Below, in pieces: positions 1 through 64,000 of a stretch of 64,000 nt of DNA. The notes under the pieces were generated by a model. That model made no database searches. It saw only the letters and a program-made list of their open reading frames with translations, and had not been told where the DNA came from. This DNA is from an uncultured Nitrososphaerota archaeon (lineage in GTDB: Archaea > Thermoproteota > Nitrososphaeria > Conexivisphaerales > DTJL01): the NCBI GenBank assembly GCA_963842885.1, contig CAWJIE010000002.1, positions 128,001 through 192,000 of the forward strand. Direction: 5' to 3'. Position 1 is the stretch's first letter. The number at the start of each line of letters is the position of its first letter. A program made the translations under genes and the position numbers.

Positions 1-85
1 GTTTCGTCTTGAGAGACTTGAGGAACTCCCTGGCCTTTTCGGTCTTCCCGGGCAGCACCGGGAACGCCATAGCGATGGGCTTCAT
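1..85 (-). CDS. 5' part of a hypothetical protein (MKPIAMAFPVLPGKTEKAREFLKSLK...), runs off the window start
   Basis: ATG at 85 on the minus strand, frame open to the edge; TTAAATA TATA-like box ~25 nt upstream. Confidence 0.6.
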   Translation of the reverse strand, partial: MKPIAMAFPVLPGKTEKAREFLKSLKTK

Positions 86-223
86 GCAATATGAAGCGAC
101 CTTCCCGATATTTAACAGTTCAGCCTTTCAGTCTGCGCTAAGCCAGGTGTTGACGCCCGAGTTTAAGACGATGGGGTGGCAGTCTCCTTTGGCGGGACTC
201 GGCCTCTTTCACTGAGTCAGTAG

Positions 224-276
224 ACTTGGCCCTTGAGTTCCAACCGGGATAGGAGCATAGGATGCGATGCTCAAGC
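224..276 (+). repeat. Dispersed intergenic repeat family A, copy 1
   Basis: acttggcccttgagttccaaccgggataggagcataggatgcgatgctcaagc; same core at ~3096, ~4128, ~4854, ~7296, ~22791. Confidence 0.9.
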
Positions 277-423
277 TCTTTGCCGAAGAGGTCGTCAAGT
301 CGTTCTCCTGAGATCCACCTCCCCCTGGGCCGTCTTCTCCGCAACCCACTTCGCTAGGCAGAACGCCCGATTGCGAAACGTTATTACAACCAGTCATTCG
401 GTACATCTCCGGTCAGCAAGGCC

Positions 424-1188
424 ATGTCACCTAGAGGTTCCTCAGGTCCGAGAACTAGGAAGGCCGCTTCAACCGCCGCGAGCTATGTCTTGAAAGTGAT
501 TCAAGACAGACGATCAGCACGAGTCCCCTTCGATCCTCACCGCCCGGTGGAGGCTGAAAGCCTCAAGAAGATCATCGAGGCCGCCCGATGGGCCCCCACT
601 CCTCACAACATGCAGAACTTCGAAATCATCATAGTGGATGACGGGAAGCTCCTGCAGGAGCTAGGGAGGATCAGGTCCCACACCTCAGTGGAGTTCCTCC
701 GGGAGAACTATCAGCAGCTTTCCCTCTCCGAGGAGGAGCTGCTCCGAAAGAAGGTCGGAGTCCTCGGTGCCCAGTTTCCACCATCGTGGAGGGACCCTGC
801 GAGGTTTGAGGAGGTGGCCCAAGAGGGCGCCGGCGCGCCCCTGAGCCAGATCATCAACGGAAGCCCGACGCTACTGATAGTGACCTATGACCCAAGGAAG
901 AGGGCGCCTGCCTCTGAAGGAGACTCCCTAGGGTTCATGGGCCTCGGCTGCGTCATGGAGAACATCTGGCTCATGGCCTACTCCCTGGGGGTGGGCCTTC
1001 ACATACTGAGCGTCTTCGGCAGGGAACCCGAGGAGGAAGTGAAGCGGGTCCTTAACATCCCCAAGGAGATGAAGATCGCCTACGCCGTGCGCCTGGGGTA
1101 CCCCGTCCATCCCCCGGCCGAGCATCGGAGGGTGAGGCGCGATGCGAGGGTGCTGACCCACCACAACCGATACATGGCCACCAGTTAA
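424..1188 (+). CDS. Nitroreductase family protein
   Basis: IQDRRSAR, AARWAPTPHNMQ, GCVMENIWLMAYSLGVG and LGYP motifs. Confidence 0.9.
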   Translation: MSPRGSSGPRTRKAASTAASYVLKVIQDRRSARVPFDPHRPVEAESLKKIIEAARWAPTPHNMQNFEIIIVDDGKLLQELGRIRSHTSVEFLRENYQQLSLSEEELLRKKVGVLGAQFPPSWRDPARFEEVAQEGAGAPLSQIINGSPTLLIVTYDPRKRAPASEGDSLGFMGLGCVMENIWLMAYSLGVGLHILSVFGREPEEEVKRVLNIPKEMKIAYAVRLGYPVHPPAEHRRVRRDARVLTHHNRYMATS

Positions 1189-1259
1189 GTCGAGGCGTCT
1201 CCATCCGTTACGGCCCTGGCGTCATCCTTAATACGACTGAACGGGAAGGCGGCGCTGTC

Positions 1260-2006
1260 ATGAAGACCACCGGGAACACCGTGTTGATCACCGGGGGAGC
1301 CACGGGCATCGGCTTCGCGCTCGCTTCGAGGTTCTTCAGCCTGGGAAACGAAGTCATAATCTGCGGAAGGAGAGAGGCGAAGCTTCGGGAGGCCAAGGAG
1401 AGGCTTCCGCAGATCAGCATCAGGAGGTGCGATATCTCCCGCCAGGCCGACGTCGAATCCCTGCTCGCCTGGGTCACCTCCGACCATCCCGGCATCAACG
1501 TCCTCGTCAACAACGCCGGAATCCAGAGGGCGATAGACCTGAGGAAGGGCGTGGAGGACCTGCTCGCGAACGAAGACGAAATCATTGTAAACCTGAGGGC
1601 CCAGGTCTACCTGTCCGCCTACTTCGTGCCGTTGTTCGCCAAGAGACCAGGCGAATCGGCCATCATCAACGTCTCCTCGGGCCTGGCCTTCGTCCCTCTA
1701 GCAAGGTTCCCGGTCTACTGCGCGACCAAGGCAGCGATCCACTCGTTCACCATTTCGCTCAGGCACCAGCTCAAGGACACGCCGGTTCGGGTGTTCGAGG
1801 TGATCCCCCCAACGGTGTACGATACGGAGCTGAAGGGCAGTCCGCTGCCGAAGAGCGATTGGACGGCCTCGTCCGAAGAAGTCGCGGACGCCGTCATCAA
1901 GGGCCTGGAGAACGACGACCCCGAGATTCCCGTCGGCCAAGCGAAGGGTTGGCTCGCAGGCTCGAAGGGTGACCTGGACGCCGCGTTCAGGAACATGAAT
2001 CGTTAG
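1260..2006 (+). CDS. Short-chain dehydrogenase/reductase (DltE-like)
   Basis: TGGATGIG, NNAGIQ, NVSSGLA and YCATK (YxxxK) motifs. Confidence 0.95.
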   Translation: MKTTGNTVLITGGATGIGFALASRFFSLGNEVIICGRREAKLREAKERLPQISIRRCDISRQADVESLLAWVTSDHPGINVLVNNAGIQRAIDLRKGVEDLLANEDEIIVNLRAQVYLSAYFVPLFAKRPGESAIINVSSGLAFVPLARFPVYCATKAAIHSFTISLRHQLKDTPVRVFEVIPPTVYDTELKGSPLPKSDWTASSEEVADAVIKGLENDDPEIPVGQAKGWLAGSKGDLDAAFRNMNR

Positions 2007-2064
2007 GGGGCTTCGTCGCCTTGAGGAGCGAACTCCAGACGCCTCATGCCTGGGCTGACCAAGA

Positions 2065-3018
2065 ATGAAGCTCAAATTCATGTCCAGGTTTGATATCGTT
2101 CCGGTCGCGCCGTTCGACTTCGATCTGACGGTGAGGAAGCCCGCCGGATGGAGCCTGTTCAACGCCGGCGAAATCTACGAAGGCGGGACCCTCTGCACGG
2201 CGACGAGGATCCTGGGGAGGCTGGTCGGGCTGAAGCTTCGTTCTGTTGGGACACTGAAGAAGCCGCGAATCCTTGTGACCGTCTTCACCGTGTCGCCCAT
2301 CCCAACGCGGGAGAAGCTGGGCATCAAGGAGGCGTTGGAGACACTAATCGGTGCCGACCAAGACCTGAAAGAGTTCTACGAGATGGCCAAGAAGGACGAC
2401 ATCCTGGAGCACACGGTCAAGGACCTCTATGGAATGCACGACACTCAGACGGCTTATCTCTTCAACTCAGTCGTGCTGAGCATCTGCCTCCAAATGGCGA
2501 GGATAGATAGAAGCGAGAAGATGATGGCTACGATAAACAAGCTCTACGGAACCAGGGTGGAGTTTGACGGGAAGGAGATCGTCGTGGAGCCAGCGGCTGA
2601 GACGATTGCGAGGCTGAAGCCAGAAGAGCTTGCAAAGAAATGCAACCTTGGTTACCGTGCCAAGTACATAATTGGAGCGGCGAAGATGATCACCAATGGA
2701 TTCCCCGACACCAGCCAGATCTTGAGCATGCCTCCCGACGAAGCGAAGAAGAAACTCATGGAGCTGCCGGGAGTGGGGGACTACGCGGCGGACATAATCA
2801 ACCCGCACGGGGGCTTCCCCATAGACGCGTGGTCAGTCGATGTGTTTGGCAAACTCTTGTTTGGCGAGGAACCCCACAAGGCCAGGGAGGCCATAGAGGC
2901 GGTCAAAAAGGAGGGACTGCGTCGCTGGGGGAGGTTCGCGTGGCTGGCCTTCTTCTATGTGGCGCAGGACCTTGCAAACCTTTCGGAGCGGCTTGGGATT
3001 CAGCTCAGGATGCAGTAG
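2065..3018 (+). CDS. HhH-GPD superfamily DNA glycosylase (AlkA/OGG1-like)
   Basis: LGYRAKYI, helix-hairpin-helix LMELPGVGDYAAD and catalytic FPIDAW. Confidence 0.85.
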   Translation: MKLKFMSRFDIVPVAPFDFDLTVRKPAGWSLFNAGEIYEGGTLCTATRILGRLVGLKLRSVGTLKKPRILVTVFTVSPIPTREKLGIKEALETLIGADQDLKEFYEMAKKDDILEHTVKDLYGMHDTQTAYLFNSVVLSICLQMARIDRSEKMMATINKLYGTRVEFDGKEIVVEPAAETIARLKPEELAKKCNLGYRAKYIIGAAKMITNGFPDTSQILSMPPDEAKKKLMELPGVGDYAADIINPHGGFPIDAWSVDVFGKLLFGEEPHKAREAIEAVKKEGLRRWGRFAWLAFFYVAQDLANLSERLGIQLRMQ

Positions 3019-3057
3019 GCGCGCGTAGGCTTGGACTTGCCAGAGTCCGCACCGTTG

Positions 3058-3153
3058 GGGATTCGTGGCCATGTCGATACTAGACTGCCCCTCTCAGTCA
3101 ACTTGGCCCTTAGGTTCCAACCGGGATAGGACATAGGATGCTGTGTTCAAACC
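3058..3153 (+). repeat. Dispersed repeat family A, copy 2 (long form)
   Basis: ggattcgtggccatgtcgatactagactgcccctctcagtcaacttggcccttaggttccaaccgggataggacataggatgctgtgttcaaacc; aligns along its length with 7256-7351. Confidence 0.9.
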
Positions 3154-3177
3154 GACGAGGAATGTCGCCGACCCTCA

Positions 3178-3444
3178 TCATTTCCGTCCTCTCAACTCGA
3201 CGAGCCCAAATCCGAACTTCTCCCTAACCTCTTCCTTATTGACGACGGGGAGGCCCTTCTCCTTCCTCTCGAAGGATTTGCATGACGAATATAGGAGGAC
3301 ATAGGCTCCATACTCCAAGCAGACCAGCTCCCTCTCGAAGTGGGCCGCATGGGCGCAGAGCATGCAGTGCGGCGGGCGCACTCCTCCTCCTTCGAGATGC
3401 TTGAAAAAGTCAGGTGGCAGCATATCCCTGAACCTAACCCGCAT
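3178..3444 (-). CDS. Small Cys-containing hypothetical protein (CxxC...C...C, possible metal binding)
   Basis: ORF 3178..3504 with likely start ATG at 3444; HCMLCAH...VCLEY...SCKSF. Confidence 0.55.
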   Translation of the reverse strand: MRVRFRDMLPPDFFKHLEGGGVRPPHCMLCAHAAHFERELVCLEYGAYVLLYSSCKSFERKEKGLPVVNKEEVREKFGFGLVELRGRK

Positions 3445-3555
3445 TCCCGCTTTAACGACCCTCACAAAGGCAGGGGAGACAGCGGAGTGAGCTGGGCTCT
3501 GCAACCATCATGGCCGGAACAGTTGTTCTTAAACGACGGGTACTCGGGCCGTCGA

Positions 3556-4002
3556 CTACACAGGTAACTGTTTGCCACAGAAGGGACAGAACTTGACGTT
3601 CGGGTCCACGAATCGGCCGCAGCTGGAGCACACTCGAAGATTCGAGGGTTGAGTGGACGCAACCGCCTGCGGTCTCCAGGCTATGCCAAGAGCTCCGCCA
3701 ATCAAGCCCAAGATGAAACCGATGATAAGGCCTCCGGTCCCTGCCAGACTCAGTATGGAGAAGAGCAGCACAACGATTCCCCAAGTAGTGTGCTGCTCGG
3801 GTCTGCTGTTCATCATCGCGCCCCCCGTTATCATGATTGCCCCGCATACGATCGCCCAAAGACCAAACACTGCCCCTACGCCGCCTATCCAGAAGGTTAG
3901 TGTAGCTCCGACAATTGCCAGGAAAAGACCCACAAGCAGGACAAAGACGCCGCCTATCAAAGAGAGTATGAACGCGGCTGAAGGTCTTTCAGTCATTGAC
4001 AC
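3556..4002 (-). CDS. Four-TM membrane protein (DUF6114-like) with C-terminal double zinc ribbon
   Basis: AFILSLIGGV, GGLIIGFILGLIGGALGIAW; CSSCG...FCPFCG. Confidence 0.85.
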   Translation of the reverse strand: MSMTERPSAAFILSLIGGVFVLLVGLFLAIVGATLTFWIGGVGAVFGLWAIVCGAIMITGGAMMNSRPEQHTTWGIVVLLFSILSLAGTGGLIIGFILGLIGGALGIAWRPQAVASTQPSNLRVCSSCGRFVDPNVKFCPFCGKQLPV

Positions 4003-4088
4003 TTCGATCTACTATCAATATTCAGCTGAAACCATTATTTAGCCTTATGAGATGTGCATATGACAGACTCTGATAGGTCGGAAAGGTT
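3911..4088 (+). repeat. 178-bp exact direct repeat, copy 1 (copy 2 at 4637-4814)
   Basis: Read base by base as identical from acaattgccagg to ggaaaggtt, offset 726. Confidence 0.95.
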
Positions 4089-4098
4089 GTGTCATTTG

Positions 4099-4186
4099 TC
4101 ATATTTGAGTGTTAAATCGTTCCTCTAAGTCAACCTGTTCCATAGGCTCCAGCCGGGATAGGAGCATAGGATGCTATGCTCAAACC
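4099..4186 (+). repeat. Dispersed repeat family A, copy 3
   Basis: ...cctctaagtcaacctgttccataggctccagccgggataggagcataggatgctatgctcaaacc; contains the perfect IR gagcatag-gatg-ctatgctc. Confidence 0.9.
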
Positions 4187-4281
4187 ACAGCTTTCTCTGA
4201 GGCATAGATAGGCCTGCCGTGTCAGGCGGATTGCAATGAGACGAGGATGCACTTATATTAGTCGCTGCCGACGATAGAAGC

Positions 4282-4491
4282 TTGACTATGGAATCTAGAA
4301 CGGCCGCAATGATTCTGATAATCGTCGTCCTGCTTGTTGCACTAGCTGCGGTGTCATACCATACCGCCATGTACGAACCGGTCAGCACGGTTACGGTGGC
4401 AGCTTCCACCACCACGGTAACCACCACGGCAACCACCACGGTGACTAGCGCCAATGTCACGGTGACAGTCAGCGTCCCATACTATGGATGA
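4282..4491 (+). CDS. Small membrane-anchored Thr-rich protein
   Basis: N-terminal TM helix then STVTVAASTTTVTTTATTTVTS; cttatatta TATA-like box upstream. Confidence 0.65.
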   Translation: MTMESRTAAMILIIVVLLVALAAVSYHTAMYEPVSTVTVAASTTTVTTTATTTVTSANVTVTVSVPYYG

Positions 4492-4618
4492 AGAAAGATG
4501 ACAGCGTGACAGGCCCCACCACCACGCCGACCTCCAAAGATGCAGGATGTAAGGCAACAGAACCGGCGGCGATCGCGAAAGCCGCAATGACTAATGCCGC
4601 TACCGCTTTCTGGTTCAT
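4469..4618 (-). CDS. Putative 49-aa hydrophobic peptide (MNQKAVAALVIAAFAIAAGSVALHP...)
   Basis: Signal/TM-like N-terminus; ATG overlaps the TGA of the truncated duplicate (ATGA); below the ORF-track cutoff. Confidence 0.35.
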   Translation of the reverse strand: MNQKAVAALVIAAFAIAAGSVALHPASLEVGVVVGPVTLSSFFIHSMGR

Positions 4619-4728
4619 TGATCCCGTAGCCAAGACACAATTGCCAGGAAAAGACCCACAAGCAGGACAAAGACGCCGCCTATCAAAGAGAGTATGAACG
4701 CGGCTGAAGGTCTTTCAGTCATTGACAC
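4615..4728 (-). pseudogene. Truncated 37-aa duplicate of the 5' end of the 3556..4002 gene
   Basis: MSMTERPSAAFILSLIGGVFVLLVGLFLAIV identical, then SWLRDQ*. Confidence 0.8.
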
Positions 4729-4814
4729 TTCGATCTACTATCAATATTCAGCTGAAACCATTATTTAGCCTTATGAGATGTGCATATGACAGACTCTGAT
4801 AGGTCGGAAAGGTT
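4637..4814 (+). repeat. 178-bp exact direct repeat, copy 2
   Basis: Identical to 3911-4088. Confidence 0.95.
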
Positions 4815-4825
4815 ACGTTATTTGC

Positions 4826-4912
4826 CATATCTGAGGATCAAACCGTCCCTCCCAGTCAACTTCCCCATTAGGTTCTGACCGGGATAGGGACATAGGTTCC
4901 TACGCTCAAATC
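4826..4912 (+). repeat. Dispersed repeat family A, copy 4 (extra partial 5' piece at ~4933-4957)
   Basis: ...ccctcccagtcaacttccccattaggttctgaccgggatagggacataggttcctacgctcaaatc. Confidence 0.9.
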
Positions 4913-4997
4913 GAAGACCGGCGGGCCGGGGCGGATTCGGGGCCAAGTCAGTACTAATGCGGGGTCGCAGCAGATTCTGCAATGCTAATACGTCTTA

Positions 4998-5100
4998 GTA
5001 TTATGAAAAGAGCTTGGAAGAGCTAAATAGAATGACCTTTTACTATTTATTTATCCAAAGGAGTTATATATTTTTCTATCAATCTTGAAATACTTATATA
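4998..5100 (+). promoter_or_regulatory. Duplicated AT-rich upstream/promoter region, copy 1 (copy 2 at 6432-6533)
   Basis: gtattatgaaaagagcttggaagagctaaatagaatg...gaaatacttatata ending in a BRE-TATA-like element. Confidence 0.8.
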
Positions 5101-5115
5101 ATCCCTAAAGCTTAT

Positions 5116-5661
5116 ATGATAATTGCTAGGAAAGAGAAAATGCAAATCGGAAAACGCGAAATAAGTAAGTTAGAGGCAACACTTCTAGTATCTCTGGTGG
5201 CAACTATTGCCGCACTAGCCGCAGTAACCATATTCACATCTAACACGATGGGAGGAACCTACAATCCAACACTGGCCGTGTCTGTAGCCTCCGCATCATA
5301 CTCAATCAATGGAGGAGGCCAGATACCCATCTCAGCAAACGGAAACACATTGACGTTTCCAACGGACATAATGTTCAACAGCACATCGGACTACATCAAC
5401 ATCACCGTTACGGTGAACAATGGAGGTTCGGAGTCTGTGCCGTTCAGCGTAACTGCCCCTGGCAGTAACATCAACATAGCTGGATTCACGGTCAATGGAC
5501 TGTCACCTGGCGATCCAGGATTCATTCGGAACTTTGCTCCGGGAACCACGACCTTGAGCTGGCGACTTGAAGCGAATTATAACGAATTCGGGTCCCCTCC
5601 CGGTCCAGTAGACTTTACAGCTCCTTGGTCGTTCGGTCCAGTCCAAATAACATCACCCTAA
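5116..5661 (+). CDS. Secreted/surface beta-rich protein, possibly pilin-like
   Basis: Basic N-region plus hydrophobic helix (KREISKLEATLLVSLVATIAALAAV), S/T/N/G-rich body; lower GC. Confidence 0.7.
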   Translation: MIIARKEKMQIGKREISKLEATLLVSLVATIAALAAVTIFTSNTMGGTYNPTLAVSVASASYSINGGGQIPISANGNTLTFPTDIMFNSTSDYINITVTVNNGGSESVPFSVTAPGSNINIAGFTVNGLSPGDPGFIRNFAPGTTTLSWRLEANYNEFGSPPGPVDFTAPWSFGPVQITSP

Positions 5662-5913
5662 ACTCCCTTGATAAGTCTCTGAAAATTAGGACGACGACAC
5701 GGCTTTTTGTGTTAGGAAGAAAGGGTAGTCTGTCTTAACTGCAATATCTACTGCTCAGGACAGAGTCAGAAGCATCCCTCTTTCAAGTACAAGACGTCAA
5801 GCCGTGAGAGCCCGGCTAACCTCAGTATCGGGCATCGGACGCTCGGAGAAGGAAGGAGCCGGGCGCTGCCTTGAAGGGTTCCCGGGAGAAGGGCCTCCTC
5901 TTCTTGTGGTGCG

Positions 5914-6231
5914 TCACCCGACCGCCGGCGTCGTTGCCAGAGACAAGCCGGCCTTCTCGAAGAGATGAGCAAGCGAGAGGGCCTGAGCCGAAGGCCCCTC
6001 GACGATGTGATAGAACGCCTCGGGCCTTCCCCTCCCTCCTCGGATCTCGCATCTCCCTACGAAGTTGGCCTCCTGCAGGAGCTTCAGGTGATAGCGAACC
6101 GTCCCCCGCTCCATCGCGAGGAACAAAGAGATCTCCTTGAGGCTCATCGGCCTTTTGACAAGGAGGTTGAGTATGTCCATCCTCGCCTTGCTTGCGAGCA
6201 CCAGCATCGCCAGGTGCTCAACGGGGATCAT
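5914..6231 (-). CDS. ArsR-like winged helix-turn-helix regulator
   Basis: ASKARMDILNLLVKRPMSLKEIS...RGTVRYHLKLLQEANFV...RGRPEAFY. Confidence 0.8.
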   Translation of the reverse strand: MIPVEHLAMLVLASKARMDILNLLVKRPMSLKEISLFLAMERGTVRYHLKLLQEANFVGRCEIRGGRGRPEAFYHIVEGPSAQALSLAHLFEKAGLSLATTPAVG

Positions 6232-6431
6232 CTGCTTGCCAAGTAAGTATTAGTCCGAGCGTCTATTTAAATCATATGGCAGGAGACGGAATTATATATG
6301 AAATAGTATTAGTCATTGTTATGCCGCAGAAATCATGAATTAATGGACGGTTTATTCCAAGACGTCGGATTGCCTAAGGTGCCCGGCGGCCAAAGCGCCA
6401 CTTTACAAGGCCCCGGTCGCAGAGCCGTTCG

Positions 6432-6533
6432 GTATTATCAAAAGAGCTTGGAAGAGCTAAATAGAATGGTCTTTTTCTATTTACTCATCCAAGGAAGTCA
6501 TATGTTCTTCTGCCAATCGTGAAATCCTTATAT
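6432..6533 (+). promoter_or_regulatory. Duplicated upstream/promoter region, copy 2
   Basis: gtattatcaaaagagcttggaagagctaaatagaatgg...gaaatccttatat. Confidence 0.8.
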
Positions 6534-6577
6534 TTCACCTTCCACTATTTTCCATTCACCGAGGTGGAAGAACGAAA

Positions 6578-7114
6578 ATGAAAGGAAAGACGATATCAGC
6601 AATACTCGTCATCCTGGCGCTTGCCCTTCTGCCGACCATGTCCGCATCTGTAGCACGTACACCAAAGCCCGTGACGATTACGGGATACCTTTCTCATAGC
6701 CTCGACACCCCACCCTTCTATACTACTTCCTACACTGTAGTTGGGAACACCTGCTACTGGAGCTTCACCGACGATGCTTACTACACTGGAGACATTTCAG
6801 GCACTTCCCATACTGTTGGATCATGGGTCATGCATGGATGTGATTATGCGACGTTCGGATACACATGGGCTTCCATGAGCTACGTGGAAACCTTCGATTC
6901 AGCCAACGTCCTAGGCCAGACAGGCGGATTGACTCTGAAGTTCACGGGCATAATTGTCCCATGGCAGTATAGCGGATACTTCGGGACACTCGTAATCATC
7001 GGCTCTACCGGTGGACTGGCGAACCTTCATGGGCAAGGAATTGAATGGTCGGGTTGGTGGGTGCCTGCCAGCCCAACAGCTGAACATTACAGCATGCAAG
7101 TATACTACGGCTGA
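6578..7114 (+). CDS. Secreted beta-barrel protein (DUF3224-like)
   Basis: Sec signal MKGKTISAILVILALALL; IIGSTGGLANLHGQG motif. Confidence 0.7.
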   Translation: MKGKTISAILVILALALLPTMSASVARTPKPVTITGYLSHSLDTPPFYTTSYTVVGNTCYWSFTDDAYYTGDISGTSHTVGSWVMHGCDYATFGYTWASMSYVETFDSANVLGQTGGLTLKFTGIIVPWQYSGYFGTLVIIGSTGGLANLHGQGIEWSGWWVPASPTAEHYSMQVYYG

Positions 7115-7255
7115 TAAAGCGAATCAGTGCGAAGTGAGCAGAAGGGCGTCCTTTTTCTGCACGATCGAGGGACCAGCGGTGCTTCTTGACTATGTCAAAT
7201 CCCCTCTCTGCTATCTATCCAGTCTTGTACCCTTTGATGGTTTGCGGGCCTGAGT

Positions 7256-7351
7256 GGATTCCGGGTCATGTCGGTATTGAACCGCCCCTCCGAGCCAACC
7301 TTCCCCATTAGGTTCTGAACGGGATAGGGACATAGGATGCTATGTTCCAAC
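7256..7351 (+). repeat. Dispersed repeat family A, copy 5
   Basis: ggattccgggtcatgtcggtattgaaccgcccctccgagccaaccttccccattaggttctgaacgggatagggacataggatgctatgttccaac; abuts the stop of the 7357..9153 gene. Confidence 0.9.
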
Positions 7352-7356
7352 GCTTG

Positions 7357-9153
7357 CTACAGCAGCAGGAGCCAGGCGGCGAATATGATCGCCGTAGCGA
7401 TGAACAATCCCGCCCAGAGGCGCCGGCTGTGGTCGAAGATGTCCTTCCCGCTCATCGGGGCGACGGGGAAGGTTCCAACGAAGGACATGATCACGCACAT
7501 AGTCAGTCCCGCTCCGCCGATGGCCGCGTAGCCTCCCTTCAGCAGCAGGAAGAACAGCCCGGCGAAGGCCAGGGACACGAGGATCTGAAAAGCGGAGGCG
7601 ATGGCGTCCAATCGCTCGGTGTCCTTTTCGGAGGCCGCGCTCCGGGCGGGTTGCGAGAATGGCACCTTGAAGGCGAAGGTGGTGACGATGAAGAGGAGGA
7701 GCCCCAGGGGCCAGATCTTCTCCTCGCTCCATACGCCCTTGCTTCGCAGGTACACTATGGAGACGTACTCCTGCACGAAGCCGACGAAGACGCCGGTGGC
7801 GAGGAACACCGGGAGCAGCCCCCATATCTGGTCGAACGTCGCGACCTTAGCGTATGAGAATGACAGGGCAAGCACGACTATCGACACTACGTAGGCTAGT
7901 ATCTCCGTCGCGGTGGGAATGAAGACACTCCCAGCCTTCTCCACTGCGGTCTCTTCGGTCTTGGATGAGAGCAGCTCGCTTATCCAGTCTCTAACGTTGT
8001 CGGGGATGAGGCCCTTCGTCTTCTCGGCCAGCGTCCCACCCACGCTTCCCAGAGGGTTGCTCGCGACCGCAAAGACCGCCGAAGCCAATCCCATCACCAC
8101 GGCGGACACGGCGACGGCCGCCGCAGCATTGACCGGCTTGGGAACCCAGACCTGCTGCAGGAGTTCAGAGGTAGACGAAGGACTCGTCGTCGGGGAGTCG
8201 GGGATTACAGAGAGGGTTCCGCTTCCGTAGTTCGCGACGATCACCTCACCTCTGTCGGAATCGTAGGTGGCACCATAGGGCTTGGTCCCCACGGCCACTG
8301 TCGCCACGACAGAGTTGTTCGCGTCCGATATTACCGAGACCGAGGCGGCGTCTCTGTTGAGGACGAATACCTCGCCCTTGCTCGGGTCGTAGACGGTGGC
8401 CCCTGGGCTCGAACCCACTGTCACCGTCGCCACCACAGCGTCGCTGCTGTCTGAGATGACCGACACCGTGCCTGAGACGGAGTTGGCCACGAACACTTCG
8501 CCCTTGGCAGGGTCATAATCCGCTCCCAAGGGGCCGCTACCGACGGAGACCGTCGCTACGACGGTGTTGTTGCTGTCTGAGATAACCGAGACGGAGCGGG
8601 AGTAGGCATTTGCCACGAAGACTTCGCCCTTGGCCGAATCGTAGCACAAGTCATACGGGCCAGTCCCCACAGTTATGGTCGCAACGACCGAGTTATTGCC
8701 GTCGGCGATGACGGAGACTGCATTCCCGCCGGACTCAGCCACGAAGACTTCACCCTTGGCGGAGTCATAGGCGAAAGACGATGGAGAGGCCCCGACAGGC
8801 ACGGTCGCCACGACGGAGTTGTTCGCGTCCGATATGACCGAGACGGTGTTAGCGCCATAGTTGGCGACGAAGATCTCGCCCTTGCCAGCATCGTAGGCAT
8901 CCCTGTACGGCGACTGCCCGACGCTCACGGTTGCACGCACGGCATAGCTGCTGTCCGACAGTGCCAGGACCTTGCCTGCGCCCGAATTGACCAAGAATAT
9001 CTCACCTCTGCCAGAGTCATAGGCTACGCCCCAGGGTGCACCTCCCACCGTCACGGTGGAGGTCACTCCAAGGGCATGGACCACGGTGGGCACTGACAGG
9101 GCAAAAACCATGATGAATATGAAACCCAAGAGCTTCCAAGCTCTGACTCTCAT
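7357..9153 (-). CDS. YVTN/YncE-type beta-propeller surface protein fused to a C-terminal M50 peptidase-like membrane domain
   Basis: Signal peptide; seven ~42-aa repeats (YD.aKGEVFVAN..s.tVSVIsD.nnsVVATV.VG); multi-TM C-terminus with FPVAPMSGKDIF. Confidence 0.85.
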   Translation of the reverse strand: MRVRAWKLLGFIFIMVFALSVPTVVHALGVTSTVTVGGAPWGVAYDSGRGEIFLVNSGAGKVLALSDSSYAVRATVSVGQSPYRDAYDAGKGEIFVANYGANTVSVISDANNSVVATVPVGASPSSFAYDSAKGEVFVAESGGNAVSVIADGNNSVVATITVGTGPYDLCYDSAKGEVFVANAYSRSVSVISDSNNTVVATVSVGSGPLGADYDPAKGEVFVANSVSGTVSVISDSSDAVVATVTVGSSPGATVYDPSKGEVFVLNRDAASVSVISDANNSVVATVAVGTKPYGATYDSDRGEVIVANYGSGTLSVIPDSPTTSPSSTSELLQQVWVPKPVNAAAAVAVSAVVMGLASAVFAVASNPLGSVGGTLAEKTKGLIPDNVRDWISELLSSKTEETAVEKAGSVFIPTATEILAYVVSIVVLALSFSYAKVATFDQIWGLLPVFLATGVFVGFVQEYVSIVYLRSKGVWSEEKIWPLGLLLFIVTTFAFKVPFSQPARSAASEKDTERLDAIASAFQILVSLAFAGLFFLLLKGGYAAIGGAGLTMCVIMSFVGTFPVAPMSGKDIFDHSRRLWAGLFIATAIIFAAWLLLL

Positions 9154-9350
9154 GTAATTCCCAGACTTCCTTCTTGCGGAGGAGTATTCCCTGATTAAGA
9201 CTTAAGATTTTCCCTCGCCCGCATCAAGTTTGAATCAGAAATGGCCGAGCGGAATTGCTAAATCGTGCAAGCTCTCGGGAGGTCGCAGGGCTTGCCATCC
9301 TAGCCCTGACGATCAGGAAGACGACCAAGCGGGTAGAGTCGCACTCGAAT

Positions 9351-9405
9351 TGACGATCCTCGCTTGATCATGTTTGAGTCATTGAAAACAATAGGTCAAT
9401 TGACC
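9351..9405 (+). repeat. Dispersed repeat family B, 3'-half copy
   Basis: gacgatcctcgcttgatcatgtttgagtcattgaaaacaataggtcaattgacc. Confidence 0.8.
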
Positions 9406-9423
9406 GGGGGGAGGGGCGCCCCG

Positions 9424-9543
9424 AGCCCATGGCAGTCTTGGATCTCTGTTGCTGCCGGAAAAGGAATCAATATCATCAACCTGACCTACGACGATTCTCG
9501 CTTAGTCATCTTTAGCATATTGAAAGCAATAGGTTAATTGAAT
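9424..9543 (+). repeat. Dispersed repeat family B, full ~120-bp copy
   Basis: Collinear with 26048-26170: ttggatctctgttgctgccggaaaaggaatcaatatcatc...ctcgcttagtcatcttta...ttgaaagcaatagg. Confidence 0.9.
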
Positions 9544-9682
9544 GGGAGATAGCCAGCGGAGAGTGTAGGGACCTATCGGACGACCTTCACCATCGCCATG
9601 CGGTCGACCGCGAAGCCTTTCTTCTTGTGCAGTCTTATGGCATATTCATTCTAAGCCGAAAGAGCGACGGTCCTTGACTCCT

Positions 9683-11599
9683 TCAGGCCAGGGGGGCCGT
9701 CGCGAGGGTGGAGAACGAGGACAGGTCGCTCACCATGACCTCGCTCTGCGATATGGTGTAGAGGCAGTTCCCTATGATGACGCTCCTGTCTATCTGCAGG
9801 CTGCTGTTGGGCGAGTCGCCGAAGTTCTGGCTGGCGGGGTACTGGGAGACCTTGCCGAGGAGCGTGAAGCCTGTGTCCGTCACGTTGAAGACATAGACGC
9901 CCTGCCAGACGATGTCGCCATAGGGCGGAGGGCTGTTCGGGTCAACCGTCTGGTTCCCGCTCACCTGCGCGAGCGTGACCGGGATCACCATTATGTTCCG
10001 TGTCGAATCGAAGGTGAACGCTAGATGGTCGCTGAGCACGGGGGAATCCGTCCCGCGGTCCCCTATCAGGTACTTTGAGACCTGCGTCGACGTCCCGTTG
10101 TCGAAGACCTGGAAGAGGGAAAGCTTCAGCCCGAGGTACCAGGCGAAGTCGCCGTTGGATGATGGCACCGCGTCCTTCCCGACGCCTATCAGGTACCCGT
10201 TCGGTAGAGGATGGAGGTAATCAGAGAAGCCGGTGACCTTAAGGGCGCTGAGGATGACGGGGTTGGTCACGTCCTTGAAGGAGATGGCGAACAGCGGGTC
10301 GATCTGCTCGAATGTGACCACGTAGCCCATGTCATCAACGAAGCGAACGGCATAGATGTTCTCCCCTGGCGCGATGTTCTTGAGGGCGGCCACTTGGCTC
10401 ATGTTCTGGTCGAGCACGTAGACGTCGTCGCTCGTCGTCCCTACCCCGTTGATGACGGCCGTTCCGCTCGTCGCCACCCTGAAGTACCCGTCGTATTCGT
10501 CCATCGAGAACTGGTTCAGGACCGCCCCCGGCACCGAGGCCACGGCCGCCACGCCGACGGCGCCGTTCGAGTACGAAGCGCGGAATATTGTGCTGTTCTG
10601 CGATTGTACCGTCGTGGTCGGCGTCGCGATGCCACCGTTGAAGACGTCCCCGGGGATGCCGTCGGCGTAGAACACGGGATAGTTGGCGTAAACGACGTAG
10701 ATGTTAGCCGTGGACACGTAGATCGTCGAGGACGGTCCGGTGAGGACTGTGGTGACGTTGTTCGTCCCCGTGGACATGCTCATGCTTACGATCATCGTGT
10801 AGTAGCTGATGAGCGTCACGTTCTGCGCGTAGAATATGGAGGACGGCGGGAGGACCACCATGTTGCCGTTCTCGTACACTTCTGGCATCGCGGCCGTCGC
10901 GTTGCCGTTCGTCCACTGGTAGGAGGGCTGCTGGACGACGGCGTAGGCGTATCCCTGGGCCATGCGCGCCGACACGTAGCTCCCTTGGATGCTGGAGTTC
11001 TCCATCAGCCTTGGCGATGAGAGGTTGGAGACGTCATAGAGGAGGAGGTCGATGTACATGTCGCCTGAGGACCGCTGGCTGACGACGAAGAGGCGGTCCT
11101 GATAGACCTCTATCCCCAGCACGTTGTCTCCCTTGAGGGAGATCGTAGAAAGGACGGCCGTCGAATTCGGCGGGTAGGCGTTCATTATCGTCACGGCGTC
11201 GGTCGTCGAAACGAAGAGGTGCGTCCCGTCCGTCTTCACCCTGTCTACCTCGTCGACGCCCTGGACTTGGACGTTGGTGCCCGTGAACGAGGGGGTCGAG
11301 ACCGAAGAAGTGAGTGCGGCGGCGGCGTTACCCATGTCCGGCAAGCCGACGAAGATCCCGCCGAATCCGCCCAATGTGCCGTACCTCTGCACGCTCTTGG
11401 CGTTCGCATCGATGAAGGCCCGAAGTCCAGGGTAGCCCTGGAAGGAGCTTATCCCCTCCGCGACCGCATTTGCCGGAGGAACGTTATAGTTCAGGGACAG
11501 CACGGAGAGCATGCCAAGCAGGCCCGCCGTGCATACTATTCCTATGACGAGAATCGCAGCATTCTTGCGCCACGTGTGGTTCGCCGAAGCCTTCTGCAT
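9683..11599 (-). CDS. Secreted beta-propeller domain protein (Beta_propel family)
   Basis: TNVQVQGVDEVDRVKTDG, LNQFSMDEYDGYFRVAT, APGENIYAVRF, VVTFEQIDPLF and LKVTGFSDYLHP motifs. Confidence 0.9.
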   Translation of the reverse strand: MQKASANHTWRKNAAILVIGIVCTAGLLGMLSVLSLNYNVPPANAVAEGISSFQGYPGLRAFIDANAKSVQRYGTLGGFGGIFVGLPDMGNAAAALTSSVSTPSFTGTNVQVQGVDEVDRVKTDGTHLFVSTTDAVTIMNAYPPNSTAVLSTISLKGDNVLGIEVYQDRLFVVSQRSSGDMYIDLLLYDVSNLSSPRLMENSSIQGSYVSARMAQGYAYAVVQQPSYQWTNGNATAAMPEVYENGNMVVLPPSSIFYAQNVTLISYYTMIVSMSMSTGTNNVTTVLTGPSSTIYVSTANIYVVYANYPVFYADGIPGDVFNGGIATPTTTVQSQNSTIFRASYSNGAVGVAAVASVPGAVLNQFSMDEYDGYFRVATSGTAVINGVGTTSDDVYVLDQNMSQVAALKNIAPGENIYAVRFVDDMGYVVTFEQIDPLFAISFKDVTNPVILSALKVTGFSDYLHPLPNGYLIGVGKDAVPSSNGDFAWYLGLKLSLFQVFDNGTSTQVSKYLIGDRGTDSPVLSDHLAFTFDSTRNIMVIPVTLAQVSGNQTVDPNSPPPYGDIVWQGVYVFNVTDTGFTLLGKVSQYPASQNFGDSPNSSLQIDRSVIIGNCLYTISQSEVMVSDLSSFSTLATAPLA

Positions 11600-11757
11600 G
11601 AGCTATCGGGAGGATGTGTCGTGATTAAAGCTCAACTAAACGAACATCCGTTCTAAAGCGCCGAACGCCCATCCGTTCCTTCATCGGAGAGGGCGTAGTT
11701 TCCGTCAGGACCGAGGACAATCAACCCTTCAAGTTTCTTTAAGTGGGAATTCAAGTT

Positions 11758-11871
11758 GCCGCTGCTGGATATGACCATCACGGACAGCATGTCTTAGACG
11801 CAGGCTTGGACTTGCGAAATGGGCTGACTGGTTCATCCTTGAGTTATTGAGAACAACAGGTCAATTGAATC
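11758..11871 (+). repeat. Degenerate repeat family B copy, also carrying aggcttggacttgc shared with the flank of family A (~3027)
   Basis: gctgctggata...catccttgagttattgagaacaacaggtcaattgaatc. Confidence 0.7.
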
Positions 11872-11923
11872 AGGTAAAGGTCTGCCAACGGCGGCGAGTT
11901 TCCTTCTGTCTAACATCAACGCA

Positions 11924-12193
11924 TCAACCTTGCAGGACGGGGGTTCTGTGAAAGACGTAACAGTTGGCTGAGACGGTTCTCACTGTCAAGATGATGTCTT
12001 CCTGATGCGGTTCCTGCAACAGTTCATGCTTCGTCTGCCCCGCATAAGGGACATATGCACCTACAGCGGCGATTACGAAGCCCACGAGCGCGTTGTTATA
12101 CTTCGGAGGAACCCTTGCGAATGCCTCCGATAACCCCTTCGAGCCCACCAGGACTAGCAGGGTCAGCGAAAGGATTGAACCGACGGCGACCAT
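11924..12193 (-). CDS. Small hydrophobic ORF, possible membrane-protein remnant
   Basis: Two hydrophobic segments; no family recognised. Confidence 0.3.
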   Translation of the reverse strand: MVAVGSILSLTLLVLVGSKGLSEAFARVPPKYNNALVGFVIAAVGAYVPYAGQTKHELLQEPHQEDIILTVRTVSANCYVFHRTPVLQG

Positions 12194-12269
12194 GAAGCCT
12201 AAGCCAAGACTTCGAAGCTATTGCAAAGGGTCATGTAGTTTCTCTACGTATCCACGATGAAAGGACAGT

Positions 12270-12770
12270 TTGGCGGATATCGCAGAGGACGGTTTGAAAA
12301 CCGTCGGGCACCAGGGGCCCAAGGACGTTCGGGGGGATGGCGACGGCCAGCTGCGGTCCGTAATCGACAACGCACCCTTCGGAATCCACTTCTACAAGCT
12401 GGAGCAGGAAGGCCGCCTCGTCTTCGTCGGAGCGAACCCCGCCGCGGACCGGATACTCAACTTCTCGCACAGCCATATAGTCGGCAAGACGATAGAGGAG
12501 GCCTTCCCCGGTCTGAAAGGGACGAAGATCCCCAGCGAGTACCGGCGGGTCGCCGACACCGAAATGGGCATGAACAAGGAGCAGCTCGACAAGCTGTTCA
12601 CGCCCCTTTTCACGACCAAGGCCCAAGGCCTCGGCATGGGGCTGGCCATCTGCAAGCGCCTCGTCGAAGTCCACGGCGGCTGGATAGACGTGAAGAGCAG
12701 GCCCGGCAGGGGCACGACCTTCAGGGTCACGCTCCCGCGCATGGTTACTGCCTTCCGACGACACCGATGA
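12270..12770 (+). pseudogene. Internally deleted sensor histidine kinase (PAS start fused to HATPase_c end)
   Basis: LRSVIDNAPFGI...ANPAADRIL (PAS) joined to DTEMGM...FTPLFTTKAQGLGMGLAICKRLVEVHGG (G1/F/G2 boxes); no H or N box. Confidence 0.8.
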
Positions 12771-13010
12771 CAGCCAGTGGCTTCATGCCGATGGCCGAAG
12801 GAGACCTGGGGCTAAACGCAACTGAAGCCGTGTCCAGCCTCTTCCGATGCGCCTGTCTGGGCGACGACGATACGGTCACCGAGCTATAGGCAATGCTTGT
12901 GCTGCTGGTGTTGCCATTGACCGCCACCTGAGCCCTTAGCGCGGTTTCGTGACATTGCTTTATGCGGAACCTGACAAATGACGGTGCGTTCTGAGGCTTA
13001 GCATTAAGTA

Positions 13011-13740
13011 ATGCAACCATTCCCCATTCAACCGATGCAGCAGCCTGCGACGGGGAGGAACGTCAAACTGGTTCTTGCGGCTCTACTTGTGGCCCTTCTT
13101 GTGCTTTCGTCTGGGTTCGCCTTCTACTATGTGCAGACCGTCTCGACGATTGCAGACCTCCGGAACCAGATCGCCGTAGACCAGCAGCAGCTATCGAACC
13201 TGCAAGCCCAATTGACAAATGAGTCCATCCCTCTCAGGTTCCCGTCCGGGCTTCCCTTCTACTTGGAGAGCAACGGCACGTTGCCGGGAGAGGAACTGGT
13301 ATTGCTGATGCAGCCGAATTCGGTGGCCTTCATAACGCTGAGCTACACGTGGCGACAGGTCGGCTTCTTCGGCAACGGCACGCTCTTTCCATCGGTGGAC
13401 GTCTGGGAGAATCAGACTGCCGGCGGAACAACTTCTGGAGGTTTCGTCCAGACTCCGGACGTGAGCATCTTCGCGACACCGGGTACCGTATCCGTGAACC
13501 AGACCACGCCGACCACGGTCGTCCTTACGCTCAGCTCCAACGATGCTTCAAAGGGGATTCTACCTCTTGGGCATCCCCTATCTGTGTCCTGAGGCGCTTC
13601 TGGCAGTAGGCTACCCGGCGGCGCAAATCAACTACTCCTCCTTTAATGCCCCAGTGCTATATTGCCCTGCCTTCGGGTATGACATATCCATCGTAGGGCT
13701 AAGCGGAATGGCCTATACTTATGTTCCAATTGGGCAGTGA
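13011..13740 (+). CDS. Membrane-anchored protein with short coiled-coil stalk and beta domain; frameshift near 13550
   Basis: TM plus IADLRNQIAVDQQQLSNLQAQL; frame continues as GFYLLGIPYLCPEALLAVGY in ORF 13543..13740. Confidence 0.65.
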
Positions 13741-13745
13741 AGACG

Positions 13746-13788
13746 GTTTGGGTATCTATTGCTGCTGGAAAAGAAGGCGATATCAGCT
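13746..13788 (+). repeat. Repeat family B, 5'-half copy
   Basis: tttgggtatctattgctgctggaaaagaaggcgatatcag. Confidence 0.7.
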
Positions 13789-13880
13789 CTCAGAGTCGAG
13801 CCGCCGTTGAACATCAACCCGAAGCCGTGACTTCGAACCGTCCACTCGAATAGAACTAAATACGCAACCCCGTCTATGCA

Positions 13881-14459
13881 TTGCAAATGACCTCCGGAGG
13901 CTCAACGGTCGGGGGACGGAGCGGCATCGGCGCCACAAGGCTGGCCATCCTCATTGCGGTCGTGGCGATCGTAGCGGCTTCTTCCGCCTGCGCAATCCTG
14001 TACTATGACTATATGTCCCAGCGAACGGAGATGTCGGGTCTGCGGGGCACCATTTCGTCCCTTCAGCAGCAGGTCGCCATCCTTGAGCTGCAGCTCAATG
14101 CCCTCCAAGAACAGCTGAACATCACGGGGCCGTCTCAATCGGTGTCGATAACGGAGGTCACGTGCGAAACGAACGTCTGTGGCATCGAGTTGGTGGGCCT
14201 AAGGGAGAACGTCTCCGTGACGGGGATCCAGATAGGGAACACCACCTTCACGACTGCCGGCCCCCTGTGCAGGTGCGAAGAGGCGTGTCCGCTGTACATG
14301 TTGGCGATGCCGATTCACCTCCAGCAGGGGGTGGCGTTCGACCTCTCCGAGTCGGTGAACCTAGCCCCCGGCCAATCGGTGGTGGTCCGCGTCCTCGCCG
14401 ACGACGGCTCGGTGGCCAGCGCCATGGCCCCTGTCGGGAACGGCACCTGTATCCCCTGA
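13881..14459 (+). CDS. Membrane-anchored protein with coiled-coil stalk and Cys-containing beta domain
   Basis: TM plus ISSLQQQVAILELQLNALQEQL. Confidence 0.7.
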   Translation: MQMTSGGSTVGGRSGIGATRLAILIAVVAIVAASSACAILYYDYMSQRTEMSGLRGTISSLQQQVAILELQLNALQEQLNITGPSQSVSITEVTCETNVCGIELVGLRENVSVTGIQIGNTTFTTAGPLCRCEEACPLYMLAMPIHLQQGVAFDLSESVNLAPGQSVVVRVLADDGSVASAMAPVGNGTCIP

Positions 14460-14779
14460 CCGGAGCCTGCAGGAGGCGGTGGGCGAAGACGGGGAGGCCG
14501 CCGCTGCACTTCGAGGATCAAAGTGCCTGCGATTCTTATCCCTGCCCGACCCTCCTTCCCCCAGACACTGAAGACCGTGTTGCGACCGCCTATGAGCGAT
14601 CGTCCTCTCAGGCCAAGATGAGAGCGCTGGTTCCAACACCCAAGCACGCGCGTGCGATGCCGGAAATGTGCGGCTCGGCCAGACCGTCGGCGAAGGTCTC
14701 CATGAACCCTCGAACCTCCCAAATCGGCCGAAACATCTGAAAGATGCTGGAAAAGCTGAGAAAGTCGGCGTGAATATGG

Positions 14780-15160
14780 CTAGTCGGCCGTGCCCTCTCT
14801 AGCGCGCCAGGGGAGGGAACCCCTGAAAGTGAGGTAGACGAGGACGCCTGCTATCCCTCCCAGGAACACCGGCAGAAGCGTAATCATCACAAGGAGGCCG
14901 CCCTGGTGGGGGATCGATGATACAGAAGCTGCGAGCGAGAGGTTGACCTGGTTTACCGTGGAGGAGAAGATGCCCGAGGAGTTGGTCGCCGGGACGGCCG
15001 GGCCGAAAGCGGAGCCGCCGCTGGATGTCGGGGTCATGGAGGCGGCGAGGCCTCCTCCCTGGATGGCAGGGAGGAGCACCACTACGAGAGCTGCCAGGAC
15101 GCCCGCCAGGGCGCTGAAGGTGAACCCGCGGCCTGCCATTGCGACTTCTCTAACCCCCAA
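14780..15160 (-). CDS. Two-TM hypothetical membrane protein
   Basis: N- and C-terminal hydrophobic helices with S/T/G-rich linker; directly downstream of the wHTH gene. Confidence 0.6.
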   Translation of the reverse strand: MGVREVAMAGRGFTFSALAGVLAALVVVLLPAIQGGGLAASMTPTSSGGSAFGPAVPATNSSGIFSSTVNQVNLSLAASVSSIPHQGGLLVMITLLPVFLGGIAGVLVYLTFRGSLPWRAREGTAD

Positions 15161-15179
15161 GCCAAGTTAATACTAACTG

Positions 15180-15626
15180 TTAGAACGGCCTCCTACGCCA
15201 GGTCCGCCACGCCTCGTACCAGAAGGCGGCGGCACCGCCCACGGTGCCCACGAACGTGTAAAGGTTGATCGAGGCGGGCGTCAGGAGGAGGGAGGCCGCG
15301 GCTATGACCGTGAAGAATGGCGCGTAGAAGCCGAGGCGGGGGAGGGTCATGCCGCCGACATTCGCGAAGGACTGCAGGACGCCGACATCGACCTTCCTGA
15401 TGAGGACGTAGCGGCCGAAGTTGTCCCGCTCCACGATGCCCAGGCCCACGAGCTTGTCCATGTGATGAGACGCGACGCTGGGGCTGGAGAACCCGAGCTC
15501 TCGTTGGACCTCTCTGATCCCTACGGCAGAACCGTGTCTCAGCAGGTAAACGTACAACTGAAACGTCTTCCCCTTCAGCCCGTACTCTATCTCGTCCCGC
15601 CCCGGCCCTTCCCCCGGCTGTGACAT
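15180..15626 (-). CDS. Winged-helix transcriptional regulator with two C-terminal TM helices
   Basis: LKGKTFQLYVYLL...GIREVQRELGFSSPSVASHHMDKLVGLGIV; hydrophobic C-terminus. Confidence 0.85.
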   Translation of the reverse strand: MSQPGEGPGRDEIEYGLKGKTFQLYVYLLRHGSAVGIREVQRELGFSSPSVASHHMDKLVGLGIVERDNFGRYVLIRKVDVGVLQSFANVGGMTLPRLGFYAPFFTVIAAASLLLTPASINLYTFVGTVGGAAAFWYEAWRTWRRRPF

Positions 15627-15772
15627 CGGTATCGCTCAAGCGGCTCTCGACTAAAAGTGTTGGCGGCGCCCGGAGCCGGTCCGGGCCGGCACAGCCCGTT
15701 CTACTTTCTGGACGGGAGCCGTTCCTGAAGTTGGGACTATAGTCCGGCCTCCCCTCATCGAGGGCGGTCGGA

Positions 15773-16723
15773 ATGCCCAAGATGCCCAGGGTCAGCGGAA
15801 AGGTGCTCGCAGCGATGGTGGTCGCCATGGCCGTCGCGTTCGCGGTGACCGGTTTCGTCCTCCAAGGAGGCGTCCTGACGGCCGGGCTGCAGGCAAGTCC
15901 CCAGGAGTCCGGTTCGTCCGGGAGCCTTTCGGCCAACATAAACATGGGGTCGGCCGCCTCCACCGATGCCGGCACACCCCAGGCGGCCACGTCGCTTCAG
16001 ACGGGATCGTCCGCCACCATCGACCGCCTCGTCGTCTTCACCGGCAGCGTCTCTCTCAACGTCACCAACAGCAGCCTGGCCTTCCAGGAGGTCCAGAACG
16101 TGGCCCAGCTTGACGGGGGGTACGTCAGCGACTCCTCCGTCGGACCCGAAGACGGGTATGGCACCCAGGTCGTAGCCACGGCGGTCGTCCGCGTGCCGGC
16201 CGACAACTTCGCCCAGGCGATGGCGGACCTGCAGAAGCTTGGCCAGGTCATCTCGGCCCAGACCTCCAGCAAGGACGTCACGGGCGACTATGTCAACCTG
16301 AACGCAAGCCTGACGAGCTACCAGAAGCTGCTGGCGCAGTATCAGGGCTTCATGAACCTTACGACGAACGTCACGGACGCGCTCACCGTCCAGGCCAAGA
16401 TCGACTCGGTGCAGCAGACGATCGATTCGCTGACGGCCCAGATCCAGGAGATGTCAAAGGAGGTCAACCTGGCCACCATAACCGTCACGATCACGGAGCA
16501 CTTCCAGGAGGCCCCTGCCCCTGCGAAGAAGGACATGCTCAGCGATGCGACCGGCTTCGCTTGGGGCTTCGCCATGGTCGAAGCGAGAGGTGCCGCCTTC
16601 CTGACGGTGGGGCTGTCCCCACTCTGGGTGTGGCTGGTTCCCCTCCTGGTTGTGACAAGGATGCTCTACGCAAGGAGAGCTGGCAGCAGGGTCGGCGCGT
16701 CCAAGGTCAAAGCGGAGAGCTAA
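15773..16723 (+). CDS. DUF4349 domain-containing membrane protein
   Basis: GGYVSDS, VVRVPADNF, SKDVTGDYVNL, coiled coil, ATITVTITE and C-terminal TM. Confidence 0.85.
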   Translation: MPKMPRVSGKVLAAMVVAMAVAFAVTGFVLQGGVLTAGLQASPQESGSSGSLSANINMGSAASTDAGTPQAATSLQTGSSATIDRLVVFTGSVSLNVTNSSLAFQEVQNVAQLDGGYVSDSSVGPEDGYGTQVVATAVVRVPADNFAQAMADLQKLGQVISAQTSSKDVTGDYVNLNASLTSYQKLLAQYQGFMNLTTNVTDALTVQAKIDSVQQTIDSLTAQIQEMSKEVNLATITVTITEHFQEAPAPAKKDMLSDATGFAWGFAMVEARGAAFLTVGLSPLWVWLVPLLVVTRMLYARRAGSRVGASKVKAES

Positions 16724-16899
16724 CCGTAGCATATCTGAAAGATGGGACTAAACGGAGAGGGCTCCGCAAATAGCTACTTTCTATACGCATTTCCTCTACG
16801 CCGTGTTCTGGATTAAGGTGAGGCATCAAGTCTGACCGCAACAGAGTACTCCCCATGGTGGGTGACGCTGGCGTCGACGGATTCGAACTGCGGGCGTCG

Positions 16900-17877
16900 C
16901 TAGAGGTCGTACACGCTGCCCGGAACCCTGGGGAAGAGCTGCACGTCGCCCACGTGACGAGCCCCCACCAGCCATCTTACGAGCCTTTCAACTCCTATCC
17001 CCGCTCCCGCCGAGGGCCTGAGCCTCCCCTCCTTGGCCAACCGGAGCAGGGTGGTGTAGCTTCCTTCGTTCACGCCGTCCCTCTTCATCTTCCAGGCCAT
17101 CTTGTCGTGGTCCCACTCCCTCCTCGAGCCTGAAAGGACTTCCCCGCAGCAGGGAAGGAAGAGGTCGTAGTTGTCCCATCTCCCCGTCTGCAGGTCCTCG
17201 AAGTCGTAGAACTCGCGTGGCATGTCGGTGACCCAGACGGGTTCCCCTATCTTCGAAGGCAGGGCCTCCTCCCATCCCCTGCCATACTGCGCTTCGAGGT
17301 CCACCCTGTCGATCTCCTTGAACGGAACGTGCAAGGGCACCGCTGCCTGGTCAGGGGAGACACGAGCCAGGGCCTCCTTCGCCTGCTCTGCCATGCCCCC
17401 AACCAGCTTCAGCATCATGAGCTCCACAAGACGCTTGATGTCTGAAGATGTCGCTCCTCTGCTTTCGAAGTCCAGCTGAGTGAATTCATAAGCGTGCCTA
17501 CCGGTGGCCGCCCTCTCCCTGTTCTCTATCCGGATGTTGGGTGAAAGCGTGAAGAGCTTGGGGGCCACCAGGGAGCTGGCCACCATCTTGTGCTCTATCA
17601 TGCTGAGGGTCGCCAGGACCGTCTCGCCGTACACCTCGACTCTCAGCCTCTCTTCTAGGGAGGCGCCCGCGTCGGGCCACAGCGGGTCCGTCGACTTGGA
17701 CAGGACGACGGGGAGCACCCACTGGAACCCCTCGGCCATCAAGCTGCCCGTCAAGGATGACAGGACCCCCGTCGTCACCTCGGCCACCAGCGCCTTCCTC
17801 TCCAGCTCGGCCGGTGAAAGTCTGTCCAGAGGGGCGGGGACGGCCCCTTCCGAATCCGACCTCGTCGATTCCGGCAC
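16900..17877 (-). CDS. Archaeal asparagine synthetase A (AsnRS-like catalytic core without anticodon-binding domain)
   Basis: SKSTDPLWPD, SPNIRIE (motif 2), RHAYEFTQLDFE, EVLSGSRRE and SAGAGIGVERL (motif 3); likely GTG start at 17877. Confidence 0.9.
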   Translation of the reverse strand: MPESTRSDSEGAVPAPLDRLSPAELERKALVAEVTTGVLSSLTGSLMAEGFQWVLPVVLSKSTDPLWPDAGASLEERLRVEVYGETVLATLSMIEHKMVASSLVAPKLFTLSPNIRIENRERAATGRHAYEFTQLDFESRGATSSDIKRLVELMMLKLVGGMAEQAKEALARVSPDQAAVPLHVPFKEIDRVDLEAQYGRGWEEALPSKIGEPVWVTDMPREFYDFEDLQTGRWDNYDLFLPCCGEVLSGSRREWDHDKMAWKMKRDGVNEGSYTTLLRLAKEGRLRPSAGAGIGVERLVRWLVGARHVGDVQLFPRVPGSVYDL

Positions 17878-17965
17878 GCCCACCTGGACCCTCAGGCGCG
17901 AATAAAAGCATATTGCCATGCAATCCGGCATTTTGACGGAACAAAGACCATATATGGGTGGAGAT

Positions 17966-17982
17966 GTTAGCAATATGCTAAC
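17966..17982. promoter_or_regulatory. Palindrome GTTAGCA-ATA-TGCTAAC, candidate Lrp/AsnC operator
   Basis: Perfect 7-bp arms just before the ATG at 17984, within the divergent intergenic region. Confidence 0.45.
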
Positions 17983-17983
17983 T

Positions 17984-18427
17984 ATGTTGGATGACAAGGA
18001 TTCGAAGATCCTGGCCATGCTCGTTGAGGACGGAAGGCGGCCGGTGGTGGAGATAGCGCGAGAGACAGGGCTCCCCCGCGCCACCGCCCAGGAGAGGCTG
18101 CAGAGGCTTGTCCGCACGGGCGTGGTCAGGAAGTTCACGGTGATGCCCGACTACTCGAAACTGGGGAAGGAGGTCCTAGCCTACGTCCTTGTCTCTTTCA
18201 GCAGGGAGGGGAACGTCTCCCAAAGGATGCTGGCCGAGGAGATAGCAAGGATACCTGAGGTCTACGAAATTGCTCTCATATCGGGGGAGTGGGACATGAT
18301 GCTGAAGGTCCGCGGCTCCTCAGTCCAGGAGATCGGCTGGCTCGTGATCGATAGGCTGCGCATGATGAAAGGCATAGAGAAGACTCAGACGTGCCTGTCC
18401 TTCCAGACGATCAAAGAGATACCCTAG
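17984..18427 (+). CDS. Lrp/AsnC family transcriptional regulator
   Basis: LDDKDSKILAMLVEDGRRPVVEIARETGL HTH; ISGEWDMMLKV RAM domain. Confidence 0.95.
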   Translation: MLDDKDSKILAMLVEDGRRPVVEIARETGLPRATAQERLQRLVRTGVVRKFTVMPDYSKLGKEVLAYVLVSFSREGNVSQRMLAEEIARIPEVYEIALISGEWDMMLKVRGSSVQEIGWLVIDRLRMMKGIEKTQTCLSFQTIKEIP

Positions 18428-18573
18428 GAACGGGCCAACCACGACACCCGGCGACGGGCTGCCGCAACTGTCAAAGCGTAGCCCGGGAAGGGATGGAAAC
18501 AGAATATTCGATTATGCGGCGTTTATCCCGGCGTTGAGCCCGAAGGGGCTTGTCCTTAGCCGATAATGGTAAG

Positions 18574-19833
18574 TCAGGCCCAGACATTTGACCAGGTCAC
18601 AGGTTCCAGCCGGCCTAGGCCTGAACCCTTTCTCCTGGTTTTGCGCCAGGAAGGGAGTGGTGAAGCAGGAATCACCGACGATCGTGGATCGGCGTCTCGT
18701 TCTCGCTCAAGGACTCGCATAGACTCACCATACCCTCGTCTTCTATGCGGAACCAAGTCCACGCCCTCTAACATTGGTGTAGATGCCCTCTGGTTGAGCT
18801 GGATTCTCGCGTCACCAACGAGGTCCATCAGATTCAGAGGCTTCAGGTCGTAGGCGTACGAATACGACCTGACGCATGTCCTAACACACATGTTGCAGTT
18901 CTCGGCTCTCGCCACATGATTCCGGTAAGGATCGCTCGAAAAATAGTCCTCGAAAGACCCCTTCCTCAGATCGTAGCTGTAGTCATAGGTGCAATTGTAG
19001 ATCTTCTTGTCAGGGGAGACGTAGACGAACATCTTCGGGAACTGGCAGGTCCACCGCCTCCCTTCGACAAAATGCTTCAACAGGTATTCCGTCTCCATCA
19101 GAGGATACCCTTCTCGCTTCAGTCTGAGCAGGGTGGCATAGAAGTCGTGGAGCTGCGCCCTGCTGAGCCCCAACTCCATGTTGGGTGAATGAGTCGCCTC
19201 GTTCTGCCCGAAGTCCAGTGTGGGCTCTACCGAATTGTAGGAGATGCCGACCCGCAGTTCCTTGGCCAGCTTCGCCATCGGCTCGATCGCATCGAGGTTC
19301 AACTTGCTGATGGTGGTAGCCAACGTCACCCGCGTGTCCCCCACCTCCCTTATCCTGTTGACACCTCTGATGGCCTCGTCGAAGGAACCACGCCTCCCTC
19401 TGATGAAATCGTGATATTCGTTGAAGTAGTCCAACGAGACGAATGCGAAGTCGAGATTCCGCAGGGAAGTGGCCTTGCTGGCGAGAAGTGAGGCATTCGT
19501 GTTCATGGTCGTCAAGAAGCCCCTGTTCCTGGCGTAATCCACGATCTTCCCGATGTCCTGCCTGATGAGTGGCTCTCCGCCAAAGATGTAGTAGCCTCGC
19601 ATGCCAAAATCGTACGCTTCATCGAGAAGGTCGTAGACCTCCTCCGTGGAAAGGTCCTCCTTCATCCTCGGCGTCAGCTGCCAATACGTGCACGTCTTGC
19701 ACCTAGAATTGCAACCGAAGGTGACGGCGTGGGCCAGGAAGAAGGGCTTGTGAGTGTAGGTCCTTGACTTGAGCATGGACAGAAAGGCGTCAAGGAGCCT
19801 AACCTTGTCCCCTCTGCTTTCTCCCTGGCTCAT
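18574..19833 (-). CDS. Radical SAM protein with SPASM/twitch-like C-terminal Cys cluster
   Basis: CNSRCKTC (CxxxCxxC), GGEPL, TNASLL; CQFPK...NCTY...CNMCVRTC. Confidence 0.9.
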   Translation of the reverse strand: MSQGESRGDKVRLLDAFLSMLKSRTYTHKPFFLAHAVTFGCNSRCKTCTYWQLTPRMKEDLSTEEVYDLLDEAYDFGMRGYYIFGGEPLIRQDIGKIVDYARNRGFLTTMNTNASLLASKATSLRNLDFAFVSLDYFNEYHDFIRGRRGSFDEAIRGVNRIREVGDTRVTLATTISKLNLDAIEPMAKLAKELRVGISYNSVEPTLDFGQNEATHSPNMELGLSRAQLHDFYATLLRLKREGYPLMETEYLLKHFVEGRRWTCQFPKMFVYVSPDKKIYNCTYDYSYDLRKGSFEDYFSSDPYRNHVARAENCNMCVRTCVRSYSYAYDLKPLNLMDLVGDARIQLNQRASTPMLEGVDLVPHRRRGYGESMRVLERERDADPRSSVIPASPLPSWRKTRRKGSGLGRLEPVTWSNVWA

Positions 19834-20044
19834 GCCAGGCTCTAGCTGTTATTATGGTGAACCTAACGTATAAGGCATTAACATGAGCGAGAGGGCGATT
19901 CTCAATATCAGAGAACGGTCTCGTCGCCGACGCAATCTGAAAGCGGGCTCGATAAATCCATATTAGAGCACATAACGATAAGCTACCTTACGGGGAGTGC
20001 ACCTTGATCGAAATAGAGAACCTCACAAAGAAGGTGCTACTCCA

Positions 20045-20272
20045 GTGAAGAAGTGGCAAGTAATCCTAGCTGGATTCTTTGGGCCGTATGTGCTGTGGTT
20101 CTTCTTGTGGAGGGTAATGGACATGACCAATCGAGGTCGTGTCAAGACTGTGGGGATCTATGCAGAGATAGCTACAATCTTCGTCTATGCAGCGATCATG
20201 CTGTCTCTTCTAATCACAGTACTAGCTTGGCGTACCATTGATCAAGAACTCCATGAGGTGCTACCTCGATGA
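20045..20272 (+). CDS. Small two-TM membrane protein
   Basis: Two hydrophobic helices, lower-GC segment; probable GTG start at 20045. Confidence 0.45.
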   Translation: MKKWQVILAGFFGPYVLWFFLWRVMDMTNRGRVKTVGIYAEIATIFVYAAIMLSLLITVLAWRTIDQELHEVLPR

Positions 20273-20396
20273 AGCCCAAGCCTAAACCAGTTGGATCATG
20301 CGCGCTATCGAAAGACGAACTTGCTTTGCTAGGGCAAGGCCGTCTTTCTCCTCGGAGGAAGGCGAAAGGCCCAACGCCAACGGCTCCACATAGTGA

Positions 20397-21071
20397 ATGG
20401 CAATGCTAGCAGACTACTTCTCGCGGTTCCTGACAAGGCGGTGGGCGATCCTAGTCCTGGTAGCAGTGGCGGTGGAGACGGTGCTCATCCTGAGGGTGAT
20501 CTCCATGCCCGTGAGCAGCTCCGAAGCGGAGAGCGCATGGGAGCAGGCTCAGAAACTGGTTTCAGGGATCAAAGGTCAGCCCTATCCGGTCCTTGTGCTC
20601 TCTATCTTCGCGAACAACCTCAAGGCGGTCGTGCTCTTCATGATACCTGGGCTCGGATGGTTCTCGCTTCCCCTGTCCTTCATCTCGACCTTCAGGTTGC
20701 TTGCAGGGGCCGCGGCATACAAGGGGATTCCCTGGGAGACGGTCGCCCAGACCTTCTTCATTCCGCCGCACGTGTGGCTGGAGAACGCGGCATACGCCAT
20801 CGCCATAGTGCAGAGCTTCCTCCTGGTGTACTATGCGATGACAGGAAGGTTCAGGAAGGAGCTATGGAGGACGGGCGTGGCCTTCGTCCTGTCAGTCACG
20901 ACCCTGTTTGCCGCCGCCCTGCTCGAAGCACTCGAGATCGCCGTCGGCAATCATGGAGGGGTGATAGCAGCATGGGTCGCCCTCGCCGTCTTCGTGTTGC
21001 CGACCTGCTTTCTCCTCAGAAGGTCCCTGGTCAGAAACAGCGCTCGAACTGAGGGGGCTGTCGGGGCCTAA
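20397..21071 (+). CDS. Stage II sporulation protein M (SpoIIM/DUF95)-like membrane protein
   Basis: SIFANNLK, PPHVWLENAAYAIA and LFAAALLEA motifs. Confidence 0.8.
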   Translation: MAMLADYFSRFLTRRWAILVLVAVAVETVLILRVISMPVSSSEAESAWEQAQKLVSGIKGQPYPVLVLSIFANNLKAVVLFMIPGLGWFSLPLSFISTFRLLAGAAAYKGIPWETVAQTFFIPPHVWLENAAYAIAIVQSFLLVYYAMTGRFRKELWRTGVAFVLSVTTLFAAALLEALEIAVGNHGGVIAAWVALAVFVLPTCFLLRRSLVRNSARTEGAVGA

Positions 21072-21291
21072 GCCGCGGGTTGGCCGAGCTGAGAGTCAAC
21101 GGGGGCGCGAAGGGACTCATACCGAATTGGGTTCAAGCCTCCTCAGGTCACCCGATTCTCCAGAAGCAGGCCGTCAGTTTCATCCTATTGCCATCGACGT
21201 CCTCCGTTCTAGTCACCGAACTGTACGGCGAGCCGGTTACCCAAGTCATAATAAGCCGTCAGGCCATCAAACCGGTTCAGGTGCATTCCAG

Positions 21292-21933
21292 ATGGCGGAG
21301 TTCGGGAGGAAGTGGAAGACTTCAGATGACCCCAGCCTGAGGGAGAGGCTGGGCGGATGGTTCAAGCCGAGCGAGCCCCTCAAGCCGCGGATCGAGACGG
21401 CTGGCAGGGGTCTCCAGACCTACATCGCGCTCCTAGAGTCCAGCAGCCGCAGGCTCCAGGATCGCGACGCTGCCATCTTTGCCAAGGTCGTTCACTTCGT
21501 CCAGAGCCGCGACGGCCAGCACGCCGCCGCCTACGCCAACGAGCTGGTGGAACTGAGGAAACTCGAGAAGCTCATCTCCTCGGTGGAGGTCGCCTTCGAA
21601 GGGATACTCCAGCGCCTGAGGACGGCCACCGACCTGGGAGACGTCGTAACCATACTCGCCCCTGCGGAGGTCATCCTGAAGAGCGTGAGGCCAGGCCTGC
21701 AGGGAGTGCTTCCCGAGGCTGAGCGCGAGATCTCAGAGGTAGGAGAGCTGCTCAGCGGCGTCCTGACCGACGCCGGAAGCGTCGGCGAGGTGGGCGTCAA
21801 CTTCCAGGCCGCGAACGATGACGCCGAGAGGATCCTGAGGGAGGCTGAGGTCGTCGCCGAAGACAGGATGAAGGAGAGGCTCCCCGAAGTCCCCCGATTC
21901 AAGTACGGCGAGGAAGAGGGCTACAGCCAATAG
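21292..21933 (+). CDS. cdvB: ESCRT-III/Snf7 family protein, CdvB paralogue
   Basis: PLKPRIE...RLQDRDAAIFAKVV...YANELVELRK...RLRTATDLGDVVTILAPA...LPEAEREI...AERILREA; no C-terminal wH domain; ATG at 21292. Confidence 0.9.
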   Translation: MAEFGRKWKTSDDPSLRERLGGWFKPSEPLKPRIETAGRGLQTYIALLESSSRRLQDRDAAIFAKVVHFVQSRDGQHAAAYANELVELRKLEKLISSVEVAFEGILQRLRTATDLGDVVTILAPAEVILKSVRPGLQGVLPEAEREISEVGELLSGVLTDAGSVGEVGVNFQAANDDAERILREAEVVAEDRMKERLPEVPRFKYGEEEGYSQ

Positions 21934-22012
21934 CCCGCTGCAGCTCCGGCGACTCATTGGAATCACGCCTTCGGCTCGATGAGACTCGGAGACGCCATAG
22001 GGGCGGGAATGT

Positions 22013-22759
22013 TCAGAAGAACAACTCACTGCGATTCAACAGGCGAACCGTTCCCTCGAACCCGACTCGAACATGTCGCGGGCCTGTCTTGATTATGAGG
22101 CCGTTCAAGAAGTCCAGCTTCAGAATCGGTATGCCAAGGAGGAAGCCCACCAGTGGATAGATCTGGAGGTCATGAGTCACGATCAGGGAAACGCCCTCGG
22201 ATTCAGGAAGCTGACGGTCAAAGAGCTCGCGGAGGAAACCAGTAGCATATCTGTCTGCCGGAACCAGGGCACCGTCCTGAGCCGTGCCACGCAGCCAGTC
22301 GTCGACGAATTCTTCCCAATGTCCTGATCCGAGGGCCAGGTCATACTTCCGCCTATCAGCAATCGGAGATCCAAAGGCAAGAGTTCCCTGTCCTGAGATC
22401 CGGCAACCTTTCTCTCTTGCTCCGGCTGCGATGGCATCTGCAGTATCAAGGCATCGTTTCAGTCCCCAGCCGTAGGCGCCCATTGTGAGAATCCCTCCAT
22501 CCTGAGCCAGTGCCCTCCCGAAGCTCCTGGCGGCTTCGATGCCCCTTTCCGTCAGTCCGACGCCGTCCCACGCCTGTATGGGCACGTCATCGAAGGATGG
22601 ACGCTCAGAGTGCCTGACTATCAAGACAGTACGATTGACAGCGTCGAGACGCCTGACCAAGTCCACTACGCTGTTGCCGTAGAGCAACCCACTTGCCATG
22701 AGGTCCACCCGTTCGGTCCACTGACCGGCATTAAAAACCGCTCGCATCTGTTTCGTCAT
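22013..22759 (-). CDS. Histidine phosphatase superfamily protein
   Basis: LIVRHSER, LTERG, RCLDTA and IVTHD motifs. Confidence 0.8.
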   Translation of the reverse strand: MTKQMRAVFNAGQWTERVDLMASGLLYGNSVVDLVRRLDAVNRTVLIVRHSERPSFDDVPIQAWDGVGLTERGIEAARSFGRALAQDGGILTMGAYGWGLKRCLDTADAIAAGAREKGCRISGQGTLAFGSPIADRRKYDLALGSGHWEEFVDDWLRGTAQDGALVPADRYATGFLRELFDRQLPESEGVSLIVTHDLQIYPLVGFLLGIPILKLDFLNGLIIKTGPRHVRVGFEGTVRLLNRSELFF

Positions 22760-22790
22760 CGGGCGGCATTCCTCGCAAGTCCTGCCCTAT

Positions 22791-22828
22791 CCAACCGGTA
22801 TAGAGACTCAGGAAGCTATGTTCAAGCC
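22791..22828 (+). repeat. Degenerate repeat family A core, copy 6
   Basis: ccaaccggtatagagactcaggaagctatgttcaagcc versus ccaaccgggataggacataggatgctgtgttcaaacc. Confidence 0.65.
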
Positions 22829-23055
22829 AGCCCCCGCTGACGTCCAAGCCTGCGTTCGACGAGCATGGCCATACCCACGCCAATGAGGACCGTGAAGAAC
22901 GCCAGAGACGCCGGGAACCCCGATATTGAAGTTGCTGTTGATCTGATTGAGACACCCACACGCCCAGAGTTGACGACGCAGAGGCACCCGTTGGAGGGAT
23001 CCTGTGCTACCCAAGAGGCATCACTTCCCATCTTGATGGTGCCCGCCTCTCCCAT
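22822..23055 (-). pseudogene. Remnant of a YVTN-repeat surface protein ending in a PGF/PEF-CTERM-like sorting signal
   Basis: One decayed blade VAQDPSNGCLCVVNSG, then ISGFP + TM + ERRLGR. Confidence 0.55.
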
Positions 23056-23136
23056 GGTTCTTCATATCGAGGTCGCCCTTCGACCATCGGCTAGACTTTA
23101 AGTACCGTCACCGAAGGTTAATGGCTGAAAACCCTT

Positions 23137-24099
23137 TTGCCTTCCGACCGGAGGCTGGCCCTGGCACTGCTCGTCGTCTTGCTTGCGATGCCTTTGGCGG
23201 CCGCCTACATCTCGAATCCACTGATCCTCAACGCAGGATGGAACGAGGGGAAGGGGAGCCTCATTCTGGTCTTGGCGTTCATAGCGATCGAAGGCCTGGA
23301 TGCTACCTATCGACTGAACAGGGGCAAGGTCGCAATCGCGTTCCTCTGCTCCGCCTTTCTTTCTTTCGTCTTCTACTACGACCCAGGGTCCCTTCAAGCG
23401 ATCACGCAGGCAGGCACCTATTTCGGCGTGGCGCCCAGTCTCCTGATCTACAGCTGGCACGAATTCTGGGTCACAGTGGCATATCTTTCGTTGACCTTGA
23501 TCCTGATAGTCGACTTGACCGGGATCAGGCAGCTCAGGGCCTTTCTGTTCACGCTGACCTACGCGGCGCTGACCGCGACCTTCCTGATCCTCGACGCAGT
23601 ATTCCCGTTCGATGAGCTGGGTCCCCTCCAATCGATTGTGCCCGTGCTGGTGTCGATCGCCACTGGTATCATGAAGGCCACCCATCTGGTGAACATAACG
23701 TCGTCCGGGAACACCATGCTCATCAACGCGGGGGGCACGGTGAAGGCGCTGGTCGTCTACTGGCCATCCGCCGGCGTCCAAAGCTTCCTGATATTCACTG
23801 GGATCGCCGTAGCCTTCCTCCTCAAGCAGAGGATAGGCGGATTCAGGTTTGTGGCCTATGCGGTCCTGGGTGCCCTCGGGACCATCTCTGTAAACATCGT
23901 GAGGATAGTGCTGCTGGCATACTACGCCGCCTATTATCCAGCCCAGTACTTCCAAAGCTTCCACGACGTGATTGGGGAGATCCTGTTCTTGCCGTGGCTC
24001 GTGGCCTTCATGCTGATAGTCCACTATGCGGAGAGGCACTTCAACAGGAAGTCCTCCTCCCCGCCTCTCCCAGGGCAGCCCATTTCCCTCCCGGCTTGA
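23137..24099 (+). CDS. Archaeosortase/exosortase family protein, thaumarchaeosortase-like
   Basis: WNEGKG, VYWPSAGVQS, VNIVRI and FHDVIGEILFLPWL motifs; multi-TM. Confidence 0.85.
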   Translation: MPSDRRLALALLVVLLAMPLAAAYISNPLILNAGWNEGKGSLILVLAFIAIEGLDATYRLNRGKVAIAFLCSAFLSFVFYYDPGSLQAITQAGTYFGVAPSLLIYSWHEFWVTVAYLSLTLILIVDLTGIRQLRAFLFTLTYAALTATFLILDAVFPFDELGPLQSIVPVLVSIATGIMKATHLVNITSSGNTMLINAGGTVKALVVYWPSAGVQSFLIFTGIAVAFLLKQRIGGFRFVAYAVLGALGTISVNIVRIVLLAYYAAYYPAQYFQSFHDVIGEILFLPWLVAFMLIVHYAERHFNRKSSSPPLPGQPISLPA

Positions 24100-24458
24100 G
24101 AGTGAGGTCGAAGGGGTATCGTCCAAGCCGGGTCTTCGTGGTAGGTGTGCCCTGGGAGGGGCACCTGGACAGGTGATGGCGAACGGCGGGCTTCGTTCAC
24201 GCTCCGCTTTTCCATGTTCTAAGTACTAGACGTAACACCGGAGAGCCTCATCCATGCAGGAGAAGGGGGGACACCACGACTCAAGGTCGGATGGAGGTGC
24301 ATCGTCGGCCGGGCGCGCCTCCCTATCAGAAAGTGTTTAATCCCAGCTTCTTGGAGTGGCTTCCAATGTCGTCTCGGCGGGGAGCCGCATCAGCATCCGC
24401 TGCGCAGGCGAGGCGGACGCCTGAGCGGGCTGGCCGGCATGGGCGGACCTGATGGCGC

Positions 24459-26010
24459 ATGAGCTTCTTCAGCGCCCTGCTATTGGTCGTCTCCCTAGCC
24501 GTCACGTTCATCTTCTTCGCCTACGGATTCAACATCTTCTACATGCTGAGGCTTTCGAGGAAGTACAAGAAGCCCACCTCCCAGGGCCACGACAAGCCCA
24601 CCATAGCCATCCATCTCCCCATATTCAACGAACGATACGTCGCCGAGAGGCTCCTGGAGGCCTGCTCCGCCACCGCCGAGCTCTACGGAAAGGAGAAGGT
24701 GTACGTCTCCGTCCTCGATGACTCCGATGACGAGACCACCTCCATACTTCAGGAGGTCGCCGGCGGCTACAGGGCCAGGGGTTTCAACTTCGACGTGCAG
24801 CACAGGGATGACAGGACCGGCTTCAAGGCGGGGGCCCTCAACGCGGCCCTCACGAAGGCCAAGGAGGAATTCATCGTGGTCTTCGACTCGGATTTCATGC
24901 CCAAGAAGGGACTTCCTGGACAGGGCGGCCAGCTACATAACGGCCGACGATGGGCTGGGGGTGGTCCAGTTCAGGTGGAGCTACACCAACCGGGAGTACA
25001 ACTGGATAACCAGGGCGGTCTCCATAGGCATGGATGCCCACTTCATAATCGAGCAGCCTGCGAGGTGCGCCGGCGGCCTGTTCCTCAACTTCAACGGCAG
25101 CGCCGGCATCATCCGGACCAGGGCGCTCCGCGAATCCGGCGGCTGGCAGTCCGACACCTTGGCCGAGGACCTGGACGCCAGCTACAGAATGCAGCTCCTT
25201 CGCTACCGCATTCAGTACGTCGACGACGACGTCCCCTGCGAAATCCCGCCCACGGTAGCGAGCTTCAAGAGGCAGCAGGCTAGGTGGGCCAGAGGGAGCC
25301 TGCAGGTGGCCAAGAAGTCGCTCCCCCGGCTCCTGAGGGACAAAGGCGTCACCGTGCGCCAGAAGCTGGAGGCGTCCATTCACCTGACCTATTACACCGT
25401 CCATCCCCTGATGTACATCTCCTTCCTGCTGGCCGCCATGGCCGCCATATTCAACATCAACAGCATCAAGGTCGTCATCCCCACGGCTGCTCAGATAGGC
25501 GGGCTCGGTCAGGGCGGAGTGGCCGGGGTCACCTGGACCGACCCGGTTTGGCTGGTCTTCGCGCTCTCCATCGTCCTGTGCACCGCGGCGGCCTGGATAT
25601 ACTACATCGTGGCCATGAGGATGCAGCACATCAGCGTGGTCAGAAACTGGCGGTACCTCCTGGCCCTGGGCTTCCTGGGCTACGGCATAAGCGTGAGCAA
25701 CACGCTCGAAGCGGCGAAGGCCTTCCTGCTCAAGGGGAGCGGCGCGTTCAAGAGGACGCCGAAGTACGCGGTGATCGGGAAGGAGGGCTCCTGGAAGGAC
25801 AAGAAATACCAGGTGCCCCTTGACTACACGTCGCTGGTGGAGGCGCTCAGCGTGATACTGGCGGCCGTGGCCATCGGCAGGGCCGTCGCCTTCGGCAACT
25901 TCGGCATCATCATAATACTGGGCGTCTACGCGTTCGCCTACGTCTTCGTGTTCTCCACGACCATCTCCCAGAGCGGCAAGGAGAACGCCATCCCCCTCAT
26001 GGCTTCCTGA
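24459..26010 (+). CDS. Processive GT2 glycosyltransferase (cellulose synthase-like); frameshift near 24905
   Basis: LPIFNE, LDDSDD, GFKAGALN, FDSDF in one frame; FNGSAG, TLAEDLD, QQARWARG (QxxRW) in the next. Confidence 0.9.
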
Positions 26011-26047
26011 CGGCTTCACCGGGGCCCTATGGTCGAGGCCGGCTTGC

Positions 26048-26170
26048 GCCCACGTCATTCTTGGATATCTATTGATGCCGGATAAGAAATCAATATCATC
26101 GATTTGACCGACGATGACGACTCTCGCTTAGTCATCTTTATGTTATTGAAAACAAGAGGCCAGTTGGACC
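26048..26170 (+). repeat. Dispersed repeat family B, full copy
   Basis: ttggatatctattgatgccggataagaaatcaatatcatc...ctctcgcttagtcatctttatgttattgaaaacaagagg. Confidence 0.9.
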
Positions 26171-26341
26171 AAATGAGCCATTGGGCCTGTCGGCCAGTTG
26201 TGTGGAAGGTCGAGACTCGCGGCGAGTACCTGATACAGAACCTTCAGGGATTGACACGTGTATGGTAGACTCTGGTGCCCCACCTGTGGACTAGGCAATT
26301 CAGCTTCATGCCTTTCGAAGTCGCCCTGAACAGGCTCTCGA

Positions 26342-27130
26342 CTACTTGGTGTGGGACGCGCGCCTGCTCGCCCCACCTACATAATTCCTGGCCTTATCGA
26401 AGGCTGGACCCAAAGGTAACAGAGAGACGTAGAAGGCCGCGAGGATTGTCTTACAGGTGAAGGTCATGCCCACCGCCAGCCCACATGTGTCCGTCGTTTC
26501 AAGCAAGGGGAGATAGTAAGTACCGGTTACTCTGCATTGTGGAAATCCATAGAGTATCCAAAGCGTCCACAGTGTGATGAATGCGGCCAGCAACACCGCG
26601 CTCATCCATTTGAATGATAGGTACTTGCGAAACAGAAGGACGGGTAGAATGGTAAGGACCGTCAGAATGAGGACCCTTATCTGAGTGCCATTGATGTACG
26701 GTGGTTCGAAGTAGTTCAGATACACCGGAAACGTGAAATGATATACCAACTCGTACGTCTGAATGCATGCGAAGGCGAAAAGGACCGCAGCCAAGACGGC
26801 ATCCGTCCTCCCCGCTCCGCTGTAAGATAGGGACCGTTCCGCCAGAATGAAAAGGACAGCCACCAAAGCCAACGTGAACGGGGATACGTCACCCAACCAG
26901 TGAACTTGGTATTGCTGCTTGGCTGTCATGTACACGAACAGGGCTATCGCCAATAGGGCTCCGATCCTCATCCCCCAGACCAAGGAATCCGACAGCTTCC
27001 ATGAGCCATCTCCATCAATCTGCTGTCCCGCAGACCCGGAGTCGAATGGCAGCGTGCATGGTCGCCTTGCGAAATAGGTCATCCCTACTCGCAAATAACG
27101 CTTATCATAGCGAGGCCTTCGCCCGGTCAC
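26342..27130 (-). CDS. Hypothetical multi-pass membrane protein (true start probably downstream)
   Basis: About 6 TM helices; YELVYHF and LWILYGFPQ motifs. Confidence 0.65.
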   Translation of the reverse strand: MTGRRPRYDKRYLRVGMTYFARRPCTLPFDSGSAGQQIDGDGSWKLSDSLVWGMRIGALLAIALFVYMTAKQQYQVHWLGDVSPFTLALVAVLFILAERSLSYSGAGRTDAVLAAVLFAFACIQTYELVYHFTFPVYLNYFEPPYINGTQIRVLILTVLTILPVLLFRKYLSFKWMSAVLLAAFITLWTLWILYGFPQCRVTGTYYLPLLETTDTCGLAVGMTFTCKTILAAFYVSLLPLGPAFDKARNYVGGASRRASHTK

Positions 27131-27193
27131 CTTGGTCCTTATACCCCTAAATAGAGCTCAGGAGGACTTGACCCTCGAGGCTAACCAGTCCAG

Positions 27194-27898
27194 TTGGACG
27201 CGATGCAGGTTAAGCGATTGTTCAGGGACCTGAAAGGTTGGGACAGCGAACGAGATCAGCTCTCTCCTCAATTGCGCGCTTTCTCAGCCCAGCAACGTCT
27301 GGACTTGGTTCGTCAGGTATCCCCAAGGGGGAAGATGATCCTTGATGCGGGTTGTGGCGAAGGTCGCCTATCTCTAGAATTGTTCAGAAACGGAGCCAAA
27401 TGCGTCTTCGCTGTGGACCTCTCGTCAGAGGTCATGAAGAGGGCGGGCGAAAGGGCAATGATTTACGGCTATGATTTGAACCTGGTCCGTTGCGATATCG
27501 AAAGGCTGCCATTGGTGTCTGAAACCTTCGACATTTCAGCTTGCTTGGACACATTTGTCCACCTCCCCAATCCAAGGCGCGGAATGCAAGAGCTCTCAAG
27601 GGTCACTAAGAGGGAGGGCAAGATAGCCGTCAACATGACCAACAGGAACCCTATCTGGTACATCTCCATCTTCGGGCTTTCGGGCATTGTTCGTTTCTTC
27701 AAAGGCGTCCTCCTCTACTACTTTCCCGAACCCTTCGTCATGCTTCTTTCAAAGCTCACACGAAGACCATATTTGGGAAGGCATATGTCTAGGAAGGAGT
27801 TTGTGAGCCTGTTCAGAGGATTAACTCTCGAAGCATTCAAAGAATACGGTTTGAGGTCATCGGTGTACTTCTTAGCTATTGCAAAGAAGCATCCTTGA
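27194..27898 (+). CDS. Class I SAM-dependent methyltransferase
   Basis: ILDAGCGEG, VDLS, DIERLP and FD motifs. Confidence 0.9.
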   Translation: MDAMQVKRLFRDLKGWDSERDQLSPQLRAFSAQQRLDLVRQVSPRGKMILDAGCGEGRLSLELFRNGAKCVFAVDLSSEVMKRAGERAMIYGYDLNLVRCDIERLPLVSETFDISACLDTFVHLPNPRRGMQELSRVTKREGKIAVNMTNRNPIWYISIFGLSGIVRFFKGVLLYYFPEPFVMLLSKLTRRPYLGRHMSRKEFVSLFRGLTLEAFKEYGLRSSVYFLAIAKKHP

Positions 27899-27966
27899 TT
27901 CGAATTGGAGGAACCTGATTCTCAACCGAGATAGAAATATAAGGTCCAACTCCCCTTCTTGCTCTA

Positions 27967-28803
27967 TTGCCGGTTGGTGTAACGGAGCCTGTCACCATCA
28001 GCGTATCTGACCATGTGTCTTTGAGGCTCTATCCTGACTCACGACCTCACTTTTTGGAGAACGCAACACTTCAGAAGGGCTTGGTGTTGGTGTTCGATGG
28101 AGAAGAGCTCATCGAAGAAGGCATGGGTCTAGGAACGCCCGTAGTCAGGTACTCCAACGACACATACTTCTCAAGCTCCGCCCACACCTTCATTGAGCAT
28201 GAGGATGACACCAACGAAGTCCTGAAGAAGTCCTTCTTCATCGATTCCGTATCCAGGAAGCGCATCTGGAATGGACCCTTCATCAACGCCCGGATTTACG
28301 ACATCATTCATCTTGCATTTGCCCGAGCGTATGTTTCAAAAGGGCATCCCAATAGATTCTTGACCAAGCTGATTGAAATGAGGAGGGCTCTAGGAATACG
28401 CACACAGTTTATTCAAACCCAGTCAAAGGGGAAGGTCACGATCAGCTACAGACGGATGTCCAACGTCATCCAGGTGCGTGCTGACTTGAGTGAACTGCAC
28501 AGATCAGGGTGTGTGGAAATCGTCATCATGAATGAAGCTGGATCGACATTCTTCACGAAGTATACAGATCGAAATGGTCTGGAGCTAGTAAATGATGAAA
28601 TTGGGGCGTGGAACAAGGTCGAAGCTTCGGAGGCTTCTCTCTCAGACGTCAGCGGGACCCTGCTCTTCAGTCTGAAGAAGACGGAGGGGGCCGATTTGTA
28701 TAGGGGATGGGAACGGGTCAGAGGACGTCTCTCCTGGGCTGGATTGAGCTACTCCCTAAGAGCTTGGAAGCCGGTCTTCGAGTACTACATCAGAATAAGG
28801 TGA
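27967..28803 (+). CDS. Hypothetical protein, beta-rich, coupled to the downstream radical SAM gene
   Basis: 278-aa ORF; LQKGLVL...EEGMGLGTPV; stop 5 nt before the next ATG. Confidence 0.7.
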   Translation: MPVGVTEPVTISVSDHVSLRLYPDSRPHFLENATLQKGLVLVFDGEELIEEGMGLGTPVVRYSNDTYFSSSAHTFIEHEDDTNEVLKKSFFIDSVSRKRIWNGPFINARIYDIIHLAFARAYVSKGHPNRFLTKLIEMRRALGIRTQFIQTQSKGKVTISYRRMSNVIQVRADLSELHRSGCVEIVIMNEAGSTFFTKYTDRNGLELVNDEIGAWNKVEASEASLSDVSGTLLFSLKKTEGADLYRGWERVRGRLSWAGLSYSLRAWKPVFEYYIRIR

Positions 28804-28808
28804 CAAGT

Positions 28809-30159
28809 ATGGTTGACCTCCTTCTAATCTACCCCTACTACAACGACAACAATTCGATCTTCAAATTCCCCCCTCTCGGTGTCGGCTATATTGCCTCCTA
28901 CGTGAAGAAACATGGCTATTCCGTGTCTATCATGGACTGTACGTTCATGCGTGAACAGGACGCCGTAACCAAAGCAAGAAGCATGAAGCCTAGAGTCATC
29001 GGGATCTACTCGATGCTGAGCATGAAAGGGACGGCAATCAGATTAGCCAAAGCGCTGAAAGGTCAAGCCGAATTGACGATCGCCGGCGGACCCCTGCCGA
29101 CATCTTCGCCCGAATCGTTCCTGGACGATTTCGACATAGTAGTCCTTCGCGAGGGTGAAGAAACGGTACTTGAAATCCTTGCCGCTCTCGATAAGGGTAG
29201 GGGCATTTTCGAGGTCGATGGCATAGCGTACAGGGGCCATGACGGATCCACTGTCAAGACACCCGCCCGAAGATTGAACCCGGACTTGGATTCCCTGCCC
29301 TTTCCGGAAAGAGAGATGTATGACCATGAGAGGTACAAGAGCTATTATCGAAGGCACCATGGTTACACAATCACCTCAATCATGACTTCGAGAGGGTGTC
29401 CGTTCGACTGTGACTTCTGCAGCCGTCCGGTCTTTGGGAACGTCTTCAGGAGTAGGTCCGCCGCAAACATAGTCGATGAAATGGAGACGATCAAGGAATA
29501 TGGCTATGACAGGATATGGATAGCCGACGACATCTTTCCTCTCACCAAGAAGATCGGTCTTAGAGCTCTGTGACGAGATAACGAAAAGAAGGCTGGGCAT
29601 TTCGTGGGAATGCCTCTGCAGGTCGGACCTTCTGGATTTGGAAATCGCGTCAAAGATGAAGGCTTCCGGATGTCGTCGCGTCTTCTTCGGCCTGGAGTCA
29701 GGGAACAATGAGGTTCTAAAACTGATGAGGAAGCGCATCACCACCAGCCAAGCTCGAGAGGCGGTGAAGACGGTGAACTCCGTTGGGATCAGGGCTGGGG
29801 CATTCTTCATACTGGGCTATCCTGGAGAGTCAAACGATACCATGCTCGACACGATGAGGTTTGCCTCGTCCCTCCCGTTGGACTACCTTTCGTTCACCGT
29901 GCCATATCCGCTCCCCGGCACCGCGCTCTTTGAAAGACTCAAGGATAGGATGTCGGTCGATGAGTGGAAGAAGCCAAAACCAGCTTTCCTTGACCATGTC
30001 CTTCTCTACAGGTCTGAGTTCTCCATGAGCAAGTTGAGATTCGGTATCATCATGGCGACGTCTCAGCACTTGTTGAGAAAACACCTCGGTCCAGGATATC
30101 CCTTAGTGGGGAAACCCATTGACGTCGTTACTGACCGCATCTTCACGGCACTAAGGTAA
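28809..30159 (+). CDS. Cobalamin-binding radical SAM protein; frameshift near 29550-29565
   Basis: PPLGVGYIAS, GGPLPT, REGEET, TSRGCPFDCDFC; continues GLESGN, FILGYPGE, PYPLPGT. Confidence 0.9.
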
Positions 30160-30403
30160 GGATCTAACCTGTTCTGTTCCAAGGCTCCGGTCCATCATAG
30201 CCATCTTGAGCGGCTCGCCAAGTCCAAGAGTTCGACCACCGGGGCCTGATGCTGGGGGTAGGCTGCAGCCGCCGAGCGTCTAATTGAAATATGTAATCTG
30301 GTTCATGGAGGGAAGAGCGGCGGGAGCATGACGGAGACGTCTTGAGGGAACTCCATTCGGTCAGGGGTGACTAACGCTGGCGTCGACGGTTTCATACCTC
30401 CTC

Positions 30404-32719
30404 ATGACGTGGCTCTCCGCCTCTACATACATGCTTTCGGGCTACACCCTGGTGACTGCGGCATCCCGCCTGGCCCGGGCGCTGGGAGCCCGCGTCAATC
30501 CCTTGCCGCTGCACAAGCTCGCCTCCGGCCTCGTCGCCGCGGTCTTCCTGGTCTGCGTCTCCAGCTTCCCCTTCAGGGTCGGCCTGGGCTCCATGGGCCC
30601 CTACCTTGACACGGTCGGGTCTCTCCTTGCGCTCCTCGGCGTCATCGGTGTGGCGGCTCCTGGCTGAACGACCTGAGGGGGTCGGGCGCGCTGGCGGAAG
30701 GTCACGCCGGAAAGCGTCGTATACGGAGCCGTCCTCGTCTCTCTTCTGGTGGTCATCTCCTACTTCTTCGTCACCCAGTCCGTCGACACGAACTACGACT
30801 TCTACTACGCCAACTACAAGGCGATAGGCTGGGCGCTCCACGACGGCAACATGGCGAACCCCCTTCTGCAGCCCCTGTACGACCAGAGGGGGTTCCCCGC
30901 CTACTGGAGCTACGTGGCCCTCGACGGGGTCCTCGGCCAGGGGGCCTCTCTGTTTTCGGTCATGCTGGCGGCCCTGCTGCCCTCTGCCTGACCGTCTACG
31001 CCTTCGCAAAGGAGCATCTTCGGTAGGAAGGTCGGGATGGCCGCCTCCCTGGTGGTCCTCGCCTCGCCGCTCACCTTCCTCTATTCGTACAGGGGCCTCG
31101 ACATGGACCTGTTGTCTATTCGGCTGTGTTCCTGGCCTTCTACGCCACGCTGAAGGCCCTGCGAAGGGACGAGGGCTCCTGTCGGCTGGGGCCTCCTGGC
31201 GGGCGTCTCCTCCGGGGTGGCGCTGATGGCCGACCCGAAGGGGTTCATCGTCCTCCTCCTGATCCCCACGGCCGTCGTGATTTCCGTGGGCAAGAGGGCG
31301 GCGAAGGCGCTCTGGGCGGCTGCGGTCTACGTGCTTCCTGGCGTACGAGGTCGTCGGCCCCGTCGCATAGAGCCGGCCTCCCCATGGGCCTACTGCCCTG
31401 TCCTGCTGCGGTGCTGGCGGTCCCCTTCGTCGTCCTCTTCGGCGTGATGACTAGGTCAGCGGAGGAGGAAGGGCTTCCTCTCCGTGAACCCAGGAGCGCC
31501 TGGCCTTCGGTCTGGGCGTCGCGCCTGCAGCTGGTATGGACTGCCTTCTTCGGCTACCTCCAGCTCTGCCTCCATCCTGTCCCGGGGCTTTCCGTGCCCG
31601 TCGGAATCTCCTACGTTACCAGCATCTGGTCAACGCGCCGAACATGCTCTATGCCGTGCTGGGCGTCATCTCCTATCCCCTTCTATGGTGTCCCTCTCGA
31701 CCATCCTCGGCCTTTCGGTCGCCATCTACGCCCTCGTTAGGCGCGGGAGACCTACCTGGCCCAGCTCTTCGCCTTCGCTCGTGGTGGTCGTCTCAGCGTC
31801 TACGTCTTCGCCTGGGGGGAGCATCGGCGCGGACAACTGGAGGTACTTCTACCTGATCGTCCCCTTCATCGCGATCCTGATGGCGAAGGGCTCGCTCGAA
31901 TCGGGGGGAGGAGAGGCTTGTCCCGCTCTCGGCCGCGTTCGCCGCGGCCTACGTCTTCACGATGGTGCCGGCAGCCCTGGACTTCAACGCCAGCTCACTC
32001 TGGTTCGCCAACGCTGTCCGCGGGATGGGCGCCTGGCTGGACCTTGCATGGGTGCCCTGGGTCGCTGGGCGGCCCTGCTTGGCCTGCCTACTGGGCCCTG
32101 ATGTCCCCGGAGAGGCACGCCGTACGTCTGAGGGAGATTCTCTCTAATGCAGTTCATCGCCGACATCTCCTGGTGGGCCTTGCGGCTGGGGCCCTCGCCG
32201 TCGTGTTGGTCGCTGCCGTGGTCGCCCCCTTCGCACCGTTCATCCAGGGCACAGCCTTCGCCGACATCTCCGGGGTCAGGGACACGGGGCCCACCTGGAA
32301 CGCCGGCCTCAGGGCGCCCTTCGAATACCTGGCGCAGGAGCACGCGTCCTTCGGCGGCACCGCCTTCCTGACCTACGCAGCCTACGGCATCGAGTACTAC
32401 GCGGGCGTGCCTTCTCTGGACATGAACCAGTCGGCCCAGGTCGCCCCCCTGCAGCCCTACATGCGGGACCCCTCGGCGCTCAGGGCCTTCCTTCTCGACC
32501 ACGGGATAAGGTACGCCCTCTTCCCCCTGCAGACCAACACGGCGAGGACGTAGGCCCCAGCGCCTACGAAATGATGTCGAGGACGGCCTTCGGAGGCCTG
32601 ATCGAAGGTTCGCTGGTCCTGAAGACCTGGGATGGCTGGGCCCTCTACGACCTTGCGCAGGGTATGAAGCTTGAAAAGAGCGGGTCCCCCGATGGAAAGT
32701 CGGCCTGCATCTGTTTATA
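30404..32719 (+). pseudogene. Multi-frameshifted GT-C (GT39/ArnT-like) membrane glycosyltransferase
   Basis: Consecutive hydrophobic fragments in alternating frames; DPKGFIVL, WRYFYLIVPFIAILMA, FLLDHGIRYALF. Confidence 0.6.
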
Positions 32720-32753
32720 AGTGTAAGCCGCTGAGCGTATCCATCGATTCCAG

Positions 32754-34691
32754 ATGAGGAAGTCGCTCGTCGCCGGCTCGGTATTTCTTATCGTCCTGTT
32801 GGTTTCCACCGTGGCCGTATACATGTTCCTGCAGACTGGCACGAGCCTTCCCCCCGCCACCCCCACCACCACCCACGATGAGCTGCAGACGCTGGGCTGG
32901 AGGACCCTGGTCAACATCACGAGGGGAGGGGACCCGCCGCCGACTGTGCGGTGGGACAACATCTACGGCGGGACGGGCCCCGACACGGGCCAGTCGGCCG
33001 TGGAGACCAGCGACGGCGGCTTCGTACTGGCCGGCGACACCAACTCCTTCGGGGTGACGTCCCAGCAGGCCTGGCTCGTCAGGACCAACTCCACGGGAGG
33101 GGTCATCTGGAACTACACCTACGGAGGGACCGCGGCGAACTACGTCGAGAAGGTGGTAGCCGCCGGGGACGGGGGTTTCGTCGTGGCTGGCTACACCAAC
33201 TCCACGGCGCCCATCGGATACACGCCCGCTAGGGGGGCGGGCGGCTACGACGGCTGGCTCTTCAAGGTCTCTTCGACGGGCTCCCTGACCTGGGAGAAGC
33301 TCTTCGGCGGCGCTGCGGACGACTTCGTCTACACGTCCAGAAGACGTCCGACGGCGGCTAATCATGGTGGCGGCACTCCTACGGAGCGGGGGGTCCGGGG
33401 ACTCTTGTTCTCATCAAGACGGATTCAGACGGCAACCACAGTGGAGCACGACCTTGGACGGGACGGCGAGCGACGACGTGGCCTATCGCGTCGCCCAGAC
33501 CTCCGACGGCGGCTACATCCTGGCCGGCGAGACCCTGTCCTCGGGCTCCGGCGACATCTATGTCATCAAGACCGACCCAGCGGGAACCGCAGAAGAGCAC
33601 GAGCTTTACGGCGGGGCCGGGGTCGACGCGGCCTACGGGGTCGTCCAGGCCTCCGGCGGGGGCTACATCATCGAGGCCAACACGAAGTCCTTCGGCACGG
33701 GTGCCTCCGAGATATGGATGCTCAAGCTGGACACCTCCCTGACACTGTGCTGGGACTACACCTACGGAGCCGACCTATGACATCTTCGGCTACTCCCTCC
33801 TCCAGTCGGAGGACGGGGGCCTGCTCGTGGCTGGCTCGATCAACTCCAGCCTCGGTACGCAGGACGTCTTCATCATGAAGGCCGACTCTCTGGGTAGCCA
33901 GATCTGGAACATGACCTTCGGCGGGCCGCGGGACGACGTGGCCTACTCCATCGCCGCCACCGGAATCGATGGCTATATCGTGGCGGCGACGACAGACTCG
34001 TTCACCGCCAACAACGCCGCCTGGCTGATAGACCTGGGCAGCGACTTCTTCCTCTATCCCTACGTGCAGAACGGGGTGCTGAACGCCACGATGATAGCGG
34101 GCCTCAGCGAGCCTCACGGTCCGTCCGGCGCCGCCAACTCGCTCGATACGGTGGCCGGCATGGAGGTGGCAGAGGGGATGGGGGCCTTGAAGTCCTCCGG
34201 ATACGGCCAGTACTTCTTGGACACGGACGTCTCTGCCTACAACTACACTTCAGCTGCCGTGACCTACATCTACAACAACCTGACCAACATAATCACGATC
34301 GGCGGCCCCGGCGTCAACCAGGTCACATACAGGTACATCGCTAACCCCTGGTACGCTCCGGTCCATTACGAATTCAACTCGACTTCCGGGAAAGTTCGAC
34401 ATTATATCGCCGACACGGACCTACTATGAGAGCGATTGGGTCAACTCGACGGCCGACCTGGTCGTTCTTGAAAGCATCTTCGTGGCCAGCGAAGGGAGAT
34501 ATGTGATGTACCTGGGCGGCTTCGGTGGCCCGGCGACCAGGGCCGCCTGTCTCATAATGCAACTCCAAGGAAGCGGCCTCCTCCCGTTCACGCTGCAGGG
34601 GAGGGCGATGATCATCCAGTGGGTCGACTCCAATGCCAACGCCAAGGTGGACTCGGGAGACACATTCAAGGTCATTGAAATCGTCCCCTAG
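32754..34691 (+). CDS. Secreted surface protein with TSDGGYILAG beta-propeller repeats and an S-layer-like C-terminal domain; several frameshifts
   Basis: Repeats ETSDGGFVLAG / QTSDGGYILAG / QASGGGYII across ORFs 32754, 33364 and 33827; ITIGGPGVNQVT motif. Confidence 0.7.
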
Positions 34692-34739
34692 GTCTCCCCA
34701 AGACGCTGGAGCCTAGGCCCTACACTTAGACCGGACGCC

Positions 34740-35494
34740 TTACTGCACCAGCCGCACGATGCGCCGGCCCAATGAGAGGAGAGCCCTGGGGGGATGATGC
34801 CTGACGACCAGGTTGCTCACGTCAAGGATGAGCAGCGCCCATCTCCTCTGAAACCTCTGTGAAAGCCCGTTTCCATCGGCCTTCTCACAGATGGTCATTG
34901 TGTCGATAAGCCTCAGGTTCCTGAACCGGCTTGACTTGTATACGACATCGCGGACGGCCCTTGGTACCCCCGGCCATACGCTGTTGACCGTGTCGTGAAT
35001 GGCCATGACCCCCCGTCCACGACCTTCGGGAACCAGAGCTCCACGTCGAGCTTCGCGTCTTCATACTCGTGAGACCCGTCGACGAACACGAATGCCACCC
35101 TGTCCTGGACCTGAGTCGCAGCCTCAGCGGAGGTCATCACATAGGGGACGACCAAGTCTTCGATCCCCGCACGCTTCATGTTTGCCTTGAAGCCCTCGAA
35201 GGTCCCCTGCAGCACAAGTTCTCCGGTGTCGGCTGAGCCACCGCGATGTGGATCGATGGCATAGACCTTGAGGCCTGAGCCCGACCTGGACCCCTTCGCC
35301 AACCAGGTGGTGGACTTCCCCTTCCAGGAGCCGATCTCCACGATGACCCCGGGGGAACGGCATCCTCTGGCCAGGGCGAACAGGGCCTCTCCCTCAGCGT
35401 CGCTCAGCCAGCCCTCGGTCTTGCCGGCGAGCTTCCTTGCCTCTTCCAACAATGGGTCCCTCCCTCGAGGCACGACCGCCATCAGCGAAATCAA
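34740..35494 (-). CDS. Class I SAM methyltransferase (Methyltransf_24-like); frameshift near 35020
   Basis: EGWLS..E, VEIGSWKGKST, AIDPH, FVDGSHEYE, then AIHD...WPGV in the next frame. Confidence 0.85.
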
Positions 35495-35653
35495 GAATGG
35501 TCGAAACAGAGGACCGTATAAGAGTAACGGGCGACAGGGCAGAGCTCGCCTCCTGAATGTTCTGGAACGCCTGAAGTCAGTTGAATAAGACTCCCAACAG
35601 AAATGTAATTCATTAGGGGTCGTTTAAATGGAGAATCGCAAAGAGGCCTCGGA

Positions 35654-36577
35654 TTGGCCCTAGCCAGCGTATCCGTGGGCATCTGTGCCTACACGGAGCT
35701 GTCCAACACGGTATCGTTGGTAGACCAGATCCTGGCGATAGAGACAAAGGAGTTCCAGCTCCGCGAGGTCATAGTGGCCACGCCCAACCAAGCGCTGGTC
35801 CGGAAGCTCGCCGGCAGAGACGAAAGGCTTCAGGTCGTCTCAGAGGAGCGCAGGGAGGGCAAGGTCGCGGCCTTGAACAAGATCCTCCAGCGTGTGAGGG
35901 GGGACGTAGTGGTATTGGCTTCGGCCGACATAAGGCTGGGCGAAGACTCGCTGCAGAGCCTGGTGCGGCGTCTCCTCGACGACTCGAGGACGGGCGCCGT
36001 CGACTCGCACGTGGAGCTTCTCAACAGGAAAGGGACCCTGATGGACAAGGTGAGCCTCCTCCTGTGGAGGGTCCACAACACGACCCTCGAGGCCCTGGAC
36101 GACGAGGGAAGGCTGGGGCACACGGCCGGCGACCTCCTGGCCTTCAGGAAGGGGCTGGTCGAGAAGATACCCACCATGATCGTCAACGACGACGCCTTCA
36201 TCGCCCTGGCGGTGAAAAAGAGGGGGCTGGCCATCAGGAGGGTACAAGACGCCAAGGTCTGGGTGGCAGGCCCACGGACACCCGCCGACTATGTATTTCA
36301 GAGAAGCCGGATCCTGGGCGGGCACCTCCAGCTCGTGAGGAAGGAGAAGACCATCCCTACGACCTTCGAGTTCACCCTCCCGTCGTCACCCTTCAGGAAC
36401 ATGAAGCTCCTGATGAGGACCATCGCCACGATGGGCGCCTCCTACGTCTTCGTGTTCGGAACGGCCGTGCTCTTGGAGTTCAACAGCCTCATGCTCGCCA
36501 TCTGGCACCAAGCTAGAGGGAAGGACGAAACGCGCTGGAGGACAGTCACCTCCACGAAGGAGCTCGACGGGATATGA
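35654..36577 (+). CDS. GT2 family glycosyltransferase
   Basis: SVGICAY, REGKVAALN, ASAD, NDDAFI and QRSR motifs. Confidence 0.85.
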   Translation: MALASVSVGICAYTELSNTVSLVDQILAIETKEFQLREVIVATPNQALVRKLAGRDERLQVVSEERREGKVAALNKILQRVRGDVVVLASADIRLGEDSLQSLVRRLLDDSRTGAVDSHVELLNRKGTLMDKVSLLLWRVHNTTLEALDDEGRLGHTAGDLLAFRKGLVEKIPTMIVNDDAFIALAVKKRGLAIRRVQDAKVWVAGPRTPADYVFQRSRILGGHLQLVRKEKTIPTTFEFTLPSSPFRNMKLLMRTIATMGASYVFVFGTAVLLEFNSLMLAIWHQARGKDETRWRTVTSTKELDGI

Positions 36578-36773
36578 GCGGCGGAAAGCGCGTGGACTTC
36601 ACTCGCGAGTCAGGATTAAATACTGAATCGCCGACCTCCGTCCGTAGCCTCTTGATGTCAGCTCGGACAGTCGTCGGTTCGATGGTCGCGGCCCTCTGGA
36701 TGCGGCTCTCGGGGCTCTTCGCCCCCGCCTCCAGCATCCGCCTTTTCCTCGCCGGAAGGGCCTGGCCCGAGAA

Positions 36774-38252
36774 ATGGGCTCCGTCGATGAGCCCCTGGGG
36801 TCGCCGGAGGGGATCCCGCCATGGGTCATAGCCTTGCTGGTCCTCCTCCTGGTGGCGGCCATCATTGTCTTGGCCATATCTGTTTCTCGTCCCGCCCGGT
36901 CCGCCGCCGTACACCTAGGCGCCGTCCGCTGGGGAGACTTTGGCCACAGGGCTCTTGGGACAGGGGAAAAGAGGCCCTCTCATCCGCTGCCGAAGTGGCT
37001 CCTGATCGGCTTGGCGGCCAGGCTGCTAATAGCTCCCTTCCTCGGCCACTACTACGACGACAGCGCCTTCATGGTGGTGGGGGCCGCCGTGGCCCACGGC
37101 CTGTCGCCCTACGGCATATACAAGGTCTGGGATTATTTCCCCAACATCAACTACCTGCTCTACGGCAACCTCCAGGGATACTCCTACGGTGTGGGGTACC
37201 CCCCGTTCTGGGGTCTGCTCCTGGGCGGTCTCTACTCCACATCATATGCGCTGACGCACAACCTCTATGTCTATAACCTCGCCCTGAAGCTCCCCATCAT
37301 AGCGGGGGACCTGGCCTTCGCCCTCCTCCTCCAGAAGGTCGTGCTGAGGGTCACCGGTGACGCGGGGACGGGGAGGAAGGCAGCGGCCATCTGGTTCCTC
37401 AACCCGTTCGTCATGATCGTAGGGGTCGTCTGGGGCCAGTTCGACGTCCTCCCCCTCACGTTCATACTGGCCTCCCTGTACCTCCTCTACATCGGCCGCT
37501 GGAAGTGGTCGGCCGTAGCCCTGGCCTTGGCCAACGAGTTCAAGCCCATAGGCCTCGTCCTGGTGCCCATCCTCTTCGTATACGCCTGGAGGGTGAAGTC
37601 GCTGAGGAGGGCGTTCTACTTCTCGTTCCTCACGCTGGGCGTCTTCGTCGGAATCACATACTCGATAATCCTAGGGCTGGGCTGGCCCCTGAGCAACTTT
37701 ACCGCGTGCCAGACCTACCAGGTGTCGGGGGTACTGGGGGGAGGAAGCCTGTACCTTCCCTACGTGGCGTATTACTTCTTCGTCCATGGCGTCGACCCGA
37801 CCTACTTCACCCCCATCCTAGGGATATTGTGGCTCCCCGCCATCGCGGTCGTCATGCTCGCGTACATGTATCGCGAGAAGAGGGCCACGTTCACCTCTCT
37901 CCGTTTTCTGGAGCATCCTCAGCGTCGCGGTCAGCTACGCACCAGGACATTCATTGACGAAACCCAGTTCATCATCCCGATCTCCCTAGTGCTGGTCTTC
38001 GCCGTCTGCCTGAAGCCCCCATCCCACAGGGAGTTCCTCATCCTGACGGGAATCATGACCGCGTTCGTGCTGGTGCACTTCCCTCCGGTCTACTTCGATT
38101 GGATAGGCTACTCGCAGGCGGTGAACGCGGCCGAAGCCTTCACGGAGTCGCCGTTCTGGGGGGAGGTGCGCTGGGTTGTGACCTCTCTCCTGATCTACGC
38201 CTACACCTTCCATCTGAGCAGGTACCTGTGGAGGGCCAGAGGGTCTCCTTGA
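36774..38252 (+). CDS. GT-C membrane glycosyltransferase (GT87/PIG-M-like)
   Basis: GHYYDD, GYPP, KLPIIAGDL, FLNP and WGQFDVLP motifs; many TM helices. Confidence 0.8.
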   Translation: MGSVDEPLGSPEGIPPWVIALLVLLLVAAIIVLAISVSRPARSAAVHLGAVRWGDFGHRALGTGEKRPSHPLPKWLLIGLAARLLIAPFLGHYYDDSAFMVVGAAVAHGLSPYGIYKVWDYFPNINYLLYGNLQGYSYGVGYPPFWGLLLGGLYSTSYALTHNLYVYNLALKLPIIAGDLAFALLLQKVVLRVTGDAGTGRKAAAIWFLNPFVMIVGVVWGQFDVLPLTFILASLYLLYIGRWKWSAVALALANEFKPIGLVLVPILFVYAWRVKSLRRAFYFSFLTLGVFVGITYSIILGLGWPLSNFTACQTYQVSGVLGGGSLYLPYVAYYFFVHGVDPTYFTPILGILWLPAIAVVMLAYMYREKRATFTSLRFLEHPQRRGQLRTRTFIDETQFIIPISLVLVFAVCLKPPSHREFLILTGIMTAFVLVHFPPVYFDWIGYSQAVNAAEAFTESPFWGEVRWVVTSLLIYAYTFHLSRYLWRARGSP

Positions 38253-39276
38253 AGGTCCTCCAGCTGTCGACCTGGTATCAACCAACCCTTGGCGGGATCG
38301 AACTTCACGTGAAGAGGCTGACGGAGGAGCTCAGGAAGCTGGGGTGCGAGGTGGAAGTCATGACTCTGACCCCCGACGCTGTTGCCGCGACCTCATTCTC
38401 CCATGCGACTATCCCCGGCGTCCCCCTGGGCTTCGGCATCGTCCCATCCCCAGGCCTCTATCGGGCCGCACTCAGGGAGGACGCGGACGTAGTGCACGCC
38501 CAAGGATACGGGTGGCCCATGAGCTGGGTGGGGTACGCAGCAAGGAAGCTGGGCCACAGGCCCCTCGTTTTCACGACTCACTCCAGCCCCTACACTCCCA
38601 TCTATCCACTCTCATCGATCTCTGCAGGGCCGTGCCCGTCAGGGCGTCGGATGCAGTCATCGTCACCACCGACCAGGAGGCCGAGAGGGTGAGGAGGTTG
38701 GGGGTAAACGGAGAACAGGATCACGGTCCTGCCAAATGGAGTTGACCGCCCAATGCCCGCCCCTAGACATGGAAGGACCCGTACATACTCTGTATTGGGA
38801 GGATGGAGTTCCGCAGCAAGGGACAGGACCTCCTGCTGAAGGCGTTCGAAAGAGGGGCCTTCGAGCAGACCTTGGTGTACGCCGGAGACGGCCCCGACCT
38901 CGGCGCGCTGAAAGAGATGTCCGCGGGGAAGTGGAATGTCGTTGTCCTCGGGGCCGTGGACGAAGCGAAAAAAGCGTCTCTTCTTTCCAACGCGGACCTC
39001 GTGGTGATGCCCAGCAGGGTGGAGCCCTTCGGCATAGTGGGCCTCGAAGCCGTCTCCTACGGGCGGCGCATAGTGGCCACAAAAGTGGGAGGCCTCCAGC
39101 ACATAATGGAGCCATACGCCGTCCTAGCCGAGCCGGACGAAGCCGACATCGCACGCGCAATGAAGGCTTCGCTGAGCGGGGAGCCCATCCAGCCTACGAT
39201 GGACTTCTTTGAACGATACTCCTGGAAGAGCATAGCCGCCCGGACACTGGAGATCTATCGGAAAATTGCTAGATAG
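38249..39276 (+). CDS. GT4 family glycosyltransferase; frameshift near 38620
   Basis: MKVLQLSTWYQPTLGGIELHV, DVVHAQ, LPNGVD, KGQDLL and PSRVEPFGIVGLEA; TTGA overlap with the upstream stop. Confidence 0.9.
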
Positions 39277-39383
39277 TGCGACAGTCCGGCATGCCGTCGC
39301 CCAGAGGTTCCTACCGCTTGAGAAGATCCTGGTGGTGGAGCTGCACAGATAGGCGACCTTCGTAGAGTCGCCCAGCCCCGACA

Positions 39384-39911
39384 TCACCTGTCCGTCAGGC
39401 GAATCAGGCAAAGGAACGAGAGGAAACCCAGGGCCACGAGAAGGCTCACGAGGTCCCTGACATTCAGGAGGTCGAGCCTGGCTACGAAGAACGGCATGTC
39501 CACATAGTCCCTATTCAGCACGAGGACGGCGTTCATGGCGTCCTGAGCCAGCCAGAGCCCAGAGGTAAGGAGGGCGAAGCCGAAGATGGAGGCAAGGACC
39601 CGGCTGACGGTCAATCGGAAGGGCTTCCACTGGGCGGCTTCGAAGACAACCAGGCCCACGTATGAGAGCCAAAGGAGCGTGTACGCCAGGTCGTGATAGG
39701 TCCAGACATCGGTGCGCATCCCCCCGAAGGGCAGGTCGACGAAGTTCCGCCCCAGGGAAACGACCGAGTCCAGGGTCTGCTGGAGCGCCCAGAAGCCCAA
39801 CGCGAAAAGAAGAAAAATCAGGCCGGCGGCGAACAGGTTCTTGATGATCGCCATGCCCCTTCCCGTAAGTATCCCCTGTTCGGCCGCGTTTGCGGAAGGC
39901 GATTCGCTCAA
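39384..39911 (-). CDS. Four-TM membrane protein with an internal two-fold repeat
   Basis: GFWALQQTLDSVVSLGRNFVDLPF versus GLWLAQDAMNAVLVLNRDYVDMPF. Confidence 0.7.
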   Translation of the reverse strand: MSESPSANAAEQGILTGRGMAIIKNLFAAGLIFLLFALGFWALQQTLDSVVSLGRNFVDLPFGGMRTDVWTYHDLAYTLLWLSYVGLVVFEAAQWKPFRLTVSRVLASIFGFALLTSGLWLAQDAMNAVLVLNRDYVDMPFFVARLDLLNVRDLVSLLVALGFLSFLCLIRLTDR

Positions 39912-40142
39912 CGCTCCGACACCTCTTACGTTGCTTGCTGCACCGCTTTCAACGCAGGGAATCTAGCCCGTTCAATCCCAGAAGGAGAAGGCATGCAATG
40001 GCTACATTGAACATGGTCTCTCGGCCGGCCTTTAACCATTATGCACCGGGAGGATGTTGGGCTCGTCTTTGGGACCGATGTCGTGAACCTGCTCTGTCCC
40101 TTGGTCTTTTGACGCCTCTCCGTTCCCCTGCTCTTGGGCTTC

Positions 40143-40290
40143 GGGTGTCGGTGAGGGTGTCGAGGGTGTCGGTGAGGGTGTCGGCTCTTGGGCAGGCTGG
40201 GTGTCGGAGGGTTTCGCTGTGGTTTCCTTGCTTGACTCTTGGGCTGCTGGTGTGGAGGCTGGTGTGGAAGGTGTGGAAGGGTGTGTGGAA
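40143..40290. repeat. Short tandem low-complexity repeats (gggtgtcggtga / ggtgtggaa)
   Basis: Seen directly; they encode PTPSPTPSTP-like runs on the minus strand (ORF 40032..40517). Confidence 0.7.
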
Positions 40291-40706
40291 GACTGTGCAG
40301 GGTGTGTGCGCGGCGTGGAATCCTGTGGAATCTCCACACCGCTTGATGTGGAACTCACCTTATCGCTATCTGATGGCGGCGTTATGTTGCTCAATAGCCA
40401 CCGAGCATTACCACTTGAAGGGGTGGTATAGGGCCATCTGTGATGGTCCAGGGCCTTGCACACTTTTTCACAGTGAGCCGCACGTTTTATCACACACAAA
40501 CAACACTTTGACCCCACATGGTAGCCTGCTGGCGTGCAGAGGTGGTGGAGAAAACAGGCTAATGACGGACAGAAGAATTGGTCTGCTGGTGGTCTGGTGG
40601 GCCTCCAGCCGAGTCGAGGAGGGTGTCAAAAGGTGTCGGGCCGTGCGGACCTTGTGCCGGCGTGATCGCCCAGGAGACGCCCAACACTAACAAGACGGTT
40701 TGACCG

Positions 40707-41090
40707 ATGGAAGGAGGAATCCGTCGGCCAGGTGCATCAGCAGGACTAGTCAGTAGTGGAGGTGGGCGACTGATGGAGGAACCTGGGCTGGAAAGACCGA
40801 AGGGCATCATCGAAACGCTGGCCGAACAACTAAGCCACGACTTTCAGGTGAGGGGACCATACGACGACTTCGTGAGGGCCATCACAGCGAAGGACGGGAT
40901 CGAAGCGGCTTGGTCGGCCACCTATGTCCACACCCCACAGCTCACAGCCATCCGAGAGCAGGCCCAGAAGGACTTCGAGACGAAGAAGCTGGCACTTCAG
41001 AAGGCAATAGCCGCATACCTTCCTTGTGCGCTGGCCTACCAACTTGAGAAGGCCGCCTGGGGTCAGGCGAGGGTGAAGAAGAATGGGTGA
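40707..41090 (+). CDS. Hypothetical helical protein
   Basis: 127-aa ORF, probable start at MEEPG; no family recognised. Confidence 0.5.
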   Translation: MEGGIRRPGASAGLVSSGGGRLMEEPGLERPKGIIETLAEQLSHDFQVRGPYDDFVRAITAKDGIEAAWSATYVHTPQLTAIREQAQKDFETKKLALQKAIAAYLPCALAYQLEKAAWGQARVKKNG

Positions 41091-41287
41091 ATACGGCTTC
41101 CTCATCTCGGAGAAGTGGTCCTCCTTCCTCTTCGAGGCCTCCAACTTCGGCCATATCTCTTGCTCCTTCGTCCATCTCGGGAAGATAGTAAGCGTGGAGT
41201 TCATCGGCGACAACTGCCGCGAGAACACCGAAGAATGACAGATATACAAGCGACGGGGACGTCCCCCAGCTGGAGACGCAGAGAGAA

Positions 41288-41863
41288 TTGTCGGCGCCCA
41301 AGCAGGAGAAACCCTACCCAGCGAGCCTGGCCTTCCTCCTGAACAACCCCATCAAGAGATGGATTCAGCCGCCCTCCGGGCTCCTGGACATGCTGGAGAT
41401 CAAGCCCACCGATACCGTGGTCGACTTCGGCTGCGGACCGGGGTTCTATACGCTCGGGATCGCCCAGAGGGCTAGGTCGGCGGTGGCGGTGGATATTTCG
41501 CCTGAGATGCTGGGGAAGGTCCAGGACGCCGCGACGAGGGCCGGCGCCACCAACATCCAGTTCATTCAGAGCGACGGCAGGAGGCTCCAGCTGGGGGACC
41601 GGTCGACGGACAAGGTGCTCCTCGTGAAGGTCTACCATGAGGTTCAGGAGCACGAGGCGGTCCTGAGGGAGTTCGGCAGGGTCCTCAGGCCCGAGGGGAG
41701 GCTCATCCTGGTGGAGAGGGTGAAAAAGGGCCTCCTCCCCGGGCCTCCCGTTCAGGACCCTGACGCACTGAAGGAGGAGGTCGAATCGTCCGGATTGTTC
41801 AGGCTACAGAACGCCCTGCCCCGCGGCGCTCTTTCCGTCCTCATCTTTGGGAAGAGCGTGTAA
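41288..41863 (+). CDS. Class I SAM-dependent methyltransferase (UbiE-like)
   Basis: VVDFGCGPG, AVDISPEML and RVLRPEGRL motifs. Confidence 0.9.
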   Translation: MSAPKQEKPYPASLAFLLNNPIKRWIQPPSGLLDMLEIKPTDTVVDFGCGPGFYTLGIAQRARSAVAVDISPEMLGKVQDAATRAGATNIQFIQSDGRRLQLGDRSTDKVLLVKVYHEVQEHEAVLREFGRVLRPEGRLILVERVKKGLLPGPPVQDPDALKEEVESSGLFRLQNALPRGALSVLIFGKSV

Positions 41864-42005
41864 GGCGCTCCTAGCCCACTCCGGCGGCAGGACGATAGGG
41901 CTCACTCGAGGAGTTACAGGAGGCGCGTAACGTTCACTTCAGGGCAGGAAGGCCTGCCTAGCGGCTGAAGCAAGAACAAACCGTCTCCGATCATACGGAA
42001 GTTGT

Positions 42006-42908
42006 CTATGGAGGAGCTCTTGATGGTGTTGCCGTAGCCCAAGCAGCAAGGAAGGGCTCCCGTTCACCCCCTAGTTGGCCTAGTCGCCGGGAGCCTGGCC
42101 CGAGTCGAAGATGGGGCAGAATGCGGCGACCTCCCCCTTCGAGCCTTCGATGGCCACCGCGGTGGAGCCGTCCCCGGCATGTCACGCTGCTGAGCTTCCA
42201 CCCCTGCTCCAGCCCTCCGCCATGGACCCAGTCGGCGACGGCCTTGAGCCGTTCGTCCTTCAACTCCTCGCCGCCGAGCGAGCCCGCGTACCTGACCGCC
42301 AGCTCCACCTTCCTGAAGAGCTCCTCAGGGAGCTCCCCGACCAGGACCCTCTGCGCCAGCGCGCCCAGGAGCTCCTCCCTCCTCTTCTCCTCCTTGGCCC
42401 TCGTTTCGTAGCTGGCCAGGTAGAAGAGGGTGATGAAGGCCACTATGGCCACGAGGCCCTGGGGGGACCTGACGAAGAGGAGCACATAGCCCGCCCACGG
42501 TATGACCAGGGCGGGCACCCCGAGGACCTGGTCGGCTTGGACCGCGTTCGGGTCGTTCAACAGGTTGTTGTCGCCCTTCGTCTGGTAGGACAGCTGGCCG
42601 TCGGACCCGGCCTGGACTCCGACGATCCTGTGGATGACGACGGGCTTCAGCAGCGAGTCGAGCGCCCCGATCCCCGTGCCTGATTGCACGAACACGATGA
42701 TGGAGCCGTTGGCTATGGAATGAGGCGCACCCCTGAAGAGGACGAGGTCGCCGTTCTGAAGGGTGGGGTACATGGAGGTCCCTTCGACGATGGCGAAGGG
42801 GTAGGTCGACGTCCCCATGACGACGGGGAGGACGGCCAGAAACACGAGGACGGCGACCGTAACTATGATCTCGACGTTCCTCTTCTTCAGGAAATCCTGT
42901 CTCTTCAA
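42006..42908 (-). CDS. Signal peptidase I, S26 Ser-His type (SipW/Sec11-like), with C-terminal extension
   Basis: VEGTSMYPTLQNGDLV, VIHRIV and TKGDNN..D motifs. Confidence 0.92.
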   Translation of the reverse strand: MKRQDFLKKRNVEIIVTVAVLVFLAVLPVVMGTSTYPFAIVEGTSMYPTLQNGDLVLFRGAPHSIANGSIIVFVQSGTGIGALDSLLKPVVIHRIVGVQAGSDGQLSYQTKGDNNLLNDPNAVQADQVLGVPALVIPWAGYVLLFVRSPQGLVAIVAFITLFYLASYETRAKEEKRREELLGALAQRVLVGELPEELFRKVELAVRYAGSLGGEELKDERLKAVADWVHGGGLEQGWKLSSVTCRGRLHRGGHRRLEGGGRRILPHLRLGPGSRRLGQLGGEREPFLAAWATATPSRAPP

Positions 42909-42909
42909 C

Positions 42910-45060
42910 CTATGTCAACACCCTGTACGGGACCTGGAAGTTGGTGGGCTGGCCTGCCCCCCAATAAATCGTGTAGCTGGGTGGAAGGCCGACGCCCGAA
43001 GGAGCTGTCAGGACGACGACGAGATAGCCGTTCGCCGGGATGCTCGCTGGGCCTCCGCTAAAGGACGTCGAAAGCTGGAATTCGGACGAGGTGATGGTCC
43101 CCGTCGAGAGGCCGTTGGCCACCACCCCCTGGACCACGCCCGAGGCGTCGGTGACGTAGACGGAGAAGCTCATTCCCCCCGACAGGGGGACGGCCGGGGA
43201 GTAGCTGCAGTAGATGCTCCCTTCGTAGCCCTCGCTGTGGCCGGGGGCCCAAGGGCTGGGGAGGGAGATGGGCAGGGCGAGGAAGTCATAGTACTCCGTC
43301 CCTCCTGACGTCGACACGGCCATGCCGGGGTTGTCGGCGGCGTCACAGGTCACCGTGAGGAGGTAGTCGGTGCCGTTGACGAGGGAGGGACGGGTGCCGA
43401 AGTTGAAGGAGTACCAGGCCCAGGAGGAGGTCACGTTGAGCTCCCTGGTCTGGGTCGCGGCCACCAGCTGGTAAGGGCTTGAGGTGGTGTCGTAGAGGGC
43501 GCAGGTGTAGTTCACGTTCAGCGAGCCCGACGCGGACGACAGGGCCACGGTGATGGACCTGGCGGCCTGCCCATTGCCGCCCGAGAAGGTGAACCTGAAG
43601 CCGCGGACGTAGACGTTCATCGAGGCGCCCCGGACGGCGCCGAAAGTGGAGGTCGGCATTACGTTGTTGGGGACGAAGGACCTGACCCTGAACCAGTAAA
43701 CGGTCATGGTGTCGGTCGGGTTCCAGCCAGTCATCCACATACCGGGGTAGTTGGCCGCCAGGGGGACCGTCCCTGTAACCGTCACCACGTTGGCGTAGTT
43801 CTGTGTGGAGGTCGCGACGGTGGAGTTCACGGCGAGGGATGTCACCTGGAGCACGGAGGAGGCGGGGCTGGGGGTGATGGAGGTGCTACCCCCCGGGATT
43901 ACGAGGCTGTAGAACCCGTCGGAGCCCTGAGGGGGGTATATCTGCTGGGCAGCGCCGCTCGTCACCGTGTAGGACACCGTGTCCGTCTGGATGTTGCAGT
44001 AGGACAGGCCTATCCATGCGCCGTTGCTTCCCATCTGGTAGGCGTCTAGCGCCAGCGGGCCCGCGTAAGGGTTCACCAGTGTGAAAGCGTAGCCCGCCAC
44101 TGAGTAGGGGTTCACCGTGAGCCCGTTGTTCACAGAGTAGTACCCCACGGCGCCGGTGGTGTACCACGCGCGGCTCAGGGTGGTGCCCGCGAAGTTGTCG
44201 TAGAAGGAGAAGGTGAGGTTGCCATTGTCGTACTGGCCGTACGAGGGAGACAGGGTGGGGGCCTCCCCCAAGTAGCCGGCGGCGTTGAAGTTGTTCGTAG
44301 ATAGAGGGTAGAAGCCCATGTAGGCGGTGGAGCACCCCCCTGCCGGTATGGAGGAGCTCAGCTCCACCCAGACGACGGAGGAGGTGGAGGCGCTGCTGTT
44401 GCCGCTCTCAAGCCAGGAATACAAAGGGCTCCAGCTCGCATCGAAAAAGCCGACGTTCTGGAGGTTCGCCGCCAGGTAGGAGGAGTAGCCGGACCAGTTG
44501 ACCGTCAGCATGACCTGAGTTCCGGCCGCGACGGGCGAAGTCTGAGAGTTGACCAGGGTCACGGGAACGTACGCCACCACTCCCGCAGGCGGGGAGGGCG
44601 CCCTGCCGAGGGCCTCGGAGGACGATTCGATGGAGGCGTCACCGAAGGTCCCCCCGCCGCTCGAAGCCGACGCCCAGAGGTCCAGCACCCAATTTCCGGC
44701 GCTGACTGAAGTCGCACTGGTGAACTGGGGAGACCACAGGTAGGCGGTGGCCCCATTGCTCACCGCGTAGGAGCCGCTGCTGCCGGAGGGGGTCAGGGCG
44801 GTGTTCGTGTTCGGCGTCGAGCCTGAAGGGCCCGAGGCGGTCTCGAAGTACACGTTCGTCAATGAGCCATATTTCGTCTGGAGGGTAACCGTAGTCACGC
44901 TGACCGACGCCGCGAAGGAGGCTACGGAGAGGGTGGAGATTAGGAGGATGGAAAGGAGGAACCTCTTCAGGCCTTCCTGCCCCCAAAAGAGGAAACGCCG
45001 ACTGTGAAGCCGCAAACAATCAGAAAAACCGGGGAGGTATGCGGGCCCTCGCCCGCACAC
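42910..45060 (-). CDS. Large secreted protein with DUF2341-like domain, putative fibre-associated adhesin (true start probably ~44970)
   Basis: Signal LKRFLLSILLISTLSVASFA; YVPVTLVNSQ, LYSWLESG, VWVEL and GEAPTLSPSYGQYDNG..F.FYDNF. Confidence 0.8.
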   Translation of the reverse strand: MCGRGPAYLPGFSDCLRLHSRRFLFWGQEGLKRFLLSILLISTLSVASFAASVSVTTVTLQTKYGSLTNVYFETASGPSGSTPNTNTALTPSGSSGSYAVSNGATAYLWSPQFTSATSVSAGNWVLDLWASASSGGGTFGDASIESSSEALGRAPSPPAGVVAYVPVTLVNSQTSPVAAGTQVMLTVNWSGYSSYLAANLQNVGFFDASWSPLYSWLESGNSSASTSSVVWVELSSSIPAGGCSTAYMGFYPLSTNNFNAAGYLGEAPTLSPSYGQYDNGNLTFSFYDNFAGTTLSRAWYTTGAVGYYSVNNGLTVNPYSVAGYAFTLVNPYAGPLALDAYQMGSNGAWIGLSYCNIQTDTVSYTVTSGAAQQIYPPQGSDGFYSLVIPGGSTSITPSPASSVLQVTSLAVNSTVATSTQNYANVVTVTGTVPLAANYPGMWMTGWNPTDTMTVYWFRVRSFVPNNVMPTSTFGAVRGASMNVYVRGFRFTFSGGNGQAARSITVALSSASGSLNVNYTCALYDTTSSPYQLVAATQTRELNVTSSWAWYSFNFGTRPSLVNGTDYLLTVTCDAADNPGMAVSTSGGTEYYDFLALPISLPSPWAPGHSEGYEGSIYCSYSPAVPLSGGMSFSVYVTDASGVVQGVVANGLSTGTITSSEFQLSTSFSGGPASIPANGYLVVVLTAPSGVGLPPSYTIYWGAGQPTNFQVPYRVLT

Positions 45061-45069
45061 GCGTTCATC

Positions 45070-45543
45070 CTACGTCACCGAGATGACGATCCCTGTTGGT
45101 GCTGTAAAGGAGCTGGCTTGCATGTCGAACAGGAAGGTCATCGAGCCTGCGATCGTGCTGCTGTTGGTGAAAGTGATCGTAGCGAGTGCAGTATAGGTCG
45201 TGCCAGCGCTCCAGCTGACCGTGATCACGTGGCTGCTTCCGAACAGCCCTGCGGCGGGGGCCAGGGAGACGCTGAAGAACCAGTCGCCGGCAGTCAGTGC
45301 CGTCTGAGCCGTGGTTCCAGTCGCCCATGTCGGGGACGCTGTCGCTGCGCCGGAGTTGGTGACGACGAAGAACCCGTTGCTTGTGGCAGTGAAGCCTCCG
45401 TATACCACGTAGTAGACGCCACTCTGCGATTGAAGCGTGGACGTGGTCACTCCGACTGTTGCGGCAAACGAGGCCACCGAGAACATGGAGATGAGTAGTA
45501 GTGGCAGTAGGACCTTGATTGATAGCTTGCTTTTGATAGACAT
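45070..45543 (-). CDS. Small secreted S/T/G-rich protein, putative major fibre subunit
   Basis: LLLISMFSVASFAATVGVTTSTLQ N-terminus shared with the downstream gene; first gene of the signal-peptidase operon. Confidence 0.8.
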   Translation of the reverse strand: MSIKSKLSIKVLLPLLLISMFSVASFAATVGVTTSTLQSQSGVYYVVYGGFTATSNGFFVVTNSGAATASPTWATGTTAQTALTAGDWFFSVSLAPAAGLFGSSHVITVSWSAGTTYTALATITFTNSSTIAGSMTFLFDMQASSFTAPTGIVISVT

Positions 45544-45855
45544 GCTAGTGAATAGAGTGCATTCCCTCTTTCGCTATATGAGCGGGGGTCTTTTTCTTGC
45601 AACTTTCATGTGAATTTCTTTTATGTCGGTAGTTGGATGGGCGAAAAGCTTGAGTTTCTCCCCTTTTGGCAAGATATAAATGCCATTATACATAGAAAGG
45701 CGACGCTTTCGGCCCCTGAAGCGACTCCCTCCTGCAGGAGGCCCCTCCGCCATGTCCGTATCCTGTCGTCGGCCAGCCGACCGTGAACCCCTGTGAAGTT
45801 TCAGTTGACTGACAAAGTATAAACAGCTGAACCGAGGCGTCCCGGTTAACCGCTA

Positions 45856-46569
45856 ATGCTATCCAGCCCCATCTGCACCGAATGCGGGTGCCAGGAGGAA
45901 TCATGCGAGAGCTGCCAGAAGCCCAGCGAGTGCGTCAACTGCGTCTCCTGCTGCTGTTCTCAGGGTCACATGGCCTGGAGGCGGGACAGGATCCATCAGG
46001 GGGTCATGCTCGAATACTATAGCCTCGGATGGATGTCCATCGAGGTCATCGGCTCGATCGGGATTGGACTGCTGTCGAGCAGCTTCGCCCTCATCGCCTT
46101 CGGGAGCGACAGCCTGGTTGAAATCGCCTCCGCGTTCGCTGTGATGCTCCATCTAAGGGGCGACGCATCCGGGTCGAACGATTTCGGCGAGGGCACGGAA
46201 AGGCTCACGAAGTTCCTCCTCGTCGCCCTCCTCCCGATAATCGGAGGAGGTGCACTCTACTCCTACTTCACTGGGGTTGAGCCCGAGTCCTCCCTCTTGG
46301 GCATCGCCGTCTCCCTTGGAGCCGCCATCATCATGCCAGTGCTTTGGATTCAGAAGAGGAGGATAGGGAGGGAGACGAACTGCGCGCCCCTCTCGGTGGA
46401 CGCCGTTCAATCGGCCACCTGTTTCCTGATGTCTCTCGCTTTGCTCGGAGGTCTGCTCATCAACTATCTCTTCGGCATACACTGGGTGGATTACGCTGCC
46501 ACGGCTGTGATCCTCGCCTTCGTATCCAAGGAAGCCGTAGAGGCGTTCAACGAGCGGAACCCTTCTTGA
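45856..46569 (+). CDS. Cation diffusion facilitator (TM domain only) with Cys-rich N-terminus
   Basis: SFALIAFGSDSLVE, SVDAVQSATC and WVDYAA motifs; 10 Cys in the first 34 aa; gtataaa TATA ~30 nt upstream. Confidence 0.85.
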   Translation: MLSSPICTECGCQEESCESCQKPSECVNCVSCCCSQGHMAWRRDRIHQGVMLEYYSLGWMSIEVIGSIGIGLLSSSFALIAFGSDSLVEIASAFAVMLHLRGDASGSNDFGEGTERLTKFLLVALLPIIGGGALYSYFTGVEPESSLLGIAVSLGAAIIMPVLWIQKRRIGRETNCAPLSVDAVQSATCFLMSLALLGGLLINYLFGIHWVDYAATAVILAFVSKEAVEAFNERNPS

Positions 46570-46868
46570 GCTGCTGTTGCGCGCCTTGCTTCCCATGCCC
46601 AAAGAACTTCTCAAAACTCCTCGCCGAAGCCCCTTGCTCGTAGCGGTTCAGGATGATTTGAATGCCCTGTGGCCCGATGTCTTTCACCTGTTCCTTTCCT
46701 TGACCCTCCGACACCTGCGCCTTCGCCTGCCCTTGGTCTGACGGTTGGCTGACAGTCATCGGGAAAGGGCCCCACCTGGTCGCTGTCCTAGTGTAAGACG
46801 TTCCGTCGAAGATACGTTCCGTCAACGTGGAGATACTCTTAATACATCTCATGGGCACCTCACTTTCA

Positions 46869-47342
46869 ATGCCGATGAGCGAAGAGGAGCTGGAGTTCCA
46901 CAAGAAGGAAGCCCGCCACTGCTTCAACCACGCCTGGGATTACCTGGACAAGGGAGATCGCAGCCCCCAGGACGATGTCGAGATGCTACATCTTGCGCAC
47001 GCGTCGCGCTACCACTGGGGACTGGTGGGCGGCGTCAGGGAGGCCGCAATCGGAGAGTGGCAGATCTCGAGGATATACGCCGCCATCGGCCAGCCGTCCC
47101 TGTCCCTCCGATTCGCCGCCCAAGCCCTTGGCATATGTGAGTTGAACGACCTCACGGACCTCCTCCACGTCGCCTTTGAAGGGATGGCCAGGGCCTCCAT
47201 AGCCATGGGGGACCAGGAGACAGCCAGGACCTTCCTTCTGAAGGCGCGCGCCAACCTGGAGACCCTCCACTTGGACGCCGACGACAGGAAGGCCTACCTC
47301 CAGCAGATAGAGGACACCGAAGGCCTGCTCAGGGCGAAATGA
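46869..47342 (+). CDS. Conserved hypothetical all-helical (TPR-like) protein
   Basis: FNHAWDYLDK, MLHLAHASRYHW, GEWQISRIYA and AFEGMARA. Confidence 0.75.
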   Translation: MPMSEEELEFHKKEARHCFNHAWDYLDKGDRSPQDDVEMLHLAHASRYHWGLVGGVREAAIGEWQISRIYAAIGQPSLSLRFAAQALGICELNDLTDLLHVAFEGMARASIAMGDQETARTFLLKARANLETLHLDADDRKAYLQQIEDTEGLLRAK

Positions 47343-47432
47343 CCAGCTGGCTTCACCGGGCCCGCCGGAACCTCGCGTTCCTGAAGAGCCCGACGAAGTG
47401 AAGCCTGAACGAAAGCAAGGCCACCCAGCGGT

Positions 47433-47481
47433 TATGGCATCTTTGAATATCTATTGCTGCTGGAGAGCGGAGCGGCATCAC
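47433..47481 (+). repeat. Repeat family B, 5'-half copy
   Basis: atggcatctttgaatatctattgctgctggagagcggagcggcatcac. Confidence 0.7.
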
Positions 47482-47570
47482 GTCCCAACAACCCCTCCAT
47501 GAGGAAGTGACTGCTGGAGTCATCGGGTGTCACGGCTTCGTCGCCAGCAGGCAGGACCTGCCGAACTGGT

Positions 47571-48167
47571 CTAGCTTGTGGTCTTCCCTTCCGCAGCCCT
47601 GCTCACTATGCGGAAGATGGTGCTCAACATGAGGATCGCCTGCTCAGTGGGCGGCTCCAGGCTGACGATCTGGAAGTACCTCTCCTTCCCTGAAGGTTCC
47701 GCCTGGGGCACCATCACGACGTCTCCTGGCGAGACGGGGACGCCGTTGAGGGCCAATTCGATGTACCGGGCGTCAACTGAAGGCGTCTCAGCCAACGACA
47801 TGACCTCTACATAGTTGGCCGGAAGGGCCTTCACCCTCCGCAGGCTGACGGTTTCGCCCACAGACACCCTCGCGTTCTCCCTCGTCACGCGGTCCATCTT
47901 CGTTACGCCTCTGTCCACCGGCTGACGAGAGCCGTCGGCCACGACCTCGCCGGCGTCCGTCCGTTCGTCGCCCAGCGGAAGGCACATGGCGACCGTCCTC
48001 CTCCTCCCAAGGACCTCGAGAACGTCCCCCGCCGATGCGCCCAGGGCCTCCATGGTCTCTGCGTCCACCCTGACCACTCCTCGCCCTGCGTCCCTGTCCC
48101 ACGCCTCAAGGACCTTCAAGCTGATGCTTTTAATCACCAAGGTCAGAGAGACACCTCCGCCCTTCAT
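47571..48167 (-). CDS. Stand-alone Cdc48/VAT N-terminal domain protein (no AAA module)
   Basis: LKVLEAWDRDAGRGVVRVD..TMEALG...GDVLEVLGRRRTVA...MDRVTRENARVSVGETV, plus second subdomain; clean stop. Confidence 0.85.
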   Translation of the reverse strand: MKGGGVSLTLVIKSISLKVLEAWDRDAGRGVVRVDAETMEALGASAGDVLEVLGRRRTVAMCLPLGDERTDAGEVVADGSRQPVDRGVTKMDRVTRENARVSVGETVSLRRVKALPANYVEVMSLAETPSVDARYIELALNGVPVSPGDVVMVPQAEPSGKERYFQIVSLEPPTEQAILMLSTIFRIVSRAAEGKTTS

Positions 48168-48284
48168 GCAATCCTAGTGCGTCGGGCACTCTTAAACAAT
48201 CATCCTAAGTCGTACGATTGGTCACCCAGTCCGCATGGGAAGACGACGGCAAGGGTGAACCAGGAGGGTTTGAGACTCTGAGAG

Positions 48285-48632
48285 CTACTTCATCAGCTCC
48301 GCCATGGCGACGTGGAGCTGCCGGGGGGCCGCCATGGATAGGGCCGTCCTCAGCCTCTCCGCCGCCTGCAGCTGCCTTTCGATCCTCTTCCTCTGGTTCC
48401 TCTCGTGGACAAGGCGGTCGACATCCTCCCCCATCATCGTCTTCAGGAGGGAGGCGAATCCGGGGGACATCTGGCCCAGCCTTATCCTTTCAATTTCCGC
48501 GTCGACTCCCCTGTTGCAGATGCCCCTGATGGAGGAGAGCATGGCCCCGTCGGCGGCGGCCGCCTCCTCCCTGACCTTCCCGAGCCTTTCGGCGAGGAGC
48601 AGAGCCTCCTCCGAGAGCCTACGCTGGCCCAC
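48285..48632 (-). CDS. Small helical hypothetical protein, coupled to the upstream coiled-coil gene
   Basis: Overlaps the upstream stop by 14 nt; charged helical composition. Confidence 0.6.
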   Translation of the reverse strand: MGQRRLSEEALLLAERLGKVREEAAAADGAMLSSIRGICNRGVDAEIERIRLGQMSPGFASLLKTMMGEDVDRLVHERNQRKRIERQLQAAERLRTALSMAAPRQLHVAMAELMK

Positions 48633-50758
48633 CCTTCAGCTCATCCCTGAGGGCGTCCCTTAGCTTCCCAGCGGCCAGCTGCAGCTTGGGGAACTCGCCC
48701 TTCTCCGCGTACTGCTCCAGCTTGTCGGCGAAGCCCATTCCGAAGGCGAGAAGCTCCTGCTTCTGGGCCTCCCCGACTGCCATGAAGTGCAATATGGGCT
48801 TGAGGGCCTCGAGCCTCCCTATCTCCTCGCCGACGTCCTTCGCTCGCAGGTAGGTCTGCTCCACCTCTTGGGCGAAGGCGTCGAGCCTATCAGCCGTCGC
48901 CTTGAGGACGGTCCCGGCGCCCGTTGAGGCTTCGATGCGCATCTTCTTCATGGAGGACTCCACAGCCTCATCAATCGACCTTATCTCCTCGGCCGTCTTC
49001 ATGGCCATTCCCTCGGCGGCCTTCTGGAGCTCTTCGGTGTAGGACTGCACCGACGCCTTGGCCATGAGGGTAATCCCTTCGATGTCCTTCTCCAGCTGCG
49101 CCTTCATGGAACCGAGATGGGCGACGTTCTCGGTGAGGGTGCTCTGCTGGTGCTCCAGGGCAGCCACCTGCTTCTGGAGCTCCTCCATGTGCTGGGAGAG
49201 GCCTTGGTACCGTCTGAGCTCCTCCCCCACCAGGGCAGCCGAAAGGTTCGTCTCTTCGAGGATCTTTCCCCACTTCGCCATCTCCCGGGCGTCGACGCCC
49301 TTCTTCATGGCGCTGACGTAGCCGTCCACCGCCTCCATTTCGTTCTTGTACTCCTCCTCCAGCCCCGCCTTCTTCTTGGCCAGGGCCTCCGTCTCAGAGG
49401 TGAGGCGGCCCAGCTCCTCCTCCGCCACTTTGACCTCCTTCGCCTTCCCCTCCCTTAGGCCCTCGAAGCTGGCCATCTCCCTCAGGCTCGCCCACACGGT
49501 GTCGGCGCTGAGGTTGGCATCGTCGAGGAGGCGTGCCCAAGCCGCCATCATCGCGTCCGTCACTCCCTTGTCCTTCAGCCCAGCGTACGCCTCCAGCTGC
49601 CCGGCGACCTTGGCGCGCTCCTCCCCTATGGCCGCCAGCTTCGCGTTAGCGGCCTCCAGCGCTTGGGGGAGGGCCTTGATCTTGTGGTCGAACTCTTCCA
49701 GGAGGAGACCCTTCCTCTCCTCCAGCTCCTTGACCTCGGGGGCTAGGCCCAGGAGCATGTCGTAGTGCTTCAGGAGATCCTCTTGGAACTTCTGCATCGC
49801 CTCCGACGCGCTCAGGCCGTGGTTGGCCGATGTCTGGACGACGAGGTTCCTGATCTCCTGTATGCCGATATATGTCAGGCCCGTCTGCTCGTACCTCCAG
49901 AATCTCCTCCACAATCTTCTGCTTTGCCTGCGTCTCCCTTTCGAGCTCCTCCTTCTTCTTCCGCAGTCCGTCGACCTCCCCTTTCAGGGAGGCCTCCTCC
50001 CTGCCGAGGTCGCCCACTCGCGACTCGACGCCGTCGAGGGACTTCAGCACTGAGGAGACCTTGGCCGTGTCGAACCCCTCCTCCTTCAGGCCCGAGAGGA
50101 CCCTCGTCGCCTCGTCCAGGGAGGACAGCTCCATCCCGGCAGACGAGAGGGCCGTGCGCATCTTGACGAACTGCTCCAGGTCCTTCTTGGCGGTGTCGTG
50201 CTCTTCGAAGAGGTTCGCGAGCTCCTTCCTCTTCTCCTCGCACTGCTTGGAGAGCTTCTGCTGCTGCTCCTTGAGCACGGGGACCCTCGATACCATCATG
50301 CCGTACTCCTGCCTGATCAGGTCGAAGCCCTTCCCGTACTTCTGCTCTAAACGCTCTATCTCTGCGCAGTTCTCCGCGACCTTGGCTGCGGTGAGCTCCT
50401 TGTCCTTGGACCTCTGGAGGACGTCCCTGACGAAGTTGAGGGCGGCCTCCCCCTCCAGCCCAGCTTTCTTCAGAGCCAGCGCTACCCCTGCCCCGTCGGC
50501 CATTTCCGTGGGAGAGAGCTTCCTCTCCAGCATGGCTTCGGCAACTTGGTGCAGCTCGGCCACGGTCTCCGTCACGTCGAACTCCTCCGCCGCGGCCCAG
50601 ATCCCCTTCTTGTTCCAGAACTTCTCAAAACTTGCAATCTCCCCCTTGACGACCCGCGCCTTCTCCTTCGTCCTCTTGGCTACCCCGGGCTCGGTACAGC
50701 CTCCAAGGTAGGAGCCAATAATCTCCCTACGCCTCGCCGGAGAAATGGTCGCGGGCAC
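48619..50758 (-). CDS. Long coiled-coil repeat protein with N-terminal HTH-like segment; frameshift near 49895 (~710 aa joined)
   Basis: ORFs 49646..50758 and 48619..49914 join in consistent E/K/L heptad composition. Confidence 0.75.
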
Positions 50759-50896
50759 TGTGGGAGGTTATGTTGGACGAATATATACGCGTCACGTGTT
50801 ACGACTTTCCGTATTATTGAAGCACGACCGCTGAGCCTGCCAAACCCTTCTGCCGACGCAGTTGGAATCTACAATTCTTCGAGCCTGCCCCCCCAG

Positions 50897-50931
50897 CACC
50901 TCTGCTGCTGGAAAAGAGATCAATATCATAG
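50897..50931 (+). repeat. Repeat family B, 5'-half copy
   Basis: cacctctgctgctggaaaagagatcaatatcatag. Confidence 0.7.
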
Positions 50932-50978
50932 GACTGCTTCAGGCGGTCGTCAGGGTCGCCACTGCAGTTCCCTTATAA

Positions 50979-51647
50979 GTGCACCAGGAACCCACCACGG
51001 TCGTGGACCCGCTCACCTACATCTTCCACCTCATCACCAACCTGAGCAACCTGGGCGGGCTAATCCAGGCCTACGGAACCTGGGTGTATGGAGCGTTGTT
51101 CCTCATCATCTTCTGTGAGACAGGGCTGGTGGTCTTCCCCTTTCTGCCCGGAGACTCCATCCTATTCATAGCGGGCACCTTTTCGGCCGGCGGCTCTTTC
51201 GACGTCTACATGCTGACCGCAATCCTGGCGGTCGCGGCCGTGGCTGGGGATTCGGTGAACTATGGGATAGGGCGTTATGTTGGTCCCAGGGCTTTCAGGG
51301 GGAACATCCGATATCTGAAGAAGGAGTATCTCGACCGCGCCCATTCCTTCTTCGAGAGATACGGAGGGAAGACCATCGCCATCGGGAGGTTCGTCCCCGT
51401 GATTCGCACCTTCGTCCCCTTCGTAGCGGGAATCGGGTCCATGCGATACCGGCGATTCTTCACCTTCAACGTCGTGGGCGGGGTCGCGTGGGTCCTCCTC
51501 TTCGTCCTGAGCGGATACTACTTCGGGAACATCGCCTTCGTGAAGGACAACTTAACGATGGTCGTCTACGCGATCATCGTCATCTCCCTGCTTCCAGCCG
51601 CCTACGAGTTCCTCCACCAACGTCGCTCCGAGAGATCAAGCGCTTGA
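50979..51647 (+). CDS. dedA: DedA family membrane protein
   Basis: IFCETGLVVFPFLPGDSILF, GDSVNYGIGR, FFERYGGKTI and GRFVPVIRTFVPFVAG. Confidence 0.95.
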   Translation: MHQEPTTVVDPLTYIFHLITNLSNLGGLIQAYGTWVYGALFLIIFCETGLVVFPFLPGDSILFIAGTFSAGGSFDVYMLTAILAVAAVAGDSVNYGIGRYVGPRAFRGNIRYLKKEYLDRAHSFFERYGGKTIAIGRFVPVIRTFVPFVAGIGSMRYRRFFTFNVVGGVAWVLLFVLSGYYFGNIAFVKDNLTMVVYAIIVISLLPAAYEFLHQRRSERSSA

Positions 51648-52053
51648 CTCTGAGAAGGAGCACGGGTCCCTTGCCATGGGTGGGCGAAAAGGGACAGATA
51701 CTATGAAACACTATCTCCGTGATTTGACCGAAGAGAGACGCATCTCTGGGGCCTCGAATACTGTCAAGGGATTCTTCGGCGTTCCTATGGCCCATGACCC
51801 GTCCAGTCCAACCGGATGACTTCGGCAGAACTGCTCCGAGGATTCTCAGCGACGTTCTAATAACCGCTCCATCAGGACGAAGTCTATTCGACGCCTGTGC
51901 CCGCCCGTCTTGACGTTGTTCCTCTGGATTCGATCTTGCCTGTCCGCAGTCGAGAGCGGCTGGCCTCCCAGCGGCACCTCGTCATCGGTGGGCGCCGGGC
52001 TTGGAATAGTAAAAAGGAGAGTGTGATCAAGAACGTCAGAGAGAACGTCCGTC

Positions 52054-53073
52054 GTGTATGCCCCGGGCAAGCCGGATTCGACCATCGTGAAGGCAGAGGG
52101 CCTTTCCAAGAGCTACGGGAAGTTCAAGGCGGTGGACAACATCAGCTTCGACATCAAGGAGGGAGAGATCTTCGGCTTCCTCGGCCCGAACGGTGCCGGG
52201 AAGACCACCACCATCAACATGCTCACGACCCTGATCAGGCCCACCTCGGGAGACGCCACCGTCTGCGGCTACGACATCAGGAAGGACGCAACTGAGGTGC
52301 GAAGGAACGTCGGGGTGGTGCCGCAGGAGTACACGGCCGACGAAGACATGACAGGCCTGAACAACATACTCCTCTGCGCGGACCTCTACGGGATGCCCAG
52401 GAGCGATTCCAGGGAGCACGCGGCCGAGCTCCTAGAGCTGGTGGAGCTGCAGGACGCAGCCCACAAGAAGGTGAGCACCTACTCGGGCGGGATGCGCAGG
52501 AGGCTGGAGCTCGCCTGCGGCCTCATAAACTACCCCAAGGCCCTCTTCCTCGACGAGCCCACCCTGGGCCTAGATGTTCAGACACGCGCTGCGGTCTGGA
52601 AGTACATCAAGACCCTGAAGGAGGAGTACCAGATGACCCTCTTCCTGACGACCCATTATCTGGAGGAGGCCGACCTTCTCTGCGACAGGATCGCCATAAT
52701 CGACCACGGCCACATCGTCAGGATTGGCACCCCCGGTGAACTGAAGGCGAGCGTCGGTGGAGACATAATCGTGGTCGGAGTCGATGAAGCCACGCCCGAC
52801 ATCTCATCCGACATCGCCAAGGTGGCCTCCGTCAAGGAAGTCAAGCGCAACGGGAACGATTACCGCATTAAGGCCGAGCTCGGCGAGCAAGCCTCGCCCC
52901 AGATAATGGACCTCGTGCGGTCGAAGGGGCTTCACGTAACGAAGATTTCGCTGACCAAGCCCACCCTGGACGAAGCATATCTGGAGTTCACCGGCCGAAG
53001 CCTCAGGGAAGAGGAAGGAAACAAGTGGGAGGCACGTTCCCAGCGGCGCACGGTGGGGAAGGCCAGGTCGTAG
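52054..53073 (+). CDS. ABC transporter ATP-binding protein (DrrA-like)
   Basis: GPNGAGKTT, YSGGMRRRL, LFLDEPT and TTHY motifs. Confidence 0.95.
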   Translation: MYAPGKPDSTIVKAEGLSKSYGKFKAVDNISFDIKEGEIFGFLGPNGAGKTTTINMLTTLIRPTSGDATVCGYDIRKDATEVRRNVGVVPQEYTADEDMTGLNNILLCADLYGMPRSDSREHAAELLELVELQDAAHKKVSTYSGGMRRRLELACGLINYPKALFLDEPTLGLDVQTRAAVWKYIKTLKEEYQMTLFLTTHYLEEADLLCDRIAIIDHGHIVRIGTPGELKASVGGDIIVVGVDEATPDISSDIAKVASVKEVKRNGNDYRIKAELGEQASPQIMDLVRSKGLHVTKISLTKPTLDEAYLEFTGRSLREEEGNKWEARSQRRTVGKARS

Positions 53074-53086
53074 GGGTAGGATCACA

Positions 53087-54028
53087 ATGGTTGAAACAGG
53101 AGACGGAAAGATCGCGGAGGCCTCGGGAAGCAACGCGCAGGTGGAGAGTCAGTCCAGCGCCGCTGCGGGCGTCAGAGAGAAGAGGTTCAGGGCGGCTCCG
53201 AAGCTGAGCAGGAGCCCCATCCACGGCCTCTGGTCGCTGACGAACAGAGACCTGAGGAAGTGGTACACGAACCCCGTGCAGCTCATCGCTTCGATGATCC
53301 AGCCTGTCATCTGGCTGGCCCTCTTCGGCAAGGCCCTCAACTTCGGGGCGTTCATAGCGGGCGCAGGCGGCTCTCAGGCCGAGCAGAACGCCGTCCTCAT
53401 GGGCTTCTTCGGCACCACCAGCTACTTCTCCTACCTGGCCTGCGGGATGCTGGCCTTCGTGATACTGTTCACGTCGGCTTTCAGCGGGCTCTCCGTCGTG
53501 TTCGACCGCAGGTTCGGCTTCCTGAATAAGGCGCTGAGCACGCCTGTGGCTCGAGGCTCCATCATCATGAGCAAGGTCCTCCAGAGCGTCGGAAGGTCAA
53601 TCGCCCAGGCTGCGATGGTCTTGATCATAGCGGTGGTCCTTGGCATGGACACTTCGCACTTCTCCATCCTCGGCATCATCGCCGCCTTCGTCATACTCTT
53701 CCTCATGTCCATGGGGCTCTCTTCTCTCTTCGTAATGTTCGCACTGAGGTCGGGCGACTGGCAGACGCAGATCGCCATAATCAACGTAATCAACCTCCCC
53801 CTCCTGTTCGCCAGCAACGCCCTGTTCCCGGCGAAGGAGATGCCCGCTTGGCTTCAGGGAGTGGTGAACATCAACCCCGTAAGCTACACCAACGACGCCG
53901 TCAGGTCCCTGCTGCTCGGATCGACGGCCCACTACGGGCTCGCCGTCGACTTCGTCTACCTCACCGGGTTCGCCGTCGTGCTCTGCGCCATCGGCGTGGT
54001 CCTGTCATGGAGGTTCCTGTCGAAATGA
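53087..54028 (+). CDS. ABC-2 type transporter permease (DrrB-like)
   Basis: QPVIWLALFG, DRRFGFL, FASNALFP and NPVSY motifs. Confidence 0.93.
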   Translation: MVETGDGKIAEASGSNAQVESQSSAAAGVREKRFRAAPKLSRSPIHGLWSLTNRDLRKWYTNPVQLIASMIQPVIWLALFGKALNFGAFIAGAGGSQAEQNAVLMGFFGTTSYFSYLACGMLAFVILFTSAFSGLSVVFDRRFGFLNKALSTPVARGSIIMSKVLQSVGRSIAQAAMVLIIAVVLGMDTSHFSILGIIAAFVILFLMSMGLSSLFVMFALRSGDWQTQIAIINVINLPLLFASNALFPAKEMPAWLQGVVNINPVSYTNDAVRSLLLGSTAHYGLAVDFVYLTGFAVVLCAIGVVLSWRFLSK

Positions 54029-54173
54029 CGTGGAAGGAGCCCTTGCCGACCGCATAACTTCGGTGGAATCCTCGTCTCCGCTCTTGTGCGCCCTGCGTGG
54101 CGAGCCCCTCTGACGTAGGCTTGACTCGCTTCGAAGCCCTTGCATAAACGCGTTTGAAATCTGCGACGCCGGT

Positions 54174-54971
54174 TCATTCCACATTGAAGCGCAAGAATAC
54201 AGTCTGTCCCCACACATCGGCAACAACCACAGTATAGGGGCCAGCAGGGAACTGATGAAAGGCGACCACTGAGGAGCCCCCCGTATACGCCGTATAGTAT
54301 CCAGCAGCCCCGTCCAGAGGGCCTCCCTCCGTATACTGCCCGTTTGTGCTGATGACTGACTTGAAGGGGCTCAAGGAGAAAATGATGTCTTCGATATTCG
54401 TCCAGTTGGTGCCTGCTAAATCTACGAACTCCTCCGCCGCCGTATGGCTGCCAGGGAGGAAGGTGATCCTGGTCAGTGTCAGGGGCGCAGCGCAGGGAAT
54501 CGGATAGGGCTCGGCCAGCTGTAGTGGAGGCCCGGCCGTCGAGATGTCGCCCGAAGTGTAGTTGCCCTGGAACACCGCGATGACGAGAATCGGCTGCCAA
54601 TTGCACACGTTCGTGCTGTACGGCCCCCACGCTGTGATGTTAGAATAGGTGGCGAAGTCAGGGTACAACGTGAGGTCTTCTTTGAGGGTGTTCACAAGCT
54701 CCGCCGTAACGCCTATCGCTTCGCCCTGCCGAATCCCGGTCGAGTTCAAGGTCACAGAAAGCTTCAGCCCCAAGGCCGACGTCAGGCTGGCGTTCTGAGG
54801 CGTTGAGTTGAGGCCGCCGGATGACGAATTGCGGCCGCTGGTGGATGGTGGGAAGAATACGAAGGCTAACCCGACGACGTCGAAGAGCATGAGGACCAGG
54901 GCCACTCCCACAAGCACCTTGCTCGCCCCTCTTCTCATGCCAGCTCCATCGCTAGATTGTCTCCACAGCAT
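54174..54971 (-). CDS. Membrane-anchored secreted hypothetical protein
   Basis: N-terminal TM; GLKLSVTLNST, AVFQGNYT and GPYTVVVADVWGQ. Confidence 0.7.
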   Translation of the reverse strand: MLWRQSSDGAGMRRGASKVLVGVALVLMLFDVVGLAFVFFPPSTSGRNSSSGGLNSTPQNASLTSALGLKLSVTLNSTGIRQGEAIGVTAELVNTLKEDLTLYPDFATYSNITAWGPYSTNVCNWQPILVIAVFQGNYTSGDISTAGPPLQLAEPYPIPCAAPLTLTRITFLPGSHTAAEEFVDLAGTNWTNIEDIIFSLSPFKSVISTNGQYTEGGPLDGAAGYYTAYTGGSSVVAFHQFPAGPYTVVVADVWGQTVFLRFNVE

Positions 54972-55003
54972 CCATAAGCCTAGTCTTTAGAACGACCGCC
55001 GTC

Positions 55004-55819
55004 TTATTGGCTGCCCAAACCGCCACCGGTGAGGGATACCTGAGGCTCGACGGCCACGATCCTCTCCCTTAGCTTGGCTGAGACCTCAGGAAGAAGCTTC
55101 GCCGCGACGTCCCCCATCTTGAGCTGCTGCCACTCAGAGGGACGAATGACTTGGGAGAACCCCATCTTCTCGGCCAGCTCGTATGCCTCCTTGGCCTGGG
55201 CCTCCTCCCCGGAGAAGATGGAGTCCTGGAGGCGCGAAAGCAGGAAGACCGCCGCGTAGATTGCTTGGGCCTTGGAGGCGCCCAGCTCCTTCTCCTTGGC
55301 TTGCAGGGCGACCCCCAGCGCCGCCTTCCTCTCCTCGACGGGCTTGTAGATGCCCAACAGGATGGAGCCGACGACGTTCTCTTCCTTGGGTGGAGCCTGA
55401 GCCCAGAGACCTACGAACGCCTCTCTCGGGTTCTCGCGGACGGTCCTGAGTGCCTCAAACGCGGCGCCCCTGGCTGAGACGAACTCTCTCAAGAGGGGAA
55501 ACAGCTCGTCGCAGAGCTTGCCGTTGCGATCGGCCATCTCCAGGGCGGGCCTGCGGAGGATGGAGGCCAGCTCCAAGACGGTGGAGCCCCTTTCGGAATG
55601 GAGGGAAAAGTCGCCCACCCGCAGGTCCGTCTCCCCCAGCTCCACCACGGTCCTCTCGTCGTACGCGAAGGCCGTCAGCTGGAGGCGCTCCTTCTTGAAG
55701 AGCGAGTGTCTCTCGTAGGTCGCCACTACATTCCTTTTCTCTTCGTCGACTTCCACCGTCACAGAGGAGTACTCTTTTCCCTTGTAAGTGGCGAAGACGA
55801 ACTCCAGCGACCTGCTCAT
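55004..55819 (-). CDS. Hypothetical protein, N-terminal beta (PH-like) domain plus helical domain; last gene of the tubulin-like operon
   Basis: ATGA overlap with the upstream gene; beta-strand pattern then amphipathic helices. Confidence 0.75.
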   Translation of the reverse strand: MSRSLEFVFATYKGKEYSSVTVEVDEEKRNVVATYERHSLFKKERLQLTAFAYDERTVVELGETDLRVGDFSLHSERGSTVLELASILRRPALEMADRNGKLCDELFPLLREFVSARGAAFEALRTVRENPREAFVGLWAQAPPKEENVVGSILLGIYKPVEERKAALGVALQAKEKELGASKAQAIYAAVFLLSRLQDSIFSGEEAQAKEAYELAEKMGFSQVIRPSEWQQLKMGDVAAKLLPEVSAKLRERIVAVEPQVSLTGGGLGSQ

Positions 55820-56859
55820 CGTATCGCCTCCATGCTCAGGTCCTTAGCCTTCATGGCAACCTTACGGTAGCCCTCCTCAAGGTACTTGGGGAGGGGAAGG
55901 CCCTTCACGCCGTATAGCACGAGGAGGTCGTAGAAGCCGTACCTGCTCATGCCCTCCACCACCTTCGACTCCGAGCTGATCAGGTCCGGGAACCTCTTGC
56001 AGTATTCATCGAAGGCCTTGGCTATGTCGCCGGCAAGTTCCCTCCCTGCCAAGGCGAAGAGGTGGGCCATCACGACATCTTCGTTGGGGACGGCCGACGA
56101 CATCACCTCCTTTTGGACCGAGAATGCGTCGGGGACCCCCTTGTACACCTTCCCGGACGCCGCCAGGAGGGGCGAGAAGGCGTGGAAGGTCACGCCGAGG
56201 CGGACGTCCTTCTTAACGAAACCGGAGACCTCCTTCAGGTTGCCCAGGAAGTAGTTCATCACCCTCAGGAGGGCCGCGCTCCCCGTGAGCAGCCCTTCGT
56301 CCTCGGTGAAGCAGGCCAGGTCATCGATGAACTCCTGATTGACGAGGATGAGCGGCTCCTTCCTCCGGACGGCCGCCTGGAGAGAAACGAAGCTGGAGCT
56401 CTTCTCCATGGCCGTGGCTCCCCTCTCCGGCACCAGGGCCATGACGACGGAGTTGGAGTCAAGGATGGGGGACGAAAGGAGGGCTGGCGCCAAGGGATGG
56501 GCCGTGTCGACCACGACGAACCTGTACCTGCACCGGTCGTAGCCGACGAGCCTGAGCCAGAGCGTGATGTCCTTCGAGTAGGCCTTGTAGTATTCGAGCC
56601 ATGTTCCTCCCTCCAACTCCTTCAGTGAGAGGCCCGATGCCTTCCTCTCCTCCGTCGCCCCCAGGGAGACCTCACCCGCCCAGGCGCCGCCGACCTGGGG
56701 AGCAGGGAGGCCCAGAGACAGGACCTCCATCTCACCGAAGTTCGGCGTGACCTTAGGGAGGGTTATCGCGGGGAAGAGCTCCGAGTACAGGACGGGGGCC
56801 CCGCACTGGTCGCAGGTCACCAAGGGGCCCACTTCGTGGCCGTTGACGCACCTAGGCAT
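55816..56859 (-). CDS. Zn-ribbon protein with a probable inactive FtsZ/tubulin-like fold
   Basis: CVNGH...CDQCG; VMALVPERGATAMEKSSSFVSLQAAVRRKEPLILVNQEFI resembles tubulin S5-H5-S6; lacks GGGTG[S/T]G. Confidence 0.65.
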   Translation of the reverse strand: MPRCVNGHEVGPLVTCDQCGAPVLYSELFPAITLPKVTPNFGEMEVLSLGLPAPQVGGAWAGEVSLGATEERKASGLSLKELEGGTWLEYYKAYSKDITLWLRLVGYDRCRYRFVVVDTAHPLAPALLSSPILDSNSVVMALVPERGATAMEKSSSFVSLQAAVRRKEPLILVNQEFIDDLACFTEDEGLLTGSAALLRVMNYFLGNLKEVSGFVKKDVRLGVTFHAFSPLLAASGKVYKGVPDAFSVQKEVMSSAVPNEDVVMAHLFALAGRELAGDIAKAFDEYCKRFPDLISSESKVVEGMSRYGFYDLLVLYGVKGLPLPKYLEEGYRKVAMKAKDLSMEAIR

Positions 56860-59113
56860 TCTTGACCACCATGGCCTCGTCGGAGGAGTCGAACGACACC
56901 TTCCTGTGAGTCAGCATATACAGCTTGATGTAGACTATGGAGGCCTCGCGCTGGAAGGGTAGCTCCGAGATGGGGACGTATTCCCGCTTGGCGACCGCCG
57001 CCTCGAGGACCTTCCTCGCTATGGGATACTGCGAGAGGAGTATGAGATTCTGCTCGTCCACCCTCCTCTTCTCCTGGAGGTTGGAGAGGACGGAGGTGGC
57101 CTCCTCCACGAAATTGGAGAGGGAGCCGAAGGTGGGCTTGCTCGCGGAGAGCTCTTGGGACAGCGTCTGGAGCCTCGTCGACTGATCTATGGACTCGAAG
57201 CGTATGACCTTGGTGGCCCCAGGCGTGAGGGACCTTATGAGACGCTCGAGCTGTTCCGACTCCTTCCGCCAGTTTTCGGTGGCCTCCTGAAGGAGGAGGG
57301 AGGTGGCTGCGAGGGCCACGGCGTAGTCGGGGGAGGAGGCCGGCTCGGCGGGGGTGAGCTTCTCCATCTCGGCTTCCAGCCTCCCCCTCCTTTGGCCGTC
57401 GAGGAGCGCGCCCAGCCCCCTGACCTTGGCCGTCAGCTCCTTCACCTTGTCCTCCAGCTCCTGCTTCGACGTGTTCCTGAAGTTCAACCAGTACTCCTCG
57501 GAGACGAGCCTCATCCCCGTGACGTACTCTCCCGAGTCGAAGAGGTAAGAGGCGTTCACCGGAGGGGTGAGGTCTTGGCGGTCAGTGATGAAGTTGTATG
57601 CGGTGCTGACGGCTGTGTACTGGGTGAATAGCTCGGATGCAGCATCCCGGACGCCCTTCGTGAGCTCCTTGTAGCTTTCTACGGCCGCCTCCAGCGACAG
57701 GAGGCCGTCGATGTTGTCCAGAGTGGGGAAGCGGCCCGCGGCCTTCGCCTCCTCCAGCATGTTGTTGTGGGTCGAAGCCAGGGCCGAGAGGGAGGTGAGC
57801 TCGTTGATGACCTTAATCCTGAGGTTCTCGGGCATCTTGTCGAGGCTGGGGAGGACCTTCCCCTGCAGCTCCGCCGTCCAGTTCACCACAGTCTCGTAGC
57901 TGGCGGTGCCGATCCCCCTATCGACGTCCTTCATCAGGGCGGAACACTCGTCGACGGCGAGCTTCTCGGGGCGGACGGATACGGTGGGCGCTTCGGAAGC
58001 TATCGTCTGGATGGCACGGGACGCCTCCTCCAGGAGCTCCTTGTTCTTGGTCAGCAGGGAGGCGAGGTCGTTCTTGGCGAACTCCAGGCGCTCCAGCCGC
58101 TGAATCGAGTACTCCCTCACGGTGAAGATGAGCCCCACGCCCAGAGCACATGAAAGGAGGAGGACGTCGTCTAGGGGGTCCGTAACGAGCGACGTCTGGT
58201 AGCCCCCCGCCGATGAGGGGGAGAGCGTTGTGATGAGCGCTACGAAGGTGACGGCCGTCACGAGCCCGGCCACCAGCGGAGAAAGGACCTTGACCAGCTG
58301 GCGAAACCTTTCGAATGCCCCCAGCCGGCTCAGCGACGTGACCACTATTCCGGCGACGGAGGCTGACGCGCTGAAGATGATGCCCAGCAGGATGACGGGG
58401 ATGACCAGGTAGGTCGAGTCGGCTGAGGAGATGTACGTGGTCACCTGGGTGGCATAAGGGGATTCGATGTTTAAGGGGAAGACGAGGGGGACGTTGAGCC
58501 CCGAAAGGGAGGGGGCCATGTAGTCGTGGAGATCCTTCAGGTAGGAGAAGATGACCGGTATATGTGTGGAGAGGACGCTGGCCTGGAAATAGATGCCGTT
58601 CTCAAGGAGGAGGAGGGGGATGAGGGTGCTGACAAAGGTGACGGAGACAGGACCGATGCTCTCCAGCCCCCCCACGGCCGCCGCCGCCACGATGAGGGCT
58701 ATTGAAAGGTAGTAGAAGGGGGTGAGCATGAGGGCGACGGCCATCACGGCAAGCGCCATCGACGACGGCTCAATCCTAGCGCTGACCAACTCGAAGACGA
58801 AGAGGAAGGCCATCAGGCCCAGGGTCAGGAGGCCGTTGGTGGTCTTGACGACGTGCAGGAGGCCGAAGCCCAGAAGCTGCCAGCCGATGGTCGCGAAGGC
58901 GAAGAGGGCCAGCATGACGGAGGCCCAGCGCGGCCTTCTGAGGGCGGCCAGGCCCAGCCCCAGGGCGACAAGGAGGGCCAGCACGGGGAAGCCTGAAGCA
59001 GTGGGGAGGAAGTTGACGACGGAGAGCCAGACGAAGGCGGAAAGGGCGATGAGCGGCGACGCGGTGTACTTGTTGATTGTGGCTCGCGCTTTGGAGGTGG
59101 TCCCTAAGGTCAC
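56852..59113 (-). CDS. Polytopic membrane protein with a large cytoplasmic coiled-coil domain
   Basis: About 9-10 TM helices in the N-terminal ~335 aa, then heptad-rich helices; GTGA overlap with the upstream stop. Confidence 0.85.
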   Translation of the reverse strand: MTLGTTSKARATINKYTASPLIALSAFVWLSVVNFLPTASGFPVLALLVALGLGLAALRRPRWASVMLALFAFATIGWQLLGFGLLHVVKTTNGLLTLGLMAFLFVFELVSARIEPSSMALAVMAVALMLTPFYYLSIALIVAAAAVGGLESIGPVSVTFVSTLIPLLLLENGIYFQASVLSTHIPVIFSYLKDLHDYMAPSLSGLNVPLVFPLNIESPYATQVTTYISSADSTYLVIPVILLGIIFSASASVAGIVVTSLSRLGAFERFRQLVKVLSPLVAGLVTAVTFVALITTLSPSSAGGYQTSLVTDPLDDVLLLSCALGVGLIFTVREYSIQRLERLEFAKNDLASLLTKNKELLEEASRAIQTIASEAPTVSVRPEKLAVDECSALMKDVDRGIGTASYETVVNWTAELQGKVLPSLDKMPENLRIKVINELTSLSALASTHNNMLEEAKAAGRFPTLDNIDGLLSLEAAVESYKELTKGVRDAASELFTQYTAVSTAYNFITDRQDLTPPVNASYLFDSGEYVTGMRLVSEEYWLNFRNTSKQELEDKVKELTAKVRGLGALLDGQRRGRLEAEMEKLTPAEPASSPDYAVALAATSLLLQEATENWRKESEQLERLIRSLTPGATKVIRFESIDQSTRLQTLSQELSASKPTFGSLSNFVEEATSVLSNLQEKRRVDEQNLILLSQYPIARKVLEAAVAKREYVPISELPFQREASIVYIKLYMLTHRKVSFDSSDEAMVVKNA

Positions 59114-61770
59114 GCTGATCCACGCCCTTTCGCCCTAGGCGAAGGGCCGCTCAGCTTGGAGATCAGTTCAGCGAGGTCCGTGATGCCGTGCTCCAACAGG
59201 AAGGAGCGGAACATGACGCGCTCCACCTTGCGGACGCCGTCGGCGTCGTTCCTCATTCCCTGAAACTTCTCCAGCTGCTCGACTGTGGCCTTGGCGAAGA
59301 TTATCAGGAATGTGATGGTCCATGGGTCCACCTGCGGTATCTGGCGGATAGAGATGCTCTTGCTTGCCTCCACGCTGGAGAAGATGTTTAGGGTGCTCGA
59401 AAGGTTCACCTGGAGGTCCTGGTCCCAGAGCCCCTGGGGGATGCCCACAGTCGCCCATATCAGGTCGGAGCGGTAGCCGTCGTTTAGGCCGGCGTAGTTG
59501 GAGACGCTGAATATGCGCATGTAGCTCTTTACCACGTCCCTGAAGCGGTCCCTGTCGACTATCTCCCTGAGTATGCCCTCGCCCTTAAGCGAGGCCTCCT
59601 CCTCCGTGAGTATCTTCTTCAGTATCTTCTCCTGTTCGTCGTCGCTGAGCTCGACGACCCTTTCGAAGTAGCTCCCCGTGCCCGAGATGCTGCTGAGCAT
59701 GCTGTTGAGCTCGGCCGTCTTGCCGACGATAGAGTTAAGAGACTTCCTGTACGGTGAAGTGACTTCGAGGGACTTCTCCAAGGACGTCAGGATGTCCAGC
59801 TCGGAATGGAGCCTGTCCACCTCCGCCTTCCTCTCCTCGAGCGCGGTCTTCTGGGCGCCTATCTCACCCTTCACGGACTCAAGGTGGCGCCGGATGACCT
59901 TCCGTCTGCCGCTGATGTCCAGCCTTATCTTCTGGAGCTCCCCCTTGAGCCTCGTCTCCTCCGTCTCCTTCTGCGCCAAGAGGCGCATGAGGGACTCCAT
60001 CTCCTCCCCCGCCTCCTTGAACCTGGACTCCAGGTTCTTCCTTACCACCCTCACGCCGGGGATGTACTGGTCCGACATCTTGATCTCGGTCTCGGGCTTC
60101 GTCAGAATAGTCCCCGCCGTCTTGAACAGTGGGGTCACCTCCGTCTCGCCCACGGTGACGGCCCTCTTCCCCTCCGGGCTCTGGTCCTTGGCGAAGCGTA
60201 TCTTCAATTCGTCGGCGAGGGCCTTGGTCCTCAGGTACGTGCCGAAGACTTGAATGGCGCCGTTGACCAGGTTGACGAAGTTGATGTAGGAGCGTATCTG
60301 CCTGAGCTGGCTGGAAGTCACGAACTTGCTCGCCGTCAAGCTGCTTTCGACGTCGGCGAGGCTGGCGGCGAGCCCCTTGGTGAAGTCCTCGTAGGTCCTG
60401 CTTATCTCCGAGATGTCCTGGCTCCAGCGGCCTATCTGCTGCATCACGGAGTACTCCACCGTGTCCTCGGAGAAGGCCATGGCCTTCAGCGCCTTGGCCC
60501 ACTTGTCGTTGTAATATGCGGCGAAGTCCTCTATCCCCTTGACCTGCTTCTTGAACTCGAGATCATACTTGCCCGCCCTGTGTATGACGTCCTCCACTTC
60601 GGCGTCGAAGGACTCCGGCCTGTAGTTGTTGATGGAGATGAGGTGCCTCCTGAAAAGCTCCACCAGTTCGATATACCGCCTCTTCAGCACGTCGTCGATC
60701 TGAGAGAGGGACTCCCTCTTGAGGTTGACAAAGGAGCCCACCGACTCCAGGAGCTTCAGGTACTCGTGCAGGTACTTCAGGTAGTCCTCCAGGGGGTAGC
60801 GGATCTTGAGGTAGGCGATGTTGTGGACCCAGTTCTGGCCGAAGTCGTTGTTCGTCCCGACGCGGCTGAGGAGGTCGGCCAGGTCGAAGTTCATCATAAC
60901 ATGGACGATGTCGACGATGGCCCCGTCCAGCTCCTTTTTAGCGCTGAGAAGGGAGCTCTTGTTGTTGTAGACAGGGTCTAGAGGTAGGAAGAACATGGCG
61001 GTGAAGGGGTTCCTGTATGCCCCGCCATACGCCTTGATCACCCGTTCGTTGGCCTCCCTGTCGAAGAGGAGTTGCGCCTCCATCAGCGTAGCATAGGGGG
61101 CCGGTCCCCGGGCTAGGAGGTCGTCGGCCGAGCTAGGGAGTATGCCCAGCCCCACTATTGGGACGGCGGATCCCAGTTTCGCCCTCAGGTGGCGGGCGAA
61201 GTCGAAGATGAGACCGCTCCCCGTGCCTCCTCCCAGCCCGAAGACCAGGAGGACTATGGGCTGATACTTGGAGGTGAGGACCCTGTCCTTGTAGACGGAC
61301 ATCACGCTGTTCAGCTCGACGTAGTGGTAGTAGTTCAGGGCGTACACGGCCTTGCTGAGCGCCCTCTGCCTGCCGACCCCCCCGGCTAGGGGCGGGATGG
61401 ACATGGAGGACTGGATCCACGGCCTGTAATCATTGACGGTGACGCCATCCTTTTCGAGGTACTTGGAGTACTTCTCCATGAACTCGAACAGGGCGTCGGG
61501 GGTGTTGAACTTGATATTCAGGGGCTTGAGCCACAGGCGATCGACGCCGATTCCCTTCTCCTCAAGCTTCGCCATGGCCTCCTTGTAGGAGGCCTGGAGG
61601 GAGACCAGGTCCCCATCGGCCACGTCGAGGGCGAGGCAGGCGATGCGGAAGTCCTCGGTGGCGAGGAGGCGTGCCAAGCGCTCGCTCTCTATGAGAGTCT
61701 GGATGACGTTGGCGCCCGTGCCGCCGAGGCCTATGACGTGGATGGAGGCGAAGACGTTGGCCTTGCTCAT
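59110..61770 (-). CDS. FtsZ/tubulin-like GTPase (FtsZl1/Tubulin_2-type) with long coiled-coil insertion
   Basis: VIGLGGTGANV (T1), AGGVGRQRALS, GLGGGTGSG (T4, 61213-61233) and NFDLAD (T7-like, 60874-60891); 886 aa. Confidence 0.93.
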   Translation of the reverse strand: MSKANVFASIHVIGLGGTGANVIQTLIESERLARLLATEDFRIACLALDVADGDLVSLQASYKEAMAKLEEKGIGVDRLWLKPLNIKFNTPDALFEFMEKYSKYLEKDGVTVNDYRPWIQSSMSIPPLAGGVGRQRALSKAVYALNYYHYVELNSVMSVYKDRVLTSKYQPIVLLVFGLGGGTGSGLIFDFARHLRAKLGSAVPIVGLGILPSSADDLLARGPAPYATLMEAQLLFDREANERVIKAYGGAYRNPFTAMFFLPLDPVYNNKSSLLSAKKELDGAIVDIVHVMMNFDLADLLSRVGTNNDFGQNWVHNIAYLKIRYPLEDYLKYLHEYLKLLESVGSFVNLKRESLSQIDDVLKRRYIELVELFRRHLISINNYRPESFDAEVEDVIHRAGKYDLEFKKQVKGIEDFAAYYNDKWAKALKAMAFSEDTVEYSVMQQIGRWSQDISEISRTYEDFTKGLAASLADVESSLTASKFVTSSQLRQIRSYINFVNLVNGAIQVFGTYLRTKALADELKIRFAKDQSPEGKRAVTVGETEVTPLFKTAGTILTKPETEIKMSDQYIPGVRVVRKNLESRFKEAGEEMESLMRLLAQKETEETRLKGELQKIRLDISGRRKVIRRHLESVKGEIGAQKTALEERKAEVDRLHSELDILTSLEKSLEVTSPYRKSLNSIVGKTAELNSMLSSISGTGSYFERVVELSDDEQEKILKKILTEEEASLKGEGILREIVDRDRFRDVVKSYMRIFSVSNYAGLNDGYRSDLIWATVGIPQGLWDQDLQVNLSSTLNIFSSVEASKSISIRQIPQVDPWTITFLIIFAKATVEQLEKFQGMRNDADGVRKVERVMFRSFLLEHGITDLAELISKLSGPSPRAKGRGSA

Positions 61771-62720
61771 AGGGCGTCACCCAGCTGCTCCTTCAGCTTC
61801 TTCAGGCGCTCCGCCAGCGCCTTGTCGTACTTCCCTGCCGTGACTTCGAGCGACGCCAGCTCCTTCTGGGCGTCGCTGACGATGCTGCCCGCGAAGCCGC
61901 GCCTGGACCTGGTCCTGACCCACATCAGGGCCAGGAGGAAGGCCACCAGCGCCAGGACGACGGTGGAAACCAGCAGCAGGGTGTAGACCGTGGTGCTGGG
62001 CGGGGCGGGGAAGTTCTGCGGATTGAGCGTGTTCAACAAGTCCGTGGCCGTCACGGGGAGGCCTGACGTGTAGATGGTCTGGGCCTGAGCCAGGAGCCTG
62101 TTGACTACGCTGGTGTACGCCGGGTCAATCTGGCCCGAGGAGATGAGGTTGGACTTCTGTGAGTAGGTGTTGAGATAGCTCTGGATGGCGTCGTCCGATA
62201 TCGTGATGCTGTAGTTCGCCACACGGGAGCCACCTGTCACGAAGGCAGTGATCAGGTCGAAGCTGGGCTTGGCGAACCTGAGGCTGAAGGGGATTCCTTC
62301 GCTGTTGTTGAGCACTTGCGTCGTGAAGGTGGCGGGGATGGTGAACACGGCAGAGAGGGTGACCTCACCCTGCACCTGGGTGAATATCACAGCGGGGGAC
62401 CCTGGGGTGAAGGACGCGGGGCTGTATCCAGCGTAACCAGGCGTCAGGACGTACCAGTATTGGGAGCCGCTGAGGGTCATGCTGGGGTCCAGGAAGACCG
62501 TAAAATTGGAGATCGACTGGGTGAACGGGACTTCCAGGGTGATGGTTACGTTGTAGTTGTGACCAGCCAGCAGCGGCTGACCGGCCGCGACGTCCACGTT
62601 CCCCGTGAAGTCATGCACTGAGTAAGCGCTCACCCAGTTCGTCGTAGCGGCATGGGCAGGAATCGCCAGAAAGGCGAGTGACAGAACTAACAGTAGCGAG
62701 AGGCCTCTCTGCCTTCTCAT
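61767..62720 (-). CDS. Single-pass surface protein (signal peptide, beta-sandwich ectodomain, TM, short cytoplasmic coiled coil); first gene of the operon
   Basis: MRRQRGLSLLLVLSLAFLAIPAHA signal; TM LLLVSTVVLALVAFLLALMWV; ATGA overlap with the GTPase. Confidence 0.85.
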   Translation of the reverse strand: MRRQRGLSLLLVLSLAFLAIPAHAATTNWVSAYSVHDFTGNVDVAAGQPLLAGHNYNVTITLEVPFTQSISNFTVFLDPSMTLSGSQYWYVLTPGYAGYSPASFTPGSPAVIFTQVQGEVTLSAVFTIPATFTTQVLNNSEGIPFSLRFAKPSFDLITAFVTGGSRVANYSITISDDAIQSYLNTYSQKSNLISSGQIDPAYTSVVNRLLAQAQTIYTSGLPVTATDLLNTLNPQNFPAPPSTTVYTLLLVSTVVLALVAFLLALMWVRTRSRRGFAGSIVSDAQKELASLEVTAGKYDKALAERLKKLKEQLGDAL

Positions 62721-62723
62721 AAA

Positions 62724-62742
62724 GGAGGTAGAATCTACCTCC
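62724..62742. promoter_or_regulatory. Perfect palindrome GGAGGTAGA-A-TCTACCTCC between the TATA box and the start of the tubulin-like operon
   Basis: 9-bp arms with a 1-bp centre; cttatatt TATA on the minus strand at ~62745-62752. Confidence 0.6.
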
Positions 62743-62893
62743 GAATATAAGCCTAACGTGTGTCGGGTCTTTCAGCTCGAGAGTGGGAGGTGTTGACCTC
62801 CTCCTCTCTACGAAGGCCGGCGCGGGACCAGCAGAGCCTTCGACATGGGAAACTCTTAAGACCTGACTCGCTCCTGTTGACCCGAGCCCGAAG

Positions 62894-63736
62894 ATGAAGG
62901 GGAAGGTCGTCCTGCTCACCGGTGGTAACTCTGGCATCGGCAAGGCCGCCGCCATAGAGCTGGCGAAGATGGGGGCGGAGCTTACCCTGGTCTGCCGCCA
63001 CAGGGAGAGGGCCGAAGCAGCCAAGAGCGAAATAGTCTCTGAAAGCGGCAACTCCTCAGTCGACCTAATCATAGCCGACCTCCTCCCGCAGAGGGAGGTC
63101 AGGAGGGCTGTGGCGGAGTTCCTGTCTTCCCGCACGAGGCTGGACGTCCTGATAAACAACGCGGGGAGCAACTTCCCCAGCTATTCGGAGACTGAGGACG
63201 GTATCGAGAGCGCCATGGCCCTGAATTACTTCGCGCCCTTCCTCCTCACGAACCTCCTGCTGAAGACGCTGGAGTATAGCGCCCCTTCGAGGGTGGTCAA
63301 CGTCTCCTCCGCGGCTCACTTCGGCGCGAACCTAGACCTCAGCGACCTGAACGGGCGAAATGGCGTCGGGATGGGCGGGCTGGGGTCTTACGGCCGGTCG
63401 AAGCTCGCCCTAATGCTGTTCACCAACGAACTGGCGAGGCGCATGGAGAGGAGGGACGTCACGGCCAATTCCCTCCACCCTGGAGCCGTAAGGACCCACA
63501 TCTGGGCCCATTCGGGAACCTTCAGCCCTCTTGTGAGATTCGCCTCCCTCTTCATGATCGGCCCCGAGGAGGGGGCGAAGACGACGGTGTACCTGGCATC
63601 GTCCCCTGAGGTGGAGGGCGTGACAGGGAAGTACTTCGAGAAGTGCAAAGCCAGGCAGTCCTCGGCCAAATCCTATGACGCGGAGCTGGCGGCTAGGCTC
63701 TGGGACATGAGCCTCAAGATGATCGGGCTGGCCTAG
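62894..63736 (+). CDS. SDR oxidoreductase (retinol dehydrogenase/WWOX-like)
   Basis: TGGNSGIG, NNAG, NVSSAAH, YGRSK and LHPGAVRT motifs. Confidence 0.95.
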   Translation: MKGKVVLLTGGNSGIGKAAAIELAKMGAELTLVCRHRERAEAAKSEIVSESGNSSVDLIIADLLPQREVRRAVAEFLSSRTRLDVLINNAGSNFPSYSETEDGIESAMALNYFAPFLLTNLLLKTLEYSAPSRVVNVSSAAHFGANLDLSDLNGRNGVGMGGLGSYGRSKLALMLFTNELARRMERRDVTANSLHPGAVRTHIWAHSGTFSPLVRFASLFMIGPEEGAKTTVYLASSPEVEGVTGKYFEKCKARQSSAKSYDAELAARLWDMSLKMIGLA

Positions 63737-63835
63737 GAAGGCTGCACGTCGTCCGACTCTTCCTCGCCTTCGCGGCCATCTTCGCCCTTGCCTTTATCCG
63801 GCGAGATTCCCTCTGACAGAAAGATGTGAAGCCCG

Positions 63836-64000
63836 TCAGGAGGCCGACACGATGATGATGAGCAGCGCGAGGCCGGCGGAGAAGAGCGCGTGTTTCCATC
63901 TGGCTCCACTCAGAAGCCTGACGGCCAAGGCCGCAGAGACTATCGAGGAAGCCGCCCAGACGACCTCGAACGAGATGGCGTAGAGGCTGGTGCTGACGAA
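63836..64000 (-). CDS. 3' end of a membrane protein entering from beyond the window
   Basis: ...FVSTSLYAISFEVVWAASSIVSAALAVRLLSGARWKHALFSAGLALLIIIVSAS*. Confidence 0.55.
   Translation of the reverse strand, partial: FVSTSLYAISFEVVWAASSIVSAALAVRLLSGARWKHALFSAGLALLIIIVSAS

Follow-up and report, generated by a model that had tools for sequence, protein, structure and literature searches.

The window, a 64,000 nt stretch of archaeal DNA, carries a chromosomal operon encoding two tubulin-fold proteins and two membrane proteins. In the ORF list it consists of five minus-strand genes (g1 to g5, products P0001 to P0005) between nt 55004 and 62720. Consecutive genes overlap by 4, 4, 8 and 4 nt, and the letters at the junctions are, in order, ATGA, GTGA, an 8 nt ATGCCTAG, and ATGA. 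These coordinates and junctions match exactly the five overlapping genes described in a first-pass annotation of this DNA, and the overlap of start and stop codons at all four junctions upholds its proposal that the genes are translationally coupled. A TATA-box-like sequence (TTATAT, 62745..62750, minus strand) was read 30 nt upstream of the ATG of P0001. Because this distance resembles the usual spacing between TATA box and start in archaea, TTATAT suggests itself as a candidate promoter for a leaderless or near-leaderless transcript of the operon. Next to the operon, the window has chromosomal genes of ordinary kinds (SDR, ABC-2 transporter, VTT), and the GC content of the region shows no anomaly.

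Gene g2 (59110..61770, minus strand) encodes P0002 (886 aa), a GTPase of the FtsZl1 (Pfam Tubulin_2) type according to Pfam, alignment, AF2, Foldseek and hhalign. It matches Tubulin_2 (PF13809) at residues 12–214 with 41.5 bits (gathering score 27), covering just profile positions 2–208 of 356, and its locus is the only Tubulin_2 place in the genome. The motifs are a T1 (GLGGTG), a G-box (GLGGGTGSG) and a T7 loop (NFDLAD). The G-box is present in 56/56 g2 sequences, and G178, G180–182, G184, G186, D296 and D299 are invariant across the 56 members of the P0002 family. Comparison with real FtsZ by hhalign gave a probability of 97.8% (E = 5e-12) and placed NFDLAD, with its invariant D296 and D299, on the T7 loop of FtsZ (NLDFAD). 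The AF2 model (pLDDT 89.4, pTM 0.78) consists of a GTPase head, a multi-helix stalk (residues ~327–695, ~370 aa) with helices of 47–56 residues, and a conserved C-terminal domain (~703–875). The last of these is mixed alpha/beta (strands 771–776, 806–811 and 818–828) rather than mostly helical, and in profile comparison did not significantly match the C-domain of tubulin. Foldseek returned 29 matches to the model at E ≤ 1e-3, including CetZ2 at E = 8.7e-7. The sequence marks P0002 as a divergent FtsZl1/Tubulin_2 GTPase whose nucleotide-binding and T7 loops are both intact; it is predicted to be cytoplasmic and to have GTPase activity. The earlier reading of an 886 aa FtsZ/tubulin-like GTPase is borne out by the Tubulin_2 score, the intact G-box and the hhalign result. 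One homologue, with 43% identity, carries the NCBI name Sulfolobus tengchongensis.

A second tubulin-fold protein, P0004 (347 aa), is encoded by g4 (55816..56859, minus strand). It begins with a Zn ribbon (CxxxH...CxxC), followed by a tubulin/FtsZ fold without G-box or T7 motif (AF2, Foldseek, hhalign). No Pfam match was found, PF00091 included, but the AF2 model (pLDDT 93.3, pTM 0.85) shows the complete two-domain fold. The best of its 727 Foldseek matches at E ≤ 1e-3 is CetZ (3zid_A, E = 8.5e-12, TMq 0.61), and the 45 matches listed are all CetZ, FtsZ, tubulin, gamma-tubulin, TubZ or their complexes. Aligned by hhalign, the P0004 family and the Zn-ribbon tubulins of Chloroflexota match over 336 columns (97.5%, E = 7e-12). 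In the alignment with these orthologues the G-box position is deleted in P0004, whereas the Chloroflexota proteins keep GGGTGSG, and two of them score 39.0 and 43.1 bits against PF00091 (Tubulin; cut-off 33). A G-box was counted in 0/10 g4 proteins of type A, 0/3 of type B, and 11/12 of the C5 set (types C and D). The T7 motif (NxDxxD/E) occurs in none of the 25 g4-family sequences of any type; the Chloroflexota g4 proteins have QVDPGY at the aligned position. Sequence and model together indicate that P0004 is a tubulin-fold protein paralogous to P0002 in which the G-box has been lost and a T7 motif is absent, i.e., a pseudo-tubulin, which agrees with the degenerate tubulin-like fold and Zn ribbon reported for it previously. 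The G-box-keeping proteins of Chloroflexota may represent live intermediates of a catalytically dead tubulin partner.

The two membrane proteins are the products of g1 and g3. Hydropathy, charge and sequons divide P0001 (317 aa; g1, 61767..62720, minus strand) into a signal peptide, an ectodomain of ~220 aa, one TM helix and a basic tail of 51 aa. The N-terminal hydrophobic, signal-like segment lies at residues 7–25 and the single TM helix at 248–266; the ectodomain has four N-x-S/T sequons, and the protein also contains FPxPP. An alignment of 26 family sequences shows Y56, W89, G98, G118 and G220 to be invariant, and an amphipathic helix is conserved in the cytoplasmic tail. Searches of Pfam, NCBIfam and PDB profiles gave no match to a known family. 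P0003 (753 aa; g3, 56852..59113, minus strand) has a GTG start and comprises a polytopic domain followed by a charged, helical domain of 421 aa. There are 9–10 predicted TM helices, with nine hydropathy peaks in residues 21–332, and a C-terminal block of ~60 aa is conserved. The 421 aa domain is probably cytoplasmic, judging by hydropathy and charge, the pattern of which is ambiguous around TM7. P0003 likewise belongs to no known family according to Pfam (23 members), a PDB profile search and Atlas; the PDB search gave just weak matches to long-helix proteins, which would fit the coiled coil put forward earlier for the third gene. The topologies proposed earlier, a single-pass surface protein for the first gene and a polytopic membrane protein for the third, are consistent with these profiles.

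The last gene, g5 (55004..55819, minus strand), specifies a soluble protein (P0005, 271 aa) of a lineage-specific family found in 17 gene sets (16 loci and the window), and Pfam, NCBIfam and further family searches gave no match to it. In some genomes the g4 protein is 519–524 aa long, with a C-terminal extension that matches the g5 profile (97% probability, E ~ 1e-11) and corresponds to the C-terminal, helical half of g5. This fusion, the sole support for an interaction, suggests a subunit contact. The fifth genes of different lineages (g5, b5 and c4) show no significant homology to each other. Of the five-gene unit originally proposed, genes 1–4 stand as a conserved core, while the fifth position differs by lineage.

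Among loci with enough room, g1 adjoins g2 on its upstream side in 61/64, g3 is present in 54/56, and both g3 and g4 in 44/47. Because dozens of other genomes show the gene set in synteny, it is more than a chance arrangement, and genes 1–4 form a conserved core (hereafter, the cassette) that stays linked in archaeal lineages and in a single clade of Chloroflexota. The linkage outlasts rearrangement, as seen in loci with an inverted c4, an inverted g4, or the order g3-g4-g1-g2. One locus (L018) has an extra, inverted half cluster, and at four others (L017, L025, L069 and L074) the genes are in pieces. At L092 a solitary g2 has a C-terminal CxxC...CxxC of its own, and the ORF after it contains a GxxGxGKT Walker-A motif.

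The cassette is carried by Nitrososphaerales, Bathyarchaeia, Nitrosopumilales, MAGs labelled Thermoproteales and Desulfurococcales, and one clade of Chloroflexota. The system had been described as archaeal; this is too narrow, as 22 cassette-type loci were found in Chloroflexota, where the small tubulin keeps GGGTGSG. In the tree, the cassette-type bacterial carriers form one clade, and the sequences indicate that the cassette has moved between domains. It is patchily distributed, being present in 4/41 close relatives and in 16/401 genomes sampled across the phylum, and a search of a 95%-complete genome from the same genus did not detect it. The cassette is therefore accessory, which excludes a core role in cell biology. 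Comparison of 77 loci showed no conservation of the flanking genes. In the viral contigs, 142 candidate stretches were followed up and none was confirmed as a cassette; known cassettes lie on contigs as long as about 2 Mb. A canonical FtsZ (160–172 bits) is retained by each of three Chloroflexota genomes with the cassette, and an archaeon that carries it has four additional Tubulin-family matches (75–141 bits). With such genes alongside it in four carrier genomes, the cassette is likely not the division machinery. SEDS and PBP transpeptidase genes were each found in 0/5 cassette-bearing Chloroflexota genomes, and each of the five has a single Mur-ligase-type match; both SEDS and PBP were detected in 10/14 control genomes, all ten of them bacterial. 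The cassette thus appears linked to wall-less hosts, an association confounded by phylogeny, the bacterial carriers forming one clade.

Half of the four-protein core, P0001 and P0003, consists of membrane proteins, and P0001 has an ectodomain; this ties the set to the membrane and envelope. On balance, we favour the view that the operon encodes a membrane-anchored assembly of two tubulins that acts on the envelope, driven by GTP. P0002 would polymerise or oligomerise head-to-tail, the T7 loop of one subunit activating GTP hydrolysis in the next. P0004 would neither hydrolyse GTP nor activate its neighbour, and would attach to P0002 at one of its ends or faces, serving as a cap, a nucleator or an obligate partner, while P0005, an accessory subunit specific to its lineage, would bind P0004. 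The assembly would be held at the membrane by the P0002 stalk and by the helical, cytoplasmic part of P0003, and the conserved cytoplasmic helix of P0001 would connect it to an extracellular domain touching the surface layer. GTP turnover could then deform or organise membrane and envelope in cells without a peptidoglycan wall, for shape, budding or surface-layer patterning. The roles suggested in the first-pass annotation (shape, vesiculation, cell-cell bridges or secretion) are likewise conjectural, as is a physical complex. Counting against the favoured view are the missing C-domain match of P0002, which leaves a complete polymerisation interface in doubt, its partial Tubulin_2 match, and the accessory, patchy distribution. 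A bolder version, which we put forward only tentatively, is that the two proteins form a polar heteropolymer, a hitherto uncharacterised class of prokaryotic cytoskeleton, in which one subunit has the T7 loop and the other never does. It would be wired through the polytopic protein and the surface-exposed anchor so as to shape the envelope, or make it bud, in cells bounded by just a membrane and a surface layer, and the set would have moved as a unit between archaea and wall-less bacteria. If true, this would independently parallel the way in which alpha- and beta-tubulin share out their tasks, with the GTP loop of the second subunit kept in Chloroflexota and lost in Nitrososphaerales.

A machine without filaments, resembling dynamin, is an unlikely alternative, though several features speak for it. 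P0002 would form a GTP-dependent dimer or small oligomer, its stalk folding back on the head as in bacterial dynamin-like proteins, and together with P0003 would fuse, sever or tubulate membrane, leaving P0004 as a regulatory pseudo-enzyme. The modelled layout of head, ~370 aa multi-helix stalk and C-terminal domain fits this, as do the membrane partners in the core set and the lack of a detectable tubulin C-domain signal; the described FtsZl1 proteins were themselves considered possibly non-filamentous in passages of PMC2875224. However, the head of P0002 is folded like tubulin, unlike a P-loop GTPase, and both T7 aspartates are invariant. In characterised tubulin-superfamily proteins the T7 loop acts across the longitudinal polymer contact, and a second tubulin-fold subunit is more simply explained by a polymer or heterodimer.

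The patchy spread and movement between domains, the variable flanks, the extra half cluster at L018 and the three (of five) protein families that are unknown are also what would be expected of a conflict or defence module, or of mobile-element cargo. The module would move horizontally, P0001 sensing infection at the surface, and the GTPase and membrane protein arresting or killing the cell. We regard this as improbable, since PADLOC gave for the five proteins just weak LmuB matches over the coiled-coil stalk of P0002 (best 20.9 bits, E = 2e-5), PHROGs gave no match and the viral scan confirmed no cassette, while the chromosomal neighbours and unremarkable GC content in the window, and the large contigs of other cassettes, argue against mobile DNA. 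Least probable, and very much so, is DNA segregation or positioning in the manner of TubZ, with a P0002 filament moving DNA or other cargo, to which the Zn ribbon of P0004 would serve as adaptor. The structural matches of both P0002 and P0004 include TubZ, Zn ribbons often bind nucleic acid, and the solitary g2 at L092 combines a cysteine motif with a Walker-A neighbour; but CetZ and FtsZ outscore TubZ in Foldseek, the core includes two membrane proteins, one with an ectodomain, and no helix-turn-helix, TubR-like or other DNA-binding family was matched in the cassette proteins (Pfam, NCBIfam). The location of cassettes on long, chromosome-sized contigs, and the absence of a confirmed one in the viral contigs scanned, also weigh against it.

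Proteins of the tubulin superfamily are the engines of cell division, cell shape and DNA segregation, and the cassette makes an old question testable, namely the role of FtsZl1-type proteins and whether they polymerise. It offers handles for experiment in the invariant catalytic loop, which can be mutated, and in the g4-g5 fusion, which points to a subunit contact; the homologue with a Sulfolobus name may give a cultivable route. The g4 series is natural material on how a tubulin pair splits catalytic and structural roles, and the bacterial hosts examined are restricted to cells without the tested peptidoglycan genes. No published description of the cassette was found in the literature; the supplementary neighbourhood tables of PMC2875224, outside that search, may list some of the partner families. 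Nor was an experimental study of the FtsZl1 branch found in the literature back to the 2010 prediction.

The FtsZl1 family was described by Makarova and Koonin (2010; PMC2875224), whose account, in the passages concerned, gives an N-terminal GTPase domain with GGGTG(S/T)G, then a long middle part that is helical or coiled-coil, and last a globular domain. P0002 has such a GTPase domain and a similar layout, its C-terminal domain being mixed alpha/beta in the model. Both FtsZl1 and P0002 are encoded with membrane-associated proteins, membrane remodelling by FtsZl1 being a prediction of that paper, which, on the strength of a single disrupted gene of Sulfolobus, also proposed a 'crenarchaea-specific subfamily'. 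The same source states that T6-H7 elements are not identifiable in FtsZl1; unlike the proteins so described, P0002 has a T7 loop that aligns with FtsZ. A classical Tubulin_2 member (L075) matches the whole profile with 193.6 bits and adjoins a vWA gene, whereas P0002 matches just the first 208 of 356 positions at 41.5 bits. FtsZl1 operons, as described in passages of PMC2875224, have vWA, kinase, GTPase or OmpA partners, while the cassette is without these and has a second tubulin-fold gene. No Pfam or NCBIfam match to vWA, Ser/Thr kinase, P-loop GTPase or OmpA was found in the five proteins, P0006 or the neighbours, confirming the absence of the usual vWA, extra GTPase or kinase genes noted in the first-pass annotation. 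The cassette is a compact, strongly conserved version of an FtsZl1-type system, with a second, catalytically dead tubulin partner.

CetZ (PDB 3zid, 4b45 and 4b46), a non-division archaeal tubulin whose members are cell-shape proteins, is the best structural match for the models of both P0002 and P0004. In sequence, the G-box alone aligns between CetZ and P0002. To our knowledge, CetZ lacks a stalk and a Zn ribbon, and is without an operon of membrane proteins dedicated to it. The likeness of P0002 to dynamin and bacterial dynamin-like proteins is in head-plus-stalk layout only. In alpha/beta-tubulin, BtubA/BtubB and, as predicted from its genes, the cassette, two paralogous tubulin-fold proteins are made together, one alone with a working T7 loop; the T7 of beta-tubulin is unable to trigger hydrolysis of the GTP on alpha-tubulin. 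The second protein of the window differs from both pairs in also being without the nucleotide-binding loop. Unlike the partners in those pairs, P0002 and its putative partner P0004 differ greatly in size and domains, and the assembly that they would form is tied to membrane proteins.

The ORF listing of the window returned five minus-strand genes between 55004 and 62720 (g1 to g5 in operon order, encoding P0001 to P0005), with exactly the coordinates of the first-pass annotation, which had read them as a translationally coupled operon. The overlaps were as described, the junctions reading ATGA, GTGA, an 8-nt overlap (ATGCCTAG) and ATGA. A TATA-like element (TTATAT) precedes the first ATG, that of P0001, by 30 nt. 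Between this box and the start codon lies a perfect palindrome of 9 + 9 nt with a 1-nt spacer (GGAGGTAGA-T-TCTACCTCC; 62724–62742, minus strand). It may serve as an operator or form a 5′ hairpin; the 15 related loci inspected showed no conservation of it upstream of g1.

The upstream neighbour of the cassette is a divergent short-chain dehydrogenase gene. On the other side, 32 nt downstream of P0005 and on the same strand, is a secreted-protein gene (P0006, 265 aa; 54174–54971, minus strand), followed by an ABC-2 transporter. P0006 has a single N-terminal TM or signal-anchor segment, seven N-x-S/T sequons and no family match. It was rejected as a sixth cassette gene, since no homologue was found in the initial set of 68 related loci, nor in the full set of 77; it probably lies outside the cassette, and may be co-transcribed with it. 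The ABC-2 transporter was likewise dropped as a common neighbour: a close counterpart (56% identity) occurs at one related locus only (L092), other matches being generic ABC ATPases, and flanking genes were not conserved between the 77 loci. Further away, the window carries a stand-alone 198-aa protein (47571–48167, minus strand) with the CDC48 N-terminal domains PF02359 and PF02933 and without an ATPase domain, adjoined by two large ORFs (48619–50758) without family match.

The 68 loci came from scanning 185,579 species genomes with a pattern; cassette features were then counted by iterated profile searches over all of their ORFs, with denominators restricted to loci that have sufficient flanking DNA. 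The gene neighbourhood is conserved. Gene g1 is adjacent to and upstream of g2 at 61/64 loci, the misses being L024 (an overlapping-frame artefact), L057 and L075. Gene g3 is present at 54/56 (missing from L057 and L074), while g3 and g4 occur together at 44 of 47, a figure that is unchanged when a fifth gene is also required (misses L048, L057 and L074 in both counts). L074 is truncated, without g3 or g4 downstream, and at some loci a cassette gene is broken into two to five parts (g3 in L017, L069, L010 and L053; g2 in L025); these could reflect gene decay or assembly errors.

Gene orders vary by lineage. The window's order, g1-g2-g3-g4-g5, was seen in 11 clean cases, and g1-g2-g3-g4-b5, where b5 is a lineage-specific fifth gene, in three. 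Another such gene, c4, gives g1-g2-g3-c4-g4 in 16 cases, with c4 inverted in 11 others, and two loci have g3-g4-g1-g2. Nine further loci came from a sample of the phylum. Six of these carry all four core genes (g1-g4), ordered as g1-g2-(g4 inverted)-g3, as the same followed by c4, or as g1-g2-g3-g4; two are cut by contig ends, and L092 has a solitary g2. The four-gene linkage is thus tight and resistant to rearrangement. The solitary g2 (L092:7908–10790, plus strand) encodes 960 aa with its own C-terminal CxxC...CxxC extension, has no g1, g3 or g4 nearby, and is flanked by the ABC-2 transporter resembling that of the window; the ORF that follows it carries a Walker-A motif (GxxGxGKT).

In profile comparisons, the fifth genes do not resemble one another significantly (g5 against b5, 32.9% probability, E=4.6e-4; g5 against c4, 16% and 0.4% in two comparisons; b5 against c4, 7%). 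In L018 and P0147, g4 is lengthened to about 520 aa, and the extra segment aligns with the g5 profile over its helical half at 97% probability; this natural fusion points to contact between g4 and g5. L018, a Nitrososphaerota-labelled contig, also has an inverted extra g5-g4-g3 half cluster (375–4534, minus strand) directly upstream of a full g1-g2-g3-g4 cassette (6969–14450, plus strand), with its g4 fused to part of g5.

The large GTPase P0002 (886 aa) scores 41.5 bits against Pfam Tubulin_2 (gathering score 27), over residues 12–214 and only positions 2–208 of the 356 in the profile. Tubulin_2 corresponds to the FtsZl1 family described by Makarova and Koonin (PMC2875224), who could not identify T6–H7 elements in it. 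For this reason, the N-terminal 345 residues of the P0002 family were aligned with genuine FtsZ genes from cassette-bearing genomes. The match covers 247 columns (97.8% probability, E=5e-12), and places NFDLAD of P0002 on the FtsZ T7 loop (NLDFAD). All 56 members of the g2 alignment have the G-box and none an N-terminal Zn ribbon; the strict T7 pattern NxDx[A/S]D is found in 30 of the 56, yet both aspartates (D296 and D299) are invariant throughout, as are the G-box glycines. On these motifs, P0002 is a tubulin with complete catalytic loops.

The AlphaFold model of P0002 is confident (pLDDT 89.4, pTM 0.78), and comprises an alpha/beta head (8–324), a long-helix stalk (327–695) and a C-terminal alpha/beta domain (703–875). 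Foldseek gave 29 matches at E≤1e-3, among them CetZ2, CetZ1, CetZ, Odin FtsZ1, TubZ, FtsZ and tubulins (best E 8.7e-7), while the family profile aligned CetZ1 over the G-box only (E=5e-4); its further matches, to coiled-coil proteins (IJAP1 and CdvA among them), were taken to be compositional. The order of secondary structure in the model is compatible with a stalk inserted in a tubulin C-domain. Residues 696–886 gave no significant hhalign match to FtsZ or to the C5, A4 and B4 profiles.

The 347-aa Zn-ribbon protein P0004 has no Pfam match, and a word-index search found four close relatives only. A family profile run against 1.84 billion proteins retrieved only 180 representative clusters at E≤1e-3; in ten of the weaker matches, Pfam reported Tubulin three times, once above cut-off. 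Profile comparison across syntenic loci linked the P0004 family, with 97.5% probability (E=7e-12, 336 columns), to a 444–482-aa Zn-ribbon protein encoded in the cassettes of Chloroflexota and Nitrosopumilales. The latter protein has the motifs GVGDQG and ALGGGTGSG, passes Pfam Tubulin (39.0 and 43.1 bits; cut-off 33) and gives a 289-column alignment with FtsZ (97.7% probability).

The structure model of P0004 (pLDDT 93.3, pTM 0.85) has CetZ as its best Foldseek match (E=8.5e-12, TMq 0.61) among 727 at E≤1e-3, and all matches listed are tubulin-superfamily structures or complexes. The degenerate tubulin-like fold proposed from sequence alone is therefore correct. The G-box of P0004 is absent from the alignment with its orthologues, and in type A of the g4 classes, which includes P0004, neither the G-box nor the T7 motif NxDx[A/S]D occurs (0/10 each), while the N-terminal Zn ribbon is present in 10/10. 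Type B has none of the three features (0/3 each), and the C5 set, comprising types C and D, has the G-box in 11/12, the T7 motif in 0/12 and the ribbon in 12/12. P0004 is a tubulin-fold partner, predicted from these motifs to be unable to activate hydrolysis and, in the window's lineage, to bind GTP in the usual way. A complex prediction from alignments of P0002 (1–345) and P0004 scored 0.00, which gives no verdict either way on binding.

The remaining cassette proteins (P0001, P0003 and P0005) have no match in Pfam, NCBIfam, PADLOC, PHROGs or PDB sequences. P0001 combines a signal peptide with an ectodomain of ~220 aa that bears four sequons; it also has an FPxPP motif, a single TM helix and a basic tail (267–317), whose amphipathic helix is kept from archaea to Chloroflexota. 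P0003 has 9–10 TM helices followed by a 421-aa charged helical part (residues ~333–753), and matches long-helix proteins only weakly; Pfam on 23 g3 members gave no consistent match. No relatives of P0005 were detected outside the cassette. Atlas had no usable match for P0003 or P0005, and PDB sequence-profile searches with g1, g3, g5 and c4 gave none that was significant.

By label, carriers belong to Nitrososphaerales, Bathyarchaeia, Nitrosopumilales, single MAGs of Thermoproteales and Desulfurococcales, and Dehalococcoidia or other Chloroflexota; one P0002 homologue is attributed by NCBI to Sulfolobus tengchongensis. The cassette is accessory. It occurs in 4 of 41 close relatives, the window's genome included; a congeneric genome that is 95% complete yielded no copy. 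In the phylum, 16/401 sampled genomes (13/334 of high quality) have it, concentrated in a few families. A maximum-likelihood g2 tree was built from 61 of 69 rows, omitting the eight loci at which no g2 frame exceeded 800 aa (L023, L025, L064, L066, L067, L070, L071 and L074). All 22 Chloroflexota rows of cassette type fall into a single group (support 93), whose sister is a set of 12 Nitrosopumilales-type rows (support 98), and all other cassette rows are archaeal. Rooting is by midpoint only, along a very long outgroup branch, and the tree therefore does not tell in which direction the cassette passed between archaea and bacteria.

A canonical FtsZ (160–172 bits) is retained in three Chloroflexota genomes that carry the cassette, and in one archaeal carrier there are four additional matches to the Tubulin family (75–141 bits). 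The window's genome encodes a 324-aa protein (L002:967–1941, minus strand; contig C5 of G000) with a degenerate G-box (GLGGSSGS) and 37.8 bits to Pfam Tubulin, possibly the divergent FtsZ-like protein that is usual in the lineage. The genome also has a weak Snf7-like match (22.1 bits), below cut-off, as was the Sulfolobus control. A role of the cassette in primary cell division is therefore unlikely.

Dehalococcoidia are not known to have peptidoglycan, and so peptidoglycan genes were searched for in Chloroflexota carriers. SEDS and PBP transpeptidase were each found in none of the five cassette-bearing Chloroflexota genomes tested (0/5). Of 14 control genomes, 10 had both families, and all of these are bacterial. 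A single Mur-ligase-type match was present in every one of the five carriers, which is the archaeal pattern. The assessable hosts therefore appear to have a membrane-plus-surface-layer envelope, a correlation rather than independent support, since the bacterial carriers form one clade.

On balance, the cassette probably specifies a GTP-driven, membrane-tethered assembly of two tubulins acting on the envelope. P0002 would assemble head-to-tail and turn over GTP, with P0004 as a cap, nucleator or obligate partner. The P0002 stalk, the helical domain of P0003 and the tail of P0001 would tether the assembly to the membrane, the P0001 ectodomain would connect it to the surface layer, and the output would be local deformation or organisation of the envelope. 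A dynamin-like machine that does not work as a filament is an unlikely reading of the same proteins.

More improbable still is a conflict or mobile module. The patchy distribution of the cassette speaks for it. Against it, GC content is not anomalous, PADLOC and PHROGs gave no specific match, and a viral scan found relatives in 0/142 candidate stretches. No tRNA occurs in the window, and no mobile-element gene was seen there. A TubZ-like mover of cargo, TubZ being one of the structural matches of P0002, is given the least weight.

No description of the cassette or of the second tubulin was found in the literature searched; the supplementary neighbourhood tables of PMC2875224, outside the scope of this search, may list partner families. 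In a 2023 family survey, Tubulin_2 proteins are put aside as an outgroup (PMC9871819), and the Culexarchaeia paper mentions FtsZL1 for two Sulfolobales only (PMC9723716). A direct contrast with the described type is provided by L075, the sole distant match that lacks the cassette partners. Its protein belongs to the classical FtsZl1 type, scoring 193.6 bits over the full Tubulin_2 profile and adjoined by a vWA gene, unlike the cassette of the window.
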